Source of the DNA: a virus
Lineage: Duplodnaviria; Caudoviricetes
Virus record (IMG/VR): IMGVR_UViG_3300007609_000001
Coordinates: 1-62,780 of that record
Length of the DNA stretch: 62,780 bases
Strand: one strand, 5' to 3'
How positions within the stretch are numbered: position 1 is the stretch's first letter; every line of letters starts with the position of its first letter. Below the pieces are notes generated by a model. The model did not search any database and was not told the DNA's origin. It was given only the letters and a program-made list of their open reading frames with translations. The translations under genes were made by a program, and so were the position numbers. This document shows positions 1-62,780 of the stretch, piece after piece.

Positions 1-123
1 ATAGCCGACTCACGCGAGGTGGGCTCCTGCATGTACTGCGCCGACCACTGAAATGAGGGCATAGACGCCTTAGTACGCAGCAACGACTTAACTGGCCACT
101 GCTCCGGCCACAGCGAGATGTAC
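1..123. repeat. 123-bp direct terminal overlap (identical to 62658-62780); circular assembly junction
   Basis: Sequence atagccgact...gagatgtac occurs at both ends and lies inside terL, whose frame continues across the junction. Confidence 0.95.
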
Positions 124-968
124 TTCTGCTCCTCGGGCGCGTCGTGAGGTACACCTTCTTTCTCAAAAAGTGCAGGAAATTCAATGACTTCCCACTGATC
201 TGAGTCCTCGTTACGCACCATGTCGGACTGCAAGCGGCCTATTAGGTCTTGTTCTGCCCAGCGTGTAGCCACCACCGCGACAGAGCCCTCGGGCATCAAA
301 CGTGTCCGCGCACCGTAGGCATACCACTCGTAGGCTTTAGTAAAGACCTCAAAATTCCCATTAAGCACGTCCTGCTCGTTGTGGGGATCATCAATGACGA
401 GCAAGTGCGCACCACGACCGGCGATGGCACCACCGATACCCACAGCGAAGTACTCTCCATCCTTGTTAGTTGACCACCGCCCAGCGGATTTACTGTCTGC
501 GGAGAGCTTTACATCAGGAAAAATCTTTTGGTAATCAGGCGAGTTGACAAGGTTTCGCACCTTACGACCAAAATCTACCGCCAAATCAGCGGTATGTGAG
601 ACCATCATGATTTTTTTATCAGGCCAGTTGCCGATAAACCACGCCGGAAAGAAGATTGAGGTCAGCTGAGACTTACCAAACCGGGGGGCGATAGACACTG
701 TAGCCCGATCTTTGCGCCCATGCGCTAAGTCTTCAAGGACTTTTGCCAATTTGCGGTGATGGGGCCCGATTTTATAGTCCGGCATCATAAGTTTTGCAAA
801 GTCTAAGAGCGAATTTCGTGCTTTTTCAGACCTTTTACGCTCTTCTAGTTCTTCTACGACATCTAAGAGCTGCGCTTGCTCGCCCGGAGAGAACTTATGC
901 AGGTTCTGCAGGAGTACATTGAGCTCTTCTTGAGTAAATGCCTTCTTAGTCGGCGCTGAAGATATCAT
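1..968 (-). CDS. terL: Terminase large subunit, N-terminal ATPase part (joins 62657..62042; 527 aa in total)
   Basis: Manual translation from ATG at 968: MISSAPTKK...VSIAPRFGKSQL (Walker A)...AGRGAHLLVIDDPHNEQ (Walker B); 968+616 nt = 528 codons. Confidence 0.92.
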   Translation of the reverse strand, partial: MISSAPTKKAFTQEELNVLLQNLHKFSPGEQAQLLDVVEELEERKRSEKARNSLLDFAKLMMPDYKIGPHHRKLAKVLEDLAHGRKDRATVSIAPRFGKSQLTSIFFPAWFIGNWPDKKIMMVSHTADLAVDFGRKVRNLVNSPDYQKIFPDVKLSADSKSAGRWSTNKDGEYFAVGIGGAIAGRGAHLLVIDDPHNEQDVLNGNFEVFTKAYEWYAYGARTRLMPEGSVAVVATRWAEQDLIGRLQSDMVRNEDSDQWEVIEFPALFEKEGVPHDAPEEQKYISLWPEQWPVKSLLRTKASMPSFQWSAQYMQEPTSRESA

Positions 969-1569
969 CAGGTGTTACCTTTTGTATCAACTCAACCGGA
1001 TCAGGCTTGTCATTGTCCTCAGAGACCACTGTTGCGTCCACCACCTCGCCGTCGATCAGGCGTGTAAGCTTATTACGCAGCAGATTCTCAAGCTCCTCGG
1101 TACTCTGATGCTTGTGTGTGACTTCTTGGCGCTCGGTGAACAGCCCCACATCGGTAATCTTACCCAGTAGCTCCAGCGCTCGCATGCGGATTTTTGGGTC
1201 GTCGTCGTTTGACTCTTCTAGCAGACGGTTTGTGACGTATGTCCGCACCTGCTGGGCATCATCTATAATTAGGTGGTCATACTCGCTGAGCATTGCGTTG
1301 AGGTGCCGCATGACATTAGGCAGTTTTTTCTCATACGAAGTCGGCACGCGAGCGGACGAGAAGAGGTCTCGTGCGCGGTTTTCATCTTCCTCGGTTTTTT
1401 CTGTAGAAATTTCTGGGTCGCCTAGTATCTCCAGAAAGTCAGCTGTGGTGGCTGCTGCGTGGATTTCTTCGCGCGTACCTAGTGGTTTTTGTTTCTCCAT
1501 AGGCACACCCGACTCTACCGCAGGGATAATGTCGGTCTCTTCGTCGTTGATGAGAAACTCAAGCGCCAT
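946..1569 (-). CDS. terS: Probable terminase small subunit
   Basis: 207 aa, directly upstream of and overlapping terL; RMRALELLGK...GLFTERQEVTH resembles small-terminase C-terminal helices. Confidence 0.65.
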   Translation of the reverse strand: MALEFLINDEETDIIPAVESGVPMEKQKPLGTREEIHAAATTADFLEILGDPEISTEKTEEDENRARDLFSSARVPTSYEKKLPNVMRHLNAMLSEYDHLIIDDAQQVRTYVTNRLLEESNDDDPKIRMRALELLGKITDVGLFTERQEVTHKHQSTEELENLLRNKLTRLIDGEVVDATVVSEDNDKPDPVELIQKVTPDDIFSAD

Positions 1570-1571
1570 AG

Positions 1572-1754
1572 TTACTCCAAGCTATATTTATCGCGACACC
1601 GAGCACACGCCCCGCGAACTAAACGGGGGCTGGCTTCTCCGCACCACTCGCACTCACCGGGTTCACCTTTTGGCATCGGCGGGCGCGGTCTACGCATAGC
1701 AGCTTCTTGCATGCGCTCTAAATAGTCGTTAGCGATGTCAGCTTCATCTGCCAT
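1572..1754 (-). CDS. TraR/DksA-family C4 zinc-finger protein
   Basis: MADEADIAND (DxxDxA) plus CEWC...CARC; GGAGAG RBS before the ATG at 1754. Confidence 0.8.
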   Translation of the reverse strand: MADEADIANDYLERMQEAAMRRPRPPMPKGEPGECEWCGEASPRLVRGACARCRDKYSLE

Positions 1755-1778
1755 AAATCTCTCCAAGGTCCTCGGGAC

Positions 1779-1806
1779 TATATAGAACATAGTATACCCG
1801 ACGCAA
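1779..1806 (-). promoter_or_regulatory. Candidate late-arm promoter TTGCGT-N16-TATATA
   Basis: Upstream of the first - strand gene; same -35 hexamer as the candidate at 55445-55473. Confidence 0.35.
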
Positions 1807-2015
1807 GAAACTCACGGGTCCCTCTGCTGAGAAAGGGGGTGGGGGTGTTTTTAGAGATGTGCGTTGAGAATTAAGAGAGGGGTGGGGGTACTTTGAAAAT
1901 TTTGCAAATCGTTCGTGCAAATTGGCATGTATATAGAGTTGAGCGCGCCGCGCGTTTTTAGGGGGGTGGGGGGTCGCGCATAGACCAGCGCAGAATCGCC
2001 AAGGGGCGGGGTTAC

Positions 2016-2045
2016 TTGACAAAACATGGCAGAGCGTGGTAGGCT
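2016..2045 (+). promoter_or_regulatory. sigma70-like promoter TTGACA-N18-TAGGCT with extended -10 TG
   Basis: Sequence match to the consensus. Confidence 0.5.
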
Positions 2046-2137
2046 CGCGCGTCGTTAGATCGCGCGGTTCGTTATGCGGGACAATGCCAGCCTGCCAGCC
2101 TGCCCATTCGTCTAATTAGACGTTTCGTTGATGTGGT

Positions 2138-2166
2138 TTGACTTGTCAGGCTAGATCATGGATAAT
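2138..2166 (+). promoter_or_regulatory. sigma70-like early promoter TTGACT-N17-GATAAT
   Basis: Near-consensus hexamers, 17-bp spacer, upstream of gene 2229. Confidence 0.7.
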
Positions 2167-2228
2167 TGATTCCGTGGTGGGGCAATCCTGCCCGCCACAA
2201 ACTGAAACTGAAAATGAGGGATTACATC

Positions 2229-2762
2229 ATGAGCACGAAGAAAGAGATTATCATCACCATTCGCAAGCATGGGCAGAAGATCGAACAGCATAATGCCGCG
2301 CTCGACGGGCGTGTAGCCGCTAGCGAGTTCGATACCGCATCTGCCGCGCAATCTACGCTCAACGCTAAATTGTGCATGAACTTGCTAGCAGGCAACGTTG
2401 ATCCGGCAATTAAGAAAGCCGCCGCCGAGCGCGGCGAATTGCGCAAGCTAATGCCGAGCGCAAGTAATGCTGATATCAACGCTATCAAGGTATGCGCGGG
2501 CATGGCGGCGACGGCATTGCGCAAGGGATGGCAGGAGCACGTAGACAGCGTGAAGCGGGTTCACGGCGTAACCCTGCAGGCATTGGCGAAAAGCGTAGCG
2601 GAAAAGAAGCCCGCGACTACGCCATTCAAGGAGCGCTATGTGCAGGCATGGGGCAAGCTGTACCAGCACGAGCGCGACCTAGCTAATCTGGAAGAACTCA
2701 AGGCCTTGTACAATCTTGCGATTGACGCGGGTTGGGTCAACCCGGATGAAGCGGATCACTAA
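2229..2762 (+). CDS. Hypothetical early protein (177 aa), monocistronic
   Basis: MSTKKEII start with GAGGG RBS; has its own promoter and terminator; flanked by two palindromes. Confidence 0.75.
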   Translation: MSTKKEIIITIRKHGQKIEQHNAALDGRVAASEFDTASAAQSTLNAKLCMNLLAGNVDPAIKKAAAERGELRKLMPSASNADINAIKVCAGMAATALRKGWQEHVDSVKRVHGVTLQALAKSVAEKKPATTPFKERYVQAWGKLYQHERDLANLEELKALYNLAIDAGWVNPDEADH

Positions 2763-2784
2763 TCGTCTAATTAGACGCTAACCT

Positions 2785-2812
2785 AGCCCGGCCTTGTGCC
2801 GGGCTTTTTTTT
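2785..2812 (+). terminator. Rho-independent terminator
   Basis: AGCCCGGC-cttgt-GCCGGGCT followed by a T run. Confidence 0.85.
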
Positions 2813-2859
2813 GTCCGCACGAAGCTGGCGCGCCCCCGCACCGCGCGCAATGTTTTTTC

Positions 2860-3423
2860 TGACCGTACCGTGACCGTTCCCGGTGGCGTAACAGTAATGG
2901 GCACTAACAGTGAAAGGCTTTATGACCGTACCGTGACCGTTCCCGGCAACAGTGACGGGCAGTTGAGGGCATTGTGACCGTAGGCGGCAGGCAGTTGAGA
3001 GCGTTGAAAGTGTCTAATTAGACGAAGTTTAGCGTGTTCTGGTATGACCGAACACGGGAAAGCTAAGCAGGGCGCGGGTTTCCGAGATATGCAAGTGGGC
3101 GTGTTCCGTCCATGTTCTGTCAGACCGAACACCGGAAAGCTAGCAGTGGCGCGGGTTGTTCCTAGATTAGAGTTAAGATTCAGTAGTTATTACTATCTAT
3201 CTATCTATCTATCATCACGCACTTCTCCGCTCAGCCTTGCCCGTCTGCCCTTTGCACGCGATTTACCCCTTCTCATGATCCAAAGCAATTCTCACATACA
3301 AAAAATTTCTTAACTAACCCATTGTTCTGCAACGATTTTCCTTGTTCGCTCCTACCGGAACAAATCCCACTTTATTTTTCATAACCCATTGTTTACAGTG
3401 ATGTTCCCTTGTTCGCTCCGACC
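2860..3423. repeat. Cluster of direct repeats in a non-coding region
   Basis: 24-bp TGACCGTACCGTGACCGTTCCCGG at 2860 and 2923; ~45-bp imperfect pair 3035-3080/3113-3157; ~42-bp imperfect pair 3315-3356/3382-3423; (CTAT)n near 3193. Confidence 0.8.
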
Positions 3424-3844
3424 CCTTCAATTCTCCCACTTACTCTCCCACTTGTCGCAACCTATAACCTTGTTTTCATTGCCTTTTTAGCTTTCGCCGT
3501 GACACTTTTTCCAAACGCTATTTAACATAATATAGACTAGCTTGCAGAGTTAATTCACATCCCTCTCCGCTCCCTTCTGCAAAACCACGTCAGGGCAGAA
3601 CACGCTAAGCCTTGCCGTGATTCGTCTAATTAGACAATTTACTCCATCGCCACTTAGCCCCACTTAGCCCTTATTCCCATTTGACTCGCCCGCCCTCGAT
3701 CTCCCACCATTTTCACCGATCTGGCTTGACTCGACATTACAGATCGCCAATATCAGGGCGAAACATCTCAGACCCTACCAACAATGTAATGCGCTCATGT
3801 TCCGTGTTTTCACCGCTTGCTCCCACCGGCTACACTTATCCCGT

Positions 3845-3873
3845 TTGACATCTCAAGCTAGGTATGCTATACT
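3845..3873 (+). promoter_or_regulatory. Strong sigma70 early promoter TTGACA-N17-TATACT with extended -10
   Basis: Near-perfect consensus ahead of the early gene array. Confidence 0.85.
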
Positions 3874-3953
3874 ATAGGCTCAGGCTGGGAGAAGCCCATG
3901 CCTGACATCCCAACCTTTAAGCAAACCGTCTAATTAGACGAAAGGAGAATGAC

Positions 3954-4292
3954 ATGAAAGACTTTACTTACAATGATGACGGCAACCTCGTGCCGCTTGG
4001 CACTTGTATCGAGGGCACGTTTCGCCCGCAAGACTTACTCCCTGCGTTCGTGAATCTGATCGACTTTGTCGCTCCGGCAGTATCAGCGCAAATTATGGTT
4101 AACGGCGGGGCTATCCCTGCCTACGCCGGTGAGGACGACGATCACCCGTGGTGGGAGAGTGAGGACTGCCAGTTTTGCATCGAGGAGATGTTTGACACGC
4201 TTAACGACTACGCGCCCGAGGGCTATTACTTCGGTGCCCATCCGGGCAACGGCAGTGACTTTGGGTTTTGGGAAATCAACGAGATCGTCTAA
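3954..4292 (+). CDS. Hypothetical acidic early protein
   Basis: 112 aa, AAAGGAG RBS, C-terminal GYYFGAHPGNGSDFGFW; the stop codon is the TAA inside a palindrome. Confidence 0.8.
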   Translation: MKDFTYNDDGNLVPLGTCIEGTFRPQDLLPAFVNLIDFVAPAVSAQIMVNGGAIPAYAGEDDDHPWWESEDCQFCIEEMFDTLNDYAPEGYYFGAHPGNGSDFGFWEINEIV

Positions 4293-4312
4293 TTAGACGA
4301 AAGGAGAATGAC

Positions 4313-4486
4313 ATGAGTATTGCAAGACAAGCGACGAACAAAGTAGTTGAGCTGGCCGAGGAAGGCATCCTTAACTGGGAGACTATCGCCAAGTGCTGCC
4401 TGTCCTACATGAGCGAGGACGATGTGCGAGACATGGCTGAGTGTGAGGGTTTGATCGACGAGGAGGACTTTGAAGATGAAGATTGA
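4313..4486 (+). CDS. Hypothetical acidic protein (57 aa)
   Basis: Same leader as gene 3954 (GTCTAATTAGACGAAAGGAGAATGACATG). Confidence 0.75.
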   Translation: MSIARQATNKVVELAEEGILNWETIAKCCLSYMSEDDVRDMAECEGLIDEEDFEDED

Positions 4487-4745
4487 AACCGTTGATGACT
4501 TCCGCGAAGCACTCGACGCGGGTGCTTATGTATGGCCGGGTGGGTACCCAATGTTCTTCATTGCCAGTGATGGTATGGCGCTGTCATTCAGCGCCGCTGA
4601 AGAAAACCGTGCGGAGATTGAGGACGCCCTAGAACGGCATGATCCGAGCGGTGGCTGGCTACTAGAGTACGCTACCGTGAACTGGGAGGATGACAACCTC
4701 CACTGCGCGCACACCGACGAGAAGATCGAGTGTGCTTACCCATAA
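4476..4745 (+). CDS. Hypothetical protein
   Basis: MKIETVDD...WPGGYPMFF; GAGGAGG upstream; overlaps the previous gene. Confidence 0.75.
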   Translation: MKIETVDDFREALDAGAYVWPGGYPMFFIASDGMALSFSAAEENRAEIEDALERHDPSGGWLLEYATVNWEDDNLHCAHTDEKIECAYP

Positions 4746-4808
4746 ACCCTGAATTTTCGGAGGTTGACTCCGAATTTACCGTCTAATTAGACAATTAAAA
4801 GGAGACCA

Positions 4809-5036
4809 GTGATGAATAAATCAGTTGTAGAAGCAACAGAGTTTAAGTTAGGCAACGACGAGGCTGCCCTAGTGATTAGCCCTGATAGTGTGAAGTTAGT
4901 CACGCCGGAGAAGGGCGACGACGAGGTAGTCACGCATAACGTGCAGTTCGCCGTGATGATGGCATACCTGCTGAGCACCGATGCTGAGTGGGTGAAGAGT
5001 GTAATTAAGCGATTCGAGGAGAGTTCCAATGACTAA
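4809..5036 (+). CDS. Hypothetical protein
   Basis: AAGGAG RBS after palindrome 4781. Confidence 0.7.
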   Translation: MMNKSVVEATEFKLGNDEAALVISPDSVKLVTPEKGDDEVVTHNVQFAVMMAYLLSTDAEWVKSVIKRFEESSND

Positions 5037-5346
5037 ACGTGTAGCAAATAAAGACGCCCGTGCCTATGTACGCCAGCGTGAAGAGTTCGAGGGTAGTAAT
5101 ACCTTTTCGATGTGGTACTACCAGCCAAAGATGTACGTGGTGTACTCATACGGCACTCACTGGCCGCTGTTTATCTATGCAGATGGTAAGTGGTACGAGA
5201 ACGCTGAGAAGTACAGTCCATCCACAAGTAAGCACCACTCACAACTTCACCCGCTATGCGAGACTGAGAAGCGTAATGCGCTAGATATGAAGTTGATCGC
5301 TGAATATGGTGTCGCTGAGTGGATGGCACGGAGACTGGCGGCCTGA
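5029..5346 (+). CDS. Hypothetical protein
   Basis: 105 aa, overlapping and probably translationally coupled; YVVYSYG...YSPSTSKH. Confidence 0.75.
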   Translation: MTKRVANKDARAYVRQREEFEGSNTFSMWYYQPKMYVVYSYGTHWPLFIYADGKWYENAEKYSPSTSKHHSQLHPLCETEKRNALDMKLIAEYGVAEWMARRLAA

Positions 5347-5397
5347 TGGCCGCCTCCTAATTAGGAAAGTGTCTAATTAGACAAAAGGAGTACAGTG

Positions 5398-5691
5398 ATG
5401 TTTGTAACCGACAAGATAGACACCGCCGTGCGTGTCACGCGCATTGAGCTGAGTGCCGATGACTGGGAGTTGTTCGACGACGCTGGCGGCGAGCGTGCAG
5501 AAGGTGCGGCGCGAGTGCTGAATAAAAAACTCACCGTCTGCGTGAACAAGGGACTCTCGCGTGAGGAAACCCGAGCGGAGATGGAGCTGCAGCTAAAACG
5601 CTATGAGGACTACGGCGCGACGGATACCGAGCCTCGCAATGTGTTGAGTATTTTGCTGGATAAATGCTACCCGCCGGAGTGGAGGTGCTGA
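5398..5691 (+). CDS. Hypothetical protein
   Basis: GGAGTACAGTGATG initiation region after two palindromes. Confidence 0.7.
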   Translation: MFVTDKIDTAVRVTRIELSADDWELFDDAGGERAEGAARVLNKKLTVCVNKGLSREETRAEMELQLKRYEDYGATDTEPRNVLSILLDKCYPPEWRC

Positions 5692-5711
5692 TATGAGTAA
5701 GGAGGCGAACA

Positions 5712-6104
5712 ATGATGACTAGCGCAGCACTATGCCTAGCATTGGCATTGTATTACGAGGCACGAGGCGAGCCGTTCGACGGGCAGTTAGCGGTGGCTGA
5801 GGTGGTGATGAACCGTGTCGAGAGCGAGCGGTTCCCTGATGATGTGTGTTCAGTTGTCACGCAAGGCGGTGAGCACCGTGATCAATGCCATTTTAGTTTT
5901 TACTGCGACGGCAAACCCGAACGCCCCGGCGATATGATCGCATGGCAGAAAGCACAAGACTTAGCGCAATGGGTGATTGCAGGAGAGGTGACGCTCGGCG
6001 TGCCTGCGACGCATTACCATGCTGAGTATGTGCATCCGTTCTGGGCAGATGAGTATGAGTACCTTGGGCAACTAGGACGACACAAGTTCTACGCTCAGAA
6101 GTAA
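5712..6104 (+). CDS. SleB-like cell wall hydrolase (Hydrolase_2)
   Basis: CLALALYYEARGEP...AVAEVVMNRV...FPDDVC...CHFSFYCDG...ATHYHA...HKFY. Confidence 0.88.
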   Translation: MMTSAALCLALALYYEARGEPFDGQLAVAEVVMNRVESERFPDDVCSVVTQGGEHRDQCHFSFYCDGKPERPGDMIAWQKAQDLAQWVIAGEVTLGVPATHYHAEYVHPFWADEYEYLGQLGRHKFYAQK

Positions 6105-6120
6105 CCGTCTAATTAGACAG

Positions 6121-6783
6121 ATGGGAGTAAATGAAATGGAAGTAGATATTAACGTGCTCAAGGAGCACTACCCCGACGAGTATCAGCGCTACTATGAGGA
6201 GTGGGCCGAGAGCCAGTGGGAGTTCATGGACGAGACTTGGGACTCTGATATGTACCAACTTGCTAAAGAGTGGCTTGAGGGTACCGGATGGGATGTATAC
6301 CTCGCAGAGTACCGGCTGTGCTACTCACAAGGCGATGGCGTGGGGCTTGATGCGTGTTTTGAATATACACACATGAGCGAGGAGAAGCGTAACGAGTTCC
6401 GTGAGCGCTTCCCGATGTGCGCTGAGATGATGCGCCGCGAGATGTTGTGGGTGAGCACTGTCGTGCAACGCCACTACGCTGCATCCCGTGTTGAGTGGGA
6501 AGCTGACTACCCCGGGTCTGAATACATTGACCTTTCACCTGAGCTGTTGATGGGCGGCATCTATGACGGTTTGCCCCTGTTCACTGCGGTGCAGCTCTGC
6601 GAGGAGGAAGGCGAGGACAACGCGGCTGAGTTTTTATACCAAGACATTATTGACGTTGAGTGCCGGCTCTATCGGTGGATGTTAGATGACGCTGAGCATA
6701 GAACCAGCGAGGAGATGTTCATTGAGTGGGCGCGCGATATGGAGGAAGTATTTGAAGTTGAGAAAGATCACGAGGTAGCTTAG
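6121..6783 (+). CDS. Hypothetical acidic protein
   Basis: 220-aa ORF after palindrome 6107; YSQGDGV motif; true start may be the second Met (6136). Confidence 0.7.
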   Translation: MGVNEMEVDINVLKEHYPDEYQRYYEEWAESQWEFMDETWDSDMYQLAKEWLEGTGWDVYLAEYRLCYSQGDGVGLDACFEYTHMSEEKRNEFRERFPMCAEMMRREMLWVSTVVQRHYAASRVEWEADYPGSEYIDLSPELLMGGIYDGLPLFTAVQLCEEEGEDNAAEFLYQDIIDVECRLYRWMLDDAEHRTSEEMFIEWARDMEEVFEVEKDHEVA

Positions 6784-6796
6784 CTACCAGAGGTGA

Positions 6797-6930
6797 GTGC
6801 GTAGTGCCTCGGGTTTTTCATGCCCTAAAACACGCACAGTCGGCACGAGCCATTCCCTCACGGCTGCTTGACGTAGCCGCTTTTCTTCCACTCGGGAACC
6901 GACCGGCTGGCCCACGAGACGGGCTTTTCT
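6797..6930 (+). ncRNA. Candidate structured intergenic RNA
   Basis: Nested stems GTCGG/CCGAC, CGAG/CTCG, CGGCTGC/GTAGCCG with pyrimidine-rich internal loops; flanking hairpins. Confidence 0.4.
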
Positions 6931-6965
6931 ATTCGTCTAATTAGACAATTCAAAGGAGTACAGTG

Positions 6966-7361
6966 ATGGGATATAGAAGTGATGTAGGCATAGCCTTAGC
7001 GTTCAAGACCAAGGGCGAGTGCGATAAGTTTATCATGGCGTACAAGCTCAAAGCGCCTGAGTTCTGGAACGAGATGGTAGTCGGGGCATGGGATCGCGTG
7101 GACGACCGCGTGTTAGTTGGGCACTACGATTGGATAAAGTGGCACCCTATTTATGATGATGTGAAGGGGGTGCTTGACATGATTGATCTGGCGGTCGAGA
7201 GCTGCAACGCTACGTACCGATTTGTCAGGGTGGGCGAGGAGTGCGACGACATCGAGACTATTGAGGAAGATGATAACGCCGATGAAAACACCCCGATGTT
7301 GTGCGACTACGTAGACGTGCGCCGGTCTGTGGATATATCAGCAGGTGAACCGTTAGACTAG
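6966..7361 (+). CDS. Hypothetical protein
   Basis: MGYRSDV...FVRVGEECDDIE; GGAGTACAGTGATG initiation region. Confidence 0.75.
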   Translation: MGYRSDVGIALAFKTKGECDKFIMAYKLKAPEFWNEMVVGAWDRVDDRVLVGHYDWIKWHPIYDDVKGVLDMIDLAVESCNATYRFVRVGEECDDIETIEEDDNADENTPMLCDYVDVRRSVDISAGEPLD

Positions 7362-7368
7362 AACTGAT

Positions 7369-7397
7369 TTGACATTTCAACTCAACTATGAGATAAT
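7369..7397 (+). promoter_or_regulatory. sigma70 promoter TTGACA-N17-GATAAT with extended -10
   Basis: Near-consensus, upstream of gene 7432 and the AAA operon. Confidence 0.75.
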
Positions 7398-7431
7398 AGT
7401 GTTTCACAATAGGAAAACTAGGAGTACAGCG

Positions 7432-7695
7432 ATGACGACTAAAACCAAAGAAGCACCAGCCAACAAGGCGGTGGTTAATATCAATTTCTCAGACTATGTG
7501 TTCCCTATGGAGGATGCGATCACGTTGATGCGTCTGATGGAGAAGGCGGAACGCTACGAGAGGAATTATCGCCCGGAAGAGAATGGCGGTGAGCAGGTCT
7601 ATGTGTGGTCGGGCGTGCCTGAACTGCGCGTGAACCTGATAAGTGGGGATGAGTACCTGCGAGGTAAGATCGCAGGCCACCCCGATTACGAGTAA
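7432..7695 (+). CDS. Hypothetical protein (87 aa)
   Basis: GGAGTACAGCGATG initiation region. Confidence 0.7.
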   Translation: MTTKTKEAPANKAVVNINFSDYVFPMEDAITLMRLMEKAERYERNYRPEENGGEQVYVWSGVPELRVNLISGDEYLRGKIAGHPDYE

Positions 7696-7730
7696 GTGTC
7701 TAATTAGACGATTCAATTAGGAGTACAGCG

Positions 7731-8762
7731 ATGACAACAGTAAACCTTAACGAAGCAGCACATCTTGTCCGCACCTGTGGACAGACTAATACATTTATCT
7801 TTCAGGGCGAACCGGGCATAGGCAAGTCTGCCATGCTCCATGCACTGGCGGATAAGTCTGACCTTGAGCCGCGCTACATCGACTGCGCCTTGCTCGACTT
7901 GGGCGATCTGCAAATGCCCCGTGTGGGTGAGTCGGTAGAGTTCGTGCCCAATAAGATGTTCGTCGGTGACAAGCCGCTGATCATCATGCTCGATGAGATT
8001 GGCAAAGCTATGCGCCCGGTGCAGAATGCCTTGCTAGCCTTGTTACTTGAACATCGCATCGGCAACCACAAGCTGCCCGAAGGCTCCGTGGTGTTTGGCA
8101 CGACCAACATGGCAAGCGATGGTGTGGGCGATATGATGCAGGCGCATGCCCGTAACCGTGTGACTTTTCTCACAGTTCGCAAGCCTGATGCCGATGAGTG
8201 GATTGACTGGGGTGTGGGTAACGACATTGACCCGACGATCATGGCGTGGGTTAAGGAGTACCCGCAATGCCTTGCCAGCTATGCTGACGACCCGGATGGT
8301 GCGACGGATAACCCGTACATCTTTACCCCGCGTAAGCAGCAGGCTGCCTTTGTCACGCCTCGATCCCTTGCACATGCCTCGCATATTGTTAAGCAGCGAG
8401 CCAACTTGACTGATGATGTGCTGATATCGGCATTGTCTGGCACGATTGGTGAGTCTGCCGCGCGTGATATGCAGGCGTTCCTGTCGGTGGCTGATGCGCT
8501 ACCGCCGTTCAAGGCAATCATTGAGAAGCCTGAGACTGTTCAGGTGCCTGACTCGCCCATTGCCTGTGTGATTCTGGCGCTGGGTGCGGTGACTCGCATG
8601 ACTGCCGAGAACGTCGATGCGTGGATGACATACCTCGCCCGCTTGCCCCGTGAGGTGCAGTTCATGTTTGCCCAACAGGCGATGCGTAGTCGCAGTGCAG
8701 CTGTGGTTGTGAAGTCAAAGCACTTCACGGACTGGGCACGCGAGAACAGCTGGGCAGTTTAG
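7731..8762 (+). CDS. MoxR/AAA_5-type AAA+ ATPase
   Basis: GEPGIGKS Walker A, IMLDEIGK Walker B, VQNALL, TTN sensor, TPRS. Confidence 0.9.
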   Translation: MTTVNLNEAAHLVRTCGQTNTFIFQGEPGIGKSAMLHALADKSDLEPRYIDCALLDLGDLQMPRVGESVEFVPNKMFVGDKPLIIMLDEIGKAMRPVQNALLALLLEHRIGNHKLPEGSVVFGTTNMASDGVGDMMQAHARNRVTFLTVRKPDADEWIDWGVGNDIDPTIMAWVKEYPQCLASYADDPDGATDNPYIFTPRKQQAAFVTPRSLAHASHIVKQRANLTDDVLISALSGTIGESAARDMQAFLSVADALPPFKAIIEKPETVQVPDSPIACVILALGAVTRMTAENVDAWMTYLARLPREVQFMFAQQAMRSRSAAVVVKSKHFTDWARENSWAV

Positions 8763-8788
8763 TTTCCTAATTAGGAAGGAGTACAGCG

Positions 8789-9943
8789 ATGAATAACTTA
8801 ACCCACGAGCAGCGACTACAACGTAGTCACATTTCCTTGATGCGCTCGCCCAACTTTGCTTTGTTGTCCGGCATTATCCTGCTGGGCACGAGCAGTGTGA
8901 AGGACGGTGTACCCACTGCGTACACTAACGGGCGTGACAAGGTGTATGGCCGGGAGTTCATGGACACGCTCGACGAGAAGCAGCTTAACTTTGTTGTGGC
9001 GCATGAGAACTTTCACGTTCTCTATAAGCATCTGACGACATGGCAGAAGCTATGGCAGGAGGATGCCAAGCTGGCTAATAGGGCGTGTGACTACGTGATC
9101 AACCAGCAGATACTTGACCTCGACCCGGGCAATAACTATGTGCGCTTGCCTGAGATCAACCTCTGCCTAGATGCGAAGTACCGAGGCTGGGATGCCAAGC
9201 AGGTCTATGACGACCTCAAGCAGCAGCAAGACGAAGGCGGCGGCTCTGGCGGTGACTCATTCGATGAGCATGGCTTTGACGATGCGCAGTCTATGAGTGA
9301 GCAGGAGCGCAAGGAGCTGGAGCAGGCGGTCGATCAAGCCGCGCGTCAGGGTGACATTCTGGCTGGGAAACTCAACGGTAAGACTAACCGTGATATCGGT
9401 GCGATACCTGAGCCGCAAGTCGACTGGCGTGAGCAGTTGCAAGACTTCGTGCAGTCTGTCTGTGCAGGGCGTGACAGCAGCACATGGCGCAGGCCTAACC
9501 GACGGTGGCTGGCTAGCGGGGCTTATATGCCTAGCCCCTACTCTGAGTCTATCGGCCCGGTGGTGGTCGCTGTGGATACCTCGGCGTCTATTAGTGCTGA
9601 GACTATCAACCAGTTCTTATCTGAGATTGTGAGCATCACTGAAGCCATGCCGCCTGAGCGCATCCATCTGTTGTACTGGGATACTAAGGTAGCCCGTGAG
9701 GAGGTGTATGTGCCCGGTGAGTATGAGTCTTTAGCCAGTTCAACCAAGCCTGCGGGTGGTGGGGGTACTGACCCGGGATGCGTCAAGCACTTTGTCGATG
9801 GCATGGGTACTAAGCCTGAGCTGGTGCTGGTGCTGACCGACGGGTACATATACGGCGACTGGCCGGACTTCAACGAGCCTACTTTGTGGGTGTCAACAAG
9901 CAACCGTGTCTCGCCTTATGGCAAGACTATTCACATTAAGTAA
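8789..9943 (+). CDS. Metallopeptidase-like plus VWA domain protein (DUF2201-like)
   Basis: VAHENFH (HExxH), NRACDYVIN, MIDAS VDTSAS, GGGGTDP, LTDGY. Confidence 0.88.
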   Translation: MNNLTHEQRLQRSHISLMRSPNFALLSGIILLGTSSVKDGVPTAYTNGRDKVYGREFMDTLDEKQLNFVVAHENFHVLYKHLTTWQKLWQEDAKLANRACDYVINQQILDLDPGNNYVRLPEINLCLDAKYRGWDAKQVYDDLKQQQDEGGGSGGDSFDEHGFDDAQSMSEQERKELEQAVDQAARQGDILAGKLNGKTNRDIGAIPEPQVDWREQLQDFVQSVCAGRDSSTWRRPNRRWLASGAYMPSPYSESIGPVVVAVDTSASISAETINQFLSEIVSITEAMPPERIHLLYWDTKVAREEVYVPGEYESLASSTKPAGGGGTDPGCVKHFVDGMGTKPELVLVLTDGYIYGDWPDFNEPTLWVSTSNRVSPYGKTIHIK

Positions 9944-9971
9944 TCGTCTAATTAGACAAAGGAGTATAGCA

Positions 9972-10829
9972 ATGAGTATGTCAATTAGTTCATCTGCAAT
10001 GTTAGTTGATTTGTCAATCAGTTCATGGACGGCGCGTAAGCTCGACAAGGGCGTTACCGACGAGGTGAACACTAGCAAGCACGCCAGCCAGCAGGCATCG
10101 CGTGTCAATAAAAACCTACTGCCCGGTGTGGAGCAGCTCGACGGCATCGTCAAGCACGCTGCGATGGTGCGAAACTGGGTAGCTACCCGCACGCTGCCAT
10201 GGTCTGACTATGGCCCACGGCTGATCACCACGGATAAGTTCTTTGACTTCAAGCGTGAGCTAGACCAGTACGAGCGTGAGTTCCATGAGAAGGTGCAGAG
10301 CTTTCTGGATGTATACCCCACGCTCATTAGTATGCAGGCGTTCAAGCTAGGTGATATGTTTGACCGCGAGGAGTACCCTGATGTGTCTGAGCTTGCGAAT
10401 AAGTTTAGGTTCAACGTAGCCTACCTGCCCATACCGGAGACAGGAGACTTTCGTGTGGACATTGGCCGTGAGGCGCTTGATGAGGTTCGCTCGCAGTATG
10501 CACGGGAGTACGAGCAGCGCTTGGAGAACGCGATGAACGAGGTTCGAGATAGAATACTCAACTCATTACGTCACCTGTCTGAGCGGTTCACCGACAACGA
10601 CGACGGCTCGCGTAAGCGCTTTCGCAATAATGTGCTTGAGAACTTTGCCGAGACAATCGCCTCGGTGCGTGAGCTTAACCTGACTAAGGACGCCGCCATT
10701 GATGCTATGGCGCTTGAGGCTGAGGAGGCAATACGCGGTGTTGATGTTGATAGTTTGAAAGAAAGTAAGGAGGTTCGTGAGGATGTACGTGAGCGTGTTA
10801 ACTCAGTTCTTGATGCCTTTTCATTCTGA
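9972..10829 (+). CDS. DUF3150-like protein
   Basis: 285 aa, WTARKLD...TLPWSDYGPRL...FDREEYP; typical neighbour of AAA/VWA pairs. Confidence 0.6.
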   Translation: MSMSISSSAMLVDLSISSWTARKLDKGVTDEVNTSKHASQQASRVNKNLLPGVEQLDGIVKHAAMVRNWVATRTLPWSDYGPRLITTDKFFDFKRELDQYEREFHEKVQSFLDVYPTLISMQAFKLGDMFDREEYPDVSELANKFRFNVAYLPIPETGDFRVDIGREALDEVRSQYAREYEQRLENAMNEVRDRILNSLRHLSERFTDNDDGSRKRFRNNVLENFAETIASVRELNLTKDAAIDAMALEAEEAIRGVDVDSLKESKEVREDVRERVNSVLDAFSF

Positions 10830-11083
10830 TGCTTAGGGTATTTAGAGACGAGGATGGTGAGTGGTGGGCTGAGCCTTTACTCAAAGATACATGGGGTAGT
10901 GAGACCCAACGTGTAAGTTCTATTGATGAGTTTGATGACGAGGTGGCTGACCGCCTCGCCATTCTTTTGCACGTTGACCATAACGACCATGTAGAGGGTA
11001 TAGGTCGGCGCATTAGTAAAGATACGTTTTGGCTTTTCCACGAGGGTAAAGACTCGTGGTTACTTTCAGCTTTCAAGGAGTAG
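10829..11083 (+). CDS. Hypothetical protein
   Basis: TGATG-coupled ORF. Confidence 0.65.
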   Translation: MLRVFRDEDGEWWAEPLLKDTWGSETQRVSSIDEFDDEVADRLAILLHVDHNDHVEGIGRRISKDTFWLFHEGKDSWLLSAFKE

Positions 11084-11084
11084 T

Positions 11085-11435
11085 GTGATGAAGAAGTTAT
11101 TAGTGACGATGTGCATGTCAGTTTTTCTGCTGGCAGCTAACCCGGCCCCGGCGCAGGCGCAAGGCAGCCTGACTGAGGATATGTGTAAACACGTCTATAC
11201 ATTGTCTGACAATGTGATGTTATTGCGGCAATACGGCATGCCTATGCACGAGGTAAGAGCCATGCTGCTTACTCAGGTGGACTCGGAGATCGCCGCTGAC
11301 ATTATTAAGGCAGTTATATCTGATGCCTATGCCATGCCTCGGCTGCACAACGACGACATGATTCAGTCTGAGGCGACTGAGTTTGCTAATAAGAACTACC
11401 GCGAGTGCCTCTTGGCATTTGGCGATGCGACATAA
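11085..11435 (+). CDS. Hypothetical exported protein
   Basis: Sec signal MKKLLVTMCMSVFLLAANPAPAQA; two Cys in the mature part. Confidence 0.7.
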   Translation: MMKKLLVTMCMSVFLLAANPAPAQAQGSLTEDMCKHVYTLSDNVMLLRQYGMPMHEVRAMLLTQVDSEIAADIIKAVISDAYAMPRLHNDDMIQSEATEFANKNYRECLLAFGDAT

Positions 11436-11444
11436 AGGTGCGCT

Positions 11445-11708
11445 ATGAGTGATAAAAATAACGTTGAGAAAATCTACCCGGTGCATGCGCTTAGAAACCC
11501 GGACAAGCTGTTGGAGTTGTGCAAGGGAGACTTCGAGGTCGTGTGTGTTTTGGGTGTTAACAAGTCAGGTGCTTTGACGGCAAGGGCAACGGATAACATG
11601 ACAGTCGCTGAATTGGTCTTTTACATGGAGCAGGTCAAGGCGATTCTGCTCGATGGCAGAGATGATGACGACGATGACGATGATGACGATGATGAGGACG
11701 ATGAGTGA
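11445..11708 (+). CDS. Hypothetical protein with poly-Asp tail
   Basis: 87-aa ORF followed by palindrome 11711. Confidence 0.7.
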   Translation: MSDKNNVEKIYPVHALRNPDKLLELCKGDFEVVCVLGVNKSGALTARATDNMTVAELVFYMEQVKAILLDGRDDDDDDDDDDDEDDE

Positions 11709-11743
11709 TCGTCTAATTAGACGATTAGCATGGAGGTCATGGT

Positions 11744-12268
11744 ATGGCTACTAAAGTATGTGAGCAATGTGCTGAGGAGCTTCCCATTAAAATGTTCTGG
11801 GGGGAGCACCGTAAGCGGATGAAGGTGTGTACGCCCTGCAGGCGCAAGGAGGCACGGCGAGCTAAGCGTCGCCGGGCTAGGATGCGTGAGTTGCAGGCAC
11901 AAAAACGTGAGGAGATAAAGCGCGTGGTGCAGGAGCAAGATAGAAAGATGCGGGAGACCGCGATGTACGCTGGCGTGTTGGAGCTTAACAAGATTATCTC
12001 TAGGATCGACAACAAGCTCAAGAAGTACAGCGACAAGGTAGCCTATTGTGAGGGCAGTGCTCGCACTGAGGCGGCGATTGAGTATCAGTGGAAACGGCGG
12101 GCGTATTATCAGGAGATCAAAGACTTACTGTATGCTGATGCTGCGCGCGGGATAGATCGCCCGCTTGAGTTTTATTTGAGCAATACATATTTACTTCACA
12201 AGCATGGGTTTCCTGTGGTAGTAATTGACGCTCACCCAGATGAGGATATAGACAATGCCGATAGTTGA
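11744..12268 (+). CDS. Hypothetical protein with CxxC...CxxC and a basic coiled coil
   Basis: CEQC...CTPC. Confidence 0.65.
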   Translation: MATKVCEQCAEELPIKMFWGEHRKRMKVCTPCRRKEARRAKRRRARMRELQAQKREEIKRVVQEQDRKMRETAMYAGVLELNKIISRIDNKLKKYSDKVAYCEGSARTEAAIEYQWKRRAYYQEIKDLLYADAARGIDRPLEFYLSNTYLLHKHGFPVVVIDAHPDEDIDNADS

Positions 12269-12491
12269 GCCTGCGAGAATCAGCGAAGTTCGCCCCGATG
12301 GCAGCCGGGTTATTCTGCCTGAGTCCGAGGTGCGTATAGTCCATGCGCGCACGGGTGTTGAGTACAGTTGCGAGGAGGATGCACTGGCTGATGTGCAGAA
12401 CCCTGAGACAGATACTTGCGAGGAGGACATCTGCCGTAGTACAACTATTCGTGTACTGCAGGGGTTAAGTTTTGACGGGGATGCTGGATAG
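12255..12491 (+). CDS. Hypothetical protein
   Basis: 78 aa, GAGGA RBS. Confidence 0.65.
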   Translation: MPIVEPARISEVRPDGSRVILPESEVRIVHARTGVEYSCEEDALADVQNPETDTCEEDICRSTTIRVLQGLSFDGDAG

Positions 12492-12518
12492 AGAACTCCC
12501 CCCTTAGTAGCTGAGGTG

Positions 12519-12565
12519 TGTGAGTAGCGTGTCCTCCTGTATCGCTGTACTCCGCGCTACTCACA
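12519..12565 (+). ncRNA. Candidate antisense sRNA hairpin against phage translation-initiation regions
   Basis: Perfect 11-bp stem TGTGAGTAGCG/CGCTACTCACA; the loop holds ATCGCTGTACTCC, the reverse complement of GGAGTACAGCGAT. Confidence 0.65.
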
Positions 12566-12641
12566 AGAACACGGCGCGCTGGCCGTCGTAGCTACATGCC
12601 AGCACTTATTAAAATATGACCGTACCCACAACGGATGACCA

Positions 12642-12836
12642 ATGCCTAAGCACTACAATCATAAGCGAGGTGAGCATCACCACGCCGCTCGCCTGACTGA
12701 ATCCGAAGTACGCCGCATGCGTGAGTTGAAACAAGACTACGACTTGTGTGTGCGTTGTATAGCCATTTTGTTCGACCAACCCTACCCCACAGCGTGGGAT
12801 GCTATTAACTACAACACATGGAGGCATGTGAAATGA
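12642..12836 (+). CDS. Small HTH-like DNA-binding protein (HNH C-terminal-type domain)
   Basis: RGEHHHAARLTESEVRRMREL...TWRHV. Confidence 0.65.
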   Translation: MPKHYNHKRGEHHHAARLTESEVRRMRELKQDYDLCVRCIAILFDQPYPTAWDAINYNTWRHVK

Positions 12837-13237
12837 GTGACGATAAGCAATACGTATCTGACGGGAGCACAGCGAGCTATTACGAGTTGCCTGAGCGGGC
12901 GCGTGAGCTTCAGGACTTGATTAGCTATAGAAACATGAACGCCCAAGACGGTGAGATTTTTCGTGCGATTTATCGCAAAGGGCTGGCTAAGCACAGCGAT
13001 GCGCTACGCGATGCGAAGAAGGTGAAGTTCTACGCGGATGCTGAAGTCGAACGCTTAGAGAAGTTAAGCCAGAGTGAGTCTGGTGGTGTAGATTTTCCAT
13101 CACTTTCGGGTAAGCCTGAAACGATTGTGACGGGAGGAGAGGTAGCGATAATGGACTTAAAGCGTGATGTTAAAGCGCTGACGCACCGTGTCTGGCGGCT
13201 TGAGGTTAAGACGGGCGTTGTTAAAAATTCGCTTTGA
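12833..13237 (+). CDS. DUF3310/SaV-like protein (tentative)
   Basis: GSTASYY...GEIFRAIYR...RDAKKVKFY pattern. Confidence 0.5.
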   Translation: MSDDKQYVSDGSTASYYELPERARELQDLISYRNMNAQDGEIFRAIYRKGLAKHSDALRDAKKVKFYADAEVERLEKLSQSESGGVDFPSLSGKPETIVTGGEVAIMDLKRDVKALTHRVWRLEVKTGVVKNSL

Positions 13238-13285
13238 TTTTAGCCTCATAGGCTATTTGTTGAACATTATTTATACAGGAGACAC

Positions 13286-13549
13286 GTGATGAACAAACAT
13301 ACTGAGCTGCTTAGATTGTATAACCAGTGGCGGCGAGGAGACATCGAGCAGCTTGATTTCACGGCGAAAGAGATAGGAGAGGCGATTGATGGGGTGCTTG
13401 AAGAACGGGCTGAGATGCTAGACGCCTTGGAGATGGGCATATCGACAAAAACCGCAAACGAGGCTGTCAGGCGGTGTGCAGAAGATGTTGCTAGATATGT
13501 TGTTGCTAAAGCCAAAGGGGAGTGGCCAAAGGAGAGTAGGGATGAGTAG
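13286..13549 (+). CDS. Hypothetical protein
   Basis: AGGAG RBS; YNQWRRG. Confidence 0.65.
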   Translation: MMNKHTELLRLYNQWRRGDIEQLDFTAKEIGEAIDGVLEERAEMLDALEMGISTKTANEAVRRCAEDVARYVVAKAKGEWPKESRDE

Positions 13550-13620
13550 TTTAAGTCTTCGTCAGTTTGCTCACTCATAGTGGGCAGAAAACGATTTTGT
13601 TAAACCTAAGGAGGACAAAG

Positions 13621-13815
13621 GTGAGTGAGTGTCACCGGGTAGTTGGTTCAGACAACGGAAACGCTAAGCTAACTGAGGCTGATGTGAGGTTGATTCGTGC
13701 GCTTTATGCGCAGGGCGGCTTTACTTATTACGATATTGCAGATAAGTTTGATGTCCATTTTGAAACAATACGTCGAATAATTAAGCGCAGATTATGGGCT
13801 CATGTAGATGACTAA
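13621..13815 (+). CDS. Small HTH DNA-binding protein (paralogue of 12642)
   Basis: GTG start after AGGAGG; GSDNGNAKLTEADVRLIR...IADKFDVHFETIRRII...WAHV. Confidence 0.7.
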   Translation: MSECHRVVGSDNGNAKLTEADVRLIRALYAQGGFTYYDIADKFDVHFETIRRIIKRRLWAHVDD

Positions 13816-13857
13816 TATGGCGGATACCCCCGCTATGGGCCCACGTAGGAGACAAAT

Positions 13858-14154
13858 ATGGCTGATACCCCCGAGAAAAAGGTAAAAAAGAAAGTCGTTG
13901 AGATTCTAAAACAATACGGCGCTTATTACTTCTACCCTGTTACTGGTGGGTTTGGTGCCAGCGGGGTGCCTGACATCATTGCTTGCTACAACGGCAAGTT
14001 CCTTGGCATCGAGGTTAAGGCAGACGCAAAGAAGCGTGGCCCGACAGCGTTGCAGCAGAAAAACTTGGATCAGATCAATGCGACAGGTGGTGTCGCAGTC
14101 GTGATCGACGCTAACAATATAGATGAAGTAGAAGCCTTGATGGCGGGGTTGTAG
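13858..14154 (+). CDS. VRR-NUC / Holliday junction resolvase-like nuclease
   Basis: PEKKVK...GVPDII...GIEVKA...PTALQ. Confidence 0.85.
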   Translation: MADTPEKKVKKKVVEILKQYGAYYFYPVTGGFGASGVPDIIACYNGKFLGIEVKADAKKRGPTALQQKNLDQINATGGVAVVIDANNIDEVEALMAGL

Positions 14155-14157
14155 GCC

Positions 14158-14262
14158 ATGTGCGGTGTTTTGAGCTACGCCATAGCTGCGCTAATCATTG
14201 TGGTTTGCGCGTTTACTACGCTCATCGCCGGGGTGCTGGCGTGGGCGGTGTTTAAAAAATAG
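14158..14262 (+). CDS. Small membrane peptide (34 aa, not in the ORF track)
   Basis: MCGVLSYAIAALIIVVCAFTTLIAGVLAWAVFKK fills the gap before polA. Confidence 0.45.
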   Translation: MCGVLSYAIAALIIVVCAFTTLIAGVLAWAVFKK

Positions 14263-14272
14263 GAGTACAGCG

Positions 14273-16237
14273 ATGCGAAAGATATACCTAGACTTTGAGA
14301 CCTACTGGTCGCAAGACCACAGCCTGACTAAGATTCACCCGGTCGAGTACGTCATGCACCCGGAGACTGAGATTCAGTCGGTTGCCATTAAAGAAGGCGA
14401 TGACGGCGAGACGTTTGTGCTGTTCGGTGAAAAAGATATTCAGGCGTGGGTGGATCATACTGACTTCTCAGATGCGATGTTGATTGGGCATAACATGGCA
14501 GGCTTCGATGCGATGATCTGCGCATGGCGGTTCGGCATTAAACCGAAAGCATGGAGTTGCACGCTAGCCATTGCCCGTGCGCTGGGGTACGCCAAGACAG
14601 TTGGCGGATCACTGAAAAAGGTTGCAGCTGCTCTGGAGCTCGGAGCCAAGCTAGACCTTGAGGCGACTAACACTAAAGGCAAGAAGCTCGCTGATTTCAC
14701 ACCCGAAGAGATTGAGTCTATGCGCACCTACAACGTGGTGGATACTGAGCTGTGCGCCGGGATATTCAATAAGCTAGCGCCCCAACTGGGCATTCGTGAG
14801 TTGCGTTTGATTGACATGACAATCCGCATGTTAGTCGAGCCACAGTTTGAGCTGGACGAAGAGCTACTTGAGCGCACGCTGGCGGAGATTAAACAGACGC
14901 AACGCGATGTGTTGATTAAAGTTGCGCACTCGCTACTGCCTGAACTATCTGGCGCGATGGAGGGTCTGGTCGAGACTGACACTTACAAGCAATTACTCCC
15001 CGAGGAGTTGATCGAGCAGGCTAAGAAGGTGCTGGCTAGCGCGCCGAAGTTCGCTAAGTTCTTAGAAAGTAAGGGCGTGCCGGTGCCGATGAAGCCCTCG
15101 CCGTCTAACCCTGAAAAGCAAATCCCCGCCCTTGCTAAGACAGATGAGGACTTTCTCGCGCTGCAGGAGCATGAGGACTTTGAAGTTGCCGCCGCTGCCA
15201 GCGCACGCCTTGGCGTGAAGAGCACTATACTTGAGACGCGCATCGAGCAGTTCTTACGCTGCGGTCGGGCTATCGGTGGGCGCATGCCCATCGCACTTAA
15301 CTATTATGGAGCAGACACTACCGGTCGCTGGTCGGGTACGATGAAGATGAACCAGCAGAACCTGCCTCGGGTAAACCCGCATAAGCCCAAGCCCTCTGAT
15401 GCACTGCGTAAATGTTTGCTTGCGCCGAGACGCAAAAGCGTTGTGGTGGCTGACTTGTCGGGTATTGAGTTGCGAGTCAACCACTTTTTGTGGAAAGAAG
15501 TCGCCAGCATGCAGCTGTTTAACGACGACCCGGCTAAGGCCGATCTGTATAAAGACTTCGCCAGTAAGTTGTATAAGAAAGACTGGGATGAGGTGACAAA
15601 GGCTGAGCGACAGGTTGGCAAGGTTGCACACCTTGGGTTGGGGTACGGCGCAGGCGCGGCTACATTCCAGAAAGTTGCAAAGATAATGGGCGGTGTAGAC
15701 CTGAGCCTGAAAGAGTCTGAGGAGGTTGTTGCAAAATGGCGAAACGAGTATGGGCGTATCGCAGCGGGTTGGCGTACCTGCCATGACCGGCTATCTGATA
15801 TTTACTACGGGCATTATGGAATTAACATTGACCCGTGGGGTTTGTGCCAGACTATTGAGGGGGGGATAAAGACTCCGCTTGGCATGATCCGCTACCCTGA
15901 TCTGCGTCAAGAAACCAACGAGGAAACCGGGCGTACGGAGTGGGTGTATGGTCATGGGCGCAAGAAGGCACGGATATACGCTGGGAAAGTCACGGAAAAC
16001 ATTGTGCAACATTTAGCCCGTGAGGCGATGGCTGACATGATGTTGGAAATTCAGAAGTGCTACCCCATTGCTCACACGGTACACGATGAGATTATTCTTG
16101 TTGTAGCCGAGCACGACGACGAAGAAGCGCTGGCTTATATGCAGTCTATTATGCGTCGGGGCGTGAAGTGGTGGCCTGATCTGGTAACATGGTCTGAAGG
16201 GAGCACAGCTCTTAACTATGGCGAGGCTAAGGACTAA
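14273..16237 (+). CDS. polA: DNA polymerase family A with 3'-5' exonuclease
   Basis: YLDFETY (ExoI), GHNMAGFD, TTGRWSG, ADLSGIELR (motif A), KVAHLGLGYG (B), TVHDEI (C). Confidence 0.95.
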   Translation: MRKIYLDFETYWSQDHSLTKIHPVEYVMHPETEIQSVAIKEGDDGETFVLFGEKDIQAWVDHTDFSDAMLIGHNMAGFDAMICAWRFGIKPKAWSCTLAIARALGYAKTVGGSLKKVAAALELGAKLDLEATNTKGKKLADFTPEEIESMRTYNVVDTELCAGIFNKLAPQLGIRELRLIDMTIRMLVEPQFELDEELLERTLAEIKQTQRDVLIKVAHSLLPELSGAMEGLVETDTYKQLLPEELIEQAKKVLASAPKFAKFLESKGVPVPMKPSPSNPEKQIPALAKTDEDFLALQEHEDFEVAAAASARLGVKSTILETRIEQFLRCGRAIGGRMPIALNYYGADTTGRWSGTMKMNQQNLPRVNPHKPKPSDALRKCLLAPRRKSVVVADLSGIELRVNHFLWKEVASMQLFNDDPAKADLYKDFASKLYKKDWDEVTKAERQVGKVAHLGLGYGAGAATFQKVAKIMGGVDLSLKESEEVVAKWRNEYGRIAAGWRTCHDRLSDIYYGHYGINIDPWGLCQTIEGGIKTPLGMIRYPDLRQETNEETGRTEWVYGHGRKKARIYAGKVTENIVQHLAREAMADMMLEIQKCYPIAHTVHDEIILVVAEHDDEEALAYMQSIMRRGVKWWPDLVTWSEGSTALNYGEAKD

Positions 16238-16242
16238 ATCGC

Positions 16243-16905
16243 ATGACCAGACACACTTGGAGTTTCAGCGCCTTAAAGACTTTTGAGACTTGCCCACGCA
16301 AGTATCACGCTGAAAAGGTTGAAAAGTTATACCCGTTTGAAGAAACGGAGCAGACGCTTTACGGCAAAGAGGTACACCTTGCCGCTGAGGAATACATCCG
16401 TGACGGTAAGCCGTTGCCTAAAGGCATGGAGAAGTTTCAGAAGCCGCTTGACTCTTTAAATAAAATCCCCGGTGACAAGCACTGTGAATTAAAGATGGCT
16501 TTAACAACTGACCGGCGCTCTGTTGGGTTCTTTGATAAGAGCGTGTGGGTGCGAGGCATTGCTGATTTGGTCATTGTCAATGGGCACAGGGCTTGGGTGG
16601 TGGATTACAAGACTGGCTCGGCTAAGTACCCTGATAAGAAACAGCTAGAGCTGATGGCGCTAATGGTGTTTGCCCATTTTCCTGAAGTGACTACCGTGAA
16701 GGCAGCGCTCGTGTTCTTGCTCCACGACCATGTAGAAAAAGAAACCTACAAGCGCGATCAAGCCGATACGTTGTGGGAGAAGTGGGATCAGAAAACCGAT
16801 ATACTTGACCGAGCATTTGAGCACGACAACTGGCCGCCTAACCCCAACGGGCTGTGCCGTAAGTATTGTCCGGTTGTGACTTGTGAGTTTAACGGGAGGG
16901 CGTGA
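16243..16905 (+). CDS. PD-(D/E)xK RecB/Cas4-like exonuclease
   Basis: WSFSAL..FETCP, RGIADL, VDYKTG, QLELMA, C-terminal CRKYCPVVTC. Confidence 0.88.
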   Translation: MTRHTWSFSALKTFETCPRKYHAEKVEKLYPFEETEQTLYGKEVHLAAEEYIRDGKPLPKGMEKFQKPLDSLNKIPGDKHCELKMALTTDRRSVGFFDKSVWVRGIADLVIVNGHRAWVVDYKTGSAKYPDKKQLELMALMVFAHFPEVTTVKAALVFLLHDHVEKETYKRDQADTLWEKWDQKTDILDRAFEHDNWPPNPNGLCRKYCPVVTCEFNGRA

Positions 16906-16906
16906 T

Positions 16907-17164
16907 ATGCCTAGGAATCCTCGGGACTACAAAAAAGAGCGTAAGTACGACAGCAAACCGGAAGTCAAAGCCCGCCGTGCCGCGCGCAACCGCGCACGAT
17001 ACAAGCTCATGAAAGAGGGCAAGGTCAGCAAGGGCGACGGCAAAGACGTGGATCACAAGAAGCCGCTTAGCAAAGGCGGCAGCACAAAGCGCGATAATTT
17101 GCGCGTTACTCCGGCGAAGAAGAACCGATCATACTCCCGCACTAAGTCCGCTCGGATGAAATAG
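16907..17164 (+). CDS. HNH endonuclease (small, basic)
   Basis: DVDHKKPLSKGGS...NLRV...NRS. Confidence 0.85.
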   Translation: MPRNPRDYKKERKYDSKPEVKARRAARNRARYKLMKEGKVSKGDGKDVDHKKPLSKGGSTKRDNLRVTPAKKNRSYSRTKSARMK

Positions 17165-17172
17165 ATAGCAAG

Positions 17173-17195
17173 GCGCACTTACGGGTGCGTTTTTT
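17173..17195 (+). terminator. Rho-independent terminator
   Basis: GCGCAC-ttacgg-GTGCGT followed by a T run; TTGACT-N18-TAGTCT candidate promoter immediately after. Confidence 0.6.
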
Positions 17196-17280
17196 GTTGA
17201 CTACGCCCTGCTATTTTTCGTAGTCTGGCTACGTTTCACTTAACAAAAGCAAAGTTTGTAATCTGACATAAGGAGTCAGT

Positions 17281-18834
17281 GTGGAGATAATCGACAATCG
17301 TGGTTTGTTGGTTCGAGTACGAGACCACGAAAAAGTGACCAAGCACATTGCACAGAGCCGTTACATTGGGGCGGACGAGGACGGGGCAGATAAGGTGCTA
17401 GTCAACTGGACGTTGGATAACACCCGCAAACTAACTAACCTTGGCCTGCGCCGCACTCCCTCACCGATCGTGCGTGATTATGATTGGCCGGGCGTATATA
17501 AGCCCTTTGACCACCAGCGGCAGACGGCTAACTTTTTAGCTGCGAACAACCGAGCTTTTTGTTTTAGCGAGCAAGGCACAGGCAAAACCGGTGCAGTAAT
17601 CTGGGCGGCTGACTACCTAATGAACGTTGGCGATATAAAACGCGTGCTGATCGTATGCCCCCTGTCTATTATGCACTCAGCGTGGATGACAGATATTTTT
17701 AAGATCGCGATGCACCGCACCGCCGCTGTAGCCCACGGGACACAAGCAACTCGAAAAAAAGTTATCAACGGTGAATATGAGTTTGTCATCATCAACTACG
17801 ATGGCATTCCGATTATGGAAAAAGAGCTGCAGAATAAGTTTGATCTGATCGTGGCTGACGAAGCTAACTTCTTAAAGACCGCGACGACACGAAGATGGAA
17901 GGCTTTTAATAAAGTTCTCAGGCCAGAAAATAAGTTATGGATGTTGACCGGCACCCCTGCCGCGCAGAGCCCTGCTGATGCTTATGGCCTTGCCAAACTT
18001 GCCGTGCCTCAGCGCGTGCCGCCTTACTTTACATCGTGGAAAAACCGCGTTTTGATTCGCATTTCGCAGTTTAAGTGGATACCCGCGCCAGACGCGACCA
18101 AGCTAGTGAACGCGGCGCTTCAACCTGCGATTCGATTCACAAAAGCTGACTGCCTTGATCTGCCACCGCTAACCTATGTGACCCGAGAGATTGAGTTGAC
18201 TGCTCAACAGAAAAAGTATTACCGGCAGCTTAAAAAACAAATGCTTATTGAGGCCGCAGGTGAGAGTATTAGCGCGGTGCATGCCGCTGCTGGCTTAAAC
18301 AAACTACTGCAGATTAGTTGCGGGGCGGTGTACTCAGACGACGGTGAAGTTGTGCAATTTGATGCTAAGAACCGACTTGACGAAGTCTCGGAGGTTGTGC
18401 AGGAGGCGAGCCATAAAGTCATTGTGTTTGTGCCGTTTAAGCACGCCATTGATATCGTGACTGACCGACTGCGCAAGGATGGGTTTAGCACCGAGGTGAT
18501 AAGCGGCGGTGTTTCTATGAAAGCCCGGACTAAAATCTTTAAAGACTTCCAAGAATCAGACGACCCCCGGGTGCTAGTCATACAGCCGCAAAGCGCATCG
18601 CATGGCGTGACATTAACGGCGGCGGATACGATTGTATGGTTTGGCCCAGTTGCATCTGTAGAGACTTGGTTACAAGCAAACGAACGTATAAACAGACCAT
18701 CACAAAAGAATAAGATGACTGTAATAAAAATTTACGGCTCAGAGGTTGAAAAGAGAGTATATGATGCGCTAGAATCCAAAGAAGCTAATCAAAAAACACT
18801 GGTTGGCTTGTATGAACAAGAGTTAAAAGCGTAA
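17281..18834 (+). CDS. SNF2/SF2 helicase
   Basis: EQGTGKT, IVADEA, LTGTP, SHGVTLT, QANERINRP. Confidence 0.92.
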   Translation: MEIIDNRGLLVRVRDHEKVTKHIAQSRYIGADEDGADKVLVNWTLDNTRKLTNLGLRRTPSPIVRDYDWPGVYKPFDHQRQTANFLAANNRAFCFSEQGTGKTGAVIWAADYLMNVGDIKRVLIVCPLSIMHSAWMTDIFKIAMHRTAAVAHGTQATRKKVINGEYEFVIINYDGIPIMEKELQNKFDLIVADEANFLKTATTRRWKAFNKVLRPENKLWMLTGTPAAQSPADAYGLAKLAVPQRVPPYFTSWKNRVLIRISQFKWIPAPDATKLVNAALQPAIRFTKADCLDLPPLTYVTREIELTAQQKKYYRQLKKQMLIEAAGESISAVHAAAGLNKLLQISCGAVYSDDGEVVQFDAKNRLDEVSEVVQEASHKVIVFVPFKHAIDIVTDRLRKDGFSTEVISGGVSMKARTKIFKDFQESDDPRVLVIQPQSASHGVTLTAADTIVWFGPVASVETWLQANERINRPSQKNKMTVIKIYGSEVEKRVYDALESKEANQKTLVGLYEQELKA

Positions 18835-18862
18835 ACCACTTAATCGCTTCGGAGATAACAAT

Positions 18863-19252
18863 ATGGATACAGGAAAGCTGGTTGCAGCCTACGTTAAGAT
18901 TCGTGACGCTCGTGCTGATTTGAAGCATAAGTTTGATGAAGAGGACGGCGCGCTGCGTGAGAAGTTGGAGAAGATTGAGCAGGCCTTGCTTAATCTGACT
19001 AAAGAACACGGGCTAGATAGTATTAAGACGCCGCATGGTACGGCTTCGCGTACTGTTCGCACCCGTTATTGGGCATCCGATTGGGATGCGTTTACTAAGT
19101 TCCTTGATGAGCATGGCACTTACGATTTACTTGAGCGCCGGATTCACCAAGGCAACTTCAAGCAATTTCTGGAAAACAACCCAGATATTAAGCCACCGGT
19201 TAACGCAGATAGCCGGTATTCAATCGTGGTTAGACGAGGTAACAAGTCGTGA
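18863..19252 (+). CDS. Conserved phage replication-region protein
   Basis: Coiled coil plus SIKTPHGT...DWDAF...DLLERRI. Confidence 0.7.
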   Translation: MDTGKLVAAYVKIRDARADLKHKFDEEDGALREKLEKIEQALLNLTKEHGLDSIKTPHGTASRTVRTRYWASDWDAFTKFLDEHGTYDLLERRIHQGNFKQFLENNPDIKPPVNADSRYSIVVRRGNKS

Positions 19253-19437
19253 CAGAAAACCAACTGGAGTTGTTGAACACAAAGGAGGCGGCGCAGTTTC
19301 TGCGCCTGTCCCCATCAGCGATTCACAAGTTAAGAAAAGAAGGGAGTATCCCTTTCGTGCAGCTTGGCAAGAAGGTCTTTTTTAAAAAGGAATCACTGGT
19401 CGAGTTCGTTGACAAGCAAATGCGGATTTATGAGTAA
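19249..19437 (+). CDS. Excisionase-like HTH_17 DNA-binding protein
   Basis: LLNTKEAAQFLRLSPSAIHKLRKEGSIPFVQLGKKVFF. Confidence 0.85.
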   Translation: MTENQLELLNTKEAAQFLRLSPSAIHKLRKEGSIPFVQLGKKVFFKKESLVEFVDKQMRIYE

Positions 19438-19448
19438 GGAGTACGAAA

Positions 19449-20363
19449 ATGAGTAACGAAATCGGAATGTTTGAAGGCGCTGCAAATGTGCCTGCCCATT
19501 TACAGGGTGGTGATCTGTCAGAAACTGCTAAGGCGCTCGGTGCTGGCGGCGGTGGTCTGAAGTGGATCAGCATTAAAGGTAGTGTGTTCCGCATGATGGT
19601 CGGCGGCCAAGAGGTAGCGACCAACGAAGACCGGGCGATGAAGATGGTTATTGTGGCTTCTGCTCCCGGCTACGCTCGTACGTACTACGACACCAGCTAC
19701 AAGGATGGCCAGAGCTCGATGCCTGTTTGCTGGTCGGACGACGGCAACGCGCCAAGTGAGCATGCCACTGACCCACAAGGCAGCCTGTGTGCCTCATGCC
19801 CGCAGAACATTAAAGGCTCTGGCCCCAACGGTGGCCGTGCATGCCGATACTCCGCCCGTCTTGCCGTTGTGCTCGAAGGGGACATGGGTGGTGATGTGTA
19901 TGGCCTGAATGTTCCAGCTGCTTCTATCTTCGGTGATGTGGACAGCGAGCACTACCTCTCTTTGCAGGAGTACGTTAAGAAGCTAGCTGGCTTTGGCTAC
20001 GATGTGGTCAAGGTTGTCACCGAGATGAAGTTCGACACCAAGGCCCCCGTGCCTAAGTTGATGTTCCGTGCGGTTCGTCCGCTGGACGAGAAGGAATGGG
20101 CGCAGGTGCAGAATATCTCTGATAGCCCAGAGGCTAAGTCGCACACCGGTGAGCGCAAGTATGAGCGCAAGGAAGACGACGCGGGTACGTCAGACGCGGC
20201 TAATCCGAACGCGAAAGCCCCGCAGCCTGTTGAGGAAGTTGACGAGGTGCAATCGCCGGAGGTCGAAGAGCCGAAGAAAGTCTCTAAGAAGAAAGCCCCT
20301 GAGCCACCGCCGACGGATGACATGACTGACATCCTCGATGAGTGGGGAGACGAGGCTGACTGA
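19449..20363 (+). CDS. Putative ssDNA-binding protein
   Basis: CWSDDG...CASCPQN...ACRY; acidic C-terminal tail; lies between helicase and primase. Confidence 0.6.
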   Translation: MSNEIGMFEGAANVPAHLQGGDLSETAKALGAGGGGLKWISIKGSVFRMMVGGQEVATNEDRAMKMVIVASAPGYARTYYDTSYKDGQSSMPVCWSDDGNAPSEHATDPQGSLCASCPQNIKGSGPNGGRACRYSARLAVVLEGDMGGDVYGLNVPAASIFGDVDSEHYLSLQEYVKKLAGFGYDVVKVVTEMKFDTKAPVPKLMFRAVRPLDEKEWAQVQNISDSPEAKSHTGERKYERKEDDAGTSDAANPNAKAPQPVEEVDEVQSPEVEEPKKVSKKKAPEPPPTDDMTDILDEWGDEAD

Positions 20364-20566
20364 TGCTGTACGGACAACTATCGCACAGCGACCTGCGCAG
20401 GCTTCTTAATGAAGCCTTGCACCATAGCCATGGCGACGTAGTGGAGTTAGATAGAGATTTAGCAGAACAGCTTGCTGACTCTATGGATACACTGGTAGCT
20501 TTGGTAGAACAGGCGGCGGAGACTGACAATCTTAGTCGTCAGCAGGGCCAGTTAGACTTGTTCTGA
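20363..20566 (+). CDS. Hypothetical protein ending QLDLF
   Basis: TGATG-coupled; the C-terminus matches the beta-clamp binding consensus QL[S/D]LF. Confidence 0.6.
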   Translation: MLYGQLSHSDLRRLLNEALHHSHGDVVELDRDLAEQLADSMDTLVALVEQAAETDNLSRQQGQLDLF

Positions 20567-20623
20567 TAGGCAATAATGGGGGCAGCATTGCTGCCCCCCA
20601 CATAACAACGCCGGAAGCATCGA

Positions 20624-23515
20624 ATGAGCGCACTAAACGACTTTCTCGATGCTGTGCTTCCTGATAATGGAGTGTATTGCGTTGTTGGCATCCAGAGTGG
20701 CGGCAAGGTCGGGCAACTATTTGTCGAGTCTAAAGACAAGGTTGCGGAGAGAGCAGCAGACCTAGTTGAGCATGGAGTCAACGCATACTTCGCGGTAGCT
20801 TCTTTTGAGGAAGGCAGCAAAAAACGAACCCAAGATAACGCCGCGTGGATGCGTGCGTTCTGGCTTGACTTAGATTGTGGTGAAGGAAAAGAGTACGCGA
20901 CGCAGGACGACGCATTAAATACCCTGCCTGCGTTTATTAGCGCGGCTAATTTGCCTGAGCCCTTGTTAGTTAATTCAGGCAACGGAATCCATGTGTATTG
21001 GCCTTTGCACGAGGACATCTCAAGCGAAGACTGGCTACGTATTGCAGGCAAGCTCAAAGCCGCCTGCCGTTTGTTGGGCCTCAAGGCGGACCCTGCAGTC
21101 ACCGCAGACTCTGCGCGTATACTGCGCGTTCCAACAACCGTGAATTACAAAGACCCGGACAACCCCAAGACGGTGTATGTGCTGGGGGATAAGTATGAGG
21201 TGACGACCGCTGAAGACATCGAGGAGAACCTCGATCAGCTTGACTTGCCAGCAGAAAAGCCTGCACAGCCTGCCGCTAAGGGCGAGCTAAGTGAGACAGC
21301 TAAGGCATTGATTGGCCTGCGTACTTCTAAGTTTGCCAAGATCGCACGGCGTAGCTTAAAAGGGCAGGGTTGTAACGCCATGCGTTACATCATTCAGAAT
21401 CAGCAAGAAGTTGACGAGCCGCTATGGCGCGCGGGGTTATCCGTGGCGTGGGCCTGCGAGGACGCAGACACTGCCATTCATATTATGTCTAGGAAACACT
21501 CGGGCTATACGCCGGAGAATACGCTAGAGAAGGCGCAGTTGACCAAGGGCCCATACACCTGCGATACCATTGGTGAGTTGATGCCTAGTCTGTGTGAAGG
21601 CTGCCCGTTTAAGGGTAAGATTAGCAGTCCTATACAACTGGGTAGTGAAGTCAAACGAGATGAGCAGGGTATGTTTATGCTGGAGGTTCCATCTGAGGAG
21701 CCGCAGCCTGATGAAGTTATAGCTGACGAGCCGGTGGAAGAACCGGCAGAAGACGAGGACGAAGAAGCCGTTAAGGGCTACAAGCCGCCATTTCCATACT
21801 TCCGTGCGAAGGACGGGGGTATTTACCGGCAGGACGGGACAGGGGATGAGGCTACTGAGATTAAGGTCTATGAGTACGACCTCTACCCGTTTAAGCGGGT
21901 TAACGACCCGAACGACGGCGAAGCGATTGTGTTTAGGCACCACTTGCCCAGAGATGGCGTTCGCGAGTTTACCGTCCCACTGACCCGGTTGATGGCGATG
22001 GATCAGTTTAGGGATACCTTTGGCAAAGAGGGCGTAGTCGCCCCGCAATCACAGATGAAAGAGCTTATGAACTATTCAATTCGTTTTGCAAAAGAGCTGC
22101 AGAGACTGCAGAAAGCCAATGAGGCGAGGCTTCAGTTTGGCTGGGATGACAAGCGCGAGAAGTTTATTGTCGGCAACCGCACGTATTGCAAGGGCGGTAA
22201 GATCGAGCATAACCCGGCATCCAGCACTACCGTGGATTTGATCCGACATTTTGAACCGCGCGGGTTGTTGAGTGACTGGAAGGCAGCGGCAAATGTGTTT
22301 GCCCGAGAAGGCATGGAGCCTTTGCAGATCGCGGTGGGTGCTGGGTTCGCAGCGCCGCTTATGCCGTTTACTGGGCTGCCCGGGGCTACCATAAACCTGA
22401 TTAGTAACGAGTCAGGCACCGGCAAGTCTACTGCTGGCTTTGTCGCTATGAGCATCTATGGCGACCCGCTGGAGACCTCGCTGATCGCAGCGGACACGCA
22501 CCTTGCTCGCATGCACCGCATTGGCGTGATGAACAATCTGCCTGTGATGTCAGATGAGATGACTAACCTTGCACCTGACCTGCTGTCTAACATGATCTAC
22601 GCAGTCTCTCAGGGGCGGGCACGGCACCGCATGGAGAAGGACGCGAACCGGGAGCGTAAGAACATTAGCTCGTGGAAGACTATTCTGCTGACAAACTCAA
22701 ACTCCTCGATGATGAGCAAACTTTCTAAAGCCAAGGCACGCCCGGATGGGGAGATGATGCGCCTGATGGAGATGCACGTGGATCGCGTGTACGTCGAGGA
22801 CGCTGACATTCTATTTGAAAAGATTAAGTCGAGCTATGGCATCGCAGCCGAGGTCTATGTGCCGTGGATCGTTGACTATAGTGACATGATCGCTGAGCTC
22901 TACGATAAAGAGCGGGACATGATCTACGCTAAGATTGAAAAGCGCATGGATGAGCGGTTCTGGGTAGGCACGTTGGCGATGTGCTTAGTCGGGCTTCGCA
23001 TCGCACAGAAACTAGGACTGCACGACTACGACCTTGTCCATTTGCAGGAGTGGGTATGCGATTACATCATGTCTCAGCGCAGTGAAGTCAAGTCAGAAGT
23101 CTCTATGGCGGACGACCTTGTGGGTGAGTTTTTGATGGATCACTCTAATGGCATATTGGCTATTGGCCCGAGCATCAACCCACGCAGCGGGGATAATATC
23201 TGGATGCCTGCGCGCAGCTCACAACTGGTTGCACGGTTTGAGCTTGAAGATAACCTCATGTATATCGCCAAAAAACCGTTCCGTGAATACTGCGTAGACC
23301 GGCAGTTTACTGAGTCTGAAGCACTGCGGGAGGCTGCACGTGAGGAGTCTACCTTCCGTTATATCCGCACAACTAAGAAGCGCATGATGGCGGGCACTGC
23401 GATTACCTCTCCGGGCGTTGATGCTCACGTGTTTAAGTGCGCACCCGAGGAGGCCGAGGCTATCTTTGAGACGCTAGAAAAACGTGCAGCTAGCGATGAG
23501 GATGCGGAGGAATAA
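20624..23515 (+). CDS. Primase-helicase (AEP/RepB-like plus DUF927-like P-loop domain)
   Basis: WLDLDCG, NSGNGIHVYW, ARILRVP, SGTGKST, SDEMTN. Confidence 0.88.
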   Translation: MSALNDFLDAVLPDNGVYCVVGIQSGGKVGQLFVESKDKVAERAADLVEHGVNAYFAVASFEEGSKKRTQDNAAWMRAFWLDLDCGEGKEYATQDDALNTLPAFISAANLPEPLLVNSGNGIHVYWPLHEDISSEDWLRIAGKLKAACRLLGLKADPAVTADSARILRVPTTVNYKDPDNPKTVYVLGDKYEVTTAEDIEENLDQLDLPAEKPAQPAAKGELSETAKALIGLRTSKFAKIARRSLKGQGCNAMRYIIQNQQEVDEPLWRAGLSVAWACEDADTAIHIMSRKHSGYTPENTLEKAQLTKGPYTCDTIGELMPSLCEGCPFKGKISSPIQLGSEVKRDEQGMFMLEVPSEEPQPDEVIADEPVEEPAEDEDEEAVKGYKPPFPYFRAKDGGIYRQDGTGDEATEIKVYEYDLYPFKRVNDPNDGEAIVFRHHLPRDGVREFTVPLTRLMAMDQFRDTFGKEGVVAPQSQMKELMNYSIRFAKELQRLQKANEARLQFGWDDKREKFIVGNRTYCKGGKIEHNPASSTTVDLIRHFEPRGLLSDWKAAANVFAREGMEPLQIAVGAGFAAPLMPFTGLPGATINLISNESGTGKSTAGFVAMSIYGDPLETSLIAADTHLARMHRIGVMNNLPVMSDEMTNLAPDLLSNMIYAVSQGRARHRMEKDANRERKNISSWKTILLTNSNSSMMSKLSKAKARPDGEMMRLMEMHVDRVYVEDADILFEKIKSSYGIAAEVYVPWIVDYSDMIAELYDKERDMIYAKIEKRMDERFWVGTLAMCLVGLRIAQKLGLHDYDLVHLQEWVCDYIMSQRSEVKSEVSMADDLVGEFLMDHSNGILAIGPSINPRSGDNIWMPARSSQLVARFELEDNLMYIAKKPFREYCVDRQFTESEALREAAREESTFRYIRTTKKRMMAGTAITSPGVDAHVFKCAPEEAEAIFETLEKRAASDEDAEE

Positions 23516-23518
23516 GAT

Positions 23519-23710
23519 GTGCTTCGTTGGGACTTCGACGCTGTACTAGGCGGTATGCGAGTGGGGGATAGCTTTTTTATCCCCTGCTTAGAGTGCGAAA
23601 AGTACCGCCGGCAGGTTTACGAAAAGGCTAAAGAGTACGGCGTGGAGGTTAGGTGCATGAAAAGAACTGAGAATTATATCAAGGGTTTACGCACGTGGAG
23701 AATCCGGTAG
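23519..23710 (+). CDS. Hypothetical protein
   Basis: MRVGDSFFIPC...GLRTWR. Confidence 0.65.
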   Translation: MLRWDFDAVLGGMRVGDSFFIPCLECEKYRRQVYEKAKEYGVEVRCMKRTENYIKGLRTWRIR

Positions 23711-23714
23711 AATA

Positions 23715-23774
23715 CCACTTACAGTGACGCCCTGCTCTCTCCTCCTCTGACTGCGTCACTGGTCTCTGAAGTGG
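23715..23774 (+). ncRNA. Candidate sRNA hairpin with an anti-SD-like CU loop
   Basis: CAGTGACGC/GCGTCACTG stem, loop CCTGCTCTCTCCTCCTCTGACT; TTTACG-N16-TAGAAT upstream and a terminator downstream. Confidence 0.5.
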
Positions 23775-23777
23775 GTT

Positions 23778-23803
23778 GCCCCCGGTTCGCCGGGGGCTTT
23801 TTT
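23778..23803 (+). terminator. Rho-independent terminator where the two arms converge
   Basis: GCCCCCGG-ttcg-CCGGGGGC-TTTTTT. Confidence 0.9.
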
Positions 23804-26800
23804 ATTCCCCGTCGTAAACGTAGTTTCTCATTCTGCGAATTTGCGGAGCCAGCCGTGCTTGGAACTCACGCTCGCGATCTATCCGATTACGTTTTTCTTC
23901 AGGTGACAAGTTAGAGTTTTGAATTTGCTCTATCCGGTTGTTGCTCTTTCGCAGCGTACTTTCTACTCGGTTTATTTGCGTGCGGACTTGCAGCAGTCGC
24001 TTGCTGTCCTCCATGATCTCTTGCACGCGCTCAACATCTCCGCGCTCCCTTGTTAGATTCAATGAGCCAACCGCTGCCCGAACTTCATCTCTGAGCTTGT
24101 AGAAGTCTTGCTTAAACCCGCTGCCTTGCGTGCGGTTAAATAGCACACGAGCTACTGGGTAGTCGGCAAGCTCCCGCTGCGTCTTTTTCTCGCCCGTTGC
24201 CTTTTCATACATAATATCTGTAATAGTCAACGCATTGCCGCCTAACGTACCTAGATACCCTTTTAGCAAATGGTCTGCCACTAGCGGCGATATACCCACG
24301 TTGGCAAACAGCCTAGCCAGCTGCGAAGTGCTCTCACGGTACTGCTCGTCAATCTGTTTATACTGCTCGCCCATGCCAACAATAGGCGCACCGGTGAAAA
24401 AGTTGTAGTTGACCATCGCCTCTAACGACGGCTTTATTAGCTGTGGCGTAAAGTTCGGCCCAAAGACTGCGGTAGTAAACGCATCTCTAAGTTCTACAGC
24501 TGTTTTCTGAGAGTCGAGGTCGTCCCGCATCATGCCCATTACTGCTGCTTCTGGAAGCGCTTTTGTTATAAACGCAAGGTCTGCAGGCATAGCCAGCTTT
24601 AAGGCAGGGCGATCATCGCCCGTTGGTATTAAGAAAAAGCGTGACCGTATGTGCGGTGGTTGATTAACGTACTCTTCGTCGTCAGCGTTCATCAACGCAT
24701 AGAGCCCGCTGAGTATGCTGAGTTTCATCATAGCGCCCCAAAACACACCTAGCGCTTGGGTTTTTTCTGCCTGACTTAAACCTCGGCCTACCATAGACTT
24801 ACCCAAAACGTTCATGCCTTGAGCGTACGCATTCATAAATGGGATAACCTGACGCAACACTGACGCAAACTGGCTAGTGCCCCGACGGTTAAAGTTAATA
24901 ATTTCTGAGGCACGCCAGAATGCTAGCGTCTCGTTGTTTGTCTCCGCTAGGGTTTGGTCGTACACGGCTTTTCGCTGCGCTAAGTCTGAGGCTTCAGCGT
25001 TACGCTCGCCCCACCGCAGCAGCCATGCCAGCGGTTGGTTAGAAAATGTCAGCTCCTCACCTAGCGCTGCTGCCTCTGCTGTTTGCCTTGCCTGCTCGGG
25101 CATGTAGTCAAATTGCCCGACAATACCGTAGCGGTTAAGGTTTTCTTCTCCAAAGGTGCCTCGCCGTAAGTCTTGGCGGATGTTCCACCAACTTGTGCTT
25201 ACTCGCACTGCACCTCTAGCTGGGTTCTTCAACCCCCCAAAACCATACGAGCGGAACGTATCCTGCTGTATCTGGCTGAGAATAAAGTCAGGCGACAAAG
25301 TAATGCCTTTACGCAGGAAGTTAGCTAGCGCCGCAAAAGGACGAAGCATGGGTATATTGGCTGATTCTGTGCCCCGCCAAGCATACGCATCTAACGGATC
25401 GTGCAGCACCGCAAATCTTAATTTGCCGTTTTCTTTCCACGAAATAGCGTTCGGCCGATCTGCTGCAGGAACCTGCTGTAGCGACGCGTACTCTTCTTTA
25501 ACCCCAGTACCGGGGCTTTGCGCTTCGACCTCTCTAAGGCCACGTACCATTTCTCTGGCAGCATGGTTGCGCACCGCCGCTTGAGTCATCCACATAGACA
25601 ACTTAGCCATATTATCAATGACGTTATCTATCTCACGGGGAGAGCCGCGTAGGCGTTTAATCTCACCAATTCTCATCAACCCACTTGTGTGGACTTCATA
25701 CCCACTGGCGGTGCCGGGGTCAGCGTCATCCAACAAACGGTTAAACGGCACATAAGCTACGTTGTCTTTGAGTTCTGCAGCATACTCTTTAGACACTACC
25801 CCTGCCTCTACCATTGCGTCGATCTGCCCGTTTTTAAATTTGGTAAACATATCAAACGCATTCTGGAGCTCAGGGTACTGGTTGAACAGTTTAACTAGTT
25901 CCCGGTTTTCGCGTTGCCGCTCTGCAATCTGCTGGCCGTCTAGGTTGGGGTATAAGTCAACAATACCCTCTTCTATCTGGCTCGCTTCTTTTTGCCGACC
26001 TCGGGCTCTTTGGGCGTCAGCTTTGCGCTGCAGCTCAGCATTGTTTCTGTCTATTTCCAGCTCTCGCTGTGCGATAGTCGCAGCGTGAAACCGATTAACG
26101 GCGTTAGTGTGCCCTATACGATCACCGAGTTTGCCAAGTTCTGCGTTAACATCTGTAATTGAAGGCACCCCATCCCGGCGAACAGCGTTCCACAACCCAG
26201 TTGTTCGGTCTAGCACTAAAGAGCCCGCTCGTAACACTGACGCTGCTAAGCCCTCGGAGCGCAGGGATTGCACGTAGGAGACCATGGGGTTGATGACGCC
26301 TTGTGAATTAACTACGGCGTTGTTATACAGCCGCATAATTTTGTCTTCGACAGTAGCGGCCGCGTCTATCATGCGGACCCTGAACGTGTCTCGCAGCCTC
26401 CACTCACCCGATAGAATGTTTTTAACGTCTTTCGCCGGATTAGATTTGTTCTGCGGCGAGGGGGCCCGAGCTTCTGCTAGCGAATCAAACCCATCGTTAA
26501 CAGGCCGCGCGGCTTCCGCACGTCGGGAAAAGTTTACTTGATCGTAGAAACTATCATCGACCGGGGCATTCGCAATGTCTTCTTGCGTTGGATCAGGAAC
26601 TTCCTTGCGCCCTTCTGCAATATCACGGACGTGCTGCCCTGCTTCTTCTACGTCAAACCCACGATACCCTTTATCCCACGCACGCTGCATGGTGTGCGCA
26701 GCCATAGTTTCGGGGCGTAAAAACACTCGACTCTTACGCAAGGCGTTGCGCCCACCTTCCACGTGCATAGCCGCTTCATAAATTAACTGATCCAGCAACA

Positions 26801-29800
26801 CATCGGCTGGGTCTACAAAGCCTAGTTTAGATAACGCTGCACGAACACGGCGGACAATGTTATCCCACGCCCGGCGAATGCCGCTGTCTGAAAGATAGCT
26901 AGCTTTAGACTCAGCGATGTGTGCGATGATTTCGCGTGCTTCTTGTTTGTCATTCAGGGCGTACTCGCCTTGCGGGTTAGTGTACTCGCGGCGAATTGCC
27001 TCAATGATGCGCCTCATGCGCGCGTTGCCAGATTTAAGTTTGTTGATCTGGTTAACAAGGTTGTTAAACGCTGAGCGGCCCAGCAACTGCTCCATGCCTG
27101 CATGGCCTACGACTTCGTGAGCTAGCACAGTCTCAAAATCAAATTCACTTACCGCATCAGCAACGATGTACACCTTGCCTTTGTAGTAAACGCCTCGCAC
27201 ATTGGTCGGTATATCTAAGTCTGGAATATCAGTTGATGACTGAACAACCTCAACTTCAACCGTGTCTTTAACTCGATTAAGTAATTTAGAAAACGTCTTT
27301 TTGAGGTCTTCCGCTTTTGACAACTGCTTGTTCACGAACGGCGCGCGGCTAAATACGATATCTGTATCGTCGTCGATTGGCCCGAGGTCTTCTTGAACTT
27401 GTGCGTCAATCTCAGCATCAGTGGCGGCGCGCGTAACGCCTGCAGCCTGTCTAACAGACTGTATCTGACGATCCATGCTAAGTGCTGCTGATGGGTTGGC
27501 CGTGAAGTATTCGTAGTCACGCACCTCGTTGTAGACGTGCATGATGGCCTTAGCACGAGCTTGCTCACCGCGTTGAATTTTCTGCCTAAAGTCTTCAAGC
27601 TGCTCATCACTCAGCACGCCGTCTTGGTTAGCTTGGTTAAGCACCGCGTTGGTGTTTGTTTCCGTCGGGGCAGTGATTGCTCGTTGCAAAGGCAGCGCGA
27701 TAGGCGGCAGGCCTTCTAGTGTAGCGTCGCTAGCTGGCACTCCATCTGTGTCTGTACTAGCAGGTGCGCTACGGCGGCCCACTCCTCCGGCATCAGGTGT
27801 TTCACTTGGCTCGGCGGCTCCGGTTCGTTGTTCTCCACCCACGTCCACGCTAGGCTCAGCTGCTCGCTCGTCAGCTGCAGGCTCCGGTTCGCGACGTGCA
27901 GCACGACGACCGCCTCGTCGTCTCGGCGTAGGTTGTTCAGCATCTTCAGTGGGCCGTCCCGCATCTTCTACCTCCGGGGCAAATTCATTAGCAATTGCAG
28001 ATTCTATCTTGTCAATGGCAACAGGGTTTACTTCTCCTGTGGAGTCGTTTACTTCGCCAAACATACGCGCGATATATCTTGCGCGAAAATTAGGGCGGTC
28101 CCTCATCCCGTCAACATTGAACCCCGCAATGCGCTGCTGCAGGGTTTTTCCGTTTGATTCCGCAGTTACGCCAATAGGAACCCCGTTACCGTCACGCGAA
28201 AATGTAATTTCTGCATTCTGCCAGTCCGAATCATCCCAGTTTGTTTCAGGGTGCGGAAATTGACTGTTACCGTTAGTAAGGGAGCTCTGTTTATTTTCTA
28301 AAAAATTGGTTAAGCGCGGAGCGTACGTTTGCGCCCACTCTGGGTACACCATCCGGTATGTATTTAGCTCAGCTAATAACTCATTAGGCGACGCTAAGTA
28401 TTTGTGGTCTTGCAAGGCAACGCGCTGCTGGTCAAAGTTCCCATACAGCGCTGTAGATATGTTGATCAATTCCGCTTCAATTTCTGCAGGGTTGTTGCGC
28501 ACTAACGCGTCAAGCTCACTCGCGTGGTTAGAGTGAGTCAGGTGGCCAGCTTCATGGGCCAGCACCCGATAATACAAAAAGTCTTTGTTTTTGTTGTAGA
28601 ACTTGTCAGTGTTAAGGAATAGCGTCGAGTTAAACACCACTCCCAACGGTTGAGGCAGCTCGTAAACAAATTTACTTGTGCGTGGAGTGAGTTTAGGGTA
28701 AGCCTGTTCCACCCGCGAAGACAGCTCCTGACGCTGCTCATCACTTAGCGTCTGCGTCCACTGAGACAGTGGCGACGCATCCAGATCAGACTGAATTGAT
28801 GGGAGATGATTAGCTTCGCGGTCAGGGTTAGTAGTTGGGTTAGCGTTGGGGTCAACAAGCTCCCCTTGCGGAACATCTACGCCTTGGTTTTCATCAAAAT
28901 TAACCGAAACGCTAAACCCGCCGTTTACCTGCCCAGTGCCAATAAGCGTAGTTTGAATAGTTTGATCCGTTTGAGTAGTTTGCTCCGGTGCGCGCGCGTC
29001 TCGGGAGGTGCTAGTAGTCGCATCAAAAGTTGGGCTTTCTCTAAGACGTCTACGCTCAGCATCAATGACTTCAGTCTGTTGGTCAAACGCTCCTTCTACC
29101 GTCTCCACGCCGCTAAACAAGTCGCCTCTGGGCTCTGGCTGGGCAAACAAGTCAGGTTGTTCTGGCTGCACTTCTCCACGCGCTTCGCGGTCAAGGCGGC
29201 GCTGCTGCGCACGGCGCTGGTTAGACAGACCTGATTTTAAACGCCCCCACTGCTGAGTACCGAGCTGGTTTCTTGCTTCCTGCTCGATAGCCTGAGTGAT
29301 ATCTGGATCGTTAAGCGCTTGCGCTTCGGTAAACTGCTGCACAAAGTCCGACGCTGCTACTTTCTGGCCTGTTTCTAACTGGGGCGCGGTGTCCTCGACA
29401 TACTGCATGTCCAGCTCAAAGTCGGCGGCTTCTTGTTCGGCCATCTGGTCGAGCCCACGTTCACGCATCTGGGCTTCTTCTTGCCGTTGTCTTAACTGCG
29501 TACGGGCGACATCTTTCCACTCTTGAGTCAGCGGAATACGACCAGTTGCCTGCTCTCGCACACGTTCCGCTTGCCGGTCTACTAACTGCCGGCGCAAAGC
29601 AGCGCGACGTTGCTCTTCTTGGGTTTGAGCCTCGGCTTCACGGCGCTGGGCTTGGGCACGAGCACGGTAGTCTTGCTCTTCCTGCATACCCCGCTCGACG
29701 GCAAAATCTACGTCTTCTTGCAGCGCTCTACGAGGGGCTGCTTCCCGCTCAGCTTGCTCAAGCCCAATCCGCTCGCGCTCTGCCCGCAGCGCTTCAGCTT

Positions 29801-31805
29801 GCTGTTCAGTAGCTTGCAGTTCTTGGCGCATCCGCTGAGAAAAGGGCTCGACCCACTGCGCATCTCGGTTCTCGATCTCGGCTAACTCACTTTCTACCTG
29901 CGCACGTTGCTCAGGGTCAGTAAGGTCACGGCCTTCAAAGCGTTGCGCAATTTTCTTAAAGTTAGCACGCACACGATCAGGGCGACGCGCTTGCGCTGGT
30001 AAACCAAACTCTGCAAGACGCTCTTCGGTAAGCACATTAGGCTCAACCGGAGTGCCTAGTTCTAACTCTCGTTGTGGGCCGCCAAAAGTCTCACCCGCTT
30101 GCCGCCGACGTGCCGCTTCTATGCGCTGCCGTGCTTGGTCTCGGGTTTCTGCTTCTGCTTCGACTGCACCGCTTGTTTCTGGCGTTGGTTGATAAAAGCC
30201 AAGTAAGTCAGGTTGCGCACTTTCAAAAGTAGTTGCCGCTGCTTCCGCTGGGCGAGGGTTAAGAATCAACTCGTTCTGCAGTCTATCCCGCTCTTCAATA
30301 AGCCCGCGACGTACTTGTCGACGTTCACTCGGAGTTAGGTCTCCAAATACTTGGTTAAAATCAGCAAGTTGGCTTTCGATGGCGTCTAGTTGCTCTTGAG
30401 TAGAGCGGAAATCAAACCCACGCTGCCCTGACGGTCCACGCACAGAAGGCTGCCCTGCTGCTGGTGGTTGTAAATCTAGCTCACCTTGCCGTTCGGAAAT
30501 GCCTAAATCGCCTGAAGGTTCAAGCTGGAACTCAGGCTCTGGTGTAGTTTCTGCAGGTGGGGCGGGCGGCCCTTGGACTTCGGGCAACGCTCCCGGCTCA
30601 AACCCCGGTAAATCTTGCTGCTGCATAACGCCAGCTGTGCGACGTTCTGCTTGTTGCCTTGTTTGTTCTTGGGCTTCTTGCTGAGCTTGTTGTTGTAGCG
30701 CTTCTACAGCGCGACGGTCTCTGCGCCCTTGCACAACTCCTGCTGGTAGACCAAAAGCCCCGCCTAAAACTGCGCCAAAACCAGCTTGCGTACCGACGCC
30801 GGCCATTGGGTCTATATCTGCACCAGCGTCGATTGCGCTGATGTTTGAAAGATAAGCTCCACTACCTTCCTCTACACCTTCTTGAGCCGCTTCACCTAAC
30901 GTTCCGCGAGCAGCACCTCTTAGCACGGGGGCTCTACCAGCCGCCTGTGCGGCCGCCTCTGCGGTGTCTTGCGCAACTCCGCGACCAACATTAGCTGTTT
31001 GCCTGCCAATCAAAGCTCGCTCAACCGCTCCACCGCCGGGGATAGCAAACGTGGTAGCAACGGTGATGCCCCCTGCTTGAACGGCATCTTTTAGCCCTTC
31101 TTGGCGCGCGCGCTCATTAGCTTCTACAGGGTCTACCCCCTGCGACACTAGCTCGTCATATACGCGGTCATAGGTCTCCATGCCGACGTCAGCACCTTGA
31201 AGCGCACCAGCAGCAGAAGCCGCGCCGCCTACGCCGATGTTACTTAGTGCCCGTTCAGTGCCCTCTCGGAAAAATACTTCGCCGGTCTCCCGGGCCAACC
31301 TACCTGCTCTTGCTATGGGAGCGAGCTGTGCAACCTGCTCGGAAGCAAACTGCGCTAAAAGACTAGGATTACTAAGGAGCTCCATTGCACCAGCACCTAA
31401 CTCGGGCAAGAACCCCTCACCCTCCACTTCAGCTAAGCGCTGGTCCATGAGCTGTTGACGTGCTTGGATTTGAGGTGTTGTCGCTTCAGACAGCCCTTCT
31501 CGCATGCCGCCAAAGATGTCTTGGACTTCCATGCCAACTGCTTCTGCGCCAGACAACTGAGCAATACCACCTGCTGACTCTGCTACTCTGGCTGCACCAC
31601 CAGCAAGGCCTAGTCCTAAGTCACGGGCGGTGCCAAACACTCCACGAGATTCTTCTGCGGTGGATTCTAGCTGGCGTTGTTGCAGCGTTTGCTGTTCAGC
31701 GATGCTATACGCTTGGTTTCTTGCTTGATCACGAGTGAGCATCGTCGGGGATTCAAACTCTATAGTCTGCCCGTCCGGCGTCTGAAAAGAGTATTTATAC
31801 GCCAC
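23802..31805 (-). CDS. Giant internal virion/ejection polyvalent protein (2667 aa; LPD38-like C-terminus, zincin-like motifs)
   Basis: Last gene of the structural arm; LAHEAGH and LAHEVVGH motifs; INFNRRG...IPFMNAYAQG...NYNFFTGAPIV. Confidence 0.75.
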   Translation of the reverse strand: MAYKYSFQTPDGQTIEFESPTMLTRDQARNQAYSIAEQQTLQQRQLESTAEESRGVFGTARDLGLGLAGGAARVAESAGGIAQLSGAEAVGMEVQDIFGGMREGLSEATTPQIQARQQLMDQRLAEVEGEGFLPELGAGAMELLSNPSLLAQFASEQVAQLAPIARAGRLARETGEVFFREGTERALSNIGVGGAASAAGALQGADVGMETYDRVYDELVSQGVDPVEANERARQEGLKDAVQAGGITVATTFAIPGGGAVERALIGRQTANVGRGVAQDTAEAAAQAAGRAPVLRGAARGTLGEAAQEGVEEGSGAYLSNISAIDAGADIDPMAGVGTQAGFGAVLGGAFGLPAGVVQGRRDRRAVEALQQQAQQEAQEQTRQQAERRTAGVMQQQDLPGFEPGALPEVQGPPAPPAETTPEPEFQLEPSGDLGISERQGELDLQPPAAGQPSVRGPSGQRGFDFRSTQEQLDAIESQLADFNQVFGDLTPSERRQVRRGLIEERDRLQNELILNPRPAEAAATTFESAQPDLLGFYQPTPETSGAVEAEAETRDQARQRIEAARRRQAGETFGGPQRELELGTPVEPNVLTEERLAEFGLPAQARRPDRVRANFKKIAQRFEGRDLTDPEQRAQVESELAEIENRDAQWVEPFSQRMRQELQATEQQAEALRAERERIGLEQAEREAAPRRALQEDVDFAVERGMQEEQDYRARAQAQRREAEAQTQEEQRRAALRRQLVDRQAERVREQATGRIPLTQEWKDVARTQLRQRQEEAQMRERGLDQMAEQEAADFELDMQYVEDTAPQLETGQKVAASDFVQQFTEAQALNDPDITQAIEQEARNQLGTQQWGRLKSGLSNQRRAQQRRLDREARGEVQPEQPDLFAQPEPRGDLFSGVETVEGAFDQQTEVIDAERRRLRESPTFDATTSTSRDARAPEQTTQTDQTIQTTLIGTGQVNGGFSVSVNFDENQGVDVPQGELVDPNANPTTNPDREANHLPSIQSDLDASPLSQWTQTLSDEQRQELSSRVEQAYPKLTPRTSKFVYELPQPLGVVFNSTLFLNTDKFYNKNKDFLYYRVLAHEAGHLTHSNHASELDALVRNNPAEIEAELINISTALYGNFDQQRVALQDHKYLASPNELLAELNTYRMVYPEWAQTYAPRLTNFLENKQSSLTNGNSQFPHPETNWDDSDWQNAEITFSRDGNGVPIGVTAESNGKTLQQRIAGFNVDGMRDRPNFRARYIARMFGEVNDSTGEVNPVAIDKIESAIANEFAPEVEDAGRPTEDAEQPTPRRRGGRRAARREPEPAADERAAEPSVDVGGEQRTGAAEPSETPDAGGVGRRSAPASTDTDGVPASDATLEGLPPIALPLQRAITAPTETNTNAVLNQANQDGVLSDEQLEDFRQKIQRGEQARAKAIMHVYNEVRDYEYFTANPSAALSMDRQIQSVRQAAGVTRAATDAEIDAQVQEDLGPIDDDTDIVFSRAPFVNKQLSKAEDLKKTFSKLLNRVKDTVEVEVVQSSTDIPDLDIPTNVRGVYYKGKVYIVADAVSEFDFETVLAHEVVGHAGMEQLLGRSAFNNLVNQINKLKSGNARMRRIIEAIRREYTNPQGEYALNDKQEAREIIAHIAESKASYLSDSGIRRAWDNIVRRVRAALSKLGFVDPADVLLDQLIYEAAMHVEGGRNALRKSRVFLRPETMAAHTMQRAWDKGYRGFDVEEAGQHVRDIAEGRKEVPDPTQEDIANAPVDDSFYDQVNFSRRAEAARPVNDGFDSLAEARAPSPQNKSNPAKDVKNILSGEWRLRDTFRVRMIDAAATVEDKIMRLYNNAVVNSQGVINPMVSYVQSLRSEGLAASVLRAGSLVLDRTTGLWNAVRRDGVPSITDVNAELGKLGDRIGHTNAVNRFHAATIAQRELEIDRNNAELQRKADAQRARGRQKEASQIEEGIVDLYPNLDGQQIAERQRENRELVKLFNQYPELQNAFDMFTKFKNGQIDAMVEAGVVSKEYAAELKDNVAYVPFNRLLDDADPGTASGYEVHTSGLMRIGEIKRLRGSPREIDNVIDNMAKLSMWMTQAAVRNHAAREMVRGLREVEAQSPGTGVKEEYASLQQVPAADRPNAISWKENGKLRFAVLHDPLDAYAWRGTESANIPMLRPFAALANFLRKGITLSPDFILSQIQQDTFRSYGFGGLKNPARGAVRVSTSWWNIRQDLRRGTFGEENLNRYGIVGQFDYMPEQARQTAEAAALGEELTFSNQPLAWLLRWGERNAEASDLAQRKAVYDQTLAETNNETLAFWRASEIINFNRRGTSQFASVLRQVIPFMNAYAQGMNVLGKSMVGRGLSQAEKTQALGVFWGAMMKLSILSGLYALMNADDEEYVNQPPHIRSRFFLIPTGDDRPALKLAMPADLAFITKALPEAAVMGMMRDDLDSQKTAVELRDAFTTAVFGPNFTPQLIKPSLEAMVNYNFFTGAPIVGMGEQYKQIDEQYRESTSQLARLFANVGISPLVADHLLKGYLGTLGGNALTITDIMYEKATGEKKTQRELADYPVARVLFNRTQGSGFKQDFYKLRDEVRAAVGSLNLTRERGDVERVQEIMEDSKRLLQVRTQINRVESTLRKSNNRIEQIQNSNLSPEEKRNRIDREREFQARLAPQIRRMRNYVYDGE

Positions 31806-31819
31806 GCTGCGCTCCTAAT

Positions 31820-33418
31820 TTACTGTGTTTCGACTAAAGCGTCAGGCCCAAAGTCTAACACGCCAGCGCTCCCACCTCCGCTGCCTAACGCACCCCCCAT
31901 AAGCTCATTTATTCGCTGCCTAAGAGAGTTTATACGTTGCTGAGCAGCTAGCTGGTCTTCTTCTTCCATAACAGAAAAACCTTCAGCCAGTTGTTTTTGC
32001 TCTGTTTCAAGTAAACTGAGTAAGTTATCTATCTCACCTTGGTTTGCTCTAACGGCTGCATTAGCAGCTGAAGCCTGAGCTGCTTGGCGGCGAATGTCAT
32101 TAGCTTCACGAGCAACCATCAAGTCAGTCATATCAGCGCTGATTTCACCTTGTCGCTGGGCAGCGGCGTCTTGAGCACTAGCAAACGCCGATAGGCCTTG
32201 AATACCACCTTCACCTAGCGCACCTAAAAAGTCTGGGTTGTCGCTCGCCATCATGCTAAGCCCAGTTTGAATAAGCGCTTGGTTAATCGCATTGCGGCGA
32301 GATTCATCTTGAGTGCGATCTCGTTCTTGTTGAAGCTCACGCATAAGCTGCATAAGCCCATCTTCCCGGACTGGTTCTGGCTCACGAGGGCGGTTTTCAT
32401 CGTCACGAGTAGTAGCGGGACGGTACTGCGGCTCATCCCGAGATACTCCTCGTTCCTCAGCAGACAATGGCCCTGTAGAGTTAATAATCCGTCCACTAGG
32501 ATCGCCTTCTTGCATGCCGTACTGATCTCGCGCATTTTCTCTAAACCGCCGCAACGTTGTGCCTGTTCCTTCCCAAAAACTAGAATCGGTAGGAGGGCTT
32601 TGGATATTGCCTTCTGGGTTAAAGAAGACACCGCGATTATTTGGCCCGCGAGTTGGGTCGTACAGCCACCCTTCTCTGCCCGGCACAGGAACACCCCCCG
32701 GAGTGTATGCCGACTCTCTGTCAGACGTAGTAGGCGTCGGAGTTGGCTCTGCAGCAGGCTCTTCATCCGACCCAAACAACCCGCCAAAAAACTCGCGAGT
32801 TTGATCTGCTATACGCTCATAGCGCGACGGTTCATCCGCAGGGCCTTCAGGTGCCTGCGCCGGCTCGCTTGAATCATCACCATAAATAGCAGGTACAAAA
32901 CTTGACCCTTCGCGCATAAGACTTTGAATCGCCTGATATTCTGTAGCATTAGGGTCCGTAGCCTGCAGTTCTTGGAGGCGTTTCTGGACTTCAATCTCAG
33001 CCATCTCGTCAGGCGGGATCATGCCACCTTCTTGAAAAGTTTTACGCTGACCGGTACGCGGCGTCTCCATCTGCGGGCGGTCTGGCGGGCAGTATTTCTC
33101 GCCGGTGCTCTCGTCCACCCAGCAAGCCTCGTCTTCGCCTTTTAACCGTCCGGTCTTGCCACCTTCGGCAAAGCTAACAATGCCGCCCTCAGCCATCTCC
33201 ATAGGGCGAGTAGGCACAGCAGCAATCCCACCCATAATATCCTCGGCCACACTGCGGTCTGAAGTCTCCTGTGGTTGAGCAGAGTCTTCACGGACTTTCT
33301 TGCGGCGTTGCATCTCAGCTAATACTAGGTACTGCGGAGCCGATCCACCCTGCATTGTCTGCATAAGCTGGCGGTCTGAAAGGTCTTTTAGGCTATCCTG
33401 CATCTTAACTATATTCAT
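31820..33418 (-). CDS. Internal virion (ejection) protein
   Basis: Position; MAEGG/FAEGG motifs; GLSMMAS...GALGEGG. Confidence 0.6.
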   Translation of the reverse strand: MNIVKMQDSLKDLSDRQLMQTMQGGSAPQYLVLAEMQRRKKVREDSAQPQETSDRSVAEDIMGGIAAVPTRPMEMAEGGIVSFAEGGKTGRLKGEDEACWVDESTGEKYCPPDRPQMETPRTGQRKTFQEGGMIPPDEMAEIEVQKRLQELQATDPNATEYQAIQSLMREGSSFVPAIYGDDSSEPAQAPEGPADEPSRYERIADQTREFFGGLFGSDEEPAAEPTPTPTTSDRESAYTPGGVPVPGREGWLYDPTRGPNNRGVFFNPEGNIQSPPTDSSFWEGTGTTLRRFRENARDQYGMQEGDPSGRIINSTGPLSAEERGVSRDEPQYRPATTRDDENRPREPEPVREDGLMQLMRELQQERDRTQDESRRNAINQALIQTGLSMMASDNPDFLGALGEGGIQGLSAFASAQDAAAQRQGEISADMTDLMVAREANDIRRQAAQASAANAAVRANQGEIDNLLSLLETEQKQLAEGFSVMEEEDQLAAQQRINSLRQRINELMGGALGSGGGSAGVLDFGPDALVETQ

Positions 33419-33420
33419 GA

Positions 33421-34614
33421 CTAACCTCGACCTCCGTACTGCGTTTGGCCGCTATTGATAGTATTGTACGCGCCGAGACCTGCAATACCCGCGCCGGCTA
33501 ACTGAGTGCCAAACCCAGCACTAGGCTGATAGGAAATAGTCTCCTGCTGCACAGGCACCGGTATGCCTCTAAGCATCGCGTTGTAAAACGCCAACTGCTG
33601 CCGCTCGTAGTCCCGCGCGTTAACAAAGTCTTGAAACGCTTGGTCTAGTTGCATCTGAGCGATTCTTTGTTCTTCCTGCCCAATCGCAAATTTGGCTTGA
33701 TTACGCGCAATGTCAACGTTCTGCTGAGTCTGACCTAACACGCGTTGCGCATCCGCTGCGCGGATCGCCATGTCTACCGCATCCTGACCGTACTGCGCTG
33801 CGAACTGGTTAGCAGCCTCTTGGTTTGTCGCTACTTGCATAGCCAAATCAGCAGCGAACTGACGGTCCTGCTCGGTCATCTGGTCTGCAGACTGCGCAAA
33901 CTGTTCTTGTTGCTGGCGTGCTGCCTCTTCTTGCTGTTGTGCAGAAAGCCCCATTTGCGCTTGCTGCTGTTGCATGCCTTGCTCAGCGCCAAACTGTTCA
34001 CGGCCTTGCTGGTAGGCAGTCTGCATGCCAGTCGCTTCAATGTCGGCTAGGCGGTCAAGGTACTCAGCTTCTTGCTCTGCCTCACGAACGCCAAAACGGC
34101 TACCACCGAAAGCGCCTGCTTGGACAGCCTCTGCAGCCGTCGCTGCGCGCCCTTGTTGGTATTCTTGCGCAGCCTCACGTTTCTGCACGTCAAGAACTTG
34201 GCGCATGTAGGGGTCCATGTACTGCTCAGCAGTCTCAGCATCAAACGTGCCTGCTTCATAGCCGGGGTCAAACTGCCCAGCCTGATAAGAAGAATCATAC
34301 GGCGTTGCTTCATAATCAGTAGAAAACTCAGTTGGGTCGTAGTCCATGCCAGCAATTTGGTTAATAGACTCACCAAGCGTAACTTCCGCCGCATCGAGCA
34401 CGGGAGGGCGCTCCATACCATAAATAGCATCAGCTGCCATCTGCTGGCCGGTTGAAAACCCAGCAATGCGCTCACCTGTATAAGGTGTATACGGGCGCAA
34501 GGACTCAGCCTGAGTCCGGGCCATCATTTCTTTGTAATACGGCTCCGCATACTCTGGGAGATTGGTACTATAAGATGTTTGTTCGGTTGTGCCACCGCCG
34601 CCACCGCCTACCAT
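33421..34614 (-). CDS. Internal virion / DNA transfer protein
   Basis: GGGGGG start, YMDPY, GAFGGSR, Gln/Ala-rich. Confidence 0.7.
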   Translation of the reverse strand: MVGGGGGGTTEQTSYSTNLPEYAEPYYKEMMARTQAESLRPYTPYTGERIAGFSTGQQMAADAIYGMERPPVLDAAEVTLGESINQIAGMDYDPTEFSTDYEATPYDSSYQAGQFDPGYEAGTFDAETAEQYMDPYMRQVLDVQKREAAQEYQQGRAATAAEAVQAGAFGGSRFGVREAEQEAEYLDRLADIEATGMQTAYQQGREQFGAEQGMQQQQAQMGLSAQQQEEAARQQQEQFAQSADQMTEQDRQFAADLAMQVATNQEAANQFAAQYGQDAVDMAIRAADAQRVLGQTQQNVDIARNQAKFAIGQEEQRIAQMQLDQAFQDFVNARDYERQQLAFYNAMLRGIPVPVQQETISYQPSAGFGTQLAGAGIAGLGAYNTINSGQTQYGGRG

Positions 34615-34623
34615 AGCAACACC

Positions 34624-35112
34624 TCATTCATGTTCTTTAACTGCAGCATTAGAATGCTCCCGTATGTAGTCAGAATACCGCTCATTGACCACCACTTTCC
34701 ACATTTCTGGCGTGTACTCGCGTGATTTTTCCAACCCCACACATCGAATGATAGCATGGGCAATCATCATCCCCGGAGCATATCTGAGGACATGCGCCAT
34801 TTCTAACCCGCGTTCGTCTTTATCGTGCTCGTATTTAGTTGCTGTTTCGTACGCTGAAAACACCGAAAGCCACATAGGAGTGAACTCGTGCTGGTGTCGC
34901 GCGTAGAACGGGTTAGTCGGCAGCTTCACTAAACACATTAAAAACGCATCACAAATCTCTGATGTAGCGACATCTACATCTTTGTCTACTAAGTCGTCCA
35001 CAATGTTAGACAGGCGCGCTAGAGTTTTTGCCATGTCAAGCGCTGCTTGGTTGCCTCCGAACCACGCTAATTGAAATTCAGATTTTAAATCTGCAGGGGC
35101 CTTGTAGTTCAT
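34624..35112 (-). CDS. Hypothetical helical protein with DDxxD motif
   Basis: IVDDLVDKD; LPTNPFY. Confidence 0.65.
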   Translation of the reverse strand: MNYKAPADLKSEFQLAWFGGNQAALDMAKTLARLSNIVDDLVDKDVDVATSEICDAFLMCLVKLPTNPFYARHQHEFTPMWLSVFSAYETATKYEHDKDERGLEMAHVLRYAPGMMIAHAIIRCVGLEKSREYTPEMWKVVVNERYSDYIREHSNAAVKEHE

Positions 35113-36791
35113 TTAGGCATCATCTTTTCCGCTTTTACTTCTGGCGCTTGCTTTTCTTTGCCAGTGCGCGCCCGACGGATTCGGTCCATCATGGCGTATA
35201 ACTGTTTGGCACCAGCATCTGAAGAACCGTTACCAAGATGGCTTACGACATCAGCAGGGATAACAAACTCACCACTGCTAAGCGCTGCAGGCTGCTCGCC
35301 GTCGATCAGGGCTTCTATGCCATCACTCATGCCATCACCCGGCAGCATACCGCCGTCTAAGTAACCGCCTTGAGCGTACCCTGCACCAGCAGTGCCGCCA
35401 CCATCACCACGACCTCCGGGGAAACTAGCTGGGGCAGCAGACTTTTTGTCCCCATCCCCCTCAAATTCTTCAATAAACTGATTAAGTCGATCTGGCGGTA
35501 CGTAGACGGGGCTGTGCCCGCCAGTGTATCCAGAACGCTGAGAGGCCAGCCGATTACCGGCACCCTGCTGTAATTCCCGCATAAACGCGTCGTACTGCGG
35601 GTTTGGAGGAGGAGCTGCAGGTGCTTGCGCTTCAGGGTTAGCCCCTACACCACCTACGCCACCACCGCCGGGGCCCTGCCTTTCCCCCATTCGCCCTGCC
35701 GGGGTCATGGTGCGGGAGCCACCTTGCATTGTTAGCGCTTTTTCACCAGATTCACCACCGGGGCGACCGGGGTTTGTTGAGCGCATGTCGCGGTCTCTGT
35801 CATCACTTCGACCTGCGCGGCGGCTAGGAGCAAGCCTGCCGCCTCTACGCAAACCAACAATGCCGCCTTCTTGGAACTCTTCAAACAACGGCCCCCCGCC
35901 AAACCCAGTAGGCATTGGACGGCCAACAGCTGCGTAGTTAGAGCGGATAGTGTTTTGCGCTTGTTCTAGCTCTGCCTGCTTCTCAGCTTCTTTCTCTTCC
36001 GCGCGGGCTTTCATATCGTCTTGCATGCCCATTTGAGCTTGCCCGCCTAAACCAACAAACCCAGCGGCAGCTGGCCCTTTGATGTCCTGCATAAACTGTT
36101 GCCGAGCAGCTGGGTTGTTAGAAATGTTTTTAAGCCCTTCGCCCATCTGCGGTATATCGCCGTACTGACTGCCGCCGATACTAAAATCACCCGTTGTGGG
36201 GGTGGGGGCTTGTGTAAGCTGAGTAGGTGCAGAAGGACTAAGCCCAAGACTAGACGTAGCTTCTGCCGATGTAGGAGGAGGCGTAAACTGCGTCCCAGCA
36301 AACGACTGGTTGGGTACTGACTGTAAATTCCCAAAACTAGAACCGGGGCGAGTTACAACTTGGCTTGTTGAGTCTGATAGTGATAAGCCATCAGCGACTG
36401 GAGCTGCATCTGCTGCACCACTTAGAGCATTACCAATCCCACTCGCAGCGCCAGCCGTCAGACCTGCATACAGACCACGTTGTAAGGGGTCGTCCATGCC
36501 TCTAGCTGCAGCTTCTGTAGCACCTAAAGCGCCAGCAGTCAGACCAGTAGCCAGCGCACTACCCCCAACGCCAAGGCCGCCTGCGACCATGGGGGCTAAA
36601 AACGGCGCGAATAAAAACGCCTCTGGCAATCCCGTCTCCGGGTTAGTCGTGAGCTCACGACCCATTGCGCTCCTAGCCAAAGCATTAAGCCCGGCTACTT
36701 CGTCGTGTGAGACGTGCATCAGCGTGTTATCGCCGTTGCGTCCTTTTTTAGCTAAGTCTGTAATGCCGTTCATGAGGAACCCCAGTGCCAT
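35109..36791 (-). CDS. Internal virion protein
   Basis: GRNGDNTLMH...NPETGLPEAF; C-terminal GDGMSD...LSSGEFVIPADVV. Confidence 0.7.
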   Translation of the reverse strand: MALGFLMNGITDLAKKGRNGDNTLMHVSHDEVAGLNALARSAMGRELTTNPETGLPEAFLFAPFLAPMVAGGLGVGGSALATGLTAGALGATEAAARGMDDPLQRGLYAGLTAGAASGIGNALSGAADAAPVADGLSLSDSTSQVVTRPGSSFGNLQSVPNQSFAGTQFTPPPTSAEATSSLGLSPSAPTQLTQAPTPTTGDFSIGGSQYGDIPQMGEGLKNISNNPAARQQFMQDIKGPAAAGFVGLGGQAQMGMQDDMKARAEEKEAEKQAELEQAQNTIRSNYAAVGRPMPTGFGGGPLFEEFQEGGIVGLRRGGRLAPSRRAGRSDDRDRDMRSTNPGRPGGESGEKALTMQGGSRTMTPAGRMGERQGPGGGGVGGVGANPEAQAPAAPPPNPQYDAFMRELQQGAGNRLASQRSGYTGGHSPVYVPPDRLNQFIEEFEGDGDKKSAAPASFPGGRGDGGGTAGAGYAQGGYLDGGMLPGDGMSDGIEALIDGEQPAALSSGEFVIPADVVSHLGNGSSDAGAKQLYAMMDRIRRARTGKEKQAPEVKAEKMMPK

Positions 36792-36806
36792 TTTAAATGT
36801 ATTGTA

Positions 36807-37139
36807 TCAATTTCGGTCGATTTCTAAATAGCTTAAATAAAAGTCAACATCACTTTGAGAGGATTCTACCCTAAGTGAGTCTCCCGCCTGAAGCACGCAC
36901 GAGATGCCGCTAAACACGTCCATCGTCGAATTAACAGGCAAGAAGTGATTACTCAGTAGCGAATAAGGCGTCGTTTCCCCCTCGGGGTAGACATTGACAG
37001 ACAATAATGTGCTCGCAGAGTTAGCATTAGTCACGCGCAAGGAGTTCAACACCGCAGTGTTGGCTTCAGGCACAACATATAGGGCTTCTTCAGTCGCTGC
37101 TGGCGGCGTGATGAACTGCCTAAAATACTTATTAGCCAT
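36807..37139 (-). CDS. Virion structural protein
   Basis: MANKYF...SYLEID, beta-rich, in the tail module. Confidence 0.65.
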   Translation of the reverse strand: MANKYFRQFITPPAATEEALYVVPEANTAVLNSLRVTNANSASTLLSVNVYPEGETTPYSLLSNHFLPVNSTMDVFSGISCVLQAGDSLRVESSQSDVDFYLSYLEIDRN

Positions 37140-37860
37140 TGTTTGACTCCGCAGAAACAAATTGAGCTGTCAAAATAACAGAGGGTATCGCCGGGCGATC
37201 GGGCGTTGTGCGGGCAGGGTAATACTCAATGTTTACATCTGTACTCTCAGCCCACCACGCCATCTCTAAATACTCAGTCACAGGGTCGTTAACGGTAAAA
37301 ATACCCGCGATGTTAGCCACCGCATGCCCCCAGACACCCGCACTTTTTCTTGGCGGCACGTCAAATCGTGTATTACTTAACGGGTAGTTAGTGCCCGTAT
37401 TCACCGCCCATAGCTCAAACTCTTGGATTTCATTAGTCTTATTAGTGACTTGGCAGCTAATGTTAATTAAATACTGACCGGGGTAGTCAAAAAACAACTG
37501 AGTGTCATTCTCAACACGGATGCCTGAGCTAAAGATAGGCTGGTTCAGCCGCACCGTATTAGCCTGCGTCACGTCAGGGTTCGTCTGATCTGCGTTATCC
37601 ATAAACAACCCGTAAGGCACAGTTACACCTACGCTGTCTTGGAACCCACGAATATGCCCAGAAAACCCCCCACCAGCACTGCCACCACCGGCCACCCACG
37701 ACAACGCGGCTGACTCATTCTGGGTCGTAATGGGCGTATAACTGGTATTTAACTGCAGGACAATCTGCTGCACCGCTTCTTTTAGCTGGTTAAAATCTTG
37801 CGGCCTAAACTCTGTGGTTGTCGCAGAGGCGGGCAGGCGTATGTTGATAATCTTACTCAT
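37132..37860 (-). CDS. Tail needle/knob-like structural protein
   Basis: Follows the nozzle gene; N-terminal coil plus beta domain. Confidence 0.5.
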   Translation of the reverse strand: MSKIINIRLPASATTTEFRPQDFNQLKEAVQQIVLQLNTSYTPITTQNESAALSWVAGGGSAGGGFSGHIRGFQDSVGVTVPYGLFMDNADQTNPDVTQANTVRLNQPIFSSGIRVENDTQLFFDYPGQYLINISCQVTNKTNEIQEFELWAVNTGTNYPLSNTRFDVPPRKSAGVWGHAVANIAGIFTVNDPVTEYLEMAWWAESTDVNIEYYPARTTPDRPAIPSVILTAQFVSAESNNG

Positions 37861-39863
37861 CGACGGCCATCCGGTTGCGTGTCAATTCTGGCATCACCGT
37901 ATTTCCAGTAATCACCTAGCCCTTTACTCTTTATACGCAGTGCTAATTGCCGACCGCGAATCCGCGTATCAATGCGCGAGGTATCCTTCTGCACCGTGCC
38001 AATAACTTCTTGCACCTGCTGACTTAGCGGGTAATAGCGGCTGCGCATGCGGATTTCAACACTCCCCTCGACAAAAAAGTCAGGGACAAACCGACGAATA
38101 AACATTAGTTTATCGCCTTCACCTAAATCAAAATCTGCAGAAAACACAGTTGCTACCATCGGATCATCTTCGGCATCCAGCCCAAACTCATGGTTGTAGA
38201 TAAACCCACGTCGATCTGTAGCTAGCGGGTACTCAAGCGAGCCTCGATCTACCCATGTAGTACGCTCAAGCCGGCCAATCCACCATAGTTTATCTATGAC
38301 GTTATAGCTGACGTAGCGGCAGGTCTCTAAGTTGCCAATAAAATCGGGCTCAGTGACTTTACTTTCGTCATCGTGTGCTTCAGGGGTAGTGCCTCGTTTG
38401 CCGCGCTCACAATTTAAAAACCTAACATCTGTTTTACCAGAGTAATTAATGATCTCATCGTTGACCTTTATAGACCCCTCTAGCGGGAAACCGGCTGTGT
38501 TTTCAACGAGAAACTCTGTCTGCGTCGCATCAATACTGCCGTTGAGCTTAGTCGCCTCAATCTCCTCGGTAGGGTAGAACCACGTAATCTCATGGTTTTC
38601 TCTGTCTAGTGCAGCGAACACTTTGCTCTTTTGTTGCGTATTTAACGAGTCAAATATGTACTTCTGCACGGTGCAAGGGAGCACGCCCGTGCCACCTTGG
38701 AAGATATAAAACGCGTTGTCGCCCATCCAGTAAATCACGTTGTTGTACGCAATCCACGCACGCGGACTCGCCACACCTGCCGAAGAGCCTACTTGCGCAA
38801 ACCCAAACGTATACGGAGGGCCAATAAACTGCATAGACTCTACCGCCTCATCAGTCCAAATGAGTACCTGATTTTCCGTATTAGCCGCAGCAATAATTTC
38901 TGTGCCGGAAGTCAGCAGCTGGCTACCTGCCGTGTTAGTCGAAGTCGGTCTCCACTCGGTAAAGTTCTCCTGCTGCGACCAGCGCACCTGTAGTGAATCT
39001 AGCGGAGTAGCCGCGTTATCCGTACCGGGTTGGTTACAGCCTAGACAGACCATGTGTCGATCTTTAGTGACCAACACTACGCTGGTTTTATGCGGGGCTT
39101 GAGTAATCTGTGTAGCGCGGTCGCCGGGAGATGTCGCATCCCAAATATAAACTGCGCCGCCGCGCGGGCTAATAATTAAGTCCTCGCCCCAGTTCTGCAG
39201 CGACCAGAGCCTAATGTCCACCGCAACACCAGCACTTCTTGGCGTCCCCCATGTCTCTTCGCCCCACGCGCCGGCACTCCAGCCAAACTGAAACACAGAA
39301 TCTGCCAACCCCGGGTTAATCTGGTACTCAATGTCAAACGTACCCCCGCCGGATGCGACAGATGATGTCGCAGCAGTGCCTACCGTAATAGAATATGAGT
39401 CGCCGTCGATCAAAGTAATCTGATGCTCAGCGTTAATCTCGCCTGCGGGTACGCCGCCTACAGCATCGGCGTCAGAAATGGTAATAAACGCGCCATCATC
39501 GGCTCCATGAGCGATATCAGTGATAACTAACGTGTTTGAGCCGGAGGTAGTAGCAATGCCATCCGTTACCGAAGTCGTAGTGCGCACCGGGGTGATGTCA
39601 GTAACCAGCTCACCAAACTCGACGTAGACTTTAAACTCAGTAGCAAACGCGGTGTAAATAGACCCGTCTAATATGCGCCATACAAAACTAGCACGAGGAC
39701 GTCCAAATAGCTGATCGCTAATGTATTTTTGCCAGCCGCCGATCTTTTCAGGCTTGCCAGAACGAAAACGGATTTTATCGGAGTCTACCCAGCCTCCCTC
39801 TTGGGTGTAGGGGGTATTTTCTTTGTTGACGCCGGGGCGGAATTTAAGTTTTTGGTACGCCAT
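37857..39863 (-). CDS. Tail nozzle / DNA-stabilisation (tubular B-like) protein
   Basis: 668 aa, beta-propeller-like; KIRFRSGKPEKIGGW...VRWSQQE...QPDGRR. Confidence 0.75.
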   Translation of the reverse strand: MAYQKLKFRPGVNKENTPYTQEGGWVDSDKIRFRSGKPEKIGGWQKYISDQLFGRPRASFVWRILDGSIYTAFATEFKVYVEFGELVTDITPVRTTTSVTDGIATTSGSNTLVITDIAHGADDGAFITISDADAVGGVPAGEINAEHQITLIDGDSYSITVGTAATSSVASGGGTFDIEYQINPGLADSVFQFGWSAGAWGEETWGTPRSAGVAVDIRLWSLQNWGEDLIISPRGGAVYIWDATSPGDRATQITQAPHKTSVVLVTKDRHMVCLGCNQPGTDNAATPLDSLQVRWSQQENFTEWRPTSTNTAGSQLLTSGTEIIAAANTENQVLIWTDEAVESMQFIGPPYTFGFAQVGSSAGVASPRAWIAYNNVIYWMGDNAFYIFQGGTGVLPCTVQKYIFDSLNTQQKSKVFAALDRENHEITWFYPTEEIEATKLNGSIDATQTEFLVENTAGFPLEGSIKVNDEIINYSGKTDVRFLNCERGKRGTTPEAHDDESKVTEPDFIGNLETCRYVSYNVIDKLWWIGRLERTTWVDRGSLEYPLATDRRGFIYNHEFGLDAEDDPMVATVFSADFDLGEGDKLMFIRRFVPDFFVEGSVEIRMRSRYYPLSQQVQEVIGTVQKDTSRIDTRIRGRQLALRIKSKGLGDYWKYGDARIDTQPDGRR

Positions 39864-39889
39864 ACAAGCCTCCGCGACTTTGTCGCAGT

Positions 39890-40072
39890 CTATTCGTCGT
39901 CGCGAGGAACCTCAACGTCTTCATCATGCTCAATATGCACCCTAACATTGCTCTGGAGGTTCTTTGCCTCTATGTAAAGCGCCCCACTGTTGGCCGTCAC
40001 TTTAAACCGCATGTTCTGGTACACAAATTCATCGCCAGTCTGCAGGCTACCTGCATCAATCTGGGTCATCAC
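39890..40072 (-). CDS. Hypothetical protein
   Basis: Overlapping ORF in the late operon. Confidence 0.5.
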   Translation of the reverse strand: MMTQIDAGSLQTGDEFVYQNMRFKVTANSGALYIEAKNLQSNVRVHIEHDEDVEVPRDDE

Positions 40073-40589
40073 TAGCCCCCGTCAGTCGTTTTTTGCGCTT
40101 GACCACAAGCTCTTCGTACTCGTCGTCAGGATAGCCTTTATAGTACCCCAACTCTTCTAGTCTGTCGCTGGATTCGACCACGTCTGCCAAATTTTGTATG
40201 AATATCATACAGTACGGCGCTTCGATGTCGCTTTCCCAGTCATTATCGGTAAGAAAATCAAGCTCTGCGTCTTCGGCACCAAATTCAGGGTGAAACTGCA
40301 TGCAGTGTAGCTCTGGGTAAGCCTCATTAAGGCCCTCCACGAAGCTGTTAAACGCGTCTATATCAGGTATTGCATAAGATGCAACAACTACAACTTTCTT
40401 GTTTAAGTCTCTAAAAACGTCGCAAATTCCAAGCGTCTCGGCGTAGATGTAGTCTGTTTCCACCACCAGCACTTGGTCGTCTAGCCACGCTTTGCGGGCG
40501 TGCGGGCACGGAGGGAACCCATTGAGATGCTTACTTGGCACCTCAAGCACCTCGCGAGACCAACGACGCAGGTCAGCTTCTATGCTCAT
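40056..40589 (-). CDS. DUF1415-like protein (tentative)
   Basis: LNGFPPCPHA...FHP...APY. Confidence 0.55.
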   Translation of the reverse strand: MSIEADLRRWSREVLEVPSKHLNGFPPCPHARKAWLDDQVLVVETDYIYAETLGICDVFRDLNKKVVVVASYAIPDIDAFNSFVEGLNEAYPELHCMQFHPEFGAEDAELDFLTDNDWESDIEAPYCMIFIQNLADVVESSDRLEELGYYKGYPDDEYEELVVKRKKRLTGASDDPD

Positions 40590-41041
40590 TTAATCGGGCC
40601 ACCGTGAAGCCAAGCGCGACACGTGCGATCTGCCGCGCACTTAAACCCGAACAGCTGACAATAGCCAAGATCGCCGGAGTTCAGCACTTCTTTGCGCGTC
40701 TGGTTCATGTGGCGAGCGCCTTCATTCGGGTAGTCCTCGTCAAGACCAATATGGTTCTGTATGCACGCCATCATCTTGGGGGTCTGCACAAAAGCCGCGC
40801 AGTTGGCACAGCGTGAAGCTTTAGCTTCTTCTGGAGAGATGCCCCAAAGGTCCGCGATACCTTTCCAGAATGCTTTGTTGGGCTCGCTTGGGTTCATTGG
40901 CCCGTAGTCATAGTTCTTTATGGCGTAGTCGCGGTTTTTCGTATTCAGCTTAACGTCTGTCGTCGGCTTAGGGCACACAGCACCGTCTTTGTAGCCGCGA
41001 ACTATCGCTTCACCAACTGCTTTGCCTCGTTTTATAGTCAT
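40586..41041 (-). CDS. Cys-rich hypothetical protein
   Basis: CANCAAF...GYCQLFGFKCAADRTCRAW. Confidence 0.7.
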   Translation of the reverse strand: MTIKRGKAVGEAIVRGYKDGAVCPKPTTDVKLNTKNRDYAIKNYDYGPMNPSEPNKAFWKGIADLWGISPEEAKASRCANCAAFVQTPKMMACIQNHIGLDEDYPNEGARHMNQTRKEVLNSGDLGYCQLFGFKCAADRTCRAWLHGGPIK

Positions 41042-41047
41042 GCGTCT

Positions 41048-41197
41048 TTACCTATTTTTCGCTTTTTGTGCTGAGCGTTTGAACGCTTTATCTGTCGGCG
41101 CACCCTTTGACCCGGGCTTACGCATCTTCTCACCGGAGCCGGCTTTAATGCGCTTACGCTTTTTATGGATGTTACTGTATAGACCTTGTTTAGCCAT
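41048..41197 (-). CDS. Small basic protein (49 aa, not in the ORF track)
   Basis: MAKQGLYSNIHKKRKRIKAGSGEKMRKPGSKGAPTDKAFKRSAQKAKNR fills the gap. Confidence 0.7.
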   Translation of the reverse strand: MAKQGLYSNIHKKRKRIKAGSGEKMRKPGSKGAPTDKAFKRSAQKAKNR

Positions 41198-41202
41198 CTA
41201 AC

Positions 41203-41499
41203 TCACCATTTTACTTTGTCTGCCCAGTAGGCAGCAGACATTTTGCCTTTTTTAATGTTATCCGCGTGGCGCGCTTTAAATGACTTGCGCCGGCTGCGGT
41301 TAGCGTCAGACTCACCTTTTTTCTTCGGACTGCCTTTCACACCCTGCTGACCAAACCGGATTGTCTTTACATTGTCGCCTTCTTTAGCCACCACTACATG
41401 AGATTTTTTGGGATGGTTCGGCGTGCGCTTGGGCTTGTTATACCCCGAGACACCTGCCCGCTCTAACCGGGGGTCTTTTTTTGTCTTCTTCTCTGCCAT
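41203..41499 (-). CDS. Basic hypothetical protein
   Basis: KTIRFGQQG...RRKSFKARH...SAAYWADKVKW. Confidence 0.75.
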   Translation of the reverse strand: MAEKKTKKDPRLERAGVSGYNKPKRTPNHPKKSHVVVAKEGDNVKTIRFGQQGVKGSPKKKGESDANRSRRKSFKARHADNIKKGKMSAAYWADKVKW

Positions 41500-41500
41500 C

Positions 41501-42643
41501 TTAATTCTCCAACTGTTCTGGCGTAATAACTAACCGCCCAACATCGCCGTGCTTGGCATGATAAGTAATCACCTGCGCCTGTCGAGCAGAACGAAATAAA
41601 TGCCGGCTAGCATACGCATCCCGCGCTGACAACGTGCTGTGCTGCTCGACCTTCATCAGCTCAGTCTCTTTTACCAAGTGGTGGTGCAGATGTCCAACGT
41701 GGCAGTATGAGTATTTAGTACGCCCAAAAATCTCGCGGAACTCCGCTGTTAGCGCACGATCAATCTGATCGACCTTTTTTAAGTGCCCGTGGTGAAAGAA
41801 CAACGATGTGCGGCCATGTTCAACGGCATAAAACGGTTTAGGCGAAGTATCTAGGCGCAAGCGGTCCTGTTTACGGTAGCGATCAGCAAATGACTCTCGT
41901 AGCCAAATCTCACTTACTGGGTCATGGTTGCCCTCTGCCATGATTACATCGACGCTCGCATACTTTTTGAGCAGCATCTCAACCACTTCCCGAGTAACCA
42001 CAATCCCCAGCCGGACTAGCTTGGCAAACCGACTATCTGTATCTAACTGGTGCTTGTTTGCGGGAGTCACACTGTCTATGCCGTCGTAATGCAGGAAATC
42101 GCCTAGCTGCGCAAGCACCGCACGCTCAGCATCGGGAGCTTTCTCGATAGCCACGCTGAAGTACCGCAGTATCATCTCCCGCGCTAAACTAGTGTCCCAG
42201 TCTTCGCCAGTTTCTTCCCCCCAAGCCAACATGCCGATGTGGGCATCCGTTAGAATGAACAAGTTAAGTAAATCGTTGTGGGGGACTTTGGGAGCTTTAA
42301 TTTTAGGTATGACGGGGAGGTCTTCTTTGAGCGCATCGGCAGCCGCTTTCATAGCTTCGTACTGCGCTTGTTTGTCCCGGTCGGTGCAGAACCACTCTAG
42401 CTTAGTCTCGCCAGAAGTCGGGTTCCACAGTATGGAGCGTTTACGAAAAATCTCATCATCTCGCATGGGTGGTTGTATCTGTTGTTTTCTTTGGTCAACA
42501 GAGCGCCCCTGCTTAATGTACTCCAGACGCCGATACAACGTCCTACGGTGTATCCCCAACGATCTAGCTGCAGCTGCGTAGGAATCTGTACTTCTTATAG
42601 CCGATAATAACTCATCATCAGATATGAACTTACGACCAACCAT
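41501..42643 (-). CDS. Calcineurin-like metallophosphoesterase with N-terminal HTH
   Basis: DAHIG, GDFLH, GNHD, HHGH, GHLHH; AAARSLGIHRRTLYRRL. Confidence 0.85.
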   Translation of the reverse strand: MVGRKFISDDELLSAIRSTDSYAAAARSLGIHRRTLYRRLEYIKQGRSVDQRKQQIQPPMRDDEIFRKRSILWNPTSGETKLEWFCTDRDKQAQYEAMKAAADALKEDLPVIPKIKAPKVPHNDLLNLFILTDAHIGMLAWGEETGEDWDTSLAREMILRYFSVAIEKAPDAERAVLAQLGDFLHYDGIDSVTPANKHQLDTDSRFAKLVRLGIVVTREVVEMLLKKYASVDVIMAEGNHDPVSEIWLRESFADRYRKQDRLRLDTSPKPFYAVEHGRTSLFFHHGHLKKVDQIDRALTAEFREIFGRTKYSYCHVGHLHHHLVKETELMKVEQHSTLSARDAYASRHLFRSARQAQVITYHAKHGDVGRLVITPEQLEN

Positions 42644-42655
42644 AATCGGCCCTTT

Positions 42656-43024
42656 TTAGCTGCTTGTGTAATCCCACCGAGCGGGGCCACTTGAACGAGT
42701 ATCAACGTGCGTAAACGTGTTATACAAACCAAGGCTAGCATAAGGAAAATGTGCAGCTACCCAGTCGTAAACCGCCCTTGGGTCGGCACTAGGTACTTTA
42801 ATATCGGCTGCGCGGGCAAGTGTATGTTGGCTATTTGGCGCACCGCCTACGTTCTTGTTGTGCTCCGGGCAGCGGCAGCCACTAGTGATGATAACTGGCC
42901 CAAACTTCTCACGCACCGCGTTAAGGATGTCTAGCGTTGACGTGTCAACCGTATCCAATCCACACCCGCATTTGCAGGCGAACTCACTACGTAAAAAGTA
43001 CGGAGAAAGTCTAAAATTTCCCAT
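42656..43024 (-). CDS. Endolysin, peptidase M15A
   Basis: EFACKCGCG...SGCRCPEHN..VGG..NSQH...AADI...HVD. Confidence 0.9.
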   Translation of the reverse strand: MGNFRLSPYFLRSEFACKCGCGLDTVDTSTLDILNAVREKFGPVIITSGCRCPEHNKNVGGAPNSQHTLARAADIKVPSADPRAVYDWVAAHFPYASLGLYNTFTHVDTRSSGPARWDYTSS

Positions 43025-43302
43025 TATGCACCTGCACGTATGACCCAAACCAAATAAGAGACAACCGCGCCAGAGAGTAACCATGCGGCGCGCTCACCGA
43101 TTCGCACGGTGTTGGTTTTTGTCGCCAGCTTTTTTTCAACTTCTGTAACACGGTCTACAACCTTCTGTTGGTTTGAGTCATACGCATCCATTCGATTAAA
43201 TAACGTCACCATCCGCTCTTCCATCCGAGCAAGGCTGACCACAGCGTCGGATAGTTTGTCGAGTTTTTGCTCTATCCTCAGCAGGCGATCATCAGGTGAC
43301 AT
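43024..43302 (-). CDS. Holin-like/lysis membrane protein
   Basis: Coiled coil plus C-terminal transmembrane segment, coupled to the endolysin. Confidence 0.55.
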   Translation of the reverse strand: MSPDDRLLRIEQKLDKLSDAVVSLARMEERMVTLFNRMDAYDSNQQKVVDRVTEVEKKLATKTNTVRIGERAAWLLSGAVVSYLVWVIRAGA

Positions 43303-43334
43303 AACTTATATCCTTTTTTATGTGAGTGTCTGAG

Positions 43335-43598
43335 TTATGCGATGCCGAATAACTCGTCTAACTGCTCGTCGGTGTACCCCATTTCATTTGCTAGCCGGAG
43401 CAAGTCAGCATCCAGTCGCGCAAACGTATCGGAGTCTTCCCAAAGAATAACAATTCGATCATCGCCAGTCTGGGCAATAAAGTCTTTAACGCGCTGTAGT
43501 TCGCCCATGTTTAGCAAACCTAGTTTGAAACCAGACTTAGATAGCGATGCGACTTCGCGCTTTTTTTGGAGTGCTTTATCTTCGTTTACAACAATCAT
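43335..43598 (-). CDS. Putative tail-fibre chaperone (paralogue of the 48583 C-terminus)
   Basis: ILWEDSDTFARLD...MGYTDEQLDELFG. Confidence 0.6.
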   Translation of the reverse strand: MIVVNEDKALQKKREVASLSKSGFKLGLLNMGELQRVKDFIAQTGDDRIVILWEDSDTFARLDADLLRLANEMGYTDEQLDELFGIA

Positions 43599-43601
43599 GT
43601 G

Positions 43602-43814
43602 CTACTCCCCGTAACCGTCTGGTTCAGGCATATCTACTAACTCCCATGACTCTTGGGGGGCGGTAGGAAGCTCTGAAGAATCTACAATCCAGTACGCAAG
43701 CCCCGTAGGGACATCTTTGTCTGCAATTTCTTTAAGAGATAAAGGGCAGTTAGGCGCTGGAACAAGATACCCTACTACTCCGTCCGACTGCGTAAATACA
43801 ATAACTTGACTCAT
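43602..43814 (-). CDS. Putative tail-fibre assembly protein
   Basis: IADKDVP...WIVDSSELP...PDGYG after the fibre gene. Confidence 0.6.
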   Translation of the reverse strand: MSQVIVFTQSDGVVGYLVPAPNCPLSLKEIADKDVPTGLAYWIVDSSELPTAPQESWELVDMPEPDGYGE

Positions 43815-43823
43815 ATTAACCTC

Positions 43824-44963
43824 TTACTCAAAGACAACAAACGCAACAGGCCCGGTGTTATCCGGCTCAGCGTTGAATTGCGAGTTAGCTGCTTCCCAGT
43901 TGACTATTTTCATAGAAGAGACAGTTTTGTCGAATGCTCTAGCAAAGTTTCCGCCTCGTTGCGTTGACTGCTGGATGCTGGAGGTAATTACCGTGTAGGT
44001 GTCGGTTTCCATATCTTCTGTAAAGTTTATTGTGTAGTTACCTGTACTATTAAATACAACTGAGCTAATGTTTTTTCCATCAGAAAACACCCCGGTTCCG
44101 CTAAAGGTCGCAAAAGCCCTAGCTACGTGAATAGGCGCACTGCCAGAAGCATTAACTGCAGTTTTTACTCGCCCATCATTAGCAACAAACGTATCCGCAC
44201 GTTCGTAAGTTTGGTCAATTGCGTCTTGAGCGTTAGTGGCAGAAATCCCAGTTGTTATGTTGTCGTAGTCTATGGCCCCAGCGCTAAAGTCAAGGTCATT
44301 TATTACAGTAAAAACTTCATCAAACGCATCTTGCGCGTTAGTGGCCGTCGCTCCGGAATCGGTGTTGTCGTAGCTGGTTCCGGCAGCGGTGATAGCCCCA
44401 TTGATTTGCGTCGCGGTAATAGTGACTTCAGTGCCATCTAAGCTAAACGTCGAAAAATCGCCAGTACCAGTGAAGTCACCATCAAAGTCGCCAGAGAAAT
44501 TCCCGTCAAAGTCGCCTGAAAAGGTGCCGGAAAAGTCGCCGGAGAACTCACCAGAAAACATATCTTGCACCGATGCCGTAGCACCTTCGCCGTCGCAATA
44601 AATAATCTTTTTAGAGTTAGAAGGGATTTCTACCGTAGCGCCAGAGCCTTGAGCGACTGTAACCGATTGAGTTGTTTCGTTGTTAATTAGGTAGACTTTT
44701 TGCATCTCATTAGGAGATACCGTAACAGTAACAGGGCCGCCCGGCGTGCCGGTGAACCTAACAACCATGTGCCGGCCATTCGATGTCAGGCCGTCAACTG
44801 TAGTTAACGTATAGCTAGTTAGCCCGTTAAGCGAAACGTCTATAACCCCGGACACCAACTCTTCCATCAAACGCCAGTTTGTATTGGTTGTCTGCCCCCA
44901 AGTATTGGCTTGTTCGCCAACACCAATGAGCTCAATGCCGGTATTTGAATATGTACTTGCCAT
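43824..44963 (-). CDS. Tail fibre protein
   Basis: MASTYS...GEQANTWGQTTNTN; FSGD repeats; ATNAQDA x2; STGNYTINF. Confidence 0.75.
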   Translation of the reverse strand: MASTYSNTGIELIGVGEQANTWGQTTNTNWRLMEELVSGVIDVSLNGLTSYTLTTVDGLTSNGRHMVVRFTGTPGGPVTVTVSPNEMQKVYLINNETTQSVTVAQGSGATVEIPSNSKKIIYCDGEGATASVQDMFSGEFSGDFSGTFSGDFDGNFSGDFDGDFTGTGDFSTFSLDGTEVTITATQINGAITAAGTSYDNTDSGATATNAQDAFDEVFTVINDLDFSAGAIDYDNITTGISATNAQDAIDQTYERADTFVANDGRVKTAVNASGSAPIHVARAFATFSGTGVFSDGKNISSVVFNSTGNYTINFTEDMETDTYTVITSSIQQSTQRGGNFARAFDKTVSSMKIVNWEAANSQFNAEPDNTGPVAFVVFE

Positions 44964-44975
44964 GCCCGTGCCTCG

Positions 44976-45878
44976 CTACGCGCTAATTTTTTGCCAGTTT
45001 ACACTAGAACTGGGTTGAATTTCAGTCCAATCTGGATTTTCACTTGGGGGTATCTCCACCCAATTAACGTTTGCGCCGGGGACAATTCTACCCCACACAA
45101 ACACCGAATTTAATACTGTGCTAGCCGATGCTGAGCTAGGTATAACGACAGCCTTAGCAATAACAACGGGGCTACCAATTCGACTCGCCGCTGTCACCCC
45201 AGCCACATTAAGTACGTTAATCGTAAATAACGTAATCTCACCTAATTGCGCATCCGTCTGCACGCCTGTAGGCTCGACCACCGCTTGAGCAACAACTACT
45301 TCTGCCCCTAGTTGGCTAGCCGCTTGAACGCCAGTCAGCTGAACATTAGCCTCGGCTACAACGACCTCAACGCCTACCTCACCAACACCCTGCACACCGG
45401 TAGGTAAAACATTAGCCTGAGCAATAATTGTCTCGTCGCCTAGCTGGGTCGCTGCTTGAACGCCGGTGGGCTCTACAACGGCTTGAGCGACAACTATCTC
45501 GTTGCCTAGCTGGGTCGCTGCTTGGACGCCAGTAAGCAGGACGTTGGCTTGAGCCGCCACGGTCTCATTACCCACCACACCCGCAGTAGCGAGAGAATCA
45601 GGCTCTACAACAGCTTGAGCGACAACGACTTCGTTGCCTAATTGAGAACCGGCTGTAACACCGGTAAGAAGGACGTTGGCCGCAGCGGCAACCGTCTCAT
45701 TGCCTAGCTGGGTCGCTGCTTGGACGCCGGTGGGTTCTACAACAGCCTGAGCTGTAACTATGACCGTACCAACAGCACTGCCGGCGCTAACGCCGTTAGC
45801 CGAGACGACGACTCCGATTGAGGCCTCGCCAAGACTAGAAAACGCGCTAGAAGAAAACGGCGAGTCACTAAACAGCAT
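44976..45878 (-). CDS. Tail-associated protein with ~21-aa internal repeats
   Basis: Repeated AQAVVEPTGVQAATQLGNE units. Confidence 0.7.
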   Translation of the reverse strand: MLFSDSPFSSSAFSSLGEASIGVVVSANGVSAGSAVGTVIVTAQAVVEPTGVQAATQLGNETVAAAANVLLTGVTAGSQLGNEVVVAQAVVEPDSLATAGVVGNETVAAQANVLLTGVQAATQLGNEIVVAQAVVEPTGVQAATQLGDETIIAQANVLPTGVQGVGEVGVEVVVAEANVQLTGVQAASQLGAEVVVAQAVVEPTGVQTDAQLGEITLFTINVLNVAGVTAASRIGSPVVIAKAVVIPSSASASTVLNSVFVWGRIVPGANVNWVEIPPSENPDWTEIQPSSSVNWQKISA

Positions 45879-45896
45879 CTATCTGCTCCGGGTTAG

Positions 45897-46262
45897 TTAT
45901 TCACGACCACAGTGTTTCAGATAGTATACCCATCCACCTGCACGTACGCCCCAATAAATTGGATACCTCCGCCACCACGGCACGCCCTGCGCCACCATAG
46001 CTTCAAGCATCGTTTTATCGGCAAACTTTCTACTTACACACTGATTGTAGAGGTAGTCATGCACCACCGCCGCCTCAGTCGCCCGGCCTTTAAGCCACGC
46101 GTGCAGCACAGGGATGCGAGGAACTGAATCTAAGTCAGTCTCAAACCCAGCCGGCACGACAATCTCACTGCGATCCTCGTAGGCAAACACCAGTGGCTCT
46201 AGCGTCACCCACCGCCCCTTAGAGCGGTGTTTTATCTTTAGTGTGTTGACAAACCTAGGCAT
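45897..46262 (-). CDS. DUF1353 family protein
   Basis: VPAGFETDLDSVPR...AAVVHDYLY...ADKTMLEAM. Confidence 0.85.
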   Translation of the reverse strand: MPRFVNTLKIKHRSKGRWVTLEPLVFAYEDRSEIVVPAGFETDLDSVPRIPVLHAWLKGRATEAAVVHDYLYNQCVSRKFADKTMLEAMVAQGVPWWRRYPIYWGVRAGGWVYYLKHCGRE

Positions 46263-46674
46263 CGGTATACATCAACGCTGCTTGATTCGCCCACTGTAGA
46301 ATCTGCTGAATACGCACGACATCCTGCTCGTCAATCCGACCCGAGCCAATCTCTGTGATTAACCGCTCCTGCACCGAAGTAATTAGCGCGTTAATGAGAA
46401 TCTGCTCATAAGCCCCGAGCTCGGTGAAATCAATCAACTCTCGGGTTAAGTCAGCCACACCCGCCACCGTCGCGGTACTACCCGCATCGACCTGCTCAGA
46501 GACAAGCTCTGTAATTGTCACAATAGACTCAGCCCGCTCCTGCGGGTCTTCAGCCGCTGTGATTAGTCGGATTGTGCCTAGCTGCACCGCCGTAGAGGCA
46601 GTCAGCGGACGGCTATCAATCAACGCACAGGCAGTCAGCGTCGCTGTAAGGGCTAAAACCAATAAAATACGCAT
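46255..46674 (-). CDS. Lipoprotein
   Basis: MRILLVLALTATLTAC lipobox. Confidence 0.7.
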   Translation of the reverse strand: MRILLVLALTATLTACALIDSRPLTASTAVQLGTIRLITAAEDPQERAESIVTITELVSEQVDAGSTATVAGVADLTRELIDFTELGAYEQILINALITSVQERLITEIGSGRIDEQDVVRIQQILQWANQAALMYTDA

Positions 46675-46678
46675 GGTA

Positions 46679-47215
46679 CTACTCCTGCGGCTGGGTGATT
46701 TCTTGCATTTCAATCCGACCTTCACCTAAGTCATAAGAGTCATCAGGCCGGTAACGCGGTGCGTTGCCTTCACGATAAGCACCGATGCCAAGCTCGGTAA
46801 ACGCCTCATGCTCACTCTCAGCCAGTCGCACGCTATTATTACTTTGGACTTTACCCAAATTGTAATTCATGTAGCCCGTGACCACTTGACCAGTAAAGGG
46901 CAGCAAGACCGACGCCCAGTCTAGCATCTGATTACGCGGAGCCTCAGGGGTAACAGCAGTTGATTTATTATCATCGCCGCCGTTTGCGTTCATTAAAGCC
47001 AGCGCCATCGTTGCCGAGGCTTTAGTTGCTTCATCACCTTGCTCTGCCATTTGCACTAAAGCGTTAATTCGCTGAGACTGTGAGTCAGCTTTTACGGCTT
47101 CGACTTCAGCGCGCTTGGCGTTAATTTCAACCATTGCGGCATAGTATTCAGCGTTGCTAGCACAACCGGCTAACAGCGCAACCGCAGGTATGAAAAGTAG
47201 TCCTTTTTTCATCAC
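46679..47215 (-). CDS. Lipoprotein
   Basis: MKKGLLFIPAVALLAGC lipobox. Confidence 0.75.
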   Translation of the reverse strand: MMKKGLLFIPAVALLAGCASNAEYYAAMVEINAKRAEVEAVKADSQSQRINALVQMAEQGDEATKASATMALALMNANGGDDNKSTAVTPEAPRNQMLDWASVLLPFTGQVVTGYMNYNLGKVQSNNSVRLAESEHEAFTELGIGAYREGNAPRYRPDDSYDLGEGRIEMQEITQPQE

Positions 47216-47427
47216 AATACACCTCTTGAGATACGACTTCCTAACGAAGCCAGTAAAGCTGAACCCGCCGCGATCATCTCCGGCGTGGCGACAATCCCAG
47301 CCATATTTAGCGCTCCTGAGAATAACACTGCAACGGTGGCAGCGGAAACCTCAGCAGAGTCCTCCGCACCCCTTATCGCCCGTGAAATCCTTGTAATCTC
47401 TTTTCGCTGCTCTTTTGTAACGCTCAT
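47212..47427 (-). CDS. Small membrane protein (holin-like)
   Basis: Two hydrophobic segments, basic N-terminus. Confidence 0.5.
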   Translation of the reverse strand: MSVTKEQRKEITRISRAIRGAEDSAEVSAATVAVLFSGALNMAGIVATPEMIAAGSALLASLGSRISRGVL

Positions 47428-47430
47428 AGT

Positions 47431-48249
47431 CTATCCTATTCTGTACCTTACGATGACGATGCCGGAGCCACCTGCTCCGCCAGTACTCCCGCCACCACCG
47501 CCAGTGTTAGGAGCGCCGGGTTGGTCTACATCTCCTCCGCCCCCTATACTTGCGCCGCCGCCGGTTGGATAGGCTGATCCGTAGCCTTCCCCGCTACCCC
47601 CTCCAGCTCTTGCAACGCTTGATCCATCAATAGAAGAAAAAATACCATCACCGCCAACACCCCCGCCTGATCCAGAGCCATCTGCCCCACGTGTACTTGC
47701 GCCTCCACCACCACCAGTTGCGAATCCTACGGCGTTACCTACAGTATTTCCTCCTCTGTTTCCTTGATTAGCTGTACCAGAAGCACCGATTCTGTTCAAA
47801 CTACCGCCACCGCCAGAACCTCCAATATCTGCCGCATTACCGTCACGATTTGCACCTCGACCACCACCAATAGATGTTATCGTAGAAAATACAGAGTCTT
47901 GACCGGAAACCCCTCCAGCACCTCCGTCACCTACAGTGACTGTGTAAGAACCAGAAGATAGAATTAAAGAAGGCTCGGATATAGTGTTATCCCCCGATTG
48001 TTCCCGAGGAACAGAAGAACGATATCCGCCAGCGCCTCCTCCTCCGCCTTGTGAAGTGCCAGCACCACCCCCTCCAGCAACAACAAGGTACTCAACTTCA
48101 CCACCGCGAGTGACCTCAAACGTACCATCGGAGGTAAATGTGTGAACACGGTACTGCTTACCATCTTGGGTAATATCAGTAACAGTGCCGCCTGTAGCTA
48201 CAACAGGAAGAATCCCACCACCACGTCTTGTAATGATACCTTCGGCCAT
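47431..48249 (-). CDS. Glycine-rich tail fibre/adhesin protein
   Basis: YRVHTFTSDGTF...EYLVVAGGG...GGSGIVIVRY. Confidence 0.8.
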   Translation of the reverse strand: MAEGIITRRGGGILPVVATGGTVTDITQDGKQYRVHTFTSDGTFEVTRGGEVEYLVVAGGGGAGTSQGGGGGAGGYRSSVPREQSGDNTISEPSLILSSGSYTVTVGDGGAGGVSGQDSVFSTITSIGGGRGANRDGNAADIGGSGGGGSLNRIGASGTANQGNRGGNTVGNAVGFATGGGGGASTRGADGSGSGGGVGGDGIFSSIDGSSVARAGGGSGEGYGSAYPTGGGASIGGGGDVDQPGAPNTGGGGGSTGGAGGSGIVIVRYRIG

Positions 48250-48581
48250 TAGCGCACCACCTTGATTAGCACAGGGAGGTCTTCTGTGGGTACGTCAGTT
48301 GCGTACAATTTAACCTCATCATCAGCCGATGCCTCGACACGATACACTGAACCCCAAGCGCTCTGGATATCCGCTACTGACGCAAACGCCGTGCTAGACA
48401 AATCCAAATCAATAACGGGTCTATCCGTAGACTTAATTCCAGTAACCGTCAAAGTCGCCACAGCCGGCTCAGTCCCAGCCCAGTCCGTCGTGTCTACAGT
48501 CTGAGTAAAAAAACTCGCCGCACCACCCGGAGGGCCGTCTCCTGCCTCATTTGTAATCTCGTTAACCCGCAGTGTGCTCAT
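48249..48581 (-). CDS. Tail fibre-associated protein
   Basis: MSTLRVNEIT N-terminus typical of fibre modules. Confidence 0.6.
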   Translation of the reverse strand: MSTLRVNEITNEAGDGPPGGAASFFTQTVDTTDWAGTEPAVATLTVTGIKSTDRPVIDLDLSSTAFASVADIQSAWGSVYRVEASADDEVKLYATDVPTEDLPVLIKVVR

Positions 48582-48582
48582 A

Positions 48583-49041
48583 TCAACTTACTCCAAACAG
48601 TGCATCCATCTGCTCATCTGTATAACCCATCTGTGAAGCCATGTTCAGCAGGTCAGGGTCTAGGCGAGCAAAGGTATCTGAGTCCTCCCAGAGAATCTGG
48701 ATACGCTCATCAGCTGTGTTCGCTACAAAGTCTTTGACATCCTGAAGATACCCAGCTTCCATCAGTGCTAGTTTGAAATTAGCGCGGGATAGGGATGCGG
48801 ATTCTCTGGCTTGCTCAAGCGCACGTTCATCGGGATTGTAGTCGGGCATATCAGGAACCGGCGCATCCGGGAAGTCATCAAGCGTAAAGCCAAACTTCTC
48901 GATCTCTGCCGTGCTCTGTTCTAACACCCACTCAGCACCATCCCAGACGTACTTGTTGATCGACCCTGCCAGCGATGCAAGAAACCGATCCCGCACATCA
49001 TCAGGAGCAGCGTCTAAATCTTTTCGGTTGTTAATAATCAT
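48583..49041 (-). CDS. Putative tail-fibre chaperone
   Basis: C-terminus paralogous to 43335..43598. Confidence 0.6.
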   Translation of the reverse strand: MIINNRKDLDAAPDDVRDRFLASLAGSINKYVWDGAEWVLEQSTAEIEKFGFTLDDFPDAPVPDMPDYNPDERALEQARESASLSRANFKLALMEAGYLQDVKDFVANTADERIQILWEDSDTFARLDPDLLNMASQMGYTDEQMDALFGVS

Positions 49042-49064
49042 ATCTTTTTATCCTATGTGGGCAC

Positions 49065-50162
49065 TCACGGAAGAATGACGTGAGGGCAGACGCCGCGGCC
49101 GGAGAGAAGGTTGATAAACGAGAAGGCTACAGAAGAAGCCCAATAAGACGAACGAGACCCAGCCCGAGCCCCATTAGTCCAAGCCCCGCCAAAAAAACCG
49201 GCACGGAGATCGCCGTTGTAGGTGTAAATCTCACCACGCCCCTCAGCGATATCTCGCCATGCGCCTGAGCCTGTTCCGTCTGCGATAACGTCACGCCCCC
49301 AAACCCAAAGGTTGCCCGTTGCCTGAATAACGCCCCATTTGGAAGTGCGAGCAGCATCGAGCTGGGTTGTGCCGGGATCAGAGCCGCGATCCGTTTCTTC
49401 GGTGACGCCATAGGCCAGCGCCATGAACTCCGCATAGGTCGGTGCTTTCTTGCCATAAGCAGCAAAAACCTCTTGGCATTCATACCACTTAAAAGAGCCA
49501 TAAGTCGTAGAGCCATTGCCACCAAAAGCAGCAGGAATAATCGGTGGAGAGCTGCCGTCAGCAATCGTTACGCCAAAAGCGCTAGTGCCGTTTGCGTCTG
49601 GGTTGGTGTTGAGTAAGTATATGTCAGCCCAAAAGCCGCCAGCAACAAGCGTCATTCCGCGAGGGTCTTCGCACGAGGGGAGAAATTTCAAGTCCCAAAA
49701 ACTGTATTCATTAATCTGGTTGGTAGTATTTCCGCCTGACGTGCCTGTTGCATTCCCACCCGGCGCATAATGAAAACCACCCACTCTTCGAGCACCAGCC
49801 ACAGGCGCGACGCTAAATGAATCATCGGCGGTCAAGGAGCCGTCAGGCTCAACCCATATTGCGTAGTCGGTGCCGACTGTTAGGGTTGGCATGGAGATAG
49901 TCGTTCCGCTTGCAATCTCAAGCACCGAGCCCCCCACTTCGACGAAAATTGCTTGCCCGGTCTCAGCAGTGTCGTTTCCTGTCTTAACCCAAGCCACGGA
50001 ATCGCGGTCTGACTTGAAAAACCTACCAACAAGACTTTCCGTTCTAGCCACCGTCCCAGACACATCAGGCAAAGTCAGCGTCCTGTTCGTGTTGCTATTC
50101 GGTGCAGCTAGAGTAAATGTCCCTGTGCCGCTAGCACTTGGTTGGAGAGAGATTTTAGACAT
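49065..50162 (-). CDS. mtd: Mtd-like (BPP-1 major tropism determinant) CLec-fold receptor-binding protein
   Basis: GGFHYAPGGNA...INEYSFWDLKF...DPRGMTLVAGGFWADIYL...QATGNLWVWG...FGGAW...GSR...W...GRGVCPH. Confidence 0.85.
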   Translation of the reverse strand: MSKISLQPSASGTGTFTLAAPNSNTNRTLTLPDVSGTVARTESLVGRFFKSDRDSVAWVKTGNDTAETGQAIFVEVGGSVLEIASGTTISMPTLTVGTDYAIWVEPDGSLTADDSFSVAPVAGARRVGGFHYAPGGNATGTSGGNTTNQINEYSFWDLKFLPSCEDPRGMTLVAGGFWADIYLLNTNPDANGTSAFGVTIADGSSPPIIPAAFGGNGSTTYGSFKWYECQEVFAAYGKKAPTYAEFMALAYGVTEETDRGSDPGTTQLDAARTSKWGVIQATGNLWVWGRDVIADGTGSGAWRDIAEGRGEIYTYNGDLRAGFFGGAWTNGARAGSRSSYWASSVAFSFINLLSGRGVCPHVILP

Positions 50163-50640
50163 CTTCAGTGACCTCTACCCAGCTCTGGGTCTCTTCGTCC
50201 CACTCGTAGAACTTATCGTCATCAGGGTAAGGCACAGGCGCTTCCCAGTTTAGTGTCTCGGTGTTCCACACCCATGACGGGTAAGGCTGCTCTGGGCGAG
50301 GGATAGTGAACGTTGTCTGTCCGGTGTACTCACCGTTACGCCCTTTGATCCATACGGAGAACTCACACTCAGCATCCGGCGGGAAAGTGGTCAAGCGCTC
50401 AGTCACTAACTCATTCTGGTCAGTGGAGACGTACTTTACACCCTCTGGTGGCCATGATTTCTCTAGCACTAGCTCACCGTTGACTCTGACATCAGCACCA
50501 TAAGATAGACCCCGAATATCAACCGTCTGACCATGCCGCTCAAGGGCAGCAATAAAGTCGCAGTAGTACGGCCCGATCTTTGACTTATCAAATCTAATTT
50601 CAGATGTCTGTGTGTCGTAGATAACTTTAATACTACTCAT
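50155..50640 (-). CDS. Tail-associated protein
   Basis: C-terminal PYPSWVW...WEAPVPYP...YEWDEETQSW. Confidence 0.65.
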   Translation of the reverse strand: MSSIKVIYDTQTSEIRFDKSKIGPYYCDFIAALERHGQTVDIRGLSYGADVRVNGELVLEKSWPPEGVKYVSTDQNELVTERLTTFPPDAECEFSVWIKGRNGEYTGQTTFTIPRPEQPYPSWVWNTETLNWEAPVPYPDDDKFYEWDEETQSWVEVTEDV

Positions 50641-50646
50641 GTCTGT

Positions 50647-51654
50647 TTACCCTATTCTGTATCTGATGATTACGACGCCGGAGCCGCCCGCCCCCGAACT
50701 ACCTCCCGCGCTATTACCTCCAGAACCCACCGTTATTGGGTAGCTTTGAGCGCTTACAAGCAAAGCCTCCTCTGCGGTTGCCCCTCCGCCAGAAAACTCT
50801 CCAACTACTGAACTTCGATAGCCGCCTGAGCCGCCACCACCGCCAAAATTTCCGCCACCGCCACCGCCACCGGTGTTACTAATCCCAGATACATTACCAT
50901 CGCCTCCTCCACCATCGCCGCCGTCTCCAGCAGTAGCCCCAGACCCGGTAGTTCCACCACCCCCTCCTCCACCTCTAACAATAAGACTCCCGTCTATGCT
51001 AGAAGAAACGCCGTCTCCCCCTTTACCGGCTTTTGTTCGACTACCAAGGGCACCTTCTCCGGCCTCAGAAGAACCTCCTCCACCTCCCGGAGGATAAGGC
51101 GCCGAAGCTGATCCTGAACCGCCTGAAAAACCTTGCTCTGCTACGCCTGTGCCTGCGGTTAATCCACCAAAACCTCTTCCGCCGCCGCCAGACCCTCCAT
51201 TCCTAGAAGATGTAGGGGTTAGACTTCCTCCACCAGCACCACCACCCAATGATATTATAGTAGCAAAGATACTGTCTTCGCCTTTAACACCTTCAATTTC
51301 ATTATTACCGCCTGAGCCGCCACCACCAACAACAAGGTACTCAACCTCACCGCCGCCAGCAGTGACTTGGAAAGTTCCGTCTGAGGTAAATGTGTGAACA
51401 CGGTATTCTTTGCCGTCTTGCGTAATGTCAGTAACAGTGCCGCCTATCGCCTGTATCCCAAAAGGATCACTTATTGACTGCCACTCTTCTTTAATTGGGT
51501 TGTACGCCTCTAACCTATTTGATTCAGTATTAAACCGCATCATCCCCGCTTGAGGGCTAGCAGGGCGTTGAGCCGTCGTGCCTACAGGTAACTGTGTTGC
51601 CCCTGTGACTTGGGATTGATCTACGCCATCAGAGCCACTTACTTTTACTGACAT
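50647..51654 (-). CDS. Glycine-rich tail fibre protein (paralogue of 47431)
   Basis: LPVGTTAQRP...GMMRFN plus Gly-rich domain ending GGSGVVIIRY. Confidence 0.8.
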   Translation of the reverse strand: MSVKVSGSDGVDQSQVTGATQLPVGTTAQRPASPQAGMMRFNTESNRLEAYNPIKEEWQSISDPFGIQAIGGTVTDITQDGKEYRVHTFTSDGTFQVTAGGGEVEYLVVGGGGSGGNNEIEGVKGEDSIFATIISLGGGAGGGSLTPTSSRNGGSGGGGRGFGGLTAGTGVAEQGFSGGSGSASAPYPPGGGGGSSEAGEGALGSRTKAGKGGDGVSSSIDGSLIVRGGGGGGGTTGSGATAGDGGDGGGGDGNVSGISNTGGGGGGGNFGGGGGSGGYRSSVVGEFSGGGATAEEALLVSAQSYPITVGSGGNSAGGSSGAGGSGVVIIRYRIG

Positions 51655-51655
51655 A

Positions 51656-52114
51656 TCACACCACCGTCCATACTGATCCAGCGGGCACCGTTATATCCAC
51701 GCCAGCCTCAACCGTTATCGGCCCAGCACTTAGCGCGTTATACCCAGCGGGAATCTCAAATTCTTGGTTTATCGTAGAGCTGTTGATAATCAGCCCCTCA
51801 GAGCCCGACACGGCTTTGCCGGCGGGGTAAGTGACAAATATCTCTTTATCACCAGCACCAAAGTTGACTAAGCTGCCGCTGTTAGACGACGAGAATACCT
51901 CGTCTCGGGACAATGTAGGTCCGGTCGTGCTATATGTGCCCAGCCCAACTTCCCAATCACCGGTTGAAGGGTCAGTTACCGCATAATACGTCTGCTCACC
52001 GTTACCGACCGCAGCAAAAGACTGAAAGCCCGGTTCCGCGCCTGCAAGCGTAAAACTCCCAGTCCCGGTGGTACTCGTCGTCTCTTTAACGCGATCCTTG
52101 AATACCAGTGACAT
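51656..52114 (-). CDS. Tail fibre anchoring/structural protein
   Basis: DRVKETTSTTGTG...WEVGLGT...SAGPITV. Confidence 0.65.
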   Translation of the reverse strand: MSLVFKDRVKETTSTTGTGSFTLAGAEPGFQSFAAVGNGEQTYYAVTDPSTGDWEVGLGTYSTTGPTLSRDEVFSSSNSGSLVNFGAGDKEIFVTYPAGKAVSGSEGLIINSSTINQEFEIPAGYNALSAGPITVEAGVDITVPAGSVWTVV

Positions 52115-52124
52115 GACTTACCTC

Positions 52125-52550
52125 TTAGGTAATGCGGATAATCGCGTTGCTCGCGTCAGCCGTTGGAAACTGAATCGTGAAATCACCGTTGGTCGAGGTC
52201 TTATCCCCACCAAAGTCCAACACAGCCACTGCACGGTTAGAGTCCGTGCTGTTGTAAATCAACGCACCGGCCGCCGTAATCGTCGCATCAGCAAACGTCG
52301 TATCAGCAAAATCTATAAACGCAGTCGTGCCAGAAGTCGTTGGGTTGACATTAGATAGCGTATTACCGCCTGCCGTATACCCCGTACCTGAGACCTCATT
52401 AGTCGTGGAGTACGTCGTCGTGGACGCATCCAGAGAGGCTGAACTGGTGTACAGCGCGAGTTTAAACGTATCCCCACCGGTGGTGAAGTCATGAATGCCC
52501 TCAAGGAGCTCTTCTTTAAAGCTGGTGCAAAGTGCTTGGGTAATCGCCAT
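52125..52550 (-). CDS. Virion structural protein
   Basis: MAITQALCTSFKEELL...FKLALYTS...LDFGGDK. Confidence 0.7.
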   Translation of the reverse strand: MAITQALCTSFKEELLEGIHDFTTGGDTFKLALYTSSASLDASTTTYSTTNEVSGTGYTAGGNTLSNVNPTTSGTTAFIDFADTTFADATITAAGALIYNSTDSNRAVAVLDFGGDKTSTNGDFTIQFPTADASNAIIRIT

Positions 52551-52563
52551 TGTAATCTCCTAA

Positions 52564-53196
52564 CTAGTCTTTAGATCGACGGTAAAAATCAAGCCCTTCA
52601 ACGGCTTGGGCATAACCATTTAAGTTGCTCAGCGCCTGACTAAACCGCTGGTCATACACGCTAATCATATCAGGCTCACCTTTCATAAAAATATACGCCT
52701 CTACCAACGACCCGTACAGCATCACAGTAGGCGCGTTCTCACTTAACCACGTCACCCCCGAGGGCTCATCTACCAACGACACAGGGCGGTAGAAGTAGTG
52801 TAGCTCCGCATTATACGCAGCGTCAGGAGTAGGCGCGACAATAAAATTATCAAGGTCAAAGTCAGCATAGTACCGAGGAAACCCCGTCTCGCTGTCATCG
52901 GGCCAGAACTCTTGGACAAAGTTAGTGTCCTTGTTCAGCAAGAACTCCTTATCCGCACCTGACCCAATAGATAGTGAAAATGAATACAGCCAATCGGTAG
53001 GCTTAGGAATATACTTGTTCCCCGCGACGATATTAGTGTTCGCGTTTTTCCGAAAAAGCTCCAACGGTACTGACTTAAGTACCCGCTCCTCGGTCTGCGT
53101 AATAAACGAGTCGATGTTATTAACAAACGTCTCTTCAACGTTGTCCGTGTAATCTTGAATCGCTTGCCGCAATGAGTTGTATGTATAACCAGCCAT
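52564..53196 (-). CDS. Head-tail adaptor-like protein
   Basis: PRYYA...VAPTPD...LYGSLVEAY.FMK. Confidence 0.7.
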   Translation of the reverse strand: MAGYTYNSLRQAIQDYTDNVEETFVNNIDSFITQTEERVLKSVPLELFRKNANTNIVAGNKYIPKPTDWLYSFSLSIGSGADKEFLLNKDTNFVQEFWPDDSETGFPRYYADFDLDNFIVAPTPDAAYNAELHYFYRPVSLVDEPSGVTWLSENAPTVMLYGSLVEAYIFMKGEPDMISVYDQRFSQALSNLNGYAQAVEGLDFYRRSKD

Positions 53197-53450
53197 TAGG
53201 GTAGTCCGTTGATAAAGTCATCGTAAGCGGTCGTATCGACCGGCGGCTCCACGCGAGCTGGGCGCGCGTGACGGAGGGCCTCAGCATCAGCCCGTACATA
53301 AGGCGGCTCTAGTTGTGGGTGTTTAACCTCAAAGCATTCGGGACACACCCGTGAGCCGTTCCACTCTTCACGAATCTTTAAGTAGGGGTACTCCATCCCG
53401 CAGCGGTCACACAGCGCTAAGGCGTATTTTCCTGATGCGTAGTTACCCAT
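53196..53450 (-). CDS. Small Zn-ribbon protein
   Basis: CDRCG...VCPECFE.KHPQL. Confidence 0.7.
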   Translation of the reverse strand: MGNYASGKYALALCDRCGMEYPYLKIREEWNGSRVCPECFEVKHPQLEPPYVRADAEALRHARPARVEPPVDTTAYDDFINGLP

Positions 53451-53452
53451 AA

Positions 53453-54118
53453 CTAATACCCATACGAGCGATAACTAGGGCGAATATACATCGACCCACG
53501 CTCGCTGTCTTCATTGGCAGCGCGCGCAAAGTCCTCTTCATAAACCATTTTCATTGCTTGAGCTCGCTCTGGCGCAGCCTTCATCGCCAGATAATAAGCA
53601 AGCCCTGTGACCATCGGCGGAATAAACCGGCTCGGCACATCAACATCATTAGTCAGCGCTGCTGCGTCTTGAATGCGACGAATCCGATAAGTAATCACCG
53701 TATCGGTGCTGTTCTCCGGCGTAGGCCAGACATAAAAGCTCGGTGTAGCCGTGCGCTCGACATAAATCTGCGTAGGCCGCCCCGTTTGAGACTTCTGTGG
53801 TAGGTTTAAATAGTCTTCCCGCGTAATACGCTCTAGCGTGTAATCAGTGCCATCACGCCGCACTACAGACTCAAGCACATCAATGTCCCCGTTACCCATC
53901 TGATACTGGCGTTGGCCTTGTACCATTGGCTCACTGACCTGCTCAACTTTCCAGAGGTTAATCCCCCGGTTAGCCCAGTCTTGGAACATAATGTTAAGGC
54001 TACGTCGCGCTTTTCGTGCGTCATAGCCCGTGCGCATCTCAAGTCCTAGAAGCTCGTAAGCCTCCTCAATGACATCAGATACGTCTAACTTAAAGTCTGT
54101 AGTGCCACTAGTAGCCAT
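53453..54118 (-). CDS. Head-tail adaptor / tubular A-like protein
   Basis: MATSGT...ARRSLN...WANRGINLW...GRPTQ...GLAYYLA. Confidence 0.7.
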   Translation of the reverse strand: MATSGTTDFKLDVSDVIEEAYELLGLEMRTGYDARKARRSLNIMFQDWANRGINLWKVEQVSEPMVQGQRQYQMGNGDIDVLESVVRRDGTDYTLERITREDYLNLPQKSQTGRPTQIYVERTATPSFYVWPTPENSTDTVITYRIRRIQDAAALTNDVDVPSRFIPPMVTGLAYYLAMKAAPERAQAMKMVYEEDFARAANEDSERGSMYIRPSYRSYGY

Positions 54119-54408
54119 TATCGAATCTTAGCCTTACGCACGCCTTTAGTCGCCGCACCCACGCCTCGGGCTTTCGTCTTAGACGTAGAGCTCTTCTTTC
54201 TAACCTTACCACCGCGCTTCATCCCCCGACGAGGACCTTGAACGGCTTTTTGGTTTCGCTCCTTGTCTTCTTTTTCCTTGCGACGCTCATAGGCGCTTTT
54301 AGCAATTTTAGAAGGCAGTAAGCCGCCCATGCCGTCACGCATAAGCTCTCCTGTCATTCCTTCACCTGTTAGCATCCCTGCTAGCGGGGATAAATCACCT
54401 GCTTTCAT
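54118..54408 (-). CDS. Basic hypothetical protein
   Basis: MKRGG, RGVGAATKG. Confidence 0.65.
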   Translation of the reverse strand: MKAGDLSPLAGMLTGEGMTGELMRDGMGGLLPSKIAKSAYERRKEKEDKERNQKAVQGPRRGMKRGGKVRKKSSTSKTKARGVGAATKGVRKAKIR

Positions 54409-54417
54409 AATAGACTC

Positions 54418-54834
54418 CTAGTACGTCTTGGCTTTGCGTGTGCCTTTCATCGCGCATCCTGCGCCTTTGACTTTACCGCCGCTGGCCATTTTCTTTTTAG
54501 TCATGCCACCGCGAGCCATCTTTTTCTTGGCCATACCACCGCGAGCCATTTTCTTTTTGCTAGCGTTTTTGTTCTCGTCGTCCATCTTATCACCACGAGT
54601 CATTTGCATATTCATATTAGATCGGTTCACGTTACCACCTCGCTTATATCCGGCCTTTTTACGAATCTCATTCGCTTCTGCGGCCAAGTTTTGGATTTTA
54701 TCCATCATTTTGTCAGCTAGCTGATCTCGACCTGCTTCTCGATACTGATTCATTTCTTTTTCAAGTGAACGAATCTTTCGTTGTTGCTCCGCATCGGGGC
54801 GGGTAGTCGGTTTGCTAGGTTTACCTATTGGCAT
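54418..54834 (-). CDS. Basic protein with KKKMARGG repeats
   Basis: Three tandem KKKMA(R/S)GG units. Confidence 0.7.
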   Translation of the reverse strand: MPIGKPSKPTTRPDAEQQRKIRSLEKEMNQYREAGRDQLADKMMDKIQNLAAEANEIRKKAGYKRGGNVNRSNMNMQMTRGDKMDDENKNASKKKMARGGMAKKKMARGGMTKKKMASGGKVKGAGCAMKGTRKAKTY

Positions 54835-54846
54835 TGCTAGACTCCG

Positions 54847-55131
54847 CTAGTAATAAAAGAATGTAGCCGAGGTAACGTTAGTCAGCACCGCGTAAGGGTT
54901 AGACTCGCAGCGGATCGGCGTGTAATAAAACTCCACCCCATTAGCAGAAGAATCTGCAGGAGTGGCTAGCTCTAACACTACTGGGCCAGTAGCCCCACCG
55001 TCGCGAATAACAACACTACCTGCGCTTGACCCTGCTACAAAATACAAAGAAGCAATACGGGCCGGGCCGCCAAAAACGTCACCCGACTCCGTTAGCGTTG
55101 CCGACTTGCCATCAGAGTGCATTCCAGCCAT
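54847..55131 (-). CDS. Virion structural protein
   Basis: 94 aa, beta-rich, downstream of capsid. Confidence 0.65.
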   Translation of the reverse strand: MAGMHSDGKSATLTESGDVFGGPARIASLYFVAGSSAGSVVIRDGGATGPVVLELATPADSSANGVEFYYTPIRCESNPYAVLTNVTSATFFYY

Positions 55132-55143
55132 GACGGCCTCCTA

Positions 55144-55350
55144 TTAAGCCGGGCCAGCAGAAACGCTAAGCACGCCGTTGTTATTCCACAACTGCCCAGC
55201 TACTTCAGGGTCAGCTTCAGGAAGATCGGTGATAACAACCGTGGTGCCGTCAACCGTAACGTCGCCGGTCGTGGTCAGGTTAGTCGCAGTAAGGTCGCCC
55301 TCGAAACCGTTATCGGAACGGACTGGGCCGGAAAATCTTGTACGCGCCAT
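55144..55350 (-). CDS. Virion structural protein
   Basis: MARTRFSGPVRSDNGF...LPEADPEVAGQLW; GGAG RBS. Confidence 0.7.
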   Translation of the reverse strand: MARTRFSGPVRSDNGFEGDLTATNLTTTGDVTVDGTTVVITDLPEADPEVAGQLWNNNGVLSVSAGPA

Positions 55351-55376
55351 TGGATTGTCTCCGTGTTGCAGCACTT

Positions 55377-55438
55377 GCTATACCGTCATCTGCAAAGTCC
55401 GCTGGGTCGGTCGGCATAGCTGGAATAGTCCCAGACTT
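55377..55438 (-). ncRNA. Candidate pseudoknotted 5' leader RNA
   Basis: GCUAUGCCG/CGGUAUAGC stem crossing AAGUCUGGG/CCCA(GCG)GACUU. Confidence 0.4.
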
Positions 55439-55444
55439 AAAACC

Positions 55445-55473
55445 TTTATACGCAAACCCATTTAATAACGCAA
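55445..55473 (-). promoter_or_regulatory. Candidate promoter TTGCGT-N17-TATAAA
   Basis: Immediately after the capsid terminator. Confidence 0.55.
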
Positions 55474-55476
55474 CCC

Positions 55477-55506
55477 AAAAAAAGACCCCGCCGAAGCAGG
55501 GTCTTG
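55477..55506 (-). terminator. Rho-independent terminator after the major capsid gene
   Basis: AAGACCCCTGC-ttcg-GCGGGGTCTT followed by a T run on the - strand. Confidence 0.88.
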
Positions 55507-55530
55507 GTTTACTGAGGCAAGCTCAGATTA

Positions 55531-56442
55531 TCAAGCAGCGCCGGGGCTGCCGTAGATACCCAGAGGGTCGCTCACGCCGAATGAGTAACGCTCACGCGCC
55601 TTGTAGCGAACATTGCCCGTATCGAAGTCGCCTTCCATTTTGGTGGTCAGCGGGGTACGAACAAAGTGCTTCATGCCGTTCGGGATATCCGTGGTCAGGA
55701 ACCATGCGTCATCATCGGTAAGGAAGTGATTTACGGTATAACCACCGGGGATTGACCCGTTGTTCATGATCGCGTTGATGTCGTTATCGGCAGTGCCAAC
55801 ACGCTGCTCGGTCTCAAGGAGGCGAGTAGCAACGAACATCAGGCTCGGCGGAACAATCAACTTACGAGGCTTAGCTGCAACCAGCAAACCGCGCTCATCA
55901 GTCCAACCAGCGATCTGAATAACAGCAGCTTCGAGCGAAGTCTCATTGAGATCAGCCGCCACTTCAGGGCTATTAGAGTTAACACCGCCAGATACCAGCG
56001 GATGGCTCGTCGAGAACAGGGCCTCACCGTCGCCATAAGTGACGTTGGTGTCAAAACCGTTGTTCAGGATCGAGGCCGCTTTGACCTGCTTGGTGTACGC
56101 CATCGCACGAGCCAACGCCTTGGTGTAACGCGAAGACAGGGAGTCGTAGAGGTTATCCTCCATCGCTTCCTCAGTAATCGAGAACCCAAGGGCAATCGTT
56201 TCGTGGTTATAGCGCGCCGTGTAGGCTTCCTGCGCCGAGTCGTACTGAATGGCATCGCCTTCAGATTTAACCGGAGCAGCCGAGAAACCCGACAGCTTAA
56301 CTTCTTCTTCAAAGGAACGCTCAGAAGTCTCCTGCTCGAAGATTTCCTTGTGCTCCTCACCATATCGAGCGTACTCCATGCCGAACAAAGCGTTCAGGCC
56401 GGGGAGAAGCTCTTTTACCATTTGTGCTCTTGAAATTGCCAT
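55531..56442 (-). CDS. Major capsid protein
   Basis: 303 aa after scaffold; MAISRAQMVKELLPGLNALFG...KARERYSFG; strong RBS, biased codons, own terminator. Confidence 0.88.
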   Translation of the reverse strand: MAISRAQMVKELLPGLNALFGMEYARYGEEHKEIFEQETSERSFEEEVKLSGFSAAPVKSEGDAIQYDSAQEAYTARYNHETIALGFSITEEAMEDNLYDSLSSRYTKALARAMAYTKQVKAASILNNGFDTNVTYGDGEALFSTSHPLVSGGVNSNSPEVAADLNETSLEAAVIQIAGWTDERGLLVAAKPRKLIVPPSLMFVATRLLETEQRVGTADNDINAIMNNGSIPGGYTVNHFLTDDDAWFLTTDIPNGMKHFVRTPLTTKMEGDFDTGNVRYKARERYSFGVSDPLGIYGSPGAA

Positions 56443-56455
56443 GATCTAAGCTCCT

Positions 56456-57064
56456 TTAAGCGTCGCCAGCGCCGGTGGCGTTGCTAAGCTGATGACCAGC
56501 GTTGAACTTAACCAGAATTTCAGTGAAGTCACCATCACTGTTCTTGGTTTCAGCAACGCCCTGAACCACGCGCAGCGGCAGGGTAGCCGTATCTGCGTGG
56601 GATGCGTCATCGACAGCAACTGCCGACACACCAGTAGTCGTGTTACCCACAGGGGACTGATCGTCCAAACCGACGTTATTGCCGATTTCAGACTGAGCAA
56701 TACCTGAGATATCACCGCCGGAGTCTACGACTGCAACCTTATACAGAACGTTAGCGCCATCAACGACATAAGCCGTGATGTCATCAGCGGTAACATTGCC
56801 CGGATAATAGTTGCGGAAGGTTAGACCATAAACAGGATCGGTGTATGACACGCCGACAAAAACGCCAACGTAGCTGATGTTATCACCAGCAGCCACACGA
56901 TCAATCATGCCATCGGTGCCGATAGCAACGAGGTCTCCGTGGAAGATCGCAGTCGCATTGCCCGACTCGATCATGTAGGCGCGTTGAGCACCATTGTACG
57001 GAGAACCGTCAACCATCTTCACCGGAACGAGGCCGTAAGGGCCTGAAACGGTTGGATATGCCAT
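56456..57064 (-). CDS. Capsid-associated (decoration-like) protein
   Basis: MAYPTVSGPYGLVPV...IFHGDLV...GVFVGVSYTDP; upstream of capsid. Confidence 0.65.
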   Translation of the reverse strand: MAYPTVSGPYGLVPVKMVDGSPYNGAQRAYMIESGNATAIFHGDLVAIGTDGMIDRVAAGDNISYVGVFVGVSYTDPVYGLTFRNYYPGNVTADDITAYVVDGANVLYKVAVVDSGGDISGIAQSEIGNNVGLDDQSPVGNTTTGVSAVAVDDASHADTATLPLRVVQGVAETKNSDGDFTEILVKFNAGHQLSNATGAGDA

Positions 57065-57098
57065 GAGATTCATCTCCTAAAGGAAAAATTAAAAGGCT

Positions 57099-57569
57099 CT
57101 AAGAGCCACGCCCAAATGTAACGCTGGATTTGCGATCTTGGAATAAAGGCATCCGAGGATCGTTCTCCCGCATAAAGTTGTTGTCCACCGACTCAACCTG
57201 AGCTTCACTACTACGCCGATAATAGGCGTTTCGCTGCTCAACCATTTCGGTAGGCATCCGGCAAAGGATAAGACCGCCGATCTCAACCAACCCCGAGGTC
57301 TGAGCTTCTTCATCTACATGAAGTTTCATCTCTGGGTGATCTTCAACCCGGCATGTCTCCCAACCTTCGCGCACTTTGCGAGAAAAGTTAGTCGGATCAT
57401 TAGTTCCAAGCATTGACTTGCGAACCCAACGGAACGAAACCCCTTCTTGAGGGTTAGGTTCAGGCAACAGACTTGCAGGTGCCCACTGCTTCTTCCGCGC
57501 AGTCGCTTCTCGGTTGTCGTGCTCGCGAGAAACCGGTCGAGCTTCACGTGTTCTAGTTGCATTAGCCAT
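57099..57569 (-). CDS. Head-module hypothetical protein
   Basis: FRWVR...REGWE...GGLILCRMP. Confidence 0.75.
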   Translation of the reverse strand: MANATRTREARPVSREHDNREATARKKQWAPASLLPEPNPQEGVSFRWVRKSMLGTNDPTNFSRKVREGWETCRVEDHPEMKLHVDEEAQTSGLVEIGGLILCRMPTEMVEQRNAYYRRSSEAQVESVDNNFMRENDPRMPLFQDRKSSVTFGRGS

Positions 57570-58638
57570 TGTTAGCCTCCAGTTTCTGTACTTCGCGGGC
57601 GTATGCTTCGGGGCTGATTCCCAACCTCTTAGCCATCGCTACCTGCGACTGAGTTAGCACTACCTTTTTACCCTTCGGAGTTCGTCCAGCCGGGGCGACA
57701 ACGGTAGAGGGTTGCCGCTTTTTCCTTTTTGGAGGCTCCTGTTCAAACCGATCAGGAAAGACCTCACGCATGCGAGCATCAATACGCTCGTAGTATTCGT
57801 CAGTAGAAGGCGGAACTCCGTCTTTTACCAACTTCTGATGGACGCCTAGCGCGAAGCTGGTCATCTCATCGTCCTTGCCAAACCACTCGTTACGATCACC
57901 CCACGACTTTGCTTTGTCGTCGGGCTCTGGCGCGTCAACTTGTGGCTGCGCTTGGTTATTATATACCTGTTGAGATGTCTGCTGTAAAGCACTGTTTTGT
58001 TGAGCCGCTACATTCTGCTGTGTGTAGCGCGGAGATAGCAGGTTTACACGCTCTGCCTGATACGTCGCCCGAGAAAGCTCCTGCTGCGCATCGGTGATGG
58101 CCTCAGAGTCTCCTTGCTCGTACGCATCACGGTACTTACGCTTAGCCGCTTCAAGCTGCAACGCCGCCCGTTGCTTCGCCTGCTCTAACGCCCAAGTCTC
58201 GCCGCTAGACAAATCATTGCGAAGTTTATCTCGCTCTGCCTGTAGGCGTTGAGCGTACTCAGCTGCCGCCTCGCGCTCACGTGCTGCTTGTTCTTTTGCC
58301 CGCCGCTCGTCATGCCACGCCTTTTTAAGCTGATCAATTCGCTGCTTAACTTTTGCAGAGTAATCATCAGCGGCGTCCTGCTCTAGCTCCTCTACCACCT
58401 CATCGGGTAGCGGGCTGCGGTTTCTATCCGCAGGTGGGGTGTCATCGACAATCTCTAGCTCTAAATCGTCAGAGTCATCGTCCGTGTCAGTTGACTCTTC
58501 TGTGACAACTTCTACGTCCGTATCGTCTTCTTTTTGAAACTGGTTTTTCATTGCAGGCGGAACACCACTGGCGTCCGAACCCACTACAAACTCAGTATCG
58601 TCGAAATCAACGTCTTCGTTTTTTGCTTTGCGGTTCAT
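57562..58638 (-). CDS. Scaffolding protein
   Basis: Acidic N-terminus, long coiled coil, C-terminal LTQSQVAMAKRLGISPEAYA. Confidence 0.75.
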   Translation of the reverse strand: MNRKAKNEDVDFDDTEFVVGSDASGVPPAMKNQFQKEDDTDVEVVTEESTDTDDDSDDLELEIVDDTPPADRNRSPLPDEVVEELEQDAADDYSAKVKQRIDQLKKAWHDERRAKEQAAREREAAAEYAQRLQAERDKLRNDLSSGETWALEQAKQRAALQLEAAKRKYRDAYEQGDSEAITDAQQELSRATYQAERVNLLSPRYTQQNVAAQQNSALQQTSQQVYNNQAQPQVDAPEPDDKAKSWGDRNEWFGKDDEMTSFALGVHQKLVKDGVPPSTDEYYERIDARMREVFPDRFEQEPPKRKKRQPSTVVAPAGRTPKGKKVVLTQSQVAMAKRLGISPEAYAREVQKLEANNG

Positions 58639-58648
58639 AACTTACTCC

Positions 58649-59020
58649 TTAAATGCGGGAATACCCCGTTGGGTCTTCAACGACCGCCTCAACCGAATCA
58701 TCGTTAATGACGCGGAAAAGCTCTTTGTCGTGAATCCTGAAACGCGTGCCAGAGTAGGCACGTATTAACACGTAATCGCCAATTTTACAGTATGGTCCAT
58801 TAGGAAAACGCTCTTTGTCTTTATAAGCGTCAGGGCCCATATCAATAACTTGCACCACCATCGTGGAGACTTCTTCCTGCTTTAACACAGTGTCGGGCTT
58901 AACAATCCCGCTCTCGTAAGTCTCTTTGACTTCAGGTATGGCGACTAAAAGGCGATAGCCCGCAGGCTTCGGTATTTGCTGCTCAGTGAGCTGAGGTGCA
59001 GCCTGATCGGCTGTAGTCAT
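58649..59020 (-). CDS. groES: GroES/Cpn10-like co-chaperonin
   Basis: PAGYRLLV...SGIVKP...MGPDAY...GDYVL...YSGT...INDDSVEAVV. Confidence 0.85.
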   Translation of the reverse strand: MTTADQAAPQLTEQQIPKPAGYRLLVAIPEVKETYESGIVKPDTVLKQEEVSTMVVQVIDMGPDAYKDKERFPNGPYCKIGDYVLIRAYSGTRFRIHDKELFRVINDDSVEAVVEDPTGYSRI

Positions 59021-59028
59021 GTGACCTC

Positions 59029-59229
59029 CTAATTATGGTCAGGTGATTTTTCTGCTGCTTCCATTAAATCCAACACAAGCCTCTCAGCCTGTGCCAGCCC
59101 TTTGATCACACCCGTGTAGTGGGTGTACTCATCGTAAGACTTAGCTGCCCCTGTCGAGATAGCATCTGTCAGATCGTCCAAGTCTTTACGAATTTCTTTG
59201 CGGAGGTGCTCTCCGAATGTGCGAATCAT
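59029..59229 (-). CDS. Hypothetical protein
   Basis: SYDEY...GVIKGL; between portal and GroES. Confidence 0.7.
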   Translation of the reverse strand: MIRTFGEHLRKEIRKDLDDLTDAISTGAAKSYDEYTHYTGVIKGLAQAERLVLDLMEAAEKSPDHN

Positions 59230-59232
59230 CGT

Positions 59233-61785
59233 TTACTCCTGCTGGTTTGAATCGTTACCATTTTGGTTACCATTGTTACCATTTTGGGTACGTTGTTGCT
59301 GCATCATCTGGGAAGCCAGATTTTGATTGGCGCGAATGCGCTCTTCAGCAATGCCAGCGCCAACTTTGACGCCTGTTGACTCAAGATCAGCTTCCGCTTT
59401 CACGATCTGCTGACGCAGTTTAGAGCCAATTGAGGCCCCAATCTGTTTTTCTTGAGAAGTTATGCGAGCCGACTCAAGCTCTAAGTCTCGAAGTTTAAGC
59501 TCGTAGTCCATCTTGTCTTTCTGAATCTTACGCTGCAGCTCGCCCTGTTCCAGCTCTAGCTCACGCTGCTGCATCTGCACCACAGGGTCTTGCGCTTTCT
59601 TAGCCGCTTCTTCGGCCTGCGCCATCTGCTGAGCCTTACCGGTGACACGAGGCGCGGCTTCAGCCACCAGACGAGAGATCGCCAACTCCTGCTCTTCAGT
59701 CAAGCTGGTTTCATCCTCATCATAAGCCGGCAGCGGTACACCAAGTTCTTTCTCTACCCGGCGACGATACTGATGGGCAATGTGCTCGTTGATGTGCTCC
59801 ATACCCACAGCAATCTTCATCTTACCGGCCTCACCCTCCATCTCGATCATCTTCATAATCTCAGGGTCTTGGGCGAACGCCATGTGCGCTTGGATATGCG
59901 CCTCGTGGTCTTGGTAAGCAAATGCCTTAATCGGCTTACCGTTGAGTAGCGCCATGTTCTCCGTCATCGGGTCCATTGGCTTGACATCGTCCTCATCCGG
60001 CACCAGCTCGTTAGCATCTTTAATGCCGAGTGTTTCAATCATCTTTCTATGCAGTAACGGCAGGTCGTAGAGCTGAGGGGCCTGCTGCGCCAGCTGCATC
60101 GCTGCTTGGTACTGCACAATCCGCTGCGACATGGTCGAGGCGTTCGGATCAGACACCGGGATGATGTTAGTCATCATGTAGTCTTTGCGCCGAGCCATCA
60201 GCTCTTCTGCGCCCTCAACCCCTTGTGCGTCGTAGTCATACTCCTCGGGGGCCATTTCCGCCACGATGCCCTTGAGGATTTTAAACTCAGACTTCATCGC
60301 CGCGTGCATGCGCGCCTGCACCGCTGTCAGGGTCTTTAACTGCCGCTCTAAGATAGCCAGCGTAGAACCCACCGGTGCGTTAGGCTGCATGTCGCCCACG
60401 CTAAGATCAGACATTGAGACAAAACGCCGTGCTTCTTGGACAATTTTATCCAACAACCCAGCTAGAACCGTTGAGGGCTCCTTATAGGGCAGCGGCATAA
60501 TGTTGTCTTTGATCGTGCCAGTCGGCACATCCACGTCGCGGAACTCACCCGGTGCAATAGGCGTATCACCGCCACGTATGCGAAGCCCCCGCGTACGGAA
60601 GCCGCCCGGCAAGTTAGACAGCGTGCCGGCATCGACGAGCTGACGCATGATTGACGTAGCGCCCTTGGCAAAACCACCAATGAGGTGGATAAGGCCGAAA
60701 CCATAGAATCCAAAGCCCGGGATGTAGTTGTAATGGGAGAAGTGAATCTGCTTTTGTTTTTTCTCATCGTCCTCCGCCCAATTACGATAAATAGACAACA
60801 CCTTGCCGCTGTCCTTGAGGATAGTCACCACGTATGGCAGCTCAATACCCGTGGGCTCTCCAAACTTATCAAGGTCTTCAAACCCTTCAAGGTCAAGCTC
60901 ACAGTGAATCTCTAACAGCGTGTAGCGATCATCTCGCGCGGCATCAAACCCACCGATCTCATCTTTACGCCGTGAGATATCATCCTCGTCCACCGTGGGG
61001 TCGCCAATATCACACTCGCGATAAAACCCACTGACCTGCATTTTACGCACTTCATTCTTAGTTCGTTTCATGCGATGTGTATAACGCTGAGCGCTAGAGA
61101 GCGTAGAGGCCCCGTAGCTAACAATAAAGTCTTCTGCCGGAATGAACTGCGCCACCGGACGGTCTAGCGAGGGGTCATAGAAAATCTTTTTAAACGCAGA
61201 GCCTGCAATGGGCAGGTTCCACAATAACCGCTCATGCTCGGAGCGGTAGTCCTCCATCTTATCTGTCAGGAGGTAGTTCATATCGTCGCGCACGCGCGCC
61301 GCTGCTTCTTCTTTGTCCTTAGTGGTTTTACCCAACACTTTAGTACGCACCGGGCCTTGCGCGGGGAATGTCTCGACAATACTCTCAGACTGGAACTTCA
61401 CCACCGCCTCAGCGAGCATCGGGTGATACACCCCGAACGCGCCTTCCCACGGCTCCGAGCGGTCCTCGATCTTTAGCCCCAACAACTCAAGCCCGTCGTG
61501 GTAAGTCTCCTCCCACTCAGCCCGCGACTGTACGTCAGTAGCGTAGGCCTCAAGCAGCTCATCAGCAATCTGCGCGCACATCTGCTCATCAATATGCTCA
61601 GCTAAGTTGGCAGCATGCGGAATCATATCGCCTTCATCACCGGGCTCTATTGATAAGAGCTCCTCGCCTGCGATACTGACCTCGACACTCTCAGGGTCCT
61701 CGATCTCAATTTCTAAGGGAATCTCGCCCTCTGCCTGTTCACTGACTCCTTGCGGAGCACCGTATAGCGCTTTTTCAATAGCCAT
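59233..61785 (-). CDS. Portal protein
   Basis: 850 aa after terL; PWEGA.GVYHPMLAE, AGSAFKK, GFYGFGL, DAGTLSNLPGG; long C-terminal coil (barrel). Confidence 0.9.
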   Translation of the reverse strand: MAIEKALYGAPQGVSEQAEGEIPLEIEIEDPESVEVSIAGEELLSIEPGDEGDMIPHAANLAEHIDEQMCAQIADELLEAYATDVQSRAEWEETYHDGLELLGLKIEDRSEPWEGAFGVYHPMLAEAVVKFQSESIVETFPAQGPVRTKVLGKTTKDKEEAAARVRDDMNYLLTDKMEDYRSEHERLLWNLPIAGSAFKKIFYDPSLDRPVAQFIPAEDFIVSYGASTLSSAQRYTHRMKRTKNEVRKMQVSGFYRECDIGDPTVDEDDISRRKDEIGGFDAARDDRYTLLEIHCELDLEGFEDLDKFGEPTGIELPYVVTILKDSGKVLSIYRNWAEDDEKKQKQIHFSHYNYIPGFGFYGFGLIHLIGGFAKGATSIMRQLVDAGTLSNLPGGFRTRGLRIRGGDTPIAPGEFRDVDVPTGTIKDNIMPLPYKEPSTVLAGLLDKIVQEARRFVSMSDLSVGDMQPNAPVGSTLAILERQLKTLTAVQARMHAAMKSEFKILKGIVAEMAPEEYDYDAQGVEGAEELMARRKDYMMTNIIPVSDPNASTMSQRIVQYQAAMQLAQQAPQLYDLPLLHRKMIETLGIKDANELVPDEDDVKPMDPMTENMALLNGKPIKAFAYQDHEAHIQAHMAFAQDPEIMKMIEMEGEAGKMKIAVGMEHINEHIAHQYRRRVEKELGVPLPAYDEDETSLTEEQELAISRLVAEAAPRVTGKAQQMAQAEEAAKKAQDPVVQMQQRELELEQGELQRKIQKDKMDYELKLRDLELESARITSQEKQIGASIGSKLRQQIVKAEADLESTGVKVGAGIAEERIRANQNLASQMMQQQRTQNGNNGNQNGNDSNQQE

Positions 61786-62033
61786 TAGTTTGATTCCTTT
61801 TTGAGCTGTTCGCGATGCCGTTTTAAGTCTTCGCGATGCCGTTTTAAGTCTTCGCGAAATTTTAATTCTTTTTCAGTAGGAAGCACTAAAGGCCATTGAG
61901 TGTTTGCGTTCCACAACGCCCACGCTTCAGCTTCTACTCTGCTAGGGCCAGCGTATTTAGGGGAGATGCGACTAATAAACGCCTGAACATAAAGCGAAAA
62001 TAGCATCAACTTGCCTCGAATCCACAACCGCAT
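61785..62033 (-). CDS. Hypothetical protein with a 21-bp tandem duplication
   Basis: REDLKRH x2 (61809-61850). Confidence 0.5.
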   Translation of the reverse strand: MRLWIRGKLMLFSLYVQAFISRISPKYAGPSRVEAEAWALWNANTQWPLVLPTEKELKFREDLKRHREDLKRHREQLKKESN

Positions 62034-62041
62034 AAGTCCTC

Positions 62042-62780
62042 CTAGTAATACGCCGCTCTCACGGGTTCAAAGTCCTCGTCATCTCCCCACCGGTCATCCG
62101 GCAGCGAAATAAACCCTCCGTTTCTAAAGCGCATCAGCGCCATCACGGTGCTATCCACCAAGTCATCGTTAGGCATTGCTGGAAACCCACAAACCTCATC
62201 TACAACCTCTTCTGCCCAACGCCTACTCGCTGGATACCAAACAAGTCCTGATGCGAACATATCAGAGACTGAGTTCAAACGCATAATTTTATCCCCTGTG
62301 CCTCGGTGCGGAGTGTACTCCTGCACGGGTATGCCTGCACGTCGAAACTCTTGGTAGAGCTGTGAGCCCGCCGATTTTTTCTCCACCACGAACCAATCAG
62401 GCTCCCAATCAGTGTACTCTCTATATGCCAGTCTCTTGAGCTCAGGAAACTCTAAACGCTCCTTAATACTGTTGAGCAAGATAATTTGCGCCTGCGAGAC
62501 GCCATTCTCATCATCGGCGTAAAACACCCCCCATGTTGTCAACGCAGTGAAGTCCGCCCGGTTGTTTTTTTCTGCCGCCGCATCAAGGCTCATTATTATA
62601 TACTCACACGGCGGCGGGTCATCTTTAACCCACTCACGCCACCACTCACGCTTAATAATAGCCGACTCACGCGAGGTGGGCTCCTGCATGTACTGCGCCG
62701 ACCACTGAAATGAGGGCATAGACGCCTTAGTACGCAGCAACGACTTAACTGGCCACTGCTCCGGCCACAGCGAGATGTAC
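62042..62780 (-). CDS. terL: Terminase large subunit, C-terminal nuclease part
   Basis: WSAQYMQEP, SLDAA...ADFTA, VEKKSAG, NDDLVDS. Confidence 0.92.
   Translation of the reverse strand, partial: YISLWPEQWPVKSLLRTKASMPSFQWSAQYMQEPTSRESAIIKREWWREWVKDDPPPCEYIIMSLDAAAEKNNRADFTALTTWGVFYADDENGVSQAQIILLNSIKERLEFPELKRLAYREYTDWEPDWFVVEKKSAGSQLYQEFRRAGIPVQEYTPHRGTGDKIMRLNSVSDMFASGLVWYPASRRWAEEVVDEVCGFPAMPNDDLVDSTVMALMRFRNGGFISLPDDRWGDDEDFEPVRAAYY

Follow-up and report, generated by a model that had tools for sequence, protein, structure and literature searches.

Repeats similar to those analyzed here were known before. In Cluster O of the mycobacteriophages, Corndog and its relatives carry 17-bp dyad repeats (TGTTCGG-N3-CCGAACA), which the authors read as sites for a dimeric regulator and whose function, going by the account of that cluster, is still without explanation (PMC4351075). 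Cluster A mycobacteriophages (L5, Bxb1) carry stoperators, 20 to 30 copies of a 12- to 13-bp word that are mostly not located at promoters; they are described as bound by a repressor so that elongation is blocked, with motifs that differ between subclusters (PMC6550527). In T4-type phages, PeSL cassettes are reported to combine a sigma70 promoter with a terminator stem-loop, and recombination of these units leads to indels and mini-circles (PMC2839356).

Here we analyzed a window of 62,780 bases, which is the whole, circularly assembled 62.8-kb record of an uncultured phage. A preliminary description had reported 13 copies of a palindrome, GTCTAATTAGAC, and 2 copies of a variant, TCCTAATTAGGA, all between 2.1 and 11.7 kb, and both counting and shuffling bore this out. 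The 13 copies of GTCTAATTAGAC compare with a shuffle mean of 0.01, and at least 13 were reached in none of 100 shuffles; the 2 copies of TCCTAATTAGGA, at 5355 and 8765, compare with an expectation of 0.00. The CTAATTAG core, with an expectation of 0.63, is present in 15 copies, and the rest of the 62,780 bases has none. All 15 copies are perfect palindromes confined to 2110 to 11722, about 9.6 kb of early genes. Allowing up to two mismatches to GTCTAATTAGAC yielded 14 matches, that is, a single extra one at 39652 against 2.02 expected, and given this chance-level extra, the copies in the window are all-or-none perfect. Since 13 of 13 copies are perfect and near-copies do not exceed chance, recognition looks sequence-specific rather than purely structural.

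We numbered the sites 1 to 15 by position; sites 8 and 13 are TCCTAATTAGGA and all others GTCTAATTAGAC. Site 1 (2110 to 2121) is flanked by two early promoters in tandem, P1 and P2, with the P2 -35 element 16 nt farther on, and this site and site 2 (2765 to 2776) bracket the first early gene, gpA (2229 to 2762, + strand, 177 aa). Site 2 falls 2 nt past the gpA stop and 8 nt ahead of a terminator-like hairpin (2785 to 2805), and sites 3 (3012 to 3023) and 4 (3624 to 3635) are inside a 1.1-kb noncoding stretch. Site 5 (3928 to 3939) is in the leader of the transcript from promoter P3845, 14 nt before the ATG at 3954. Site 6 (4287 to 4298) contains the TAA (4290 to 4292) that ends open reading frame 3954 to 4292, with the ATG at 4313 following 14 nt on. 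Site 5 is part of a site-plus-leader cassette on the + strand (3925 to 3957), 31 nt of which are found again unchanged, with site 6, in 4284 to 4316, so that direct repeats flank gene 3954. Site 7 (4781 to 4792) is ahead of gene 4812 to 5036, and site 8 (5355 to 5366) stands in tandem with site 9 (5371 to 5382), 4 nt apart, ahead of gene 5398 to 5691.

Farther along, site 10 (6107 to 6118) lies 2 nt past the stop at 6104 and is followed by gene g6136 (6136 to 6783, + strand, 215 aa), while site 11 (6935 to 6946) comes directly after a terminator-like hairpin (6909 to 6925) and is followed by gene 6966 to 7361. Sites 12 (7698 to 7709; 2 nt past the stop at 7695) and 13 (8765 to 8776) flank the AAA ATPase gene (7731 to 8762), the latter 2 nt past its stop and 12 nt before the DUF2201 gene (8789 to 9943). 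Site 14 (9946 to 9957), 2 nt past the stop at 9943, precedes the DUF3150 gene (9972 to 10829). The last site, 15 (11711 to 11722), forms a 16-bp palindrome with its flanks 2 nt past the stop at 11708; its fold reaches -9.9 kcal/mol, and the next gene (11744 to 12268) encodes a basic zinc-finger protein.

Six stop codons, ending at 2762, 6104, 7695, 8762, 9943, and 11708, are followed at exactly 2 nt by a site, and gene bodies are free of sites except where site 4287 supplies a stop; all seven of these placements had been claimed earlier and were confirmed on coordinates. The further claim that most sites are followed by the next ribosome binding site also held. A start codon with a Shine-Dalgarno sequence follows 12 to 21 nt after 10 of the 15 sites (3928, 4287, 4781, 5371, 6107, 6935, 7698, 8765, 9946, and 11711), the Shine-Dalgarno in the window beginning 0 to 10 nt after the site, and the other five (2110, 2765, 3012, 3624, and 5355) are not directly ahead of a gene.

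The sites thus occupy the leaders and intercistronic gaps of + strand early operons that start from sigma70-like promoters. Scanning the + strand of the region revealed only three promoter-like sites with at least 10 of 12 matches, and three palindromes lie about 90 nt or less from a promoter-like site, the remainder being intercistronic. The putative promoters, all on the + strand, are P1 (2016 to 2045; TTGACA, 18 nt, TGnTAGGCT), which is predicted from consensus and conservation only, P2 (2138 to 2166; TTGACT-17-GATAAT), and the strong P3845 (3845 to 3873; TTGACA-17-TATACT, its second hexamer preceded by TG). For 332 sites taken together, the start of a sigma70-like promoter falls 70 to 100 nt upstream of the site center 34 times, where about 2.8 are expected; in 9 loci, which belong to 7 classes, it falls 19 to 28.5 nt downstream of the center, where about 0.6 would be expected in each bin. 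The 16-nt spacing from site 1 to P2 recurs in the relative G004, and the same layout is seen in L141 (26 nt) and L266 (10 nt). Site-to-promoter geometry is conserved. In classes 6, 7, and 10, the first site precedes the first recognizable promoter, and the 130 nt upstream of it contain no TTGAC(A/T) hexamer, the only signal sought.

What is mainly new comes from comparison with relatives, in which other palindromes occupy these positions. An inverted repeat occurs at least three times in 51 of 60 related loci (each at least 5 kb), compared to 0 of 60 shuffles, and its word varies by lineage, with at least 14 forms, although the junctions are the same. Lineages whose ATPases are 79 to 92% identical use five different words. 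Relatives are just as uniform inside one genome, with 11 of 11 sites reading TCCTAATTAGGA in G004 and 6 of 6 reading GAGTCTAATTAGACTC in G005. The site 12 junction keeps a site in five of five whole-record relatives (G001 to G005), and distant relatives have their own repeat at the site 13 junction. Sites avoid open reading frames in every class, including classes whose words contain no stop codons: 9 of 46 sites are inside open reading frames in class 6 (62% at random) and 1 of 14 in class 10 (60% at random). The preliminary description had noticed that both arms change together in the variant and had suggested selection on symmetry. The paired change is real and is what whole relatives usually show; there is strong support for selection on symmetry, as relatives keep a dyad word at the same junctions with both arms changing jointly.

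How does this locus compare with the described systems? As with stoperators, going by their published account (PMC6550527), many copies of one short word (15 here) are located mostly off promoters and in intergenic gaps. The stoperator motif varies by sublineage together with its binder; here the word varies, and gpA and g6136 are candidate partners, judged from few genomes. Unlike our sites, stoperators are described as asymmetric, oriented with transcription, and bound by the monomeric immunity repressor of temperate phages, whereas the sites here are perfect palindromes and no repressor or integrase is recognizable. Searching for an integrase or repressor, we obtained a weak HTH_3 match and nothing for Phage_integrase or Resolvase, and the temperate setting of stoperators thus seems to be missing.

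With the Cluster O repeats, as their account presents them (PMC4351075), our sites have in common that a short inverted repeat, its arms invariant and its center free, is present many times, that most copies are located at gene 5' ends or in short gaps between genes, that the word is absent from other genomes, and that recombination between copies is linked to indels. That account lists more than 30 copies genome-wide, 11 of them inside genes, in one cluster of five near-identical phages. Here, in contrast, 15 copies lie within 9.6 kb of early genes, gene bodies are free, and a family of relatives has at least 14 words at the same junctions; the two cases are also unrelated in host, phage type, and sequence, as far as the Cluster O phages are described. 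Like PeSL cassettes, according to their description (PMC2839356), the repeated words are regulatory in appearance, border small early genes, and are a likely substrate for modular shuffling between relatives. Unlike PeSL, the unit here is a 12- to 16-bp palindrome plus a Shine-Dalgarno leader, mostly without a promoter, and its hairpins are weak.

Judged from sequence comparison, the sites most resemble rapidly evolving targets of a phage regulator. The explanation that we favor, and to which we give a chance close to but short of even, is that they serve in double-stranded DNA as operators for a lineage-specific dimeric DNA-binding protein of the phage that would block or tune early transcription. 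Host RNA polymerase, starting from the few sigma70-type promoters on the left of the early block, would meet a site in each leader and another ahead of most of the early genes or pairs of genes. With a protein bound at these sites, elongation would halt or slow, and at the first promoter pair the protein would also cover the region upstream of P2. The whole early block could be turned down together once the protein accumulates, as could that of a later-entering genome of the same type. The sites, their perfection, positions, symmetry, and family-wide variation are established here; we infer action at the DNA level, binding by a protein, a roadblock effect, and the binder's identity. In this respect the stoperator-like binding sites proposed earlier became our favored reading, and the binders named with them are still candidates only.

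The symmetry itself is consistent with operators. Dyad symmetry reaches the center of the element and covers bases that are unable to pair in a hairpin: in class 6, C-N-G around the single central base is complementary in 45 of 46 sites, and in classes 2/3, the A..T beside the free 2-nt center is kept in 43 of 43, though the search pattern required A..T. The elements, 12 to 18 bp in total with a free center of 0 to 5 bp, have the usual size of a dimer operator. Asymmetric centers occur in both orientations (AGGT 36 versus ACCT 10; AGT 6 versus ACT 4). The conserved geometry between sites and promoters also counts for operators, as do the avoidance of open reading frames, the lack of a consistent G:U excess, and the precedent of the Cluster A and Cluster O repeats. 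Each lineage's own word fits a binder and its sites changing specificity together.

Several observations count against operators. A site placed exactly 2 nt past six stops and before a Shine-Dalgarno occupies the spot expected of an RNA processing or translational element, and a roadblock does not need such tight placement. Lineages with the CTAATTAG core have a second conserved promoter, P1, ahead of site 2110, and transcription from P1 or from later promoters may thus cover all sites in the window. The class 5 center is sense-biased to AGG (AGGA 60 versus TCCT 0) and is often the Shine-Dalgarno itself. The window carries two sites of the other type, TCCTAATTAGGA, which a strictly type-specific binder would not use.

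As for the binder, two early genes, gpA and g6136, appear to co-vary with site type in the few genomes available. gpA belongs to a fast-evolving family and is a putative binder. The gpA subfamily resembling that of the window goes with class 1 in three of three loci and the G004-like subfamily with class 2 in one of one, a small sample of 3 + 1 genomes. In g6136, whose alleles track site type, classes 1 and 2 are told apart by 63 of 166 variable columns, compared to 0 to 6% in 11 of 13 other families, again in a small sample (2 + 3 genomes). Neither protein matched anything in Pfam, NCBIfam, or PDB. Two further points count against operators: g6136 is strongly acidic, and the first early gene differs by lineage, not being one family (hhalign probability of 1% between families A and B).

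A possible but rather unlikely alternative, which retains part of an earlier proposal of mRNA hairpins, is that the palindromes act in RNA, as signals in polycistronic early mRNA for cleavage, 3'-end protection, or control of the next ribosome binding site. A lineage-specific phage RNA-binding protein or nuclease could read such a signal, or two identical self-complementary copies could pair into a 12- to 17-bp duplex, which would itself demand perfect palindromes identical within a genome. In T7, the early RNase III sites form long, irregular hairpins whose shape is recognized by the host enzyme that cuts them. The layout here resembles theirs and so speaks for action in RNA: host-type promoters stand in tandem, the leader contains one signal, and another lies between the stop of one cistron and the Shine-Dalgarno of the next; the early genes here are small and acidic, as in T7. 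Unlike the T7 sites, the words here are 12 to 17 nt, identical within a genome, and lineage-variable. Also in favor are class 1, in which a start codon lies 6 to 30 nt downstream of 39 of 50 sites and 20 of 50 abut or overlap a stop, the sense-biased Shine-Dalgarno in class 5, and the promoters, P1 or later, that could transcribe every site in the window.

The hairpin part of that proposal fared less well. The hairpins, with 4 to 6 bp and no T run, are weak: 11 of the 12 folds range from -2.9 to -6.5 kcal/mol, and the folds at 5349, 7692, 8759, and 9940 are no better than many shuffles; the symmetry, as noted, also includes unpairable bases. Copies within a genome lack compensatory or wobble variation. 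At the outer variable positions there is no consistent sense-strand excess of G:U, the ratio of G..T to A..C being 6/21 in class 1, 21/7 in class 2, 30/20 in class 5, and 2/10 in class 6. The first sites of classes 6, 7, and 10, ahead of the first recognizable promoter, argue against RNA as well. Rfam gave no family match at a site in the window; its three weak matches, all below the gathering score, lie over the terminator at 2739 to 2819 and touch site 2765 only at the edge. No ribonuclease was recognized among the scanned early genes.

It is improbable that site-plus-leader is mainly a recombination junction, through which related phages would swap or lose early genes by homology, in the manner of the PeSL cassettes of T4-type phages, with no dedicated trans-acting factor. 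Traces of exchange do exist: besides the 31-nt direct repeats around gene 3954, the order of 3954 and 4313 is swapped in G004, the window has sites at junctions where G004 genes overlap, and the two site types stand in tandem at 5355 and 5371. A near-identical strain from another metagenome has a TTCC-type site in place of site 3012 (joint 2970>3026, with the replacing letters read). Contig joints in other metagenomes (8737 or 8746 to 3926, 8781 to 4471, and 4312 to 4476) connect, among others, the ATPase 3' end with site 3928, but several have short sides (21 to 30 nt) and may stem from the repeat itself. Cluster O deletions, by the account of that cluster, arose between such repeats (PMC4351075). 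Traces such as the direct repeats, the swapped order, and the joints are what any repeated 30-nt leader would allow. Recombination depends on identity but has no need of dyad symmetry, and would leave unexplained why the words are palindromic and stay so over at least 14 versions; gene flux also occurs across 10829 to 11708, which has no sites.

The check suggested in the preliminary description, whether synteny breaks at the palindrome, did not specifically support its idea of integron-like gene capture. Comparison with 12 relatives gave 91 homology breakpoints. The 11 boundaries with a site had 14 of them no more than 30 nt away, or 1.27 per boundary, and the 8 boundaries lacking a site had 8, or 1.00 per boundary; at a limit of 15 nt the values were 0.55 and 0.88, so breakpoints are no commoner where sites are present. 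Integron gene cassettes sit beside a tyrosine-recombinase integrase, and their attC sites are imperfect inverted repeats of about 60 to 140 bp that fold as single strands, unlike the 12- to 16-bp perfect palindromes here. As stated before, no recombinase was recognizable: Resolvase and Phage_integrase (PF00589) had 0 matches in six frames, and the control for the latter was found in 14 of 14 genomes.

Least of all do we expect the palindrome to be a promoter, or promoter element, for an RNA polymerase directed by the phage, whether virion-borne, phage-encoded, or taken over from the host. In favor of it, the copies here are perfect, lineage-specific, and upstream of genes, and near-perfect repetition and lineage specificity also mark N4 hairpin promoters and T7-type promoters; among cultured phages, the ATPase is closest to those of N4-like phages (24 to 28% identity), and the phage encodes a 2,667-aa virion-type protein. 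Against it, N4 geometry needs a start point and leader downstream of the hairpin, for which a Shine-Dalgarno 0 to 10 nt after the site leaves no room, a perfect palindrome would fire in both directions, strong sigma70-type promoters already serve the region, and the 2,667-aa protein matches only the polyvalent-protein domain LPD38, with no sequence match in PDB. A search with PF00940 also came back empty but carries no information, as its control failed.

If the palindromes are operators, a further and unlikely extension is that an uncultured, apparently lytic phage family carries an immunity-like specificity system on its early genes, in which lineage-specific palindromes at conserved positions in leaders and between cistrons would be read by a fast-evolving early protein (gpA and/or g6136 here, others elsewhere). 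The first genome to express the protein would then shut down its own early genes and those of later arrivals of the same type, and the need to escape from relatives would explain why phages with core genes 80 to 90% identical have switched words.

The early region of the window carries 15 short palindromes, each named here by its first base. The word GTCTAATTAGAC was found in 13 exact copies, all within 2110-11722, compared to 0.01 expected from shuffles, and TCCTAATTAGGA was found in two exact copies in the same interval (0.00 expected). The two words share an 8-bp core, CTAATTAG, whose only occurrences in all 62,780 bases are those at the 15 sites (0.63 expected). When as many as two mismatches were tolerated, the window yielded one further match, at 39652, with about two arising by chance; since this search yields no excess over chance, site copies are either perfect or absent. 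The placement reported in the preliminary description was also upheld: in six cases a stop codon precedes the site by 2 nt (its last base being 2762, 6104, 7695, 8762, 9943, or 11708), site 4287 supplies the stop itself through an internal TAA that ends ORF 3954-4292, and a start codon with a Shine-Dalgarno sequence lies 12 to 21 nt downstream of 10 sites. Three-frame stop coverage was rejected as the cause of the 2-nt offset, because the TAG of the motif is in frame with the real stop and one frame is left open. The leader between site and start is often identical, AGGAGTACAG(C/T)(G/A)ATG (repeat family D3), and sites of the two types stand in tandem at 5355 and 5371. The original observation is not only confirmed; it reaches well beyond the window.

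The window spans an entire virus record, which has end repeats. One of its whole-record relatives, G004, runs uninterrupted over the window ends via an 847-aa gene which the window splits, and the record is therefore a circular assembly. Early and replication genes occupy the + strand from ~2.2 to 23.5 kb; among them are genes for an AAA ATPase (7731-8762), a DUF2201 metallopeptidase/VWA protein (8789-9943), and a DUF3150 protein (9972-10829), as well as DNA polymerase, helicase, and primase. The virion genes, including portal and a 2667-aa protein, lie on the − strand. The sole recognizable part of the 2667-aa protein (23802-31805, −) is an LPD38 polyvalent-protein domain at residues 2376 to 2551, and the protein has no PDB sequence match. 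We identified three sigma70-like promoters on the + strand: P1 at 2016-2045 (TTGACA, 18 nt, TGnTAGGCT), which an alignment shows to be conserved in three relatives, P2 at 2138-2166, and a strong one, P3845, at 3845-3873. A terminator-like hairpin lies after site 2765 and another before site 6935. No resolvase, integrase, or recognizable repressor was found in the window, and a tRNA search returned none. No cultured phage is closely related: comparing 2000-12000 by megablast with 50,697 phage records gave zero matches, and the hits of a protein search with the ATPase were confined to N4-like and other phages, none reaching 60% identity (24 to 28% among the 30 records listed).

Several other features of this region deserve mention. 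A DksA/TraR-like zinc-finger protein at 1572-1790 (−) is encoded by the first gene of the − strand operon. The listed ORFs 1744-2022 and 1851-2027 (−) look spurious and overlap the conserved P1 and a set of G-rich repeats, GGGGG(G)TGGGGG(G)T, at 1833-1848, 1871-1886, and 1960-1975, directly upstream of the first early promoter and the first site. These repeats also occur in L266, L141, G004, G005, L231, L233, L237, L240, L243, and L244, whatever the inverted-repeat word of the locus, and might serve as a signal for packaging, an end, or an origin. A 1.1-kb noncoding stretch (2820-3930) separates the first early gene, gpA, from the next early operon; it contains direct-repeat pairs at 2856/2919, 2958/2990, 3046/3123, and 3337/3404 as well as a (TATC)n run around 3194-3215, and reads from other metagenomes are seemingly cut at 3183-3222. 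The four small early proteins of 3954-5036 are very acidic (acidic-to-basic residues of 21:2, 18:4, 20:5, and 14:7) and gave no family match; such a composition is typical of DNA mimics or anti-host proteins. After the last site lie two possible structure-specific nucleases, a basic zinc-finger protein with weak endonuclease VII/HNH matches (11744-12268) and an Hjc-like protein (13858-14154).

The same junctions carry sites in related genomes, frequently with different words. The core is present in five viral contigs (G001 to G005; ATPases 49 to 89% identical), at 4, 7, 7, 11, and 6 copies, respectively. The word is GTCTAATTAGAC in G001 and G003, often lengthened to 14 to 16 bp, (T)TCCTAATTAGGA(A) in G002 (7/7 sites) and G004 (11/11 sites), and GAGTCTAATTAGACTC in G005 (6/6 sites). 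A site precedes the ATPase gene, the DUF2201 gene, and gene 11744 in each of G001 to G004 that covers those junctions; before the DUF3150 gene, a site is present in G001, G003, and G004 and missing in G002. More distant contigs (ATPases about 50 to 55% identical) lack the core and carry ATTAAC-N3-4-GTTAAT at the same junctions. An ATPase-profile scan of metagenome contigs provided 80 further loci. Counting only viral and metagenome loci that reach 5 kb, 51 of 60 contained three or more copies of an inverted repeat whose arms are 6 nt long, compared to 0/60 shuffled controls. The words of these relatives include GTCCTA-NN-TAGGAC, ATACTAAATAGTAT, ATACTGTC-N-GACAGTAT, ATAATGTC-N-GACATTAT, ATACCGTC-N-GACGGTAT, TTCCCACT-N-AGTGGGAA, TTACTAC-N3-GTAGTAA, TATAGGTA-(G)C-TACCTATA, TAAAAACGTTTTTA, and TATAGAT-N3-ATCTATA, and a further class, TGGTAC-N1-3-GTACCA, was found on a contig binned with a Methylophilaceae genome. 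Given that five words were found among lineages whose ATPases are 79 to 92% identical, word turnover must be much faster than that of the core genes. We conclude that the family as a whole shares a system in which each lineage has its own perfect, dyad-symmetric word, placed at fixed positions of early operons.

Exact-pattern scans of viral contigs with two 14-mers returned mostly single chance matches and one new relative, L149. A Spiribacter salilacus scaffold (L268, 537783-558811) holds an ATPase (76% identical) and DUF2201 pair amid large − strand chromosomal genes; only this pair is present, the repeats are absent, and the locus has the look of an island, not of a prophage belonging to the window's family. 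Neither bacterial genome examined (the Spiribacter locus and the Methylophilaceae contig) showed any sign of such a prophage.

Our tentative reading is that each site serves as an operator, bound by a dimeric regulator of the phage that would block or tune early transcription. In class 6, one of the lineage types of word, 45 of 46 sites keep a complementary C and G around their single central base, and such bases could not pair in a hairpin; in the window's word the center is itself palindromic. Symmetry at bases that a hairpin cannot pair favors a duplex-DNA site with a symmetric protein reader. Likewise, copies within one genome show no compensatory or wobble variation, which points to a reader of sequence rather than shape, and asymmetric centers are found in both orientations. 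At the outer variable positions, sense-strand G..T versus A..C counts were 6 versus 21 in class 1 (the window-like GTCT type), 21 versus 7 in class 2 (the TCC type), 30 versus 20 in class 5, and 2 versus 10 in class 6. There is no consistent sense-strand G:U signal in these four classes, and the imbalances track the purine-rich leader downstream. Sites avoid ORFs in every class, and because stop-free words do so too, intergenic placement is selected rather than forced by the stops in CTAATTAG.

That the palindrome acts instead as an RNA-level signal seems to us rather unlikely. Sites do occupy the slot between stop codon and Shine-Dalgarno sequence, where an RNA element would be, and the class 5 center reads AGGA 60 times and TCCT 0 times, often doubling as the Shine-Dalgarno sequence. 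Even site 2110, 16 nt before the −35 element of P2, may be transcribed, as the alignment-conserved P1 lies upstream of it. However, the hairpins are weak: 11 of 12 folded window stretches fell between −2.9 and −6.5 kcal/mol, with one at −9.9. In classes 6, 7, and 10, TTGAC(A/T), the sole signal sought, was not found within 130 nt before the first site, which is a weak negative against the RNA signal. An Rfam search of 1900-12200 (E up to 1) gave three weak matches, none reaching the gathering score; they are positioned over the terminator that follows gpA (2739-2819), with no more than their edges overlapping site 2765. A lookup of RNA data sets for 2050-12049 listed none that contains the phage.

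A main role as recombination junctions is improbable. The preliminary description had raised an integron-like array built on recombination or gene-capture junctions, and signs of shuffling do exist near sites. Gene 3954 is flanked by 31-nt identical site-plus-leader repeats, the order of genes 3954 and 4313 is reversed in G004, and the window carries sites where G004 genes overlap. In other metagenomes, where four runs consisting only of contigs were compared, joints link the 3' end of the ATPase gene to site 3928, and in one strain a TTCC-type word replaces site 3012 between flanks that are otherwise 92 to 98% identical. But when we compared 91 homology breakpoints against 12 relatives, the sites were not singled out: with a limit of 30 nt, the 11 gene borders that have a site had 14 breakpoints nearby and the 8 borders that lack one had 8, and within 15 nt there were more at site-less borders. 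Gene turnover in 10829-11708 also occurs without sites. Shuffling is thus a plausible by-product of any repeated leader and does not explain the palindrome.

Distances to promoters were measured for 332 sites of nine classes, counting as promoter-like at least 10 of 12 matches. A −35 element started 70 to 100 nt upstream of the site center 34 times, compared to ~2.8 expected, so that the site falls within the transcript, at about +35 to +65. In nine loci of seven classes, a −35 element started 19 to 28.5 nt downstream of the site center (~0.6 expected per 10-nt bin). Site 2110 fits both geometries, with P1 upstream and P2 downstream, and site 3928 fits the upstream one, from P3845. That the palindrome is itself a promoter is highly improbable.

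Several candidates for a binder were considered. gpA (2229-2762) lies between the first two sites with a terminator after it. This layout recurs in L266 and L141, and G004 matches it on the upstream side, with neither a site directly past the gpA stop nor a terminator seen. The gpA family has 64 representatives in 1.84 billion proteins and gave no Pfam, PDB, or Atlas lead. Its window-like subfamily goes with GTCT-type sites in 3/3 loci and its G004-like subfamily with the TCC type in 1/1; in other lineages the first early gene is of a different family, and no homology to gpA was detected.

We also compared 14 protein families between genomes with GTCT-type and TCC-type sites (2 versus 3 genomes) for alignment columns that separate the two. 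In g6136 (6136-6783), 63 of 166 variable columns did so, while 11 of the other 13 families stood at 0 to 6%, gene 6966 at 17%, and gene 12833 at 16%. All genomes in which the g6136 family is found have CTAATTAG-type words, L225 among them even though it is otherwise distant, and the family has two deep allele types (62 to 82% versus 42 to 43% identity to the window copy) that follow site type. Its product, a 215-aa, tryptophan-rich protein of no known family, is acidic, which makes it an odd DNA binder. Two genes were rejected as type-following binders: gene 11744 (zinc-finger-like, basic), with 0 class-separating columns and no copy in L225, and the small HTH gene 12642 (12642-12836), with 2 such columns in a test that did not cover its paralogue 13621 (13621-13815). 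In classes 6, 7, 8, and 10, a family that by eye resembles ribbon-helix-helix proteins is present in 11/11 loci and is a candidate binder there; its strand residues have no obvious match to class. In these same classes (L233, L234, L240, L246, L243, and relatives), a site lies within the 3' end of the small ribbon-helix-helix-looking gene, where it is translated as ILSDS, IMSDI, IPSDG, or LLPSS by class.

Literature searches found nothing in print on the window's motif or phage family. The closest described elements are dyad repeats of 17 bp in Cluster O mycobacteriophages (PMC4351075), Cluster A stoperators (PMC6550527), and the PeSL cassettes of T4-type phages (PMC2839356). The Cluster O repeats are short, perfect, many-copy, and located between genes, and were reported without an explanation. 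Stoperators are described as asymmetric and with a known repressor, unlike the window sites; each PeSL unit is described as having a promoter and a terminator, whereas the window units do not; and integrons have an integrase and long attC sites, both of which the window array lacks. Because the defining features of stoperators, PeSLs, and integrons are absent, we place the element with many-copy intergenic operators, as a variant.

The same kind of element can be traced through ~50 related genomes, its position fixed and its sequence replaced repeatedly. A fixed place with a changing word amounts to a natural experiment on how a regulator can switch specificity together with all its sites. Should a binder be found, the family would provide a set of orthogonal operator/regulator pairs and a simple rule for marking early operons when phage genomes come from metagenomes, and would show how lytic phages keep their early program on schedule, or defend it. 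An element acting at the RNA level would instead represent an intercistronic signal of a new type.

Follow-up and report, generated by a model that had tools for sequence, protein, structure and literature searches.

The T4 protein RegA is a translational repressor that occludes the start regions of many early mRNAs with a loose sequence preference, and the typical trans-acting small RNAs of bacteria pair imperfectly with unrelated sites. RNase P cuts the phage RNA c4 out of a longer precursor; its target is a single neighbouring antirepressor operon (icd/ant) in temperate phages or plasmid-prophages, and the c4-related RNAs CI of P4 and CB of N15 act on transcription termination. To our knowledge, every phage antisense RNA known to block a ribosome-binding site (c4 and its relatives) acts on one adjacent target in a temperate phage. 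According to the account of c4 in PMC12197685, P1 and P7 encode a structured RNA with loop sequences that base-pair around the ribosome-binding site and prevent translation; the RNA is encoded on its target's own strand and is not an overlapping antisense transcript.

The reports on the Cluster K mycobacteriophages (PMC3203893, PMC11373665, PMC12699233) describe Start-Associated Sequences (SAS/ESAS), a 13-bp asymmetric SD-containing motif that precedes the start codon of 13-19 non-structural genes by 3-9 bp; about half of the SAS genes also have an inverted repeat directly upstream. SAS has been described since 2011 and its function is still termed unknown or ill-defined in these reports.

In this study we examine a locus in an uncultured 63-kb phage; the whole stretch of DNA that was analysed (62,780 nucleotides) is referred to as the window. 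An element of ~113 nt is located between two genes, and we think it fairly probable that it specifies an antisense RNA that blocks the translation initiation of a small regulon, with an action like that of P1 c4. Like c4, the window loop is complementary to ribosome-binding regions on its own strand, which is a likeness of action and not family membership. Unlike c4, the target sequence is shared by seven dispersed genes, including those for an ATPase and a DNA polymerase. The first-pass annotation had called the hairpin not recognisably c4 or CI, and we agree because no Rfam family matches: cmscan of the whole window at Rfam gathering scores gave 0 matches, and cmscan of 12440-12680 with E up to 10 gave just snoR103 and PtaRNA1, two unrelated families, on the minus strand at chance level (E ~5).

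The target sites resemble SAS in that a ~13-bp asymmetric SD motif stands in one orientation before many non-structural starts, often with an inverted repeat upstream, but the motif sequence, the phages, the hosts and the hairpin are unrelated. A scan of the window for the SAS consensus GGGATAGGAGCCC with up to 2 deviations gave one match, with 2 mismatches, on the - strand at 35309, and 66 of 100 shuffles did equally well. The likeness to RegA is one of function, as a phage-made factor is proposed to occlude the start regions of early and replication genes; unlike the protein, its specificity would rest on 10-13 nt of Watson-Crick pairing. As with bacterial trans-acting small RNAs, a single short seed would pair with the start regions of multiple mRNAs, but here the targets are the phage's own genes, which have an identical and co-evolving extended start sequence. 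The element also differs from a classical Hfq-type small RNA, as it has no recognisable promoter of its own and no recognisable Rho-independent terminator with a U-tail in the window.

The structured RNA element

The first-pass annotation reported a perfect 11-bp stem with a 25-nt loop, and reading of the sequence confirms that T12519-G12529 pairs with C12555-A12565 around a loop at 12530-12554. This hairpin is a single helix (P2) of a bigger folded element that the annotation had missed, which starts 9 nt after the stop codon (12489-12491) of an upstream 78-aa gene. The parts of the element are as follows:

12500 to 12612, + strand: whole structured RNA element (P1, P2, P3 and the P1-loop/P3-loop pairing), matched by covariance models
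12502 to 12516, + strand: P1, CCUU/GAGG, 4 pairs (extendable to 6), loop AGUAGCU; 3 of 4 pairs changed on both sides, 100% of cells paired
12507 to 12512, + strand: P1-loop GUAGCU, 5' partner of the loop-loop pairing with 12590-12595
12519 to 12565, + strand: P2, the hairpin of the original finding, 11-bp stem and 25-nt loop
12541 to 12553, + strand: anti-start-site segment AUCGCUGUACUCC in the 3' part of the P2 loop
12578 to 12603, + strand: P3, GCUGGC/GCCAGC, 14-nt loop; all cells paired
12590 to 12595, + strand: P3-loop AGCUAC, 3' partner of the loop-loop pairing

The element was found in 22 distinct versions in viral and metagenome contigs, 10 of them in clade A, to which the window belongs, and 12 in a sister clade B; the window element scores 105.9 bits with covariance model R1 and 96.8 bits with model R2. 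In an alignment of 19 distinct sequences, 99.6% of the 474 cells are paired and 14 of the 26 pairs have changed on both sides, values for pairing and compensatory change that none of 500 shuffles reached. P2 has changes on both sides in 9 of its 10 modelled pairs, with 98.8% of cells paired; the hairpin is conserved, with compensatory stem changes around an invariant 3' loop segment. The core of this segment, GCUGUACUCC (12544-12553), is the same in nine of the ten distinct clade A sequences and reads GCUGUACCCC in the tenth. P3 provides no covariation evidence because its sequence is itself conserved, with five of six pairs invariant and one that varies between G-C and G-U. The loop-loop helix is absent from the covariance model used for the alignment; it reads GUAGCU/AGCUAC in clade A and GUAGUC/GACUAC in clade B, with two of its six pairs co-varying and 100% of cells paired. 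This pairing resembles the tRNA elbow in idea only, and an ARAGORN scan of the window for tRNA and tmRNA genes found 0.

The strand of the fold can be read from 31 alignment cells that hold G.U pairs, which are workable only in a + strand RNA and would be A.C on the opposite strand. The fold is therefore assigned to a + strand RNA that is antisense to its targets, as had been claimed. Thermodynamics alone does not single out the region, as the fold energy of 12490-12610 is unexceptional (z-score -1.29 on the + strand and -0.73 on the - strand).

In 17 of 20 relatives P3 is followed by a variable hairpin that has no U-tract and stands in the place of an intergenic palindrome found in other loci; the window has no such hairpin. 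A scan of the collection with a short GC-rich 16-mer hit at least 120 stretches, and among the matches listed the only real homologue was L050.

Complementarity to translation start sites

The 13-mer ATCGCTGTACTCC at 12541-12553 has the reverse complement GGAGTACAGCGAT, which had been reported at four gene starts and is indeed found on the + strand at 7421, 7720, 8778 and 14262, where it spans the SD to the start; the next base is G at each copy, completing an ATG. The near-matches that had been claimed are also present, GGAGTACAGTGAT at 5387 and 6955 with one G.U and GGAGTATAGCAAT at 9961 with one wobble and one mismatch. The predicted targets are listed below with their duplex energies:

5387 to 5399, + strand: SD-to-start of a 97-aa gene (5398-5691), GGAGTACAGTGAT, one G.U; -23.5 kcal/mol
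6955 to 6967, + strand: SD-to-start of a 131-aa gene (6966-7361), GGAGTACAGTGAT; -26.8 kcal/mol
7421 to 7433, + strand: SD-to-start of an 87-aa gene (7432-7695), exact 13-mer; -27.2 kcal/mol
7720 to 7732, + strand: SD-to-start of the AAA-ATPase gene (7731-8762), exact 13-mer; -26.6 kcal/mol
8778 to 8790, + strand: SD-to-start of a 384-aa gene (8789-9943), exact 13-mer; -25.6 kcal/mol
9961 to 9973, + strand: weaker predicted target, 285-aa gene (9972-10829), GGAGTATAGCAAT; -18.0 kcal/mol
14262 to 14274, + strand: SD-to-start of the DNA polymerase gene (14273-16237), exact 13-mer, best duplex; -30.2 kcal/mol
13273 to 13286, + strand: start region of an 86-aa gene (13289-13549), complementary to 12528-12542 with one bulge; specific to the window

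With up to 2 mismatches the window holds 10 matches, two of which (12022 and 12864) are within ORFs and not at gene starts; 100 dinucleotide-preserving shuffles gave a mean of 1.40 and a largest count of 5, and none reached 10. Across 96 start regions, with gene starts that were called here, at 13621, in the relatives and in the outgroups by a crude ORF and SD rule that mis-called some (e.g., the ATPase of the clade B locus L011), six motif genes have duplex energies of -23.5 to -30.2 kcal/mol vs a median of -13.2. Seven start regions are at -23 or lower, a number that none of 300 shuffled loops reached (mean 0.73, largest 5). The complementarity is far above chance and is located at gene starts. 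The motif is kept in orthologues of the 131-aa gene in two relatives, L018 and L027. The 384-aa protein matches PHROG 1314 and was a VWA protein according to the first-pass annotation.

The 5' half of the loop had also been proposed to pair with two initiation regions. These pairings are present in the window: 12528-12542, which consists of the loop 5' half with two stem bases and the base adjoining the stem, has the reverse complement ATACAGGAGGACACG and matches ATACAGGAGACACG at 13273-13286 with one extra G, and AGGAGGACA lies ahead of the GTG of the gene at 13621 (the site given at 13609). They carry little weight because this half is not conserved in the relatives. The loop 5' half (CCUCCU) was considered as a second conserved seed and rejected, as it is merely C-rich and variable in the relatives. 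We also set aside the chance-level hits within coding sequence (L025; L034-36 at 13936) that came from a general search for 10-mers exactly reverse-complementary to GGAG-start sites.

Joint change of the loop and start sites in related phages

The proposal that the loop and start sites co-evolved can be examined in the sister clade, where the loop and the start-site spacer both differ and are still complementary to each other. The loop complement is GGAGTACAGC in clade A vs GGAGTTCTCA in clade B, so that the two clades differ at four of the six spacer positions, in the loop as well as in the start sites. Clade A loci with at least 3 kb upstream have 2-7 GGAGTACAGC sites (up to 1 mismatch), almost all of them with an ATG or GTG 0-3 nt downstream. 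In clade B the ATPase gene starts with GGAGTTCTCA(A)(C)ATG in L011 and L015 and in the loci with the same elements (L158, L193, L159); further genes match the loop in L015/L159, and L163 and L175 have 1-2 such sites at unidentified genes. The ATPase start matches the local loop in every locus that holds this gene start (the window, L018, L027, L050, L011 and L015), and none of the clade A start regions binds the clade B loop better than -15 kcal/mol. Since related phages show joint changes of the loop and the start sequences, the element is probably an RNA switch for the translation of early and replication genes. The A-vs-B co-variation is effectively one evolutionary event, though it involves four positions on each partner.

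Other loci show how far the match extends. In L168/L188, where the clade A loop has the variant GCUGUACCCC, the start sites have not followed it and remain GGAGTACAGC. In L011 and two other clade B loci with the same element, the loop is matched by only one gene start; the commonest shared start motif of L011-type loci is GGAGACCAGC (2 genes), with the one-base variant GGAGACCAGT at a third, and neither is complementary to the loop, which indicates that shared start motifs also arise without the RNA.

The outgroups L016 and L019 keep the flanking gene and have no element in a covariance search with filters off, and their start-site spacers are heterogeneous with no shared motif. A polymerase tree with midpoint rooting only, from which L018 (open frame <550 aa from the chosen start) and the partial loci L020, L022, L026, L029-L034 and L036 were left out, places both of them outside the A+B group. 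A search with model R2, filters off, of L016, L019, L009, L021, L029, L034 and L035 (99,839 bases) gave no credible match (best E 0.48). The element is absent or unrecognisable in those seven loci, with L009, which is inside the A+B group on the polymerase tree, judged on 3.7 kb upstream of its polymerase gene.

Genomic context

The neighbouring genes are all on the + strand, with a small gene at 12642-12836 downstream of the element and the replication module just downstream. A promoter and terminator scan of the element's flanks in the window found no sigma-70-like promoter upstream and no + strand terminator-like site after it. A sigma-70-like promoter (11/12) is present at 7369-7397, ahead of the 87-aa gene. 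A PHROG search of the small flanking genes gave no family. A palindrome recurs upstream of the element:

2111 to 11721, between + strand genes: palindrome core TCTAATTAGA, 13 copies, mostly CGTCTAATTAGACG, plus 2 of CCTAATTAGG

The 13 matches to the core compare with 1.45 expected, and none of 100 shuffles reached 13; five copies are 2-12 nt upstream of a motif-bearing SD. The phage is a DTR phage without recognised lysogeny genes, and no antirepressor, repressor or integrase is among the PHROG matches of the 33 ORFs scanned. A nucleotide search with 11700-14300 against 50,697 phage records gave no match, and the best matches of the polymerase protein among named phages reach 34% identity (Rhizobium phage RHph_TM3_14A; Pseudomonas phages phiR18 and KPP25), so there is no cultured close relative at hand.

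Proposed mechanism

In the mechanism that we propose, 12500-12612 would encode a + strand RNA with three helices that are held together by the P1-loop/P3-loop pairing. P2 would present its large loop, and the 3' part of this loop (core GCUGUACUCC, 13 nt in the window) would pair with the SD, spacer and AUG of + strand genes of the same phage. These are the genes for the AAA-ATPase, its 384-aa partner and the DNA polymerase, together with three small genes; pairing with the 285-aa gene would be weaker. As element-bearing transcripts accumulate, 30S subunits would be kept off the target mRNAs and translation would be limited or shut down. Exclusion of the 30S subunit is the most likely effect because the duplex would take in the SD as well as the start codon, a textbook block of 30S binding. 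The element is probably made within a rightward polycistronic transcript and may act from within it or be cut out.

The earlier reading of a trans-acting RNA on a co-evolving regulon is borne out as far as the fold, its strand, the complementarity and the co-variation go; accumulation of the RNA, its action in trans and repression of its targets are what we infer from the sequences. The best predicted target, the polymerase gene, is located downstream of the element, a location that poorly fits a simple early shut-off story.

Alternative explanations

It is doubtful that the element is instead a cis-acting structured part of the mRNA, such as a processing or stabilising signal or the leader of the 12642-12836 gene, with the likeness of its loop to start sites a non-pairing by-product (e.g., of cassette recombination). 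Its position 9 nt from a stop codon, with neither a promoter nor a terminator of its own recognised in the window, would suit such a role, the variable hairpin that follows in 17 of 20 relatives at the palindrome spot is in line with a part in RNA processing or in the formation of 3' ends, the sequence of the conserved blocks around P3 does not vary, as would be expected of a site for a protein or RNase, and the repeated intergenic cassettes of palindrome and start motif could seed an inverted copy. However, this explanation does not account for an invariant 3' loop segment amid a changing stem or for the joint four-position change of the loop and the distant ATPase start in clade B, and the start region of the downstream gene is not complementary to the loop and is separated from it by a hairpin in most relatives. 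An unlikely variant of the pairing model is that the RNA pairs without repressing, and instead protects the mRNAs from nuclease or host defence, guides a processing enzyme or is bridged to them by a phage RNA-binding protein. The whole of the pairing evidence fits this equally; an essential polymerase gene is an odd best target for a pure shut-off, and the conserved tRNA-like compaction through the P1/P3 loop pairing suggests recognition by a protein or RNase. The textbook 30S block by a duplex over the SD and AUG argues for repression, as does the layout of the target start regions, which show no arrangement for activation (e.g., an inhibitory hairpin opened by pairing).

A signal at the level of DNA is very unlikely, whether an origin, an N4-type single-strand hairpin promoter or the site of a DNA-binding protein that also recognises the start motif in either orientation. 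The intergenic location just upstream of the replication module and the short stem and small loop of P1 are consistent with it, and a protein that binds duplex DNA would explain both the inverted copy and the site co-variation without an RNA. However, with 31 G.U cells and pairing that is strand-specific, a + strand fold of a single-stranded molecule is the better fit, a duplex-DNA site needs no hairpin loop with compensatory stem changes, and the motif is without exception placed exactly at SD-to-ATG, a position that speaks for translation; the 33 ORFs scanned include no recognised RNA polymerase gene, a weak point as most of these have no annotation. It is most improbable that the loop is a decayed or real gene start on the minus strand or a decoy ribosome-binding site borne by the loop. 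The loop complement of some relatives does resemble an SD, spacer and ATG/GTG (L027 GGAGTACAGCATG, L030 GGAGTACAGCGTG), but in the window the motif is followed on that strand by ATA and not ATG, in keeping with the first-pass annotation, the frames that follow differ among relatives on manual reading, the G.U pairs become A.C mismatches, and the neighbouring genes are all on the other strand. A minus-strand mini-ORF was rejected on manual reading, with no conserved start or frame.

Other phage groups and significance

A different structured RNA was found just past the polymerase gene in a much larger group of aquatic phages. Its loop ends in CGUUCUCC opposite the start sites GGAGAACG, and matching loop/start variants are present in L248, L210 and L211. 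In the gp92-gp93 gap of the Cluster K phage Adephagia, the opposite-orientation SAS forms the apical loop (CCUCCUAUCC) of a long + strand hairpin that is conserved in 5 K1-type phages. This lone opposite-orientation SAS of K1-type phages was noted in 2011, and the gap that holds the hairpin is that of the reported onset of late transcription. Pixie keeps SAS (18 copies on the + strand) and has no inverted copy in the 49 kb scanned, so the Cluster K motif is independent of an antisense copy. The two loop/start-site pairs of the window's family, the RNA of the aquatic group and the hairpin of the K1-type phages all fit a wider reading.

We tentatively suggest, as a possibility somewhat short of an even chance, that anti-start-site RNAs are a widespread and hitherto unrecognised form of phage translation control, in which a shared SD-spacer-AUG mark and one same-strand RNA with a complementary loop co-evolve. 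A search rule is offered by this reading: an over-represented extended start motif together with a single same-strand inverted copy in a hairpin loop. If the reading of the window is true, the element would be a folded RNA family new to Rfam in an apparently lytic group of uncultured phages, and it would control a multi-gene regulon set by a shared start sequence that evolves with the RNA, an RNA counterpart of T4 RegA. It would also offer a concrete, testable mechanism for SAS, and if the wider reading holds, the 15-year-old question of the role of SAS would become directly testable.

Complementarity of the P2 hairpin to gene starts

The first-pass annotation had described a perfect 11-bp stem presenting a 25-nt loop, and this hairpin, P2, is present as described: T12519-G12529 is perfectly paired to C12555-A12565 and the loop is 25 nt long. 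Loop positions 12541-12553 are, as had been claimed, the exact reverse complement of GGAGTACAGCGAT, found at four + strand positions (7421, 7720, 8778 and 14262), and every copy leads into an ATG. The near matches were also recovered, GGAGTACAGTGAT at two further starts and GGAGTATAGCAAT at one. That these matches exceed chance was borne out by the ten found with at most two mismatches (1.4 expected; reached in 0 of 100 shuffles), two of which fall within ORFs and not at starts. Additional targets had been proposed for the 5' half of the loop. The pairing of + strand 12528-12542 with 13273-13286, with one bulge, is present. In relatives this half of the loop is variable and no more than C-rich, so both additional targets (13273 and 13609) are particular to the window.

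The duplexes predicted for the six motif genes, whose SD-to-ATG regions are complementary to the loop, range from -23.5 to -30.2 kcal/mol, compared with a median of -13.2 for the 96 start regions of the window. Seven start regions reach -23 kcal/mol or lower; 300 shuffled loops gave a mean of 0.73 such regions and at most 5, so that 0 of 300 reached seven. The seventh of these is the start region of a leftward gene (62033), and its AGGAGGAC pairs with the 5' half of the loop, which is not conserved. The fold energy of the region itself is ordinary (z = -1.29 on the + strand and -0.73 on the - strand).

A larger conserved structure around P2, probably RNA

Thirty-five loci were gathered through polymerase relatives in IMG/VR, and three of them (L018, L027 and L030) match the window at the nucleotide level across the intergenic region, which is more conserved than the genes on either side. 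Five sequences were used to make a covariance model, which identified two more distant copies, L011 and L015 (E about 3e-5), and a search pattern from the invariant P3 block returned 11 viral and 27 metagenome stretches. After reduction there were 22 distinct sequences: 10 belong to clade A, the window included, and 12 to clade B.

Consensus features of the element (+ strand, 12500-12612)
P1: consensus helix of 4-6 bp
P2: consensus helix; the hairpin of the first-pass annotation (12519-12565)
P3: consensus helix of 6 bp
P1-loop/P3-loop pairing: six bases; GUAGCU with AGCUAC in clade A, GUAGUC with GACUAC in clade B

Among 19 distinct aligned sequences, standard pairs fill 99.6% of 474 cells and changes on both sides are seen at 14 of the 26 pairs. 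None of 500 shuffles attained the observed pairing values, and shifting the partners by 1-3 columns as a control left 29-49% of cells paired. The alignment was model-fitted to P1-P3 and is hence biased toward these helices; the loop-loop helix co-varies though it is absent from the alignment model. Thirty-one cells are G.U pairs, in place of which the opposite strand would have A.C mismatches; this argues that the folded molecule is + strand RNA and makes + strand single-stranded DNA less likely. The element is very probably a conserved + strand RNA structure. It had been called not recognisably c4 or CI, in agreement with the result that no Rfam family matched, and no tRNA or tmRNA was found by ARAGORN. 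The element is a new RNA family.

Loop and start sites across relatives

Nine of the 10 distinct clade A sequences have GCUGUACUCC as the 3' ten bases of the P2 loop. Where a clade A locus extends 3 kb or more upstream of the element, it contains 2-7 copies of GGAGTACAGC (at most one mismatch), nearly all of which lie 0-3 nt 5' of ATG or GTG. The clade B loop is UGAGAACUCC, with the complement GGAGTTCTCA. The clade B AAA-ATPase start reads GGAGTTCTCAACATG in L011, L158 and L193, three loci that share one element sequence. In L015 and L159 it reads GGAGTTCTCAAATG, and both of these loci have two additional near-identical starts. L163 and L175 carry 1-2 clade B-type sites at genes without assigned identity. 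Four of six spacer positions differ between the clades, on the loop side as well as at the gene starts; the clade A motif was not found at clade B gene starts, nor the clade B motif at clade A gene starts. Duplexes of the clade B loop with clade A start regions are no stronger than about -15 kcal/mol, against the -24 to -30 reached by clade A loops. The co-variation that had been proposed as a check is therefore seen, as the clade B loop and ATPase start have both changed and are still complementary, in a contrast between clades that is effectively one evolutionary event.

Shared start motifs can also exist for other reasons. The ATPase start is the sole match to the loop in L011 and in the two further loci that have the L011 element sequence, and L011 has another shared start motif, GGAGACCAGC (two genes, with the one-base variant GGAGACCAGT at a third), that is not complementary to the loop. 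The start sites also do not follow the clade A loop variant GCUGUACCCC of L168 and L188. L016 and L019 keep the upstream flanking gene, have no element 3' of it, and show start-site spacers that are all different; they lie outside the group of clades A and B in a midpoint-rooted polymerase tree from which L018 and partial polymerases were left out. Overall, the loop probably pairs functionally with the start sites, and the first-pass interpretation passed the comparative tests that were run on sequence.

In L018 (9034-10654) the polymerase frame from the motif-bearing GTG is open for just 74 aa in the ORF call, although tblastn aligns the whole protein; a frameshift, an intervening sequence or misassembly may explain the break.

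Genomic setting and neighbouring signals

The window record is complete at 62,780 bp and bounded by direct terminal repeats according to IMG/VR. Rightward genes span ~2 kb to 23.5 kb and include small early genes, the AAA-ATPase, a 384-aa partner gene, DNA polymerase, exonuclease, helicase and primase; leftward genes run from 23.8 kb to the window end. One leftward ORF (23802-31805, - strand) encodes 2667 aa, and its sole hits are PHROGs of unknown function in the C-terminal third. Of the 33 window ORFs scanned, none was recognised as an RNA polymerase gene. No named close phage was found by nucleotide match in 50,697 phage records, and the DNA polymerase is no more than 34% identical to those of Rhizobium and Pseudomonas phages.

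A sequence scan detected no promoter-like or terminator-like signal around the element in the window. A near-consensus sigma-70-type promoter (7369-7397: TTGACA, 17 nt, TG-GATAAT; 11/12), the sole strong one in 4-18 kb, lies directly 5' of the motif-bearing 87-aa gene (7432). Between the element and the polymerase gene, 13621-14154 holds two small ORFs with HNH/HTH-endonuclease PHROG hits; this stretch varies among relatives and the element-polymerase distance is 1.4-3.4 kb, which suggests mobile endonuclease insertions. A variable strong hairpin follows P3 in 17 of 20 relatives (stems of 7-13 bp, unrelated sequences, no U-tract) and is missing in the window (12613-12641), L030 and L168. The motif GACCGTACCC, just 3' of this hairpin, is retained even in the element-less L016 and L019.

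An intergenic palindrome with the core TCTAATTAGA occurs 13 times (1.45 expected), mostly as the perfect palindrome CGTCTAATTAGACG, together with two copies of CCTAATTAGG, at 2.1-11.7 kb (2111-11721) and only between rightward early genes. Five copies lie 2-12 nt 5' of a motif-bearing SD, and the palindrome is conserved in L011, L018 and L027. In clade B it is found just 3' of P3, the spot taken by unrelated strong hairpins in other relatives, which suggests that the palindromes are either RNA hairpins, for processing or 3' ends, or operator sites for a phage regulator. Other repeated start sequences lack complementarity to the loop. The window has two copies of AAGGAGAATGACATG, and it shares AAGGAGACCAG(C/T)(A/G)ATG with clade B loci. 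The use of extended start motifs is general in this phage group.

Palindromes and non-complementary repeated starts
Palindrome examples: window 5372-5381, 6936-6945, 7699-7708, 9947-9956, 11712-11721
Repeated starts: window 3954 and 4313; 4812; L011 5161, 6939, 15146; L015 14600

A different RNA in distant relatives

A third, larger group of relatives (37% polymerase identity to the window; more than 572 IMG/VR stretches match its polymerase) has a different conserved structure 100-150 nt 3' of the polymerase gene (L035 11900-12060; homologous spots in L203-L280). This RNA is a long stem with compensatory changes at 10 of 21 pairs in nine sequences, and its loop terminates in CGUUCUCC directly 5' of the 3' arm, a placement like that in the window's P2. 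In many of these loci GGAGAACG is the commonest start-site 8-mer. The L248 loop GGUUCUCC is opposite four starts GGAGAACC(A), and in L210 and L211 the starts GAGGAAAGAGAA and GAGAAAGAGAA are matched by loops of the GUUCUCUUUCCUC type. The association is patchy: at least three start regions with at least 8 nt of complementarity occur in 15 of 45 distinct loci, and many loci have no match of this length. Several long loci (L206, L207, L249 and L250) have none or one, and many of the others are too short for a judgement. Since R2, the covariance model of the window's element, gave no hit and nothing was found in Rfam, no homology between the two RNAs is claimed.

Comparison with known systems

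The mode of action proposed for the element is like that of the c4 RNA of P1/P7 (PMC12197685). This proposed mode of action alone is in common; the element does not belong to the c4 family, as there is no model match and the target type is different.

The layout of the start motifs closely resembles that of the Start-Associated Sequences (SAS) of Cluster K mycobacteriophages, a 13-bp SD-containing motif 5' of 13-19 non-structural genes; an inverted repeat often lies upstream of it. In 2011 no function was known for SAS, and in 2024-2025 the function was still described as "ill-defined" (PMC3203893, PMC11373665, PMC12699233). Pope et al. noted one opposite-orientation copy in four K1 phages. 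In Adephagia (JF704105, L194) there are 16 copies on the + strand and one on the - strand. The inverted copy (33683-33695) forms the apical loop (CCUCCUAUCC, 10 nt) of a long + strand hairpin (33655-33725, z = -4.1) in the 430-nt gp92-gp93 gap, where late transcription appears to start (PMC11373665). Hairpin and loop are kept in five K1-type phages (Adephagia, Anaya, LastHope, Peanam and Amelie), with differences consisting of wobble changes and one compensatory change. Keshu and Pixie have a homologous hairpin without the antisense loop, which counts against a general rule; Pixie has 18 SAS copies on the + strand and 0 on the - strand in the 49 kb scanned. The literature searched contained no mention of an antisense RNA for SAS, although one may have been published elsewhere.

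Proposed mechanism

The neighbouring genes are all rightward and no terminator lies 5' of the element, so + strand RNA containing it is almost certainly made within the rightward transcripts. Pairing between the P1 and P3 loops would compact P1 and P3 and expose the P2 loop. A duplex of 10-13 bp over the SD and AUG should then exclude the 30S subunit, and for this reason the element is read as a repressor of translation initiation. The proposed regulon would comprise three small early genes, the ATPase and its partner, the polymerase and, weakly, a 285-aa gene. We favour, with moderate confidence, an RNA repressor of translation initiation for this small regulon; the RNA may act within the transcript or after being cut out of it, possibly in trans, and the outcome of pairing may be shut-off, dosage control or another effect such as protection or processing. 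As an RNA, the element is proposed to serve the purpose that the RegA protein serves in T4, and it may have broader implications for the timing of translation in phages.
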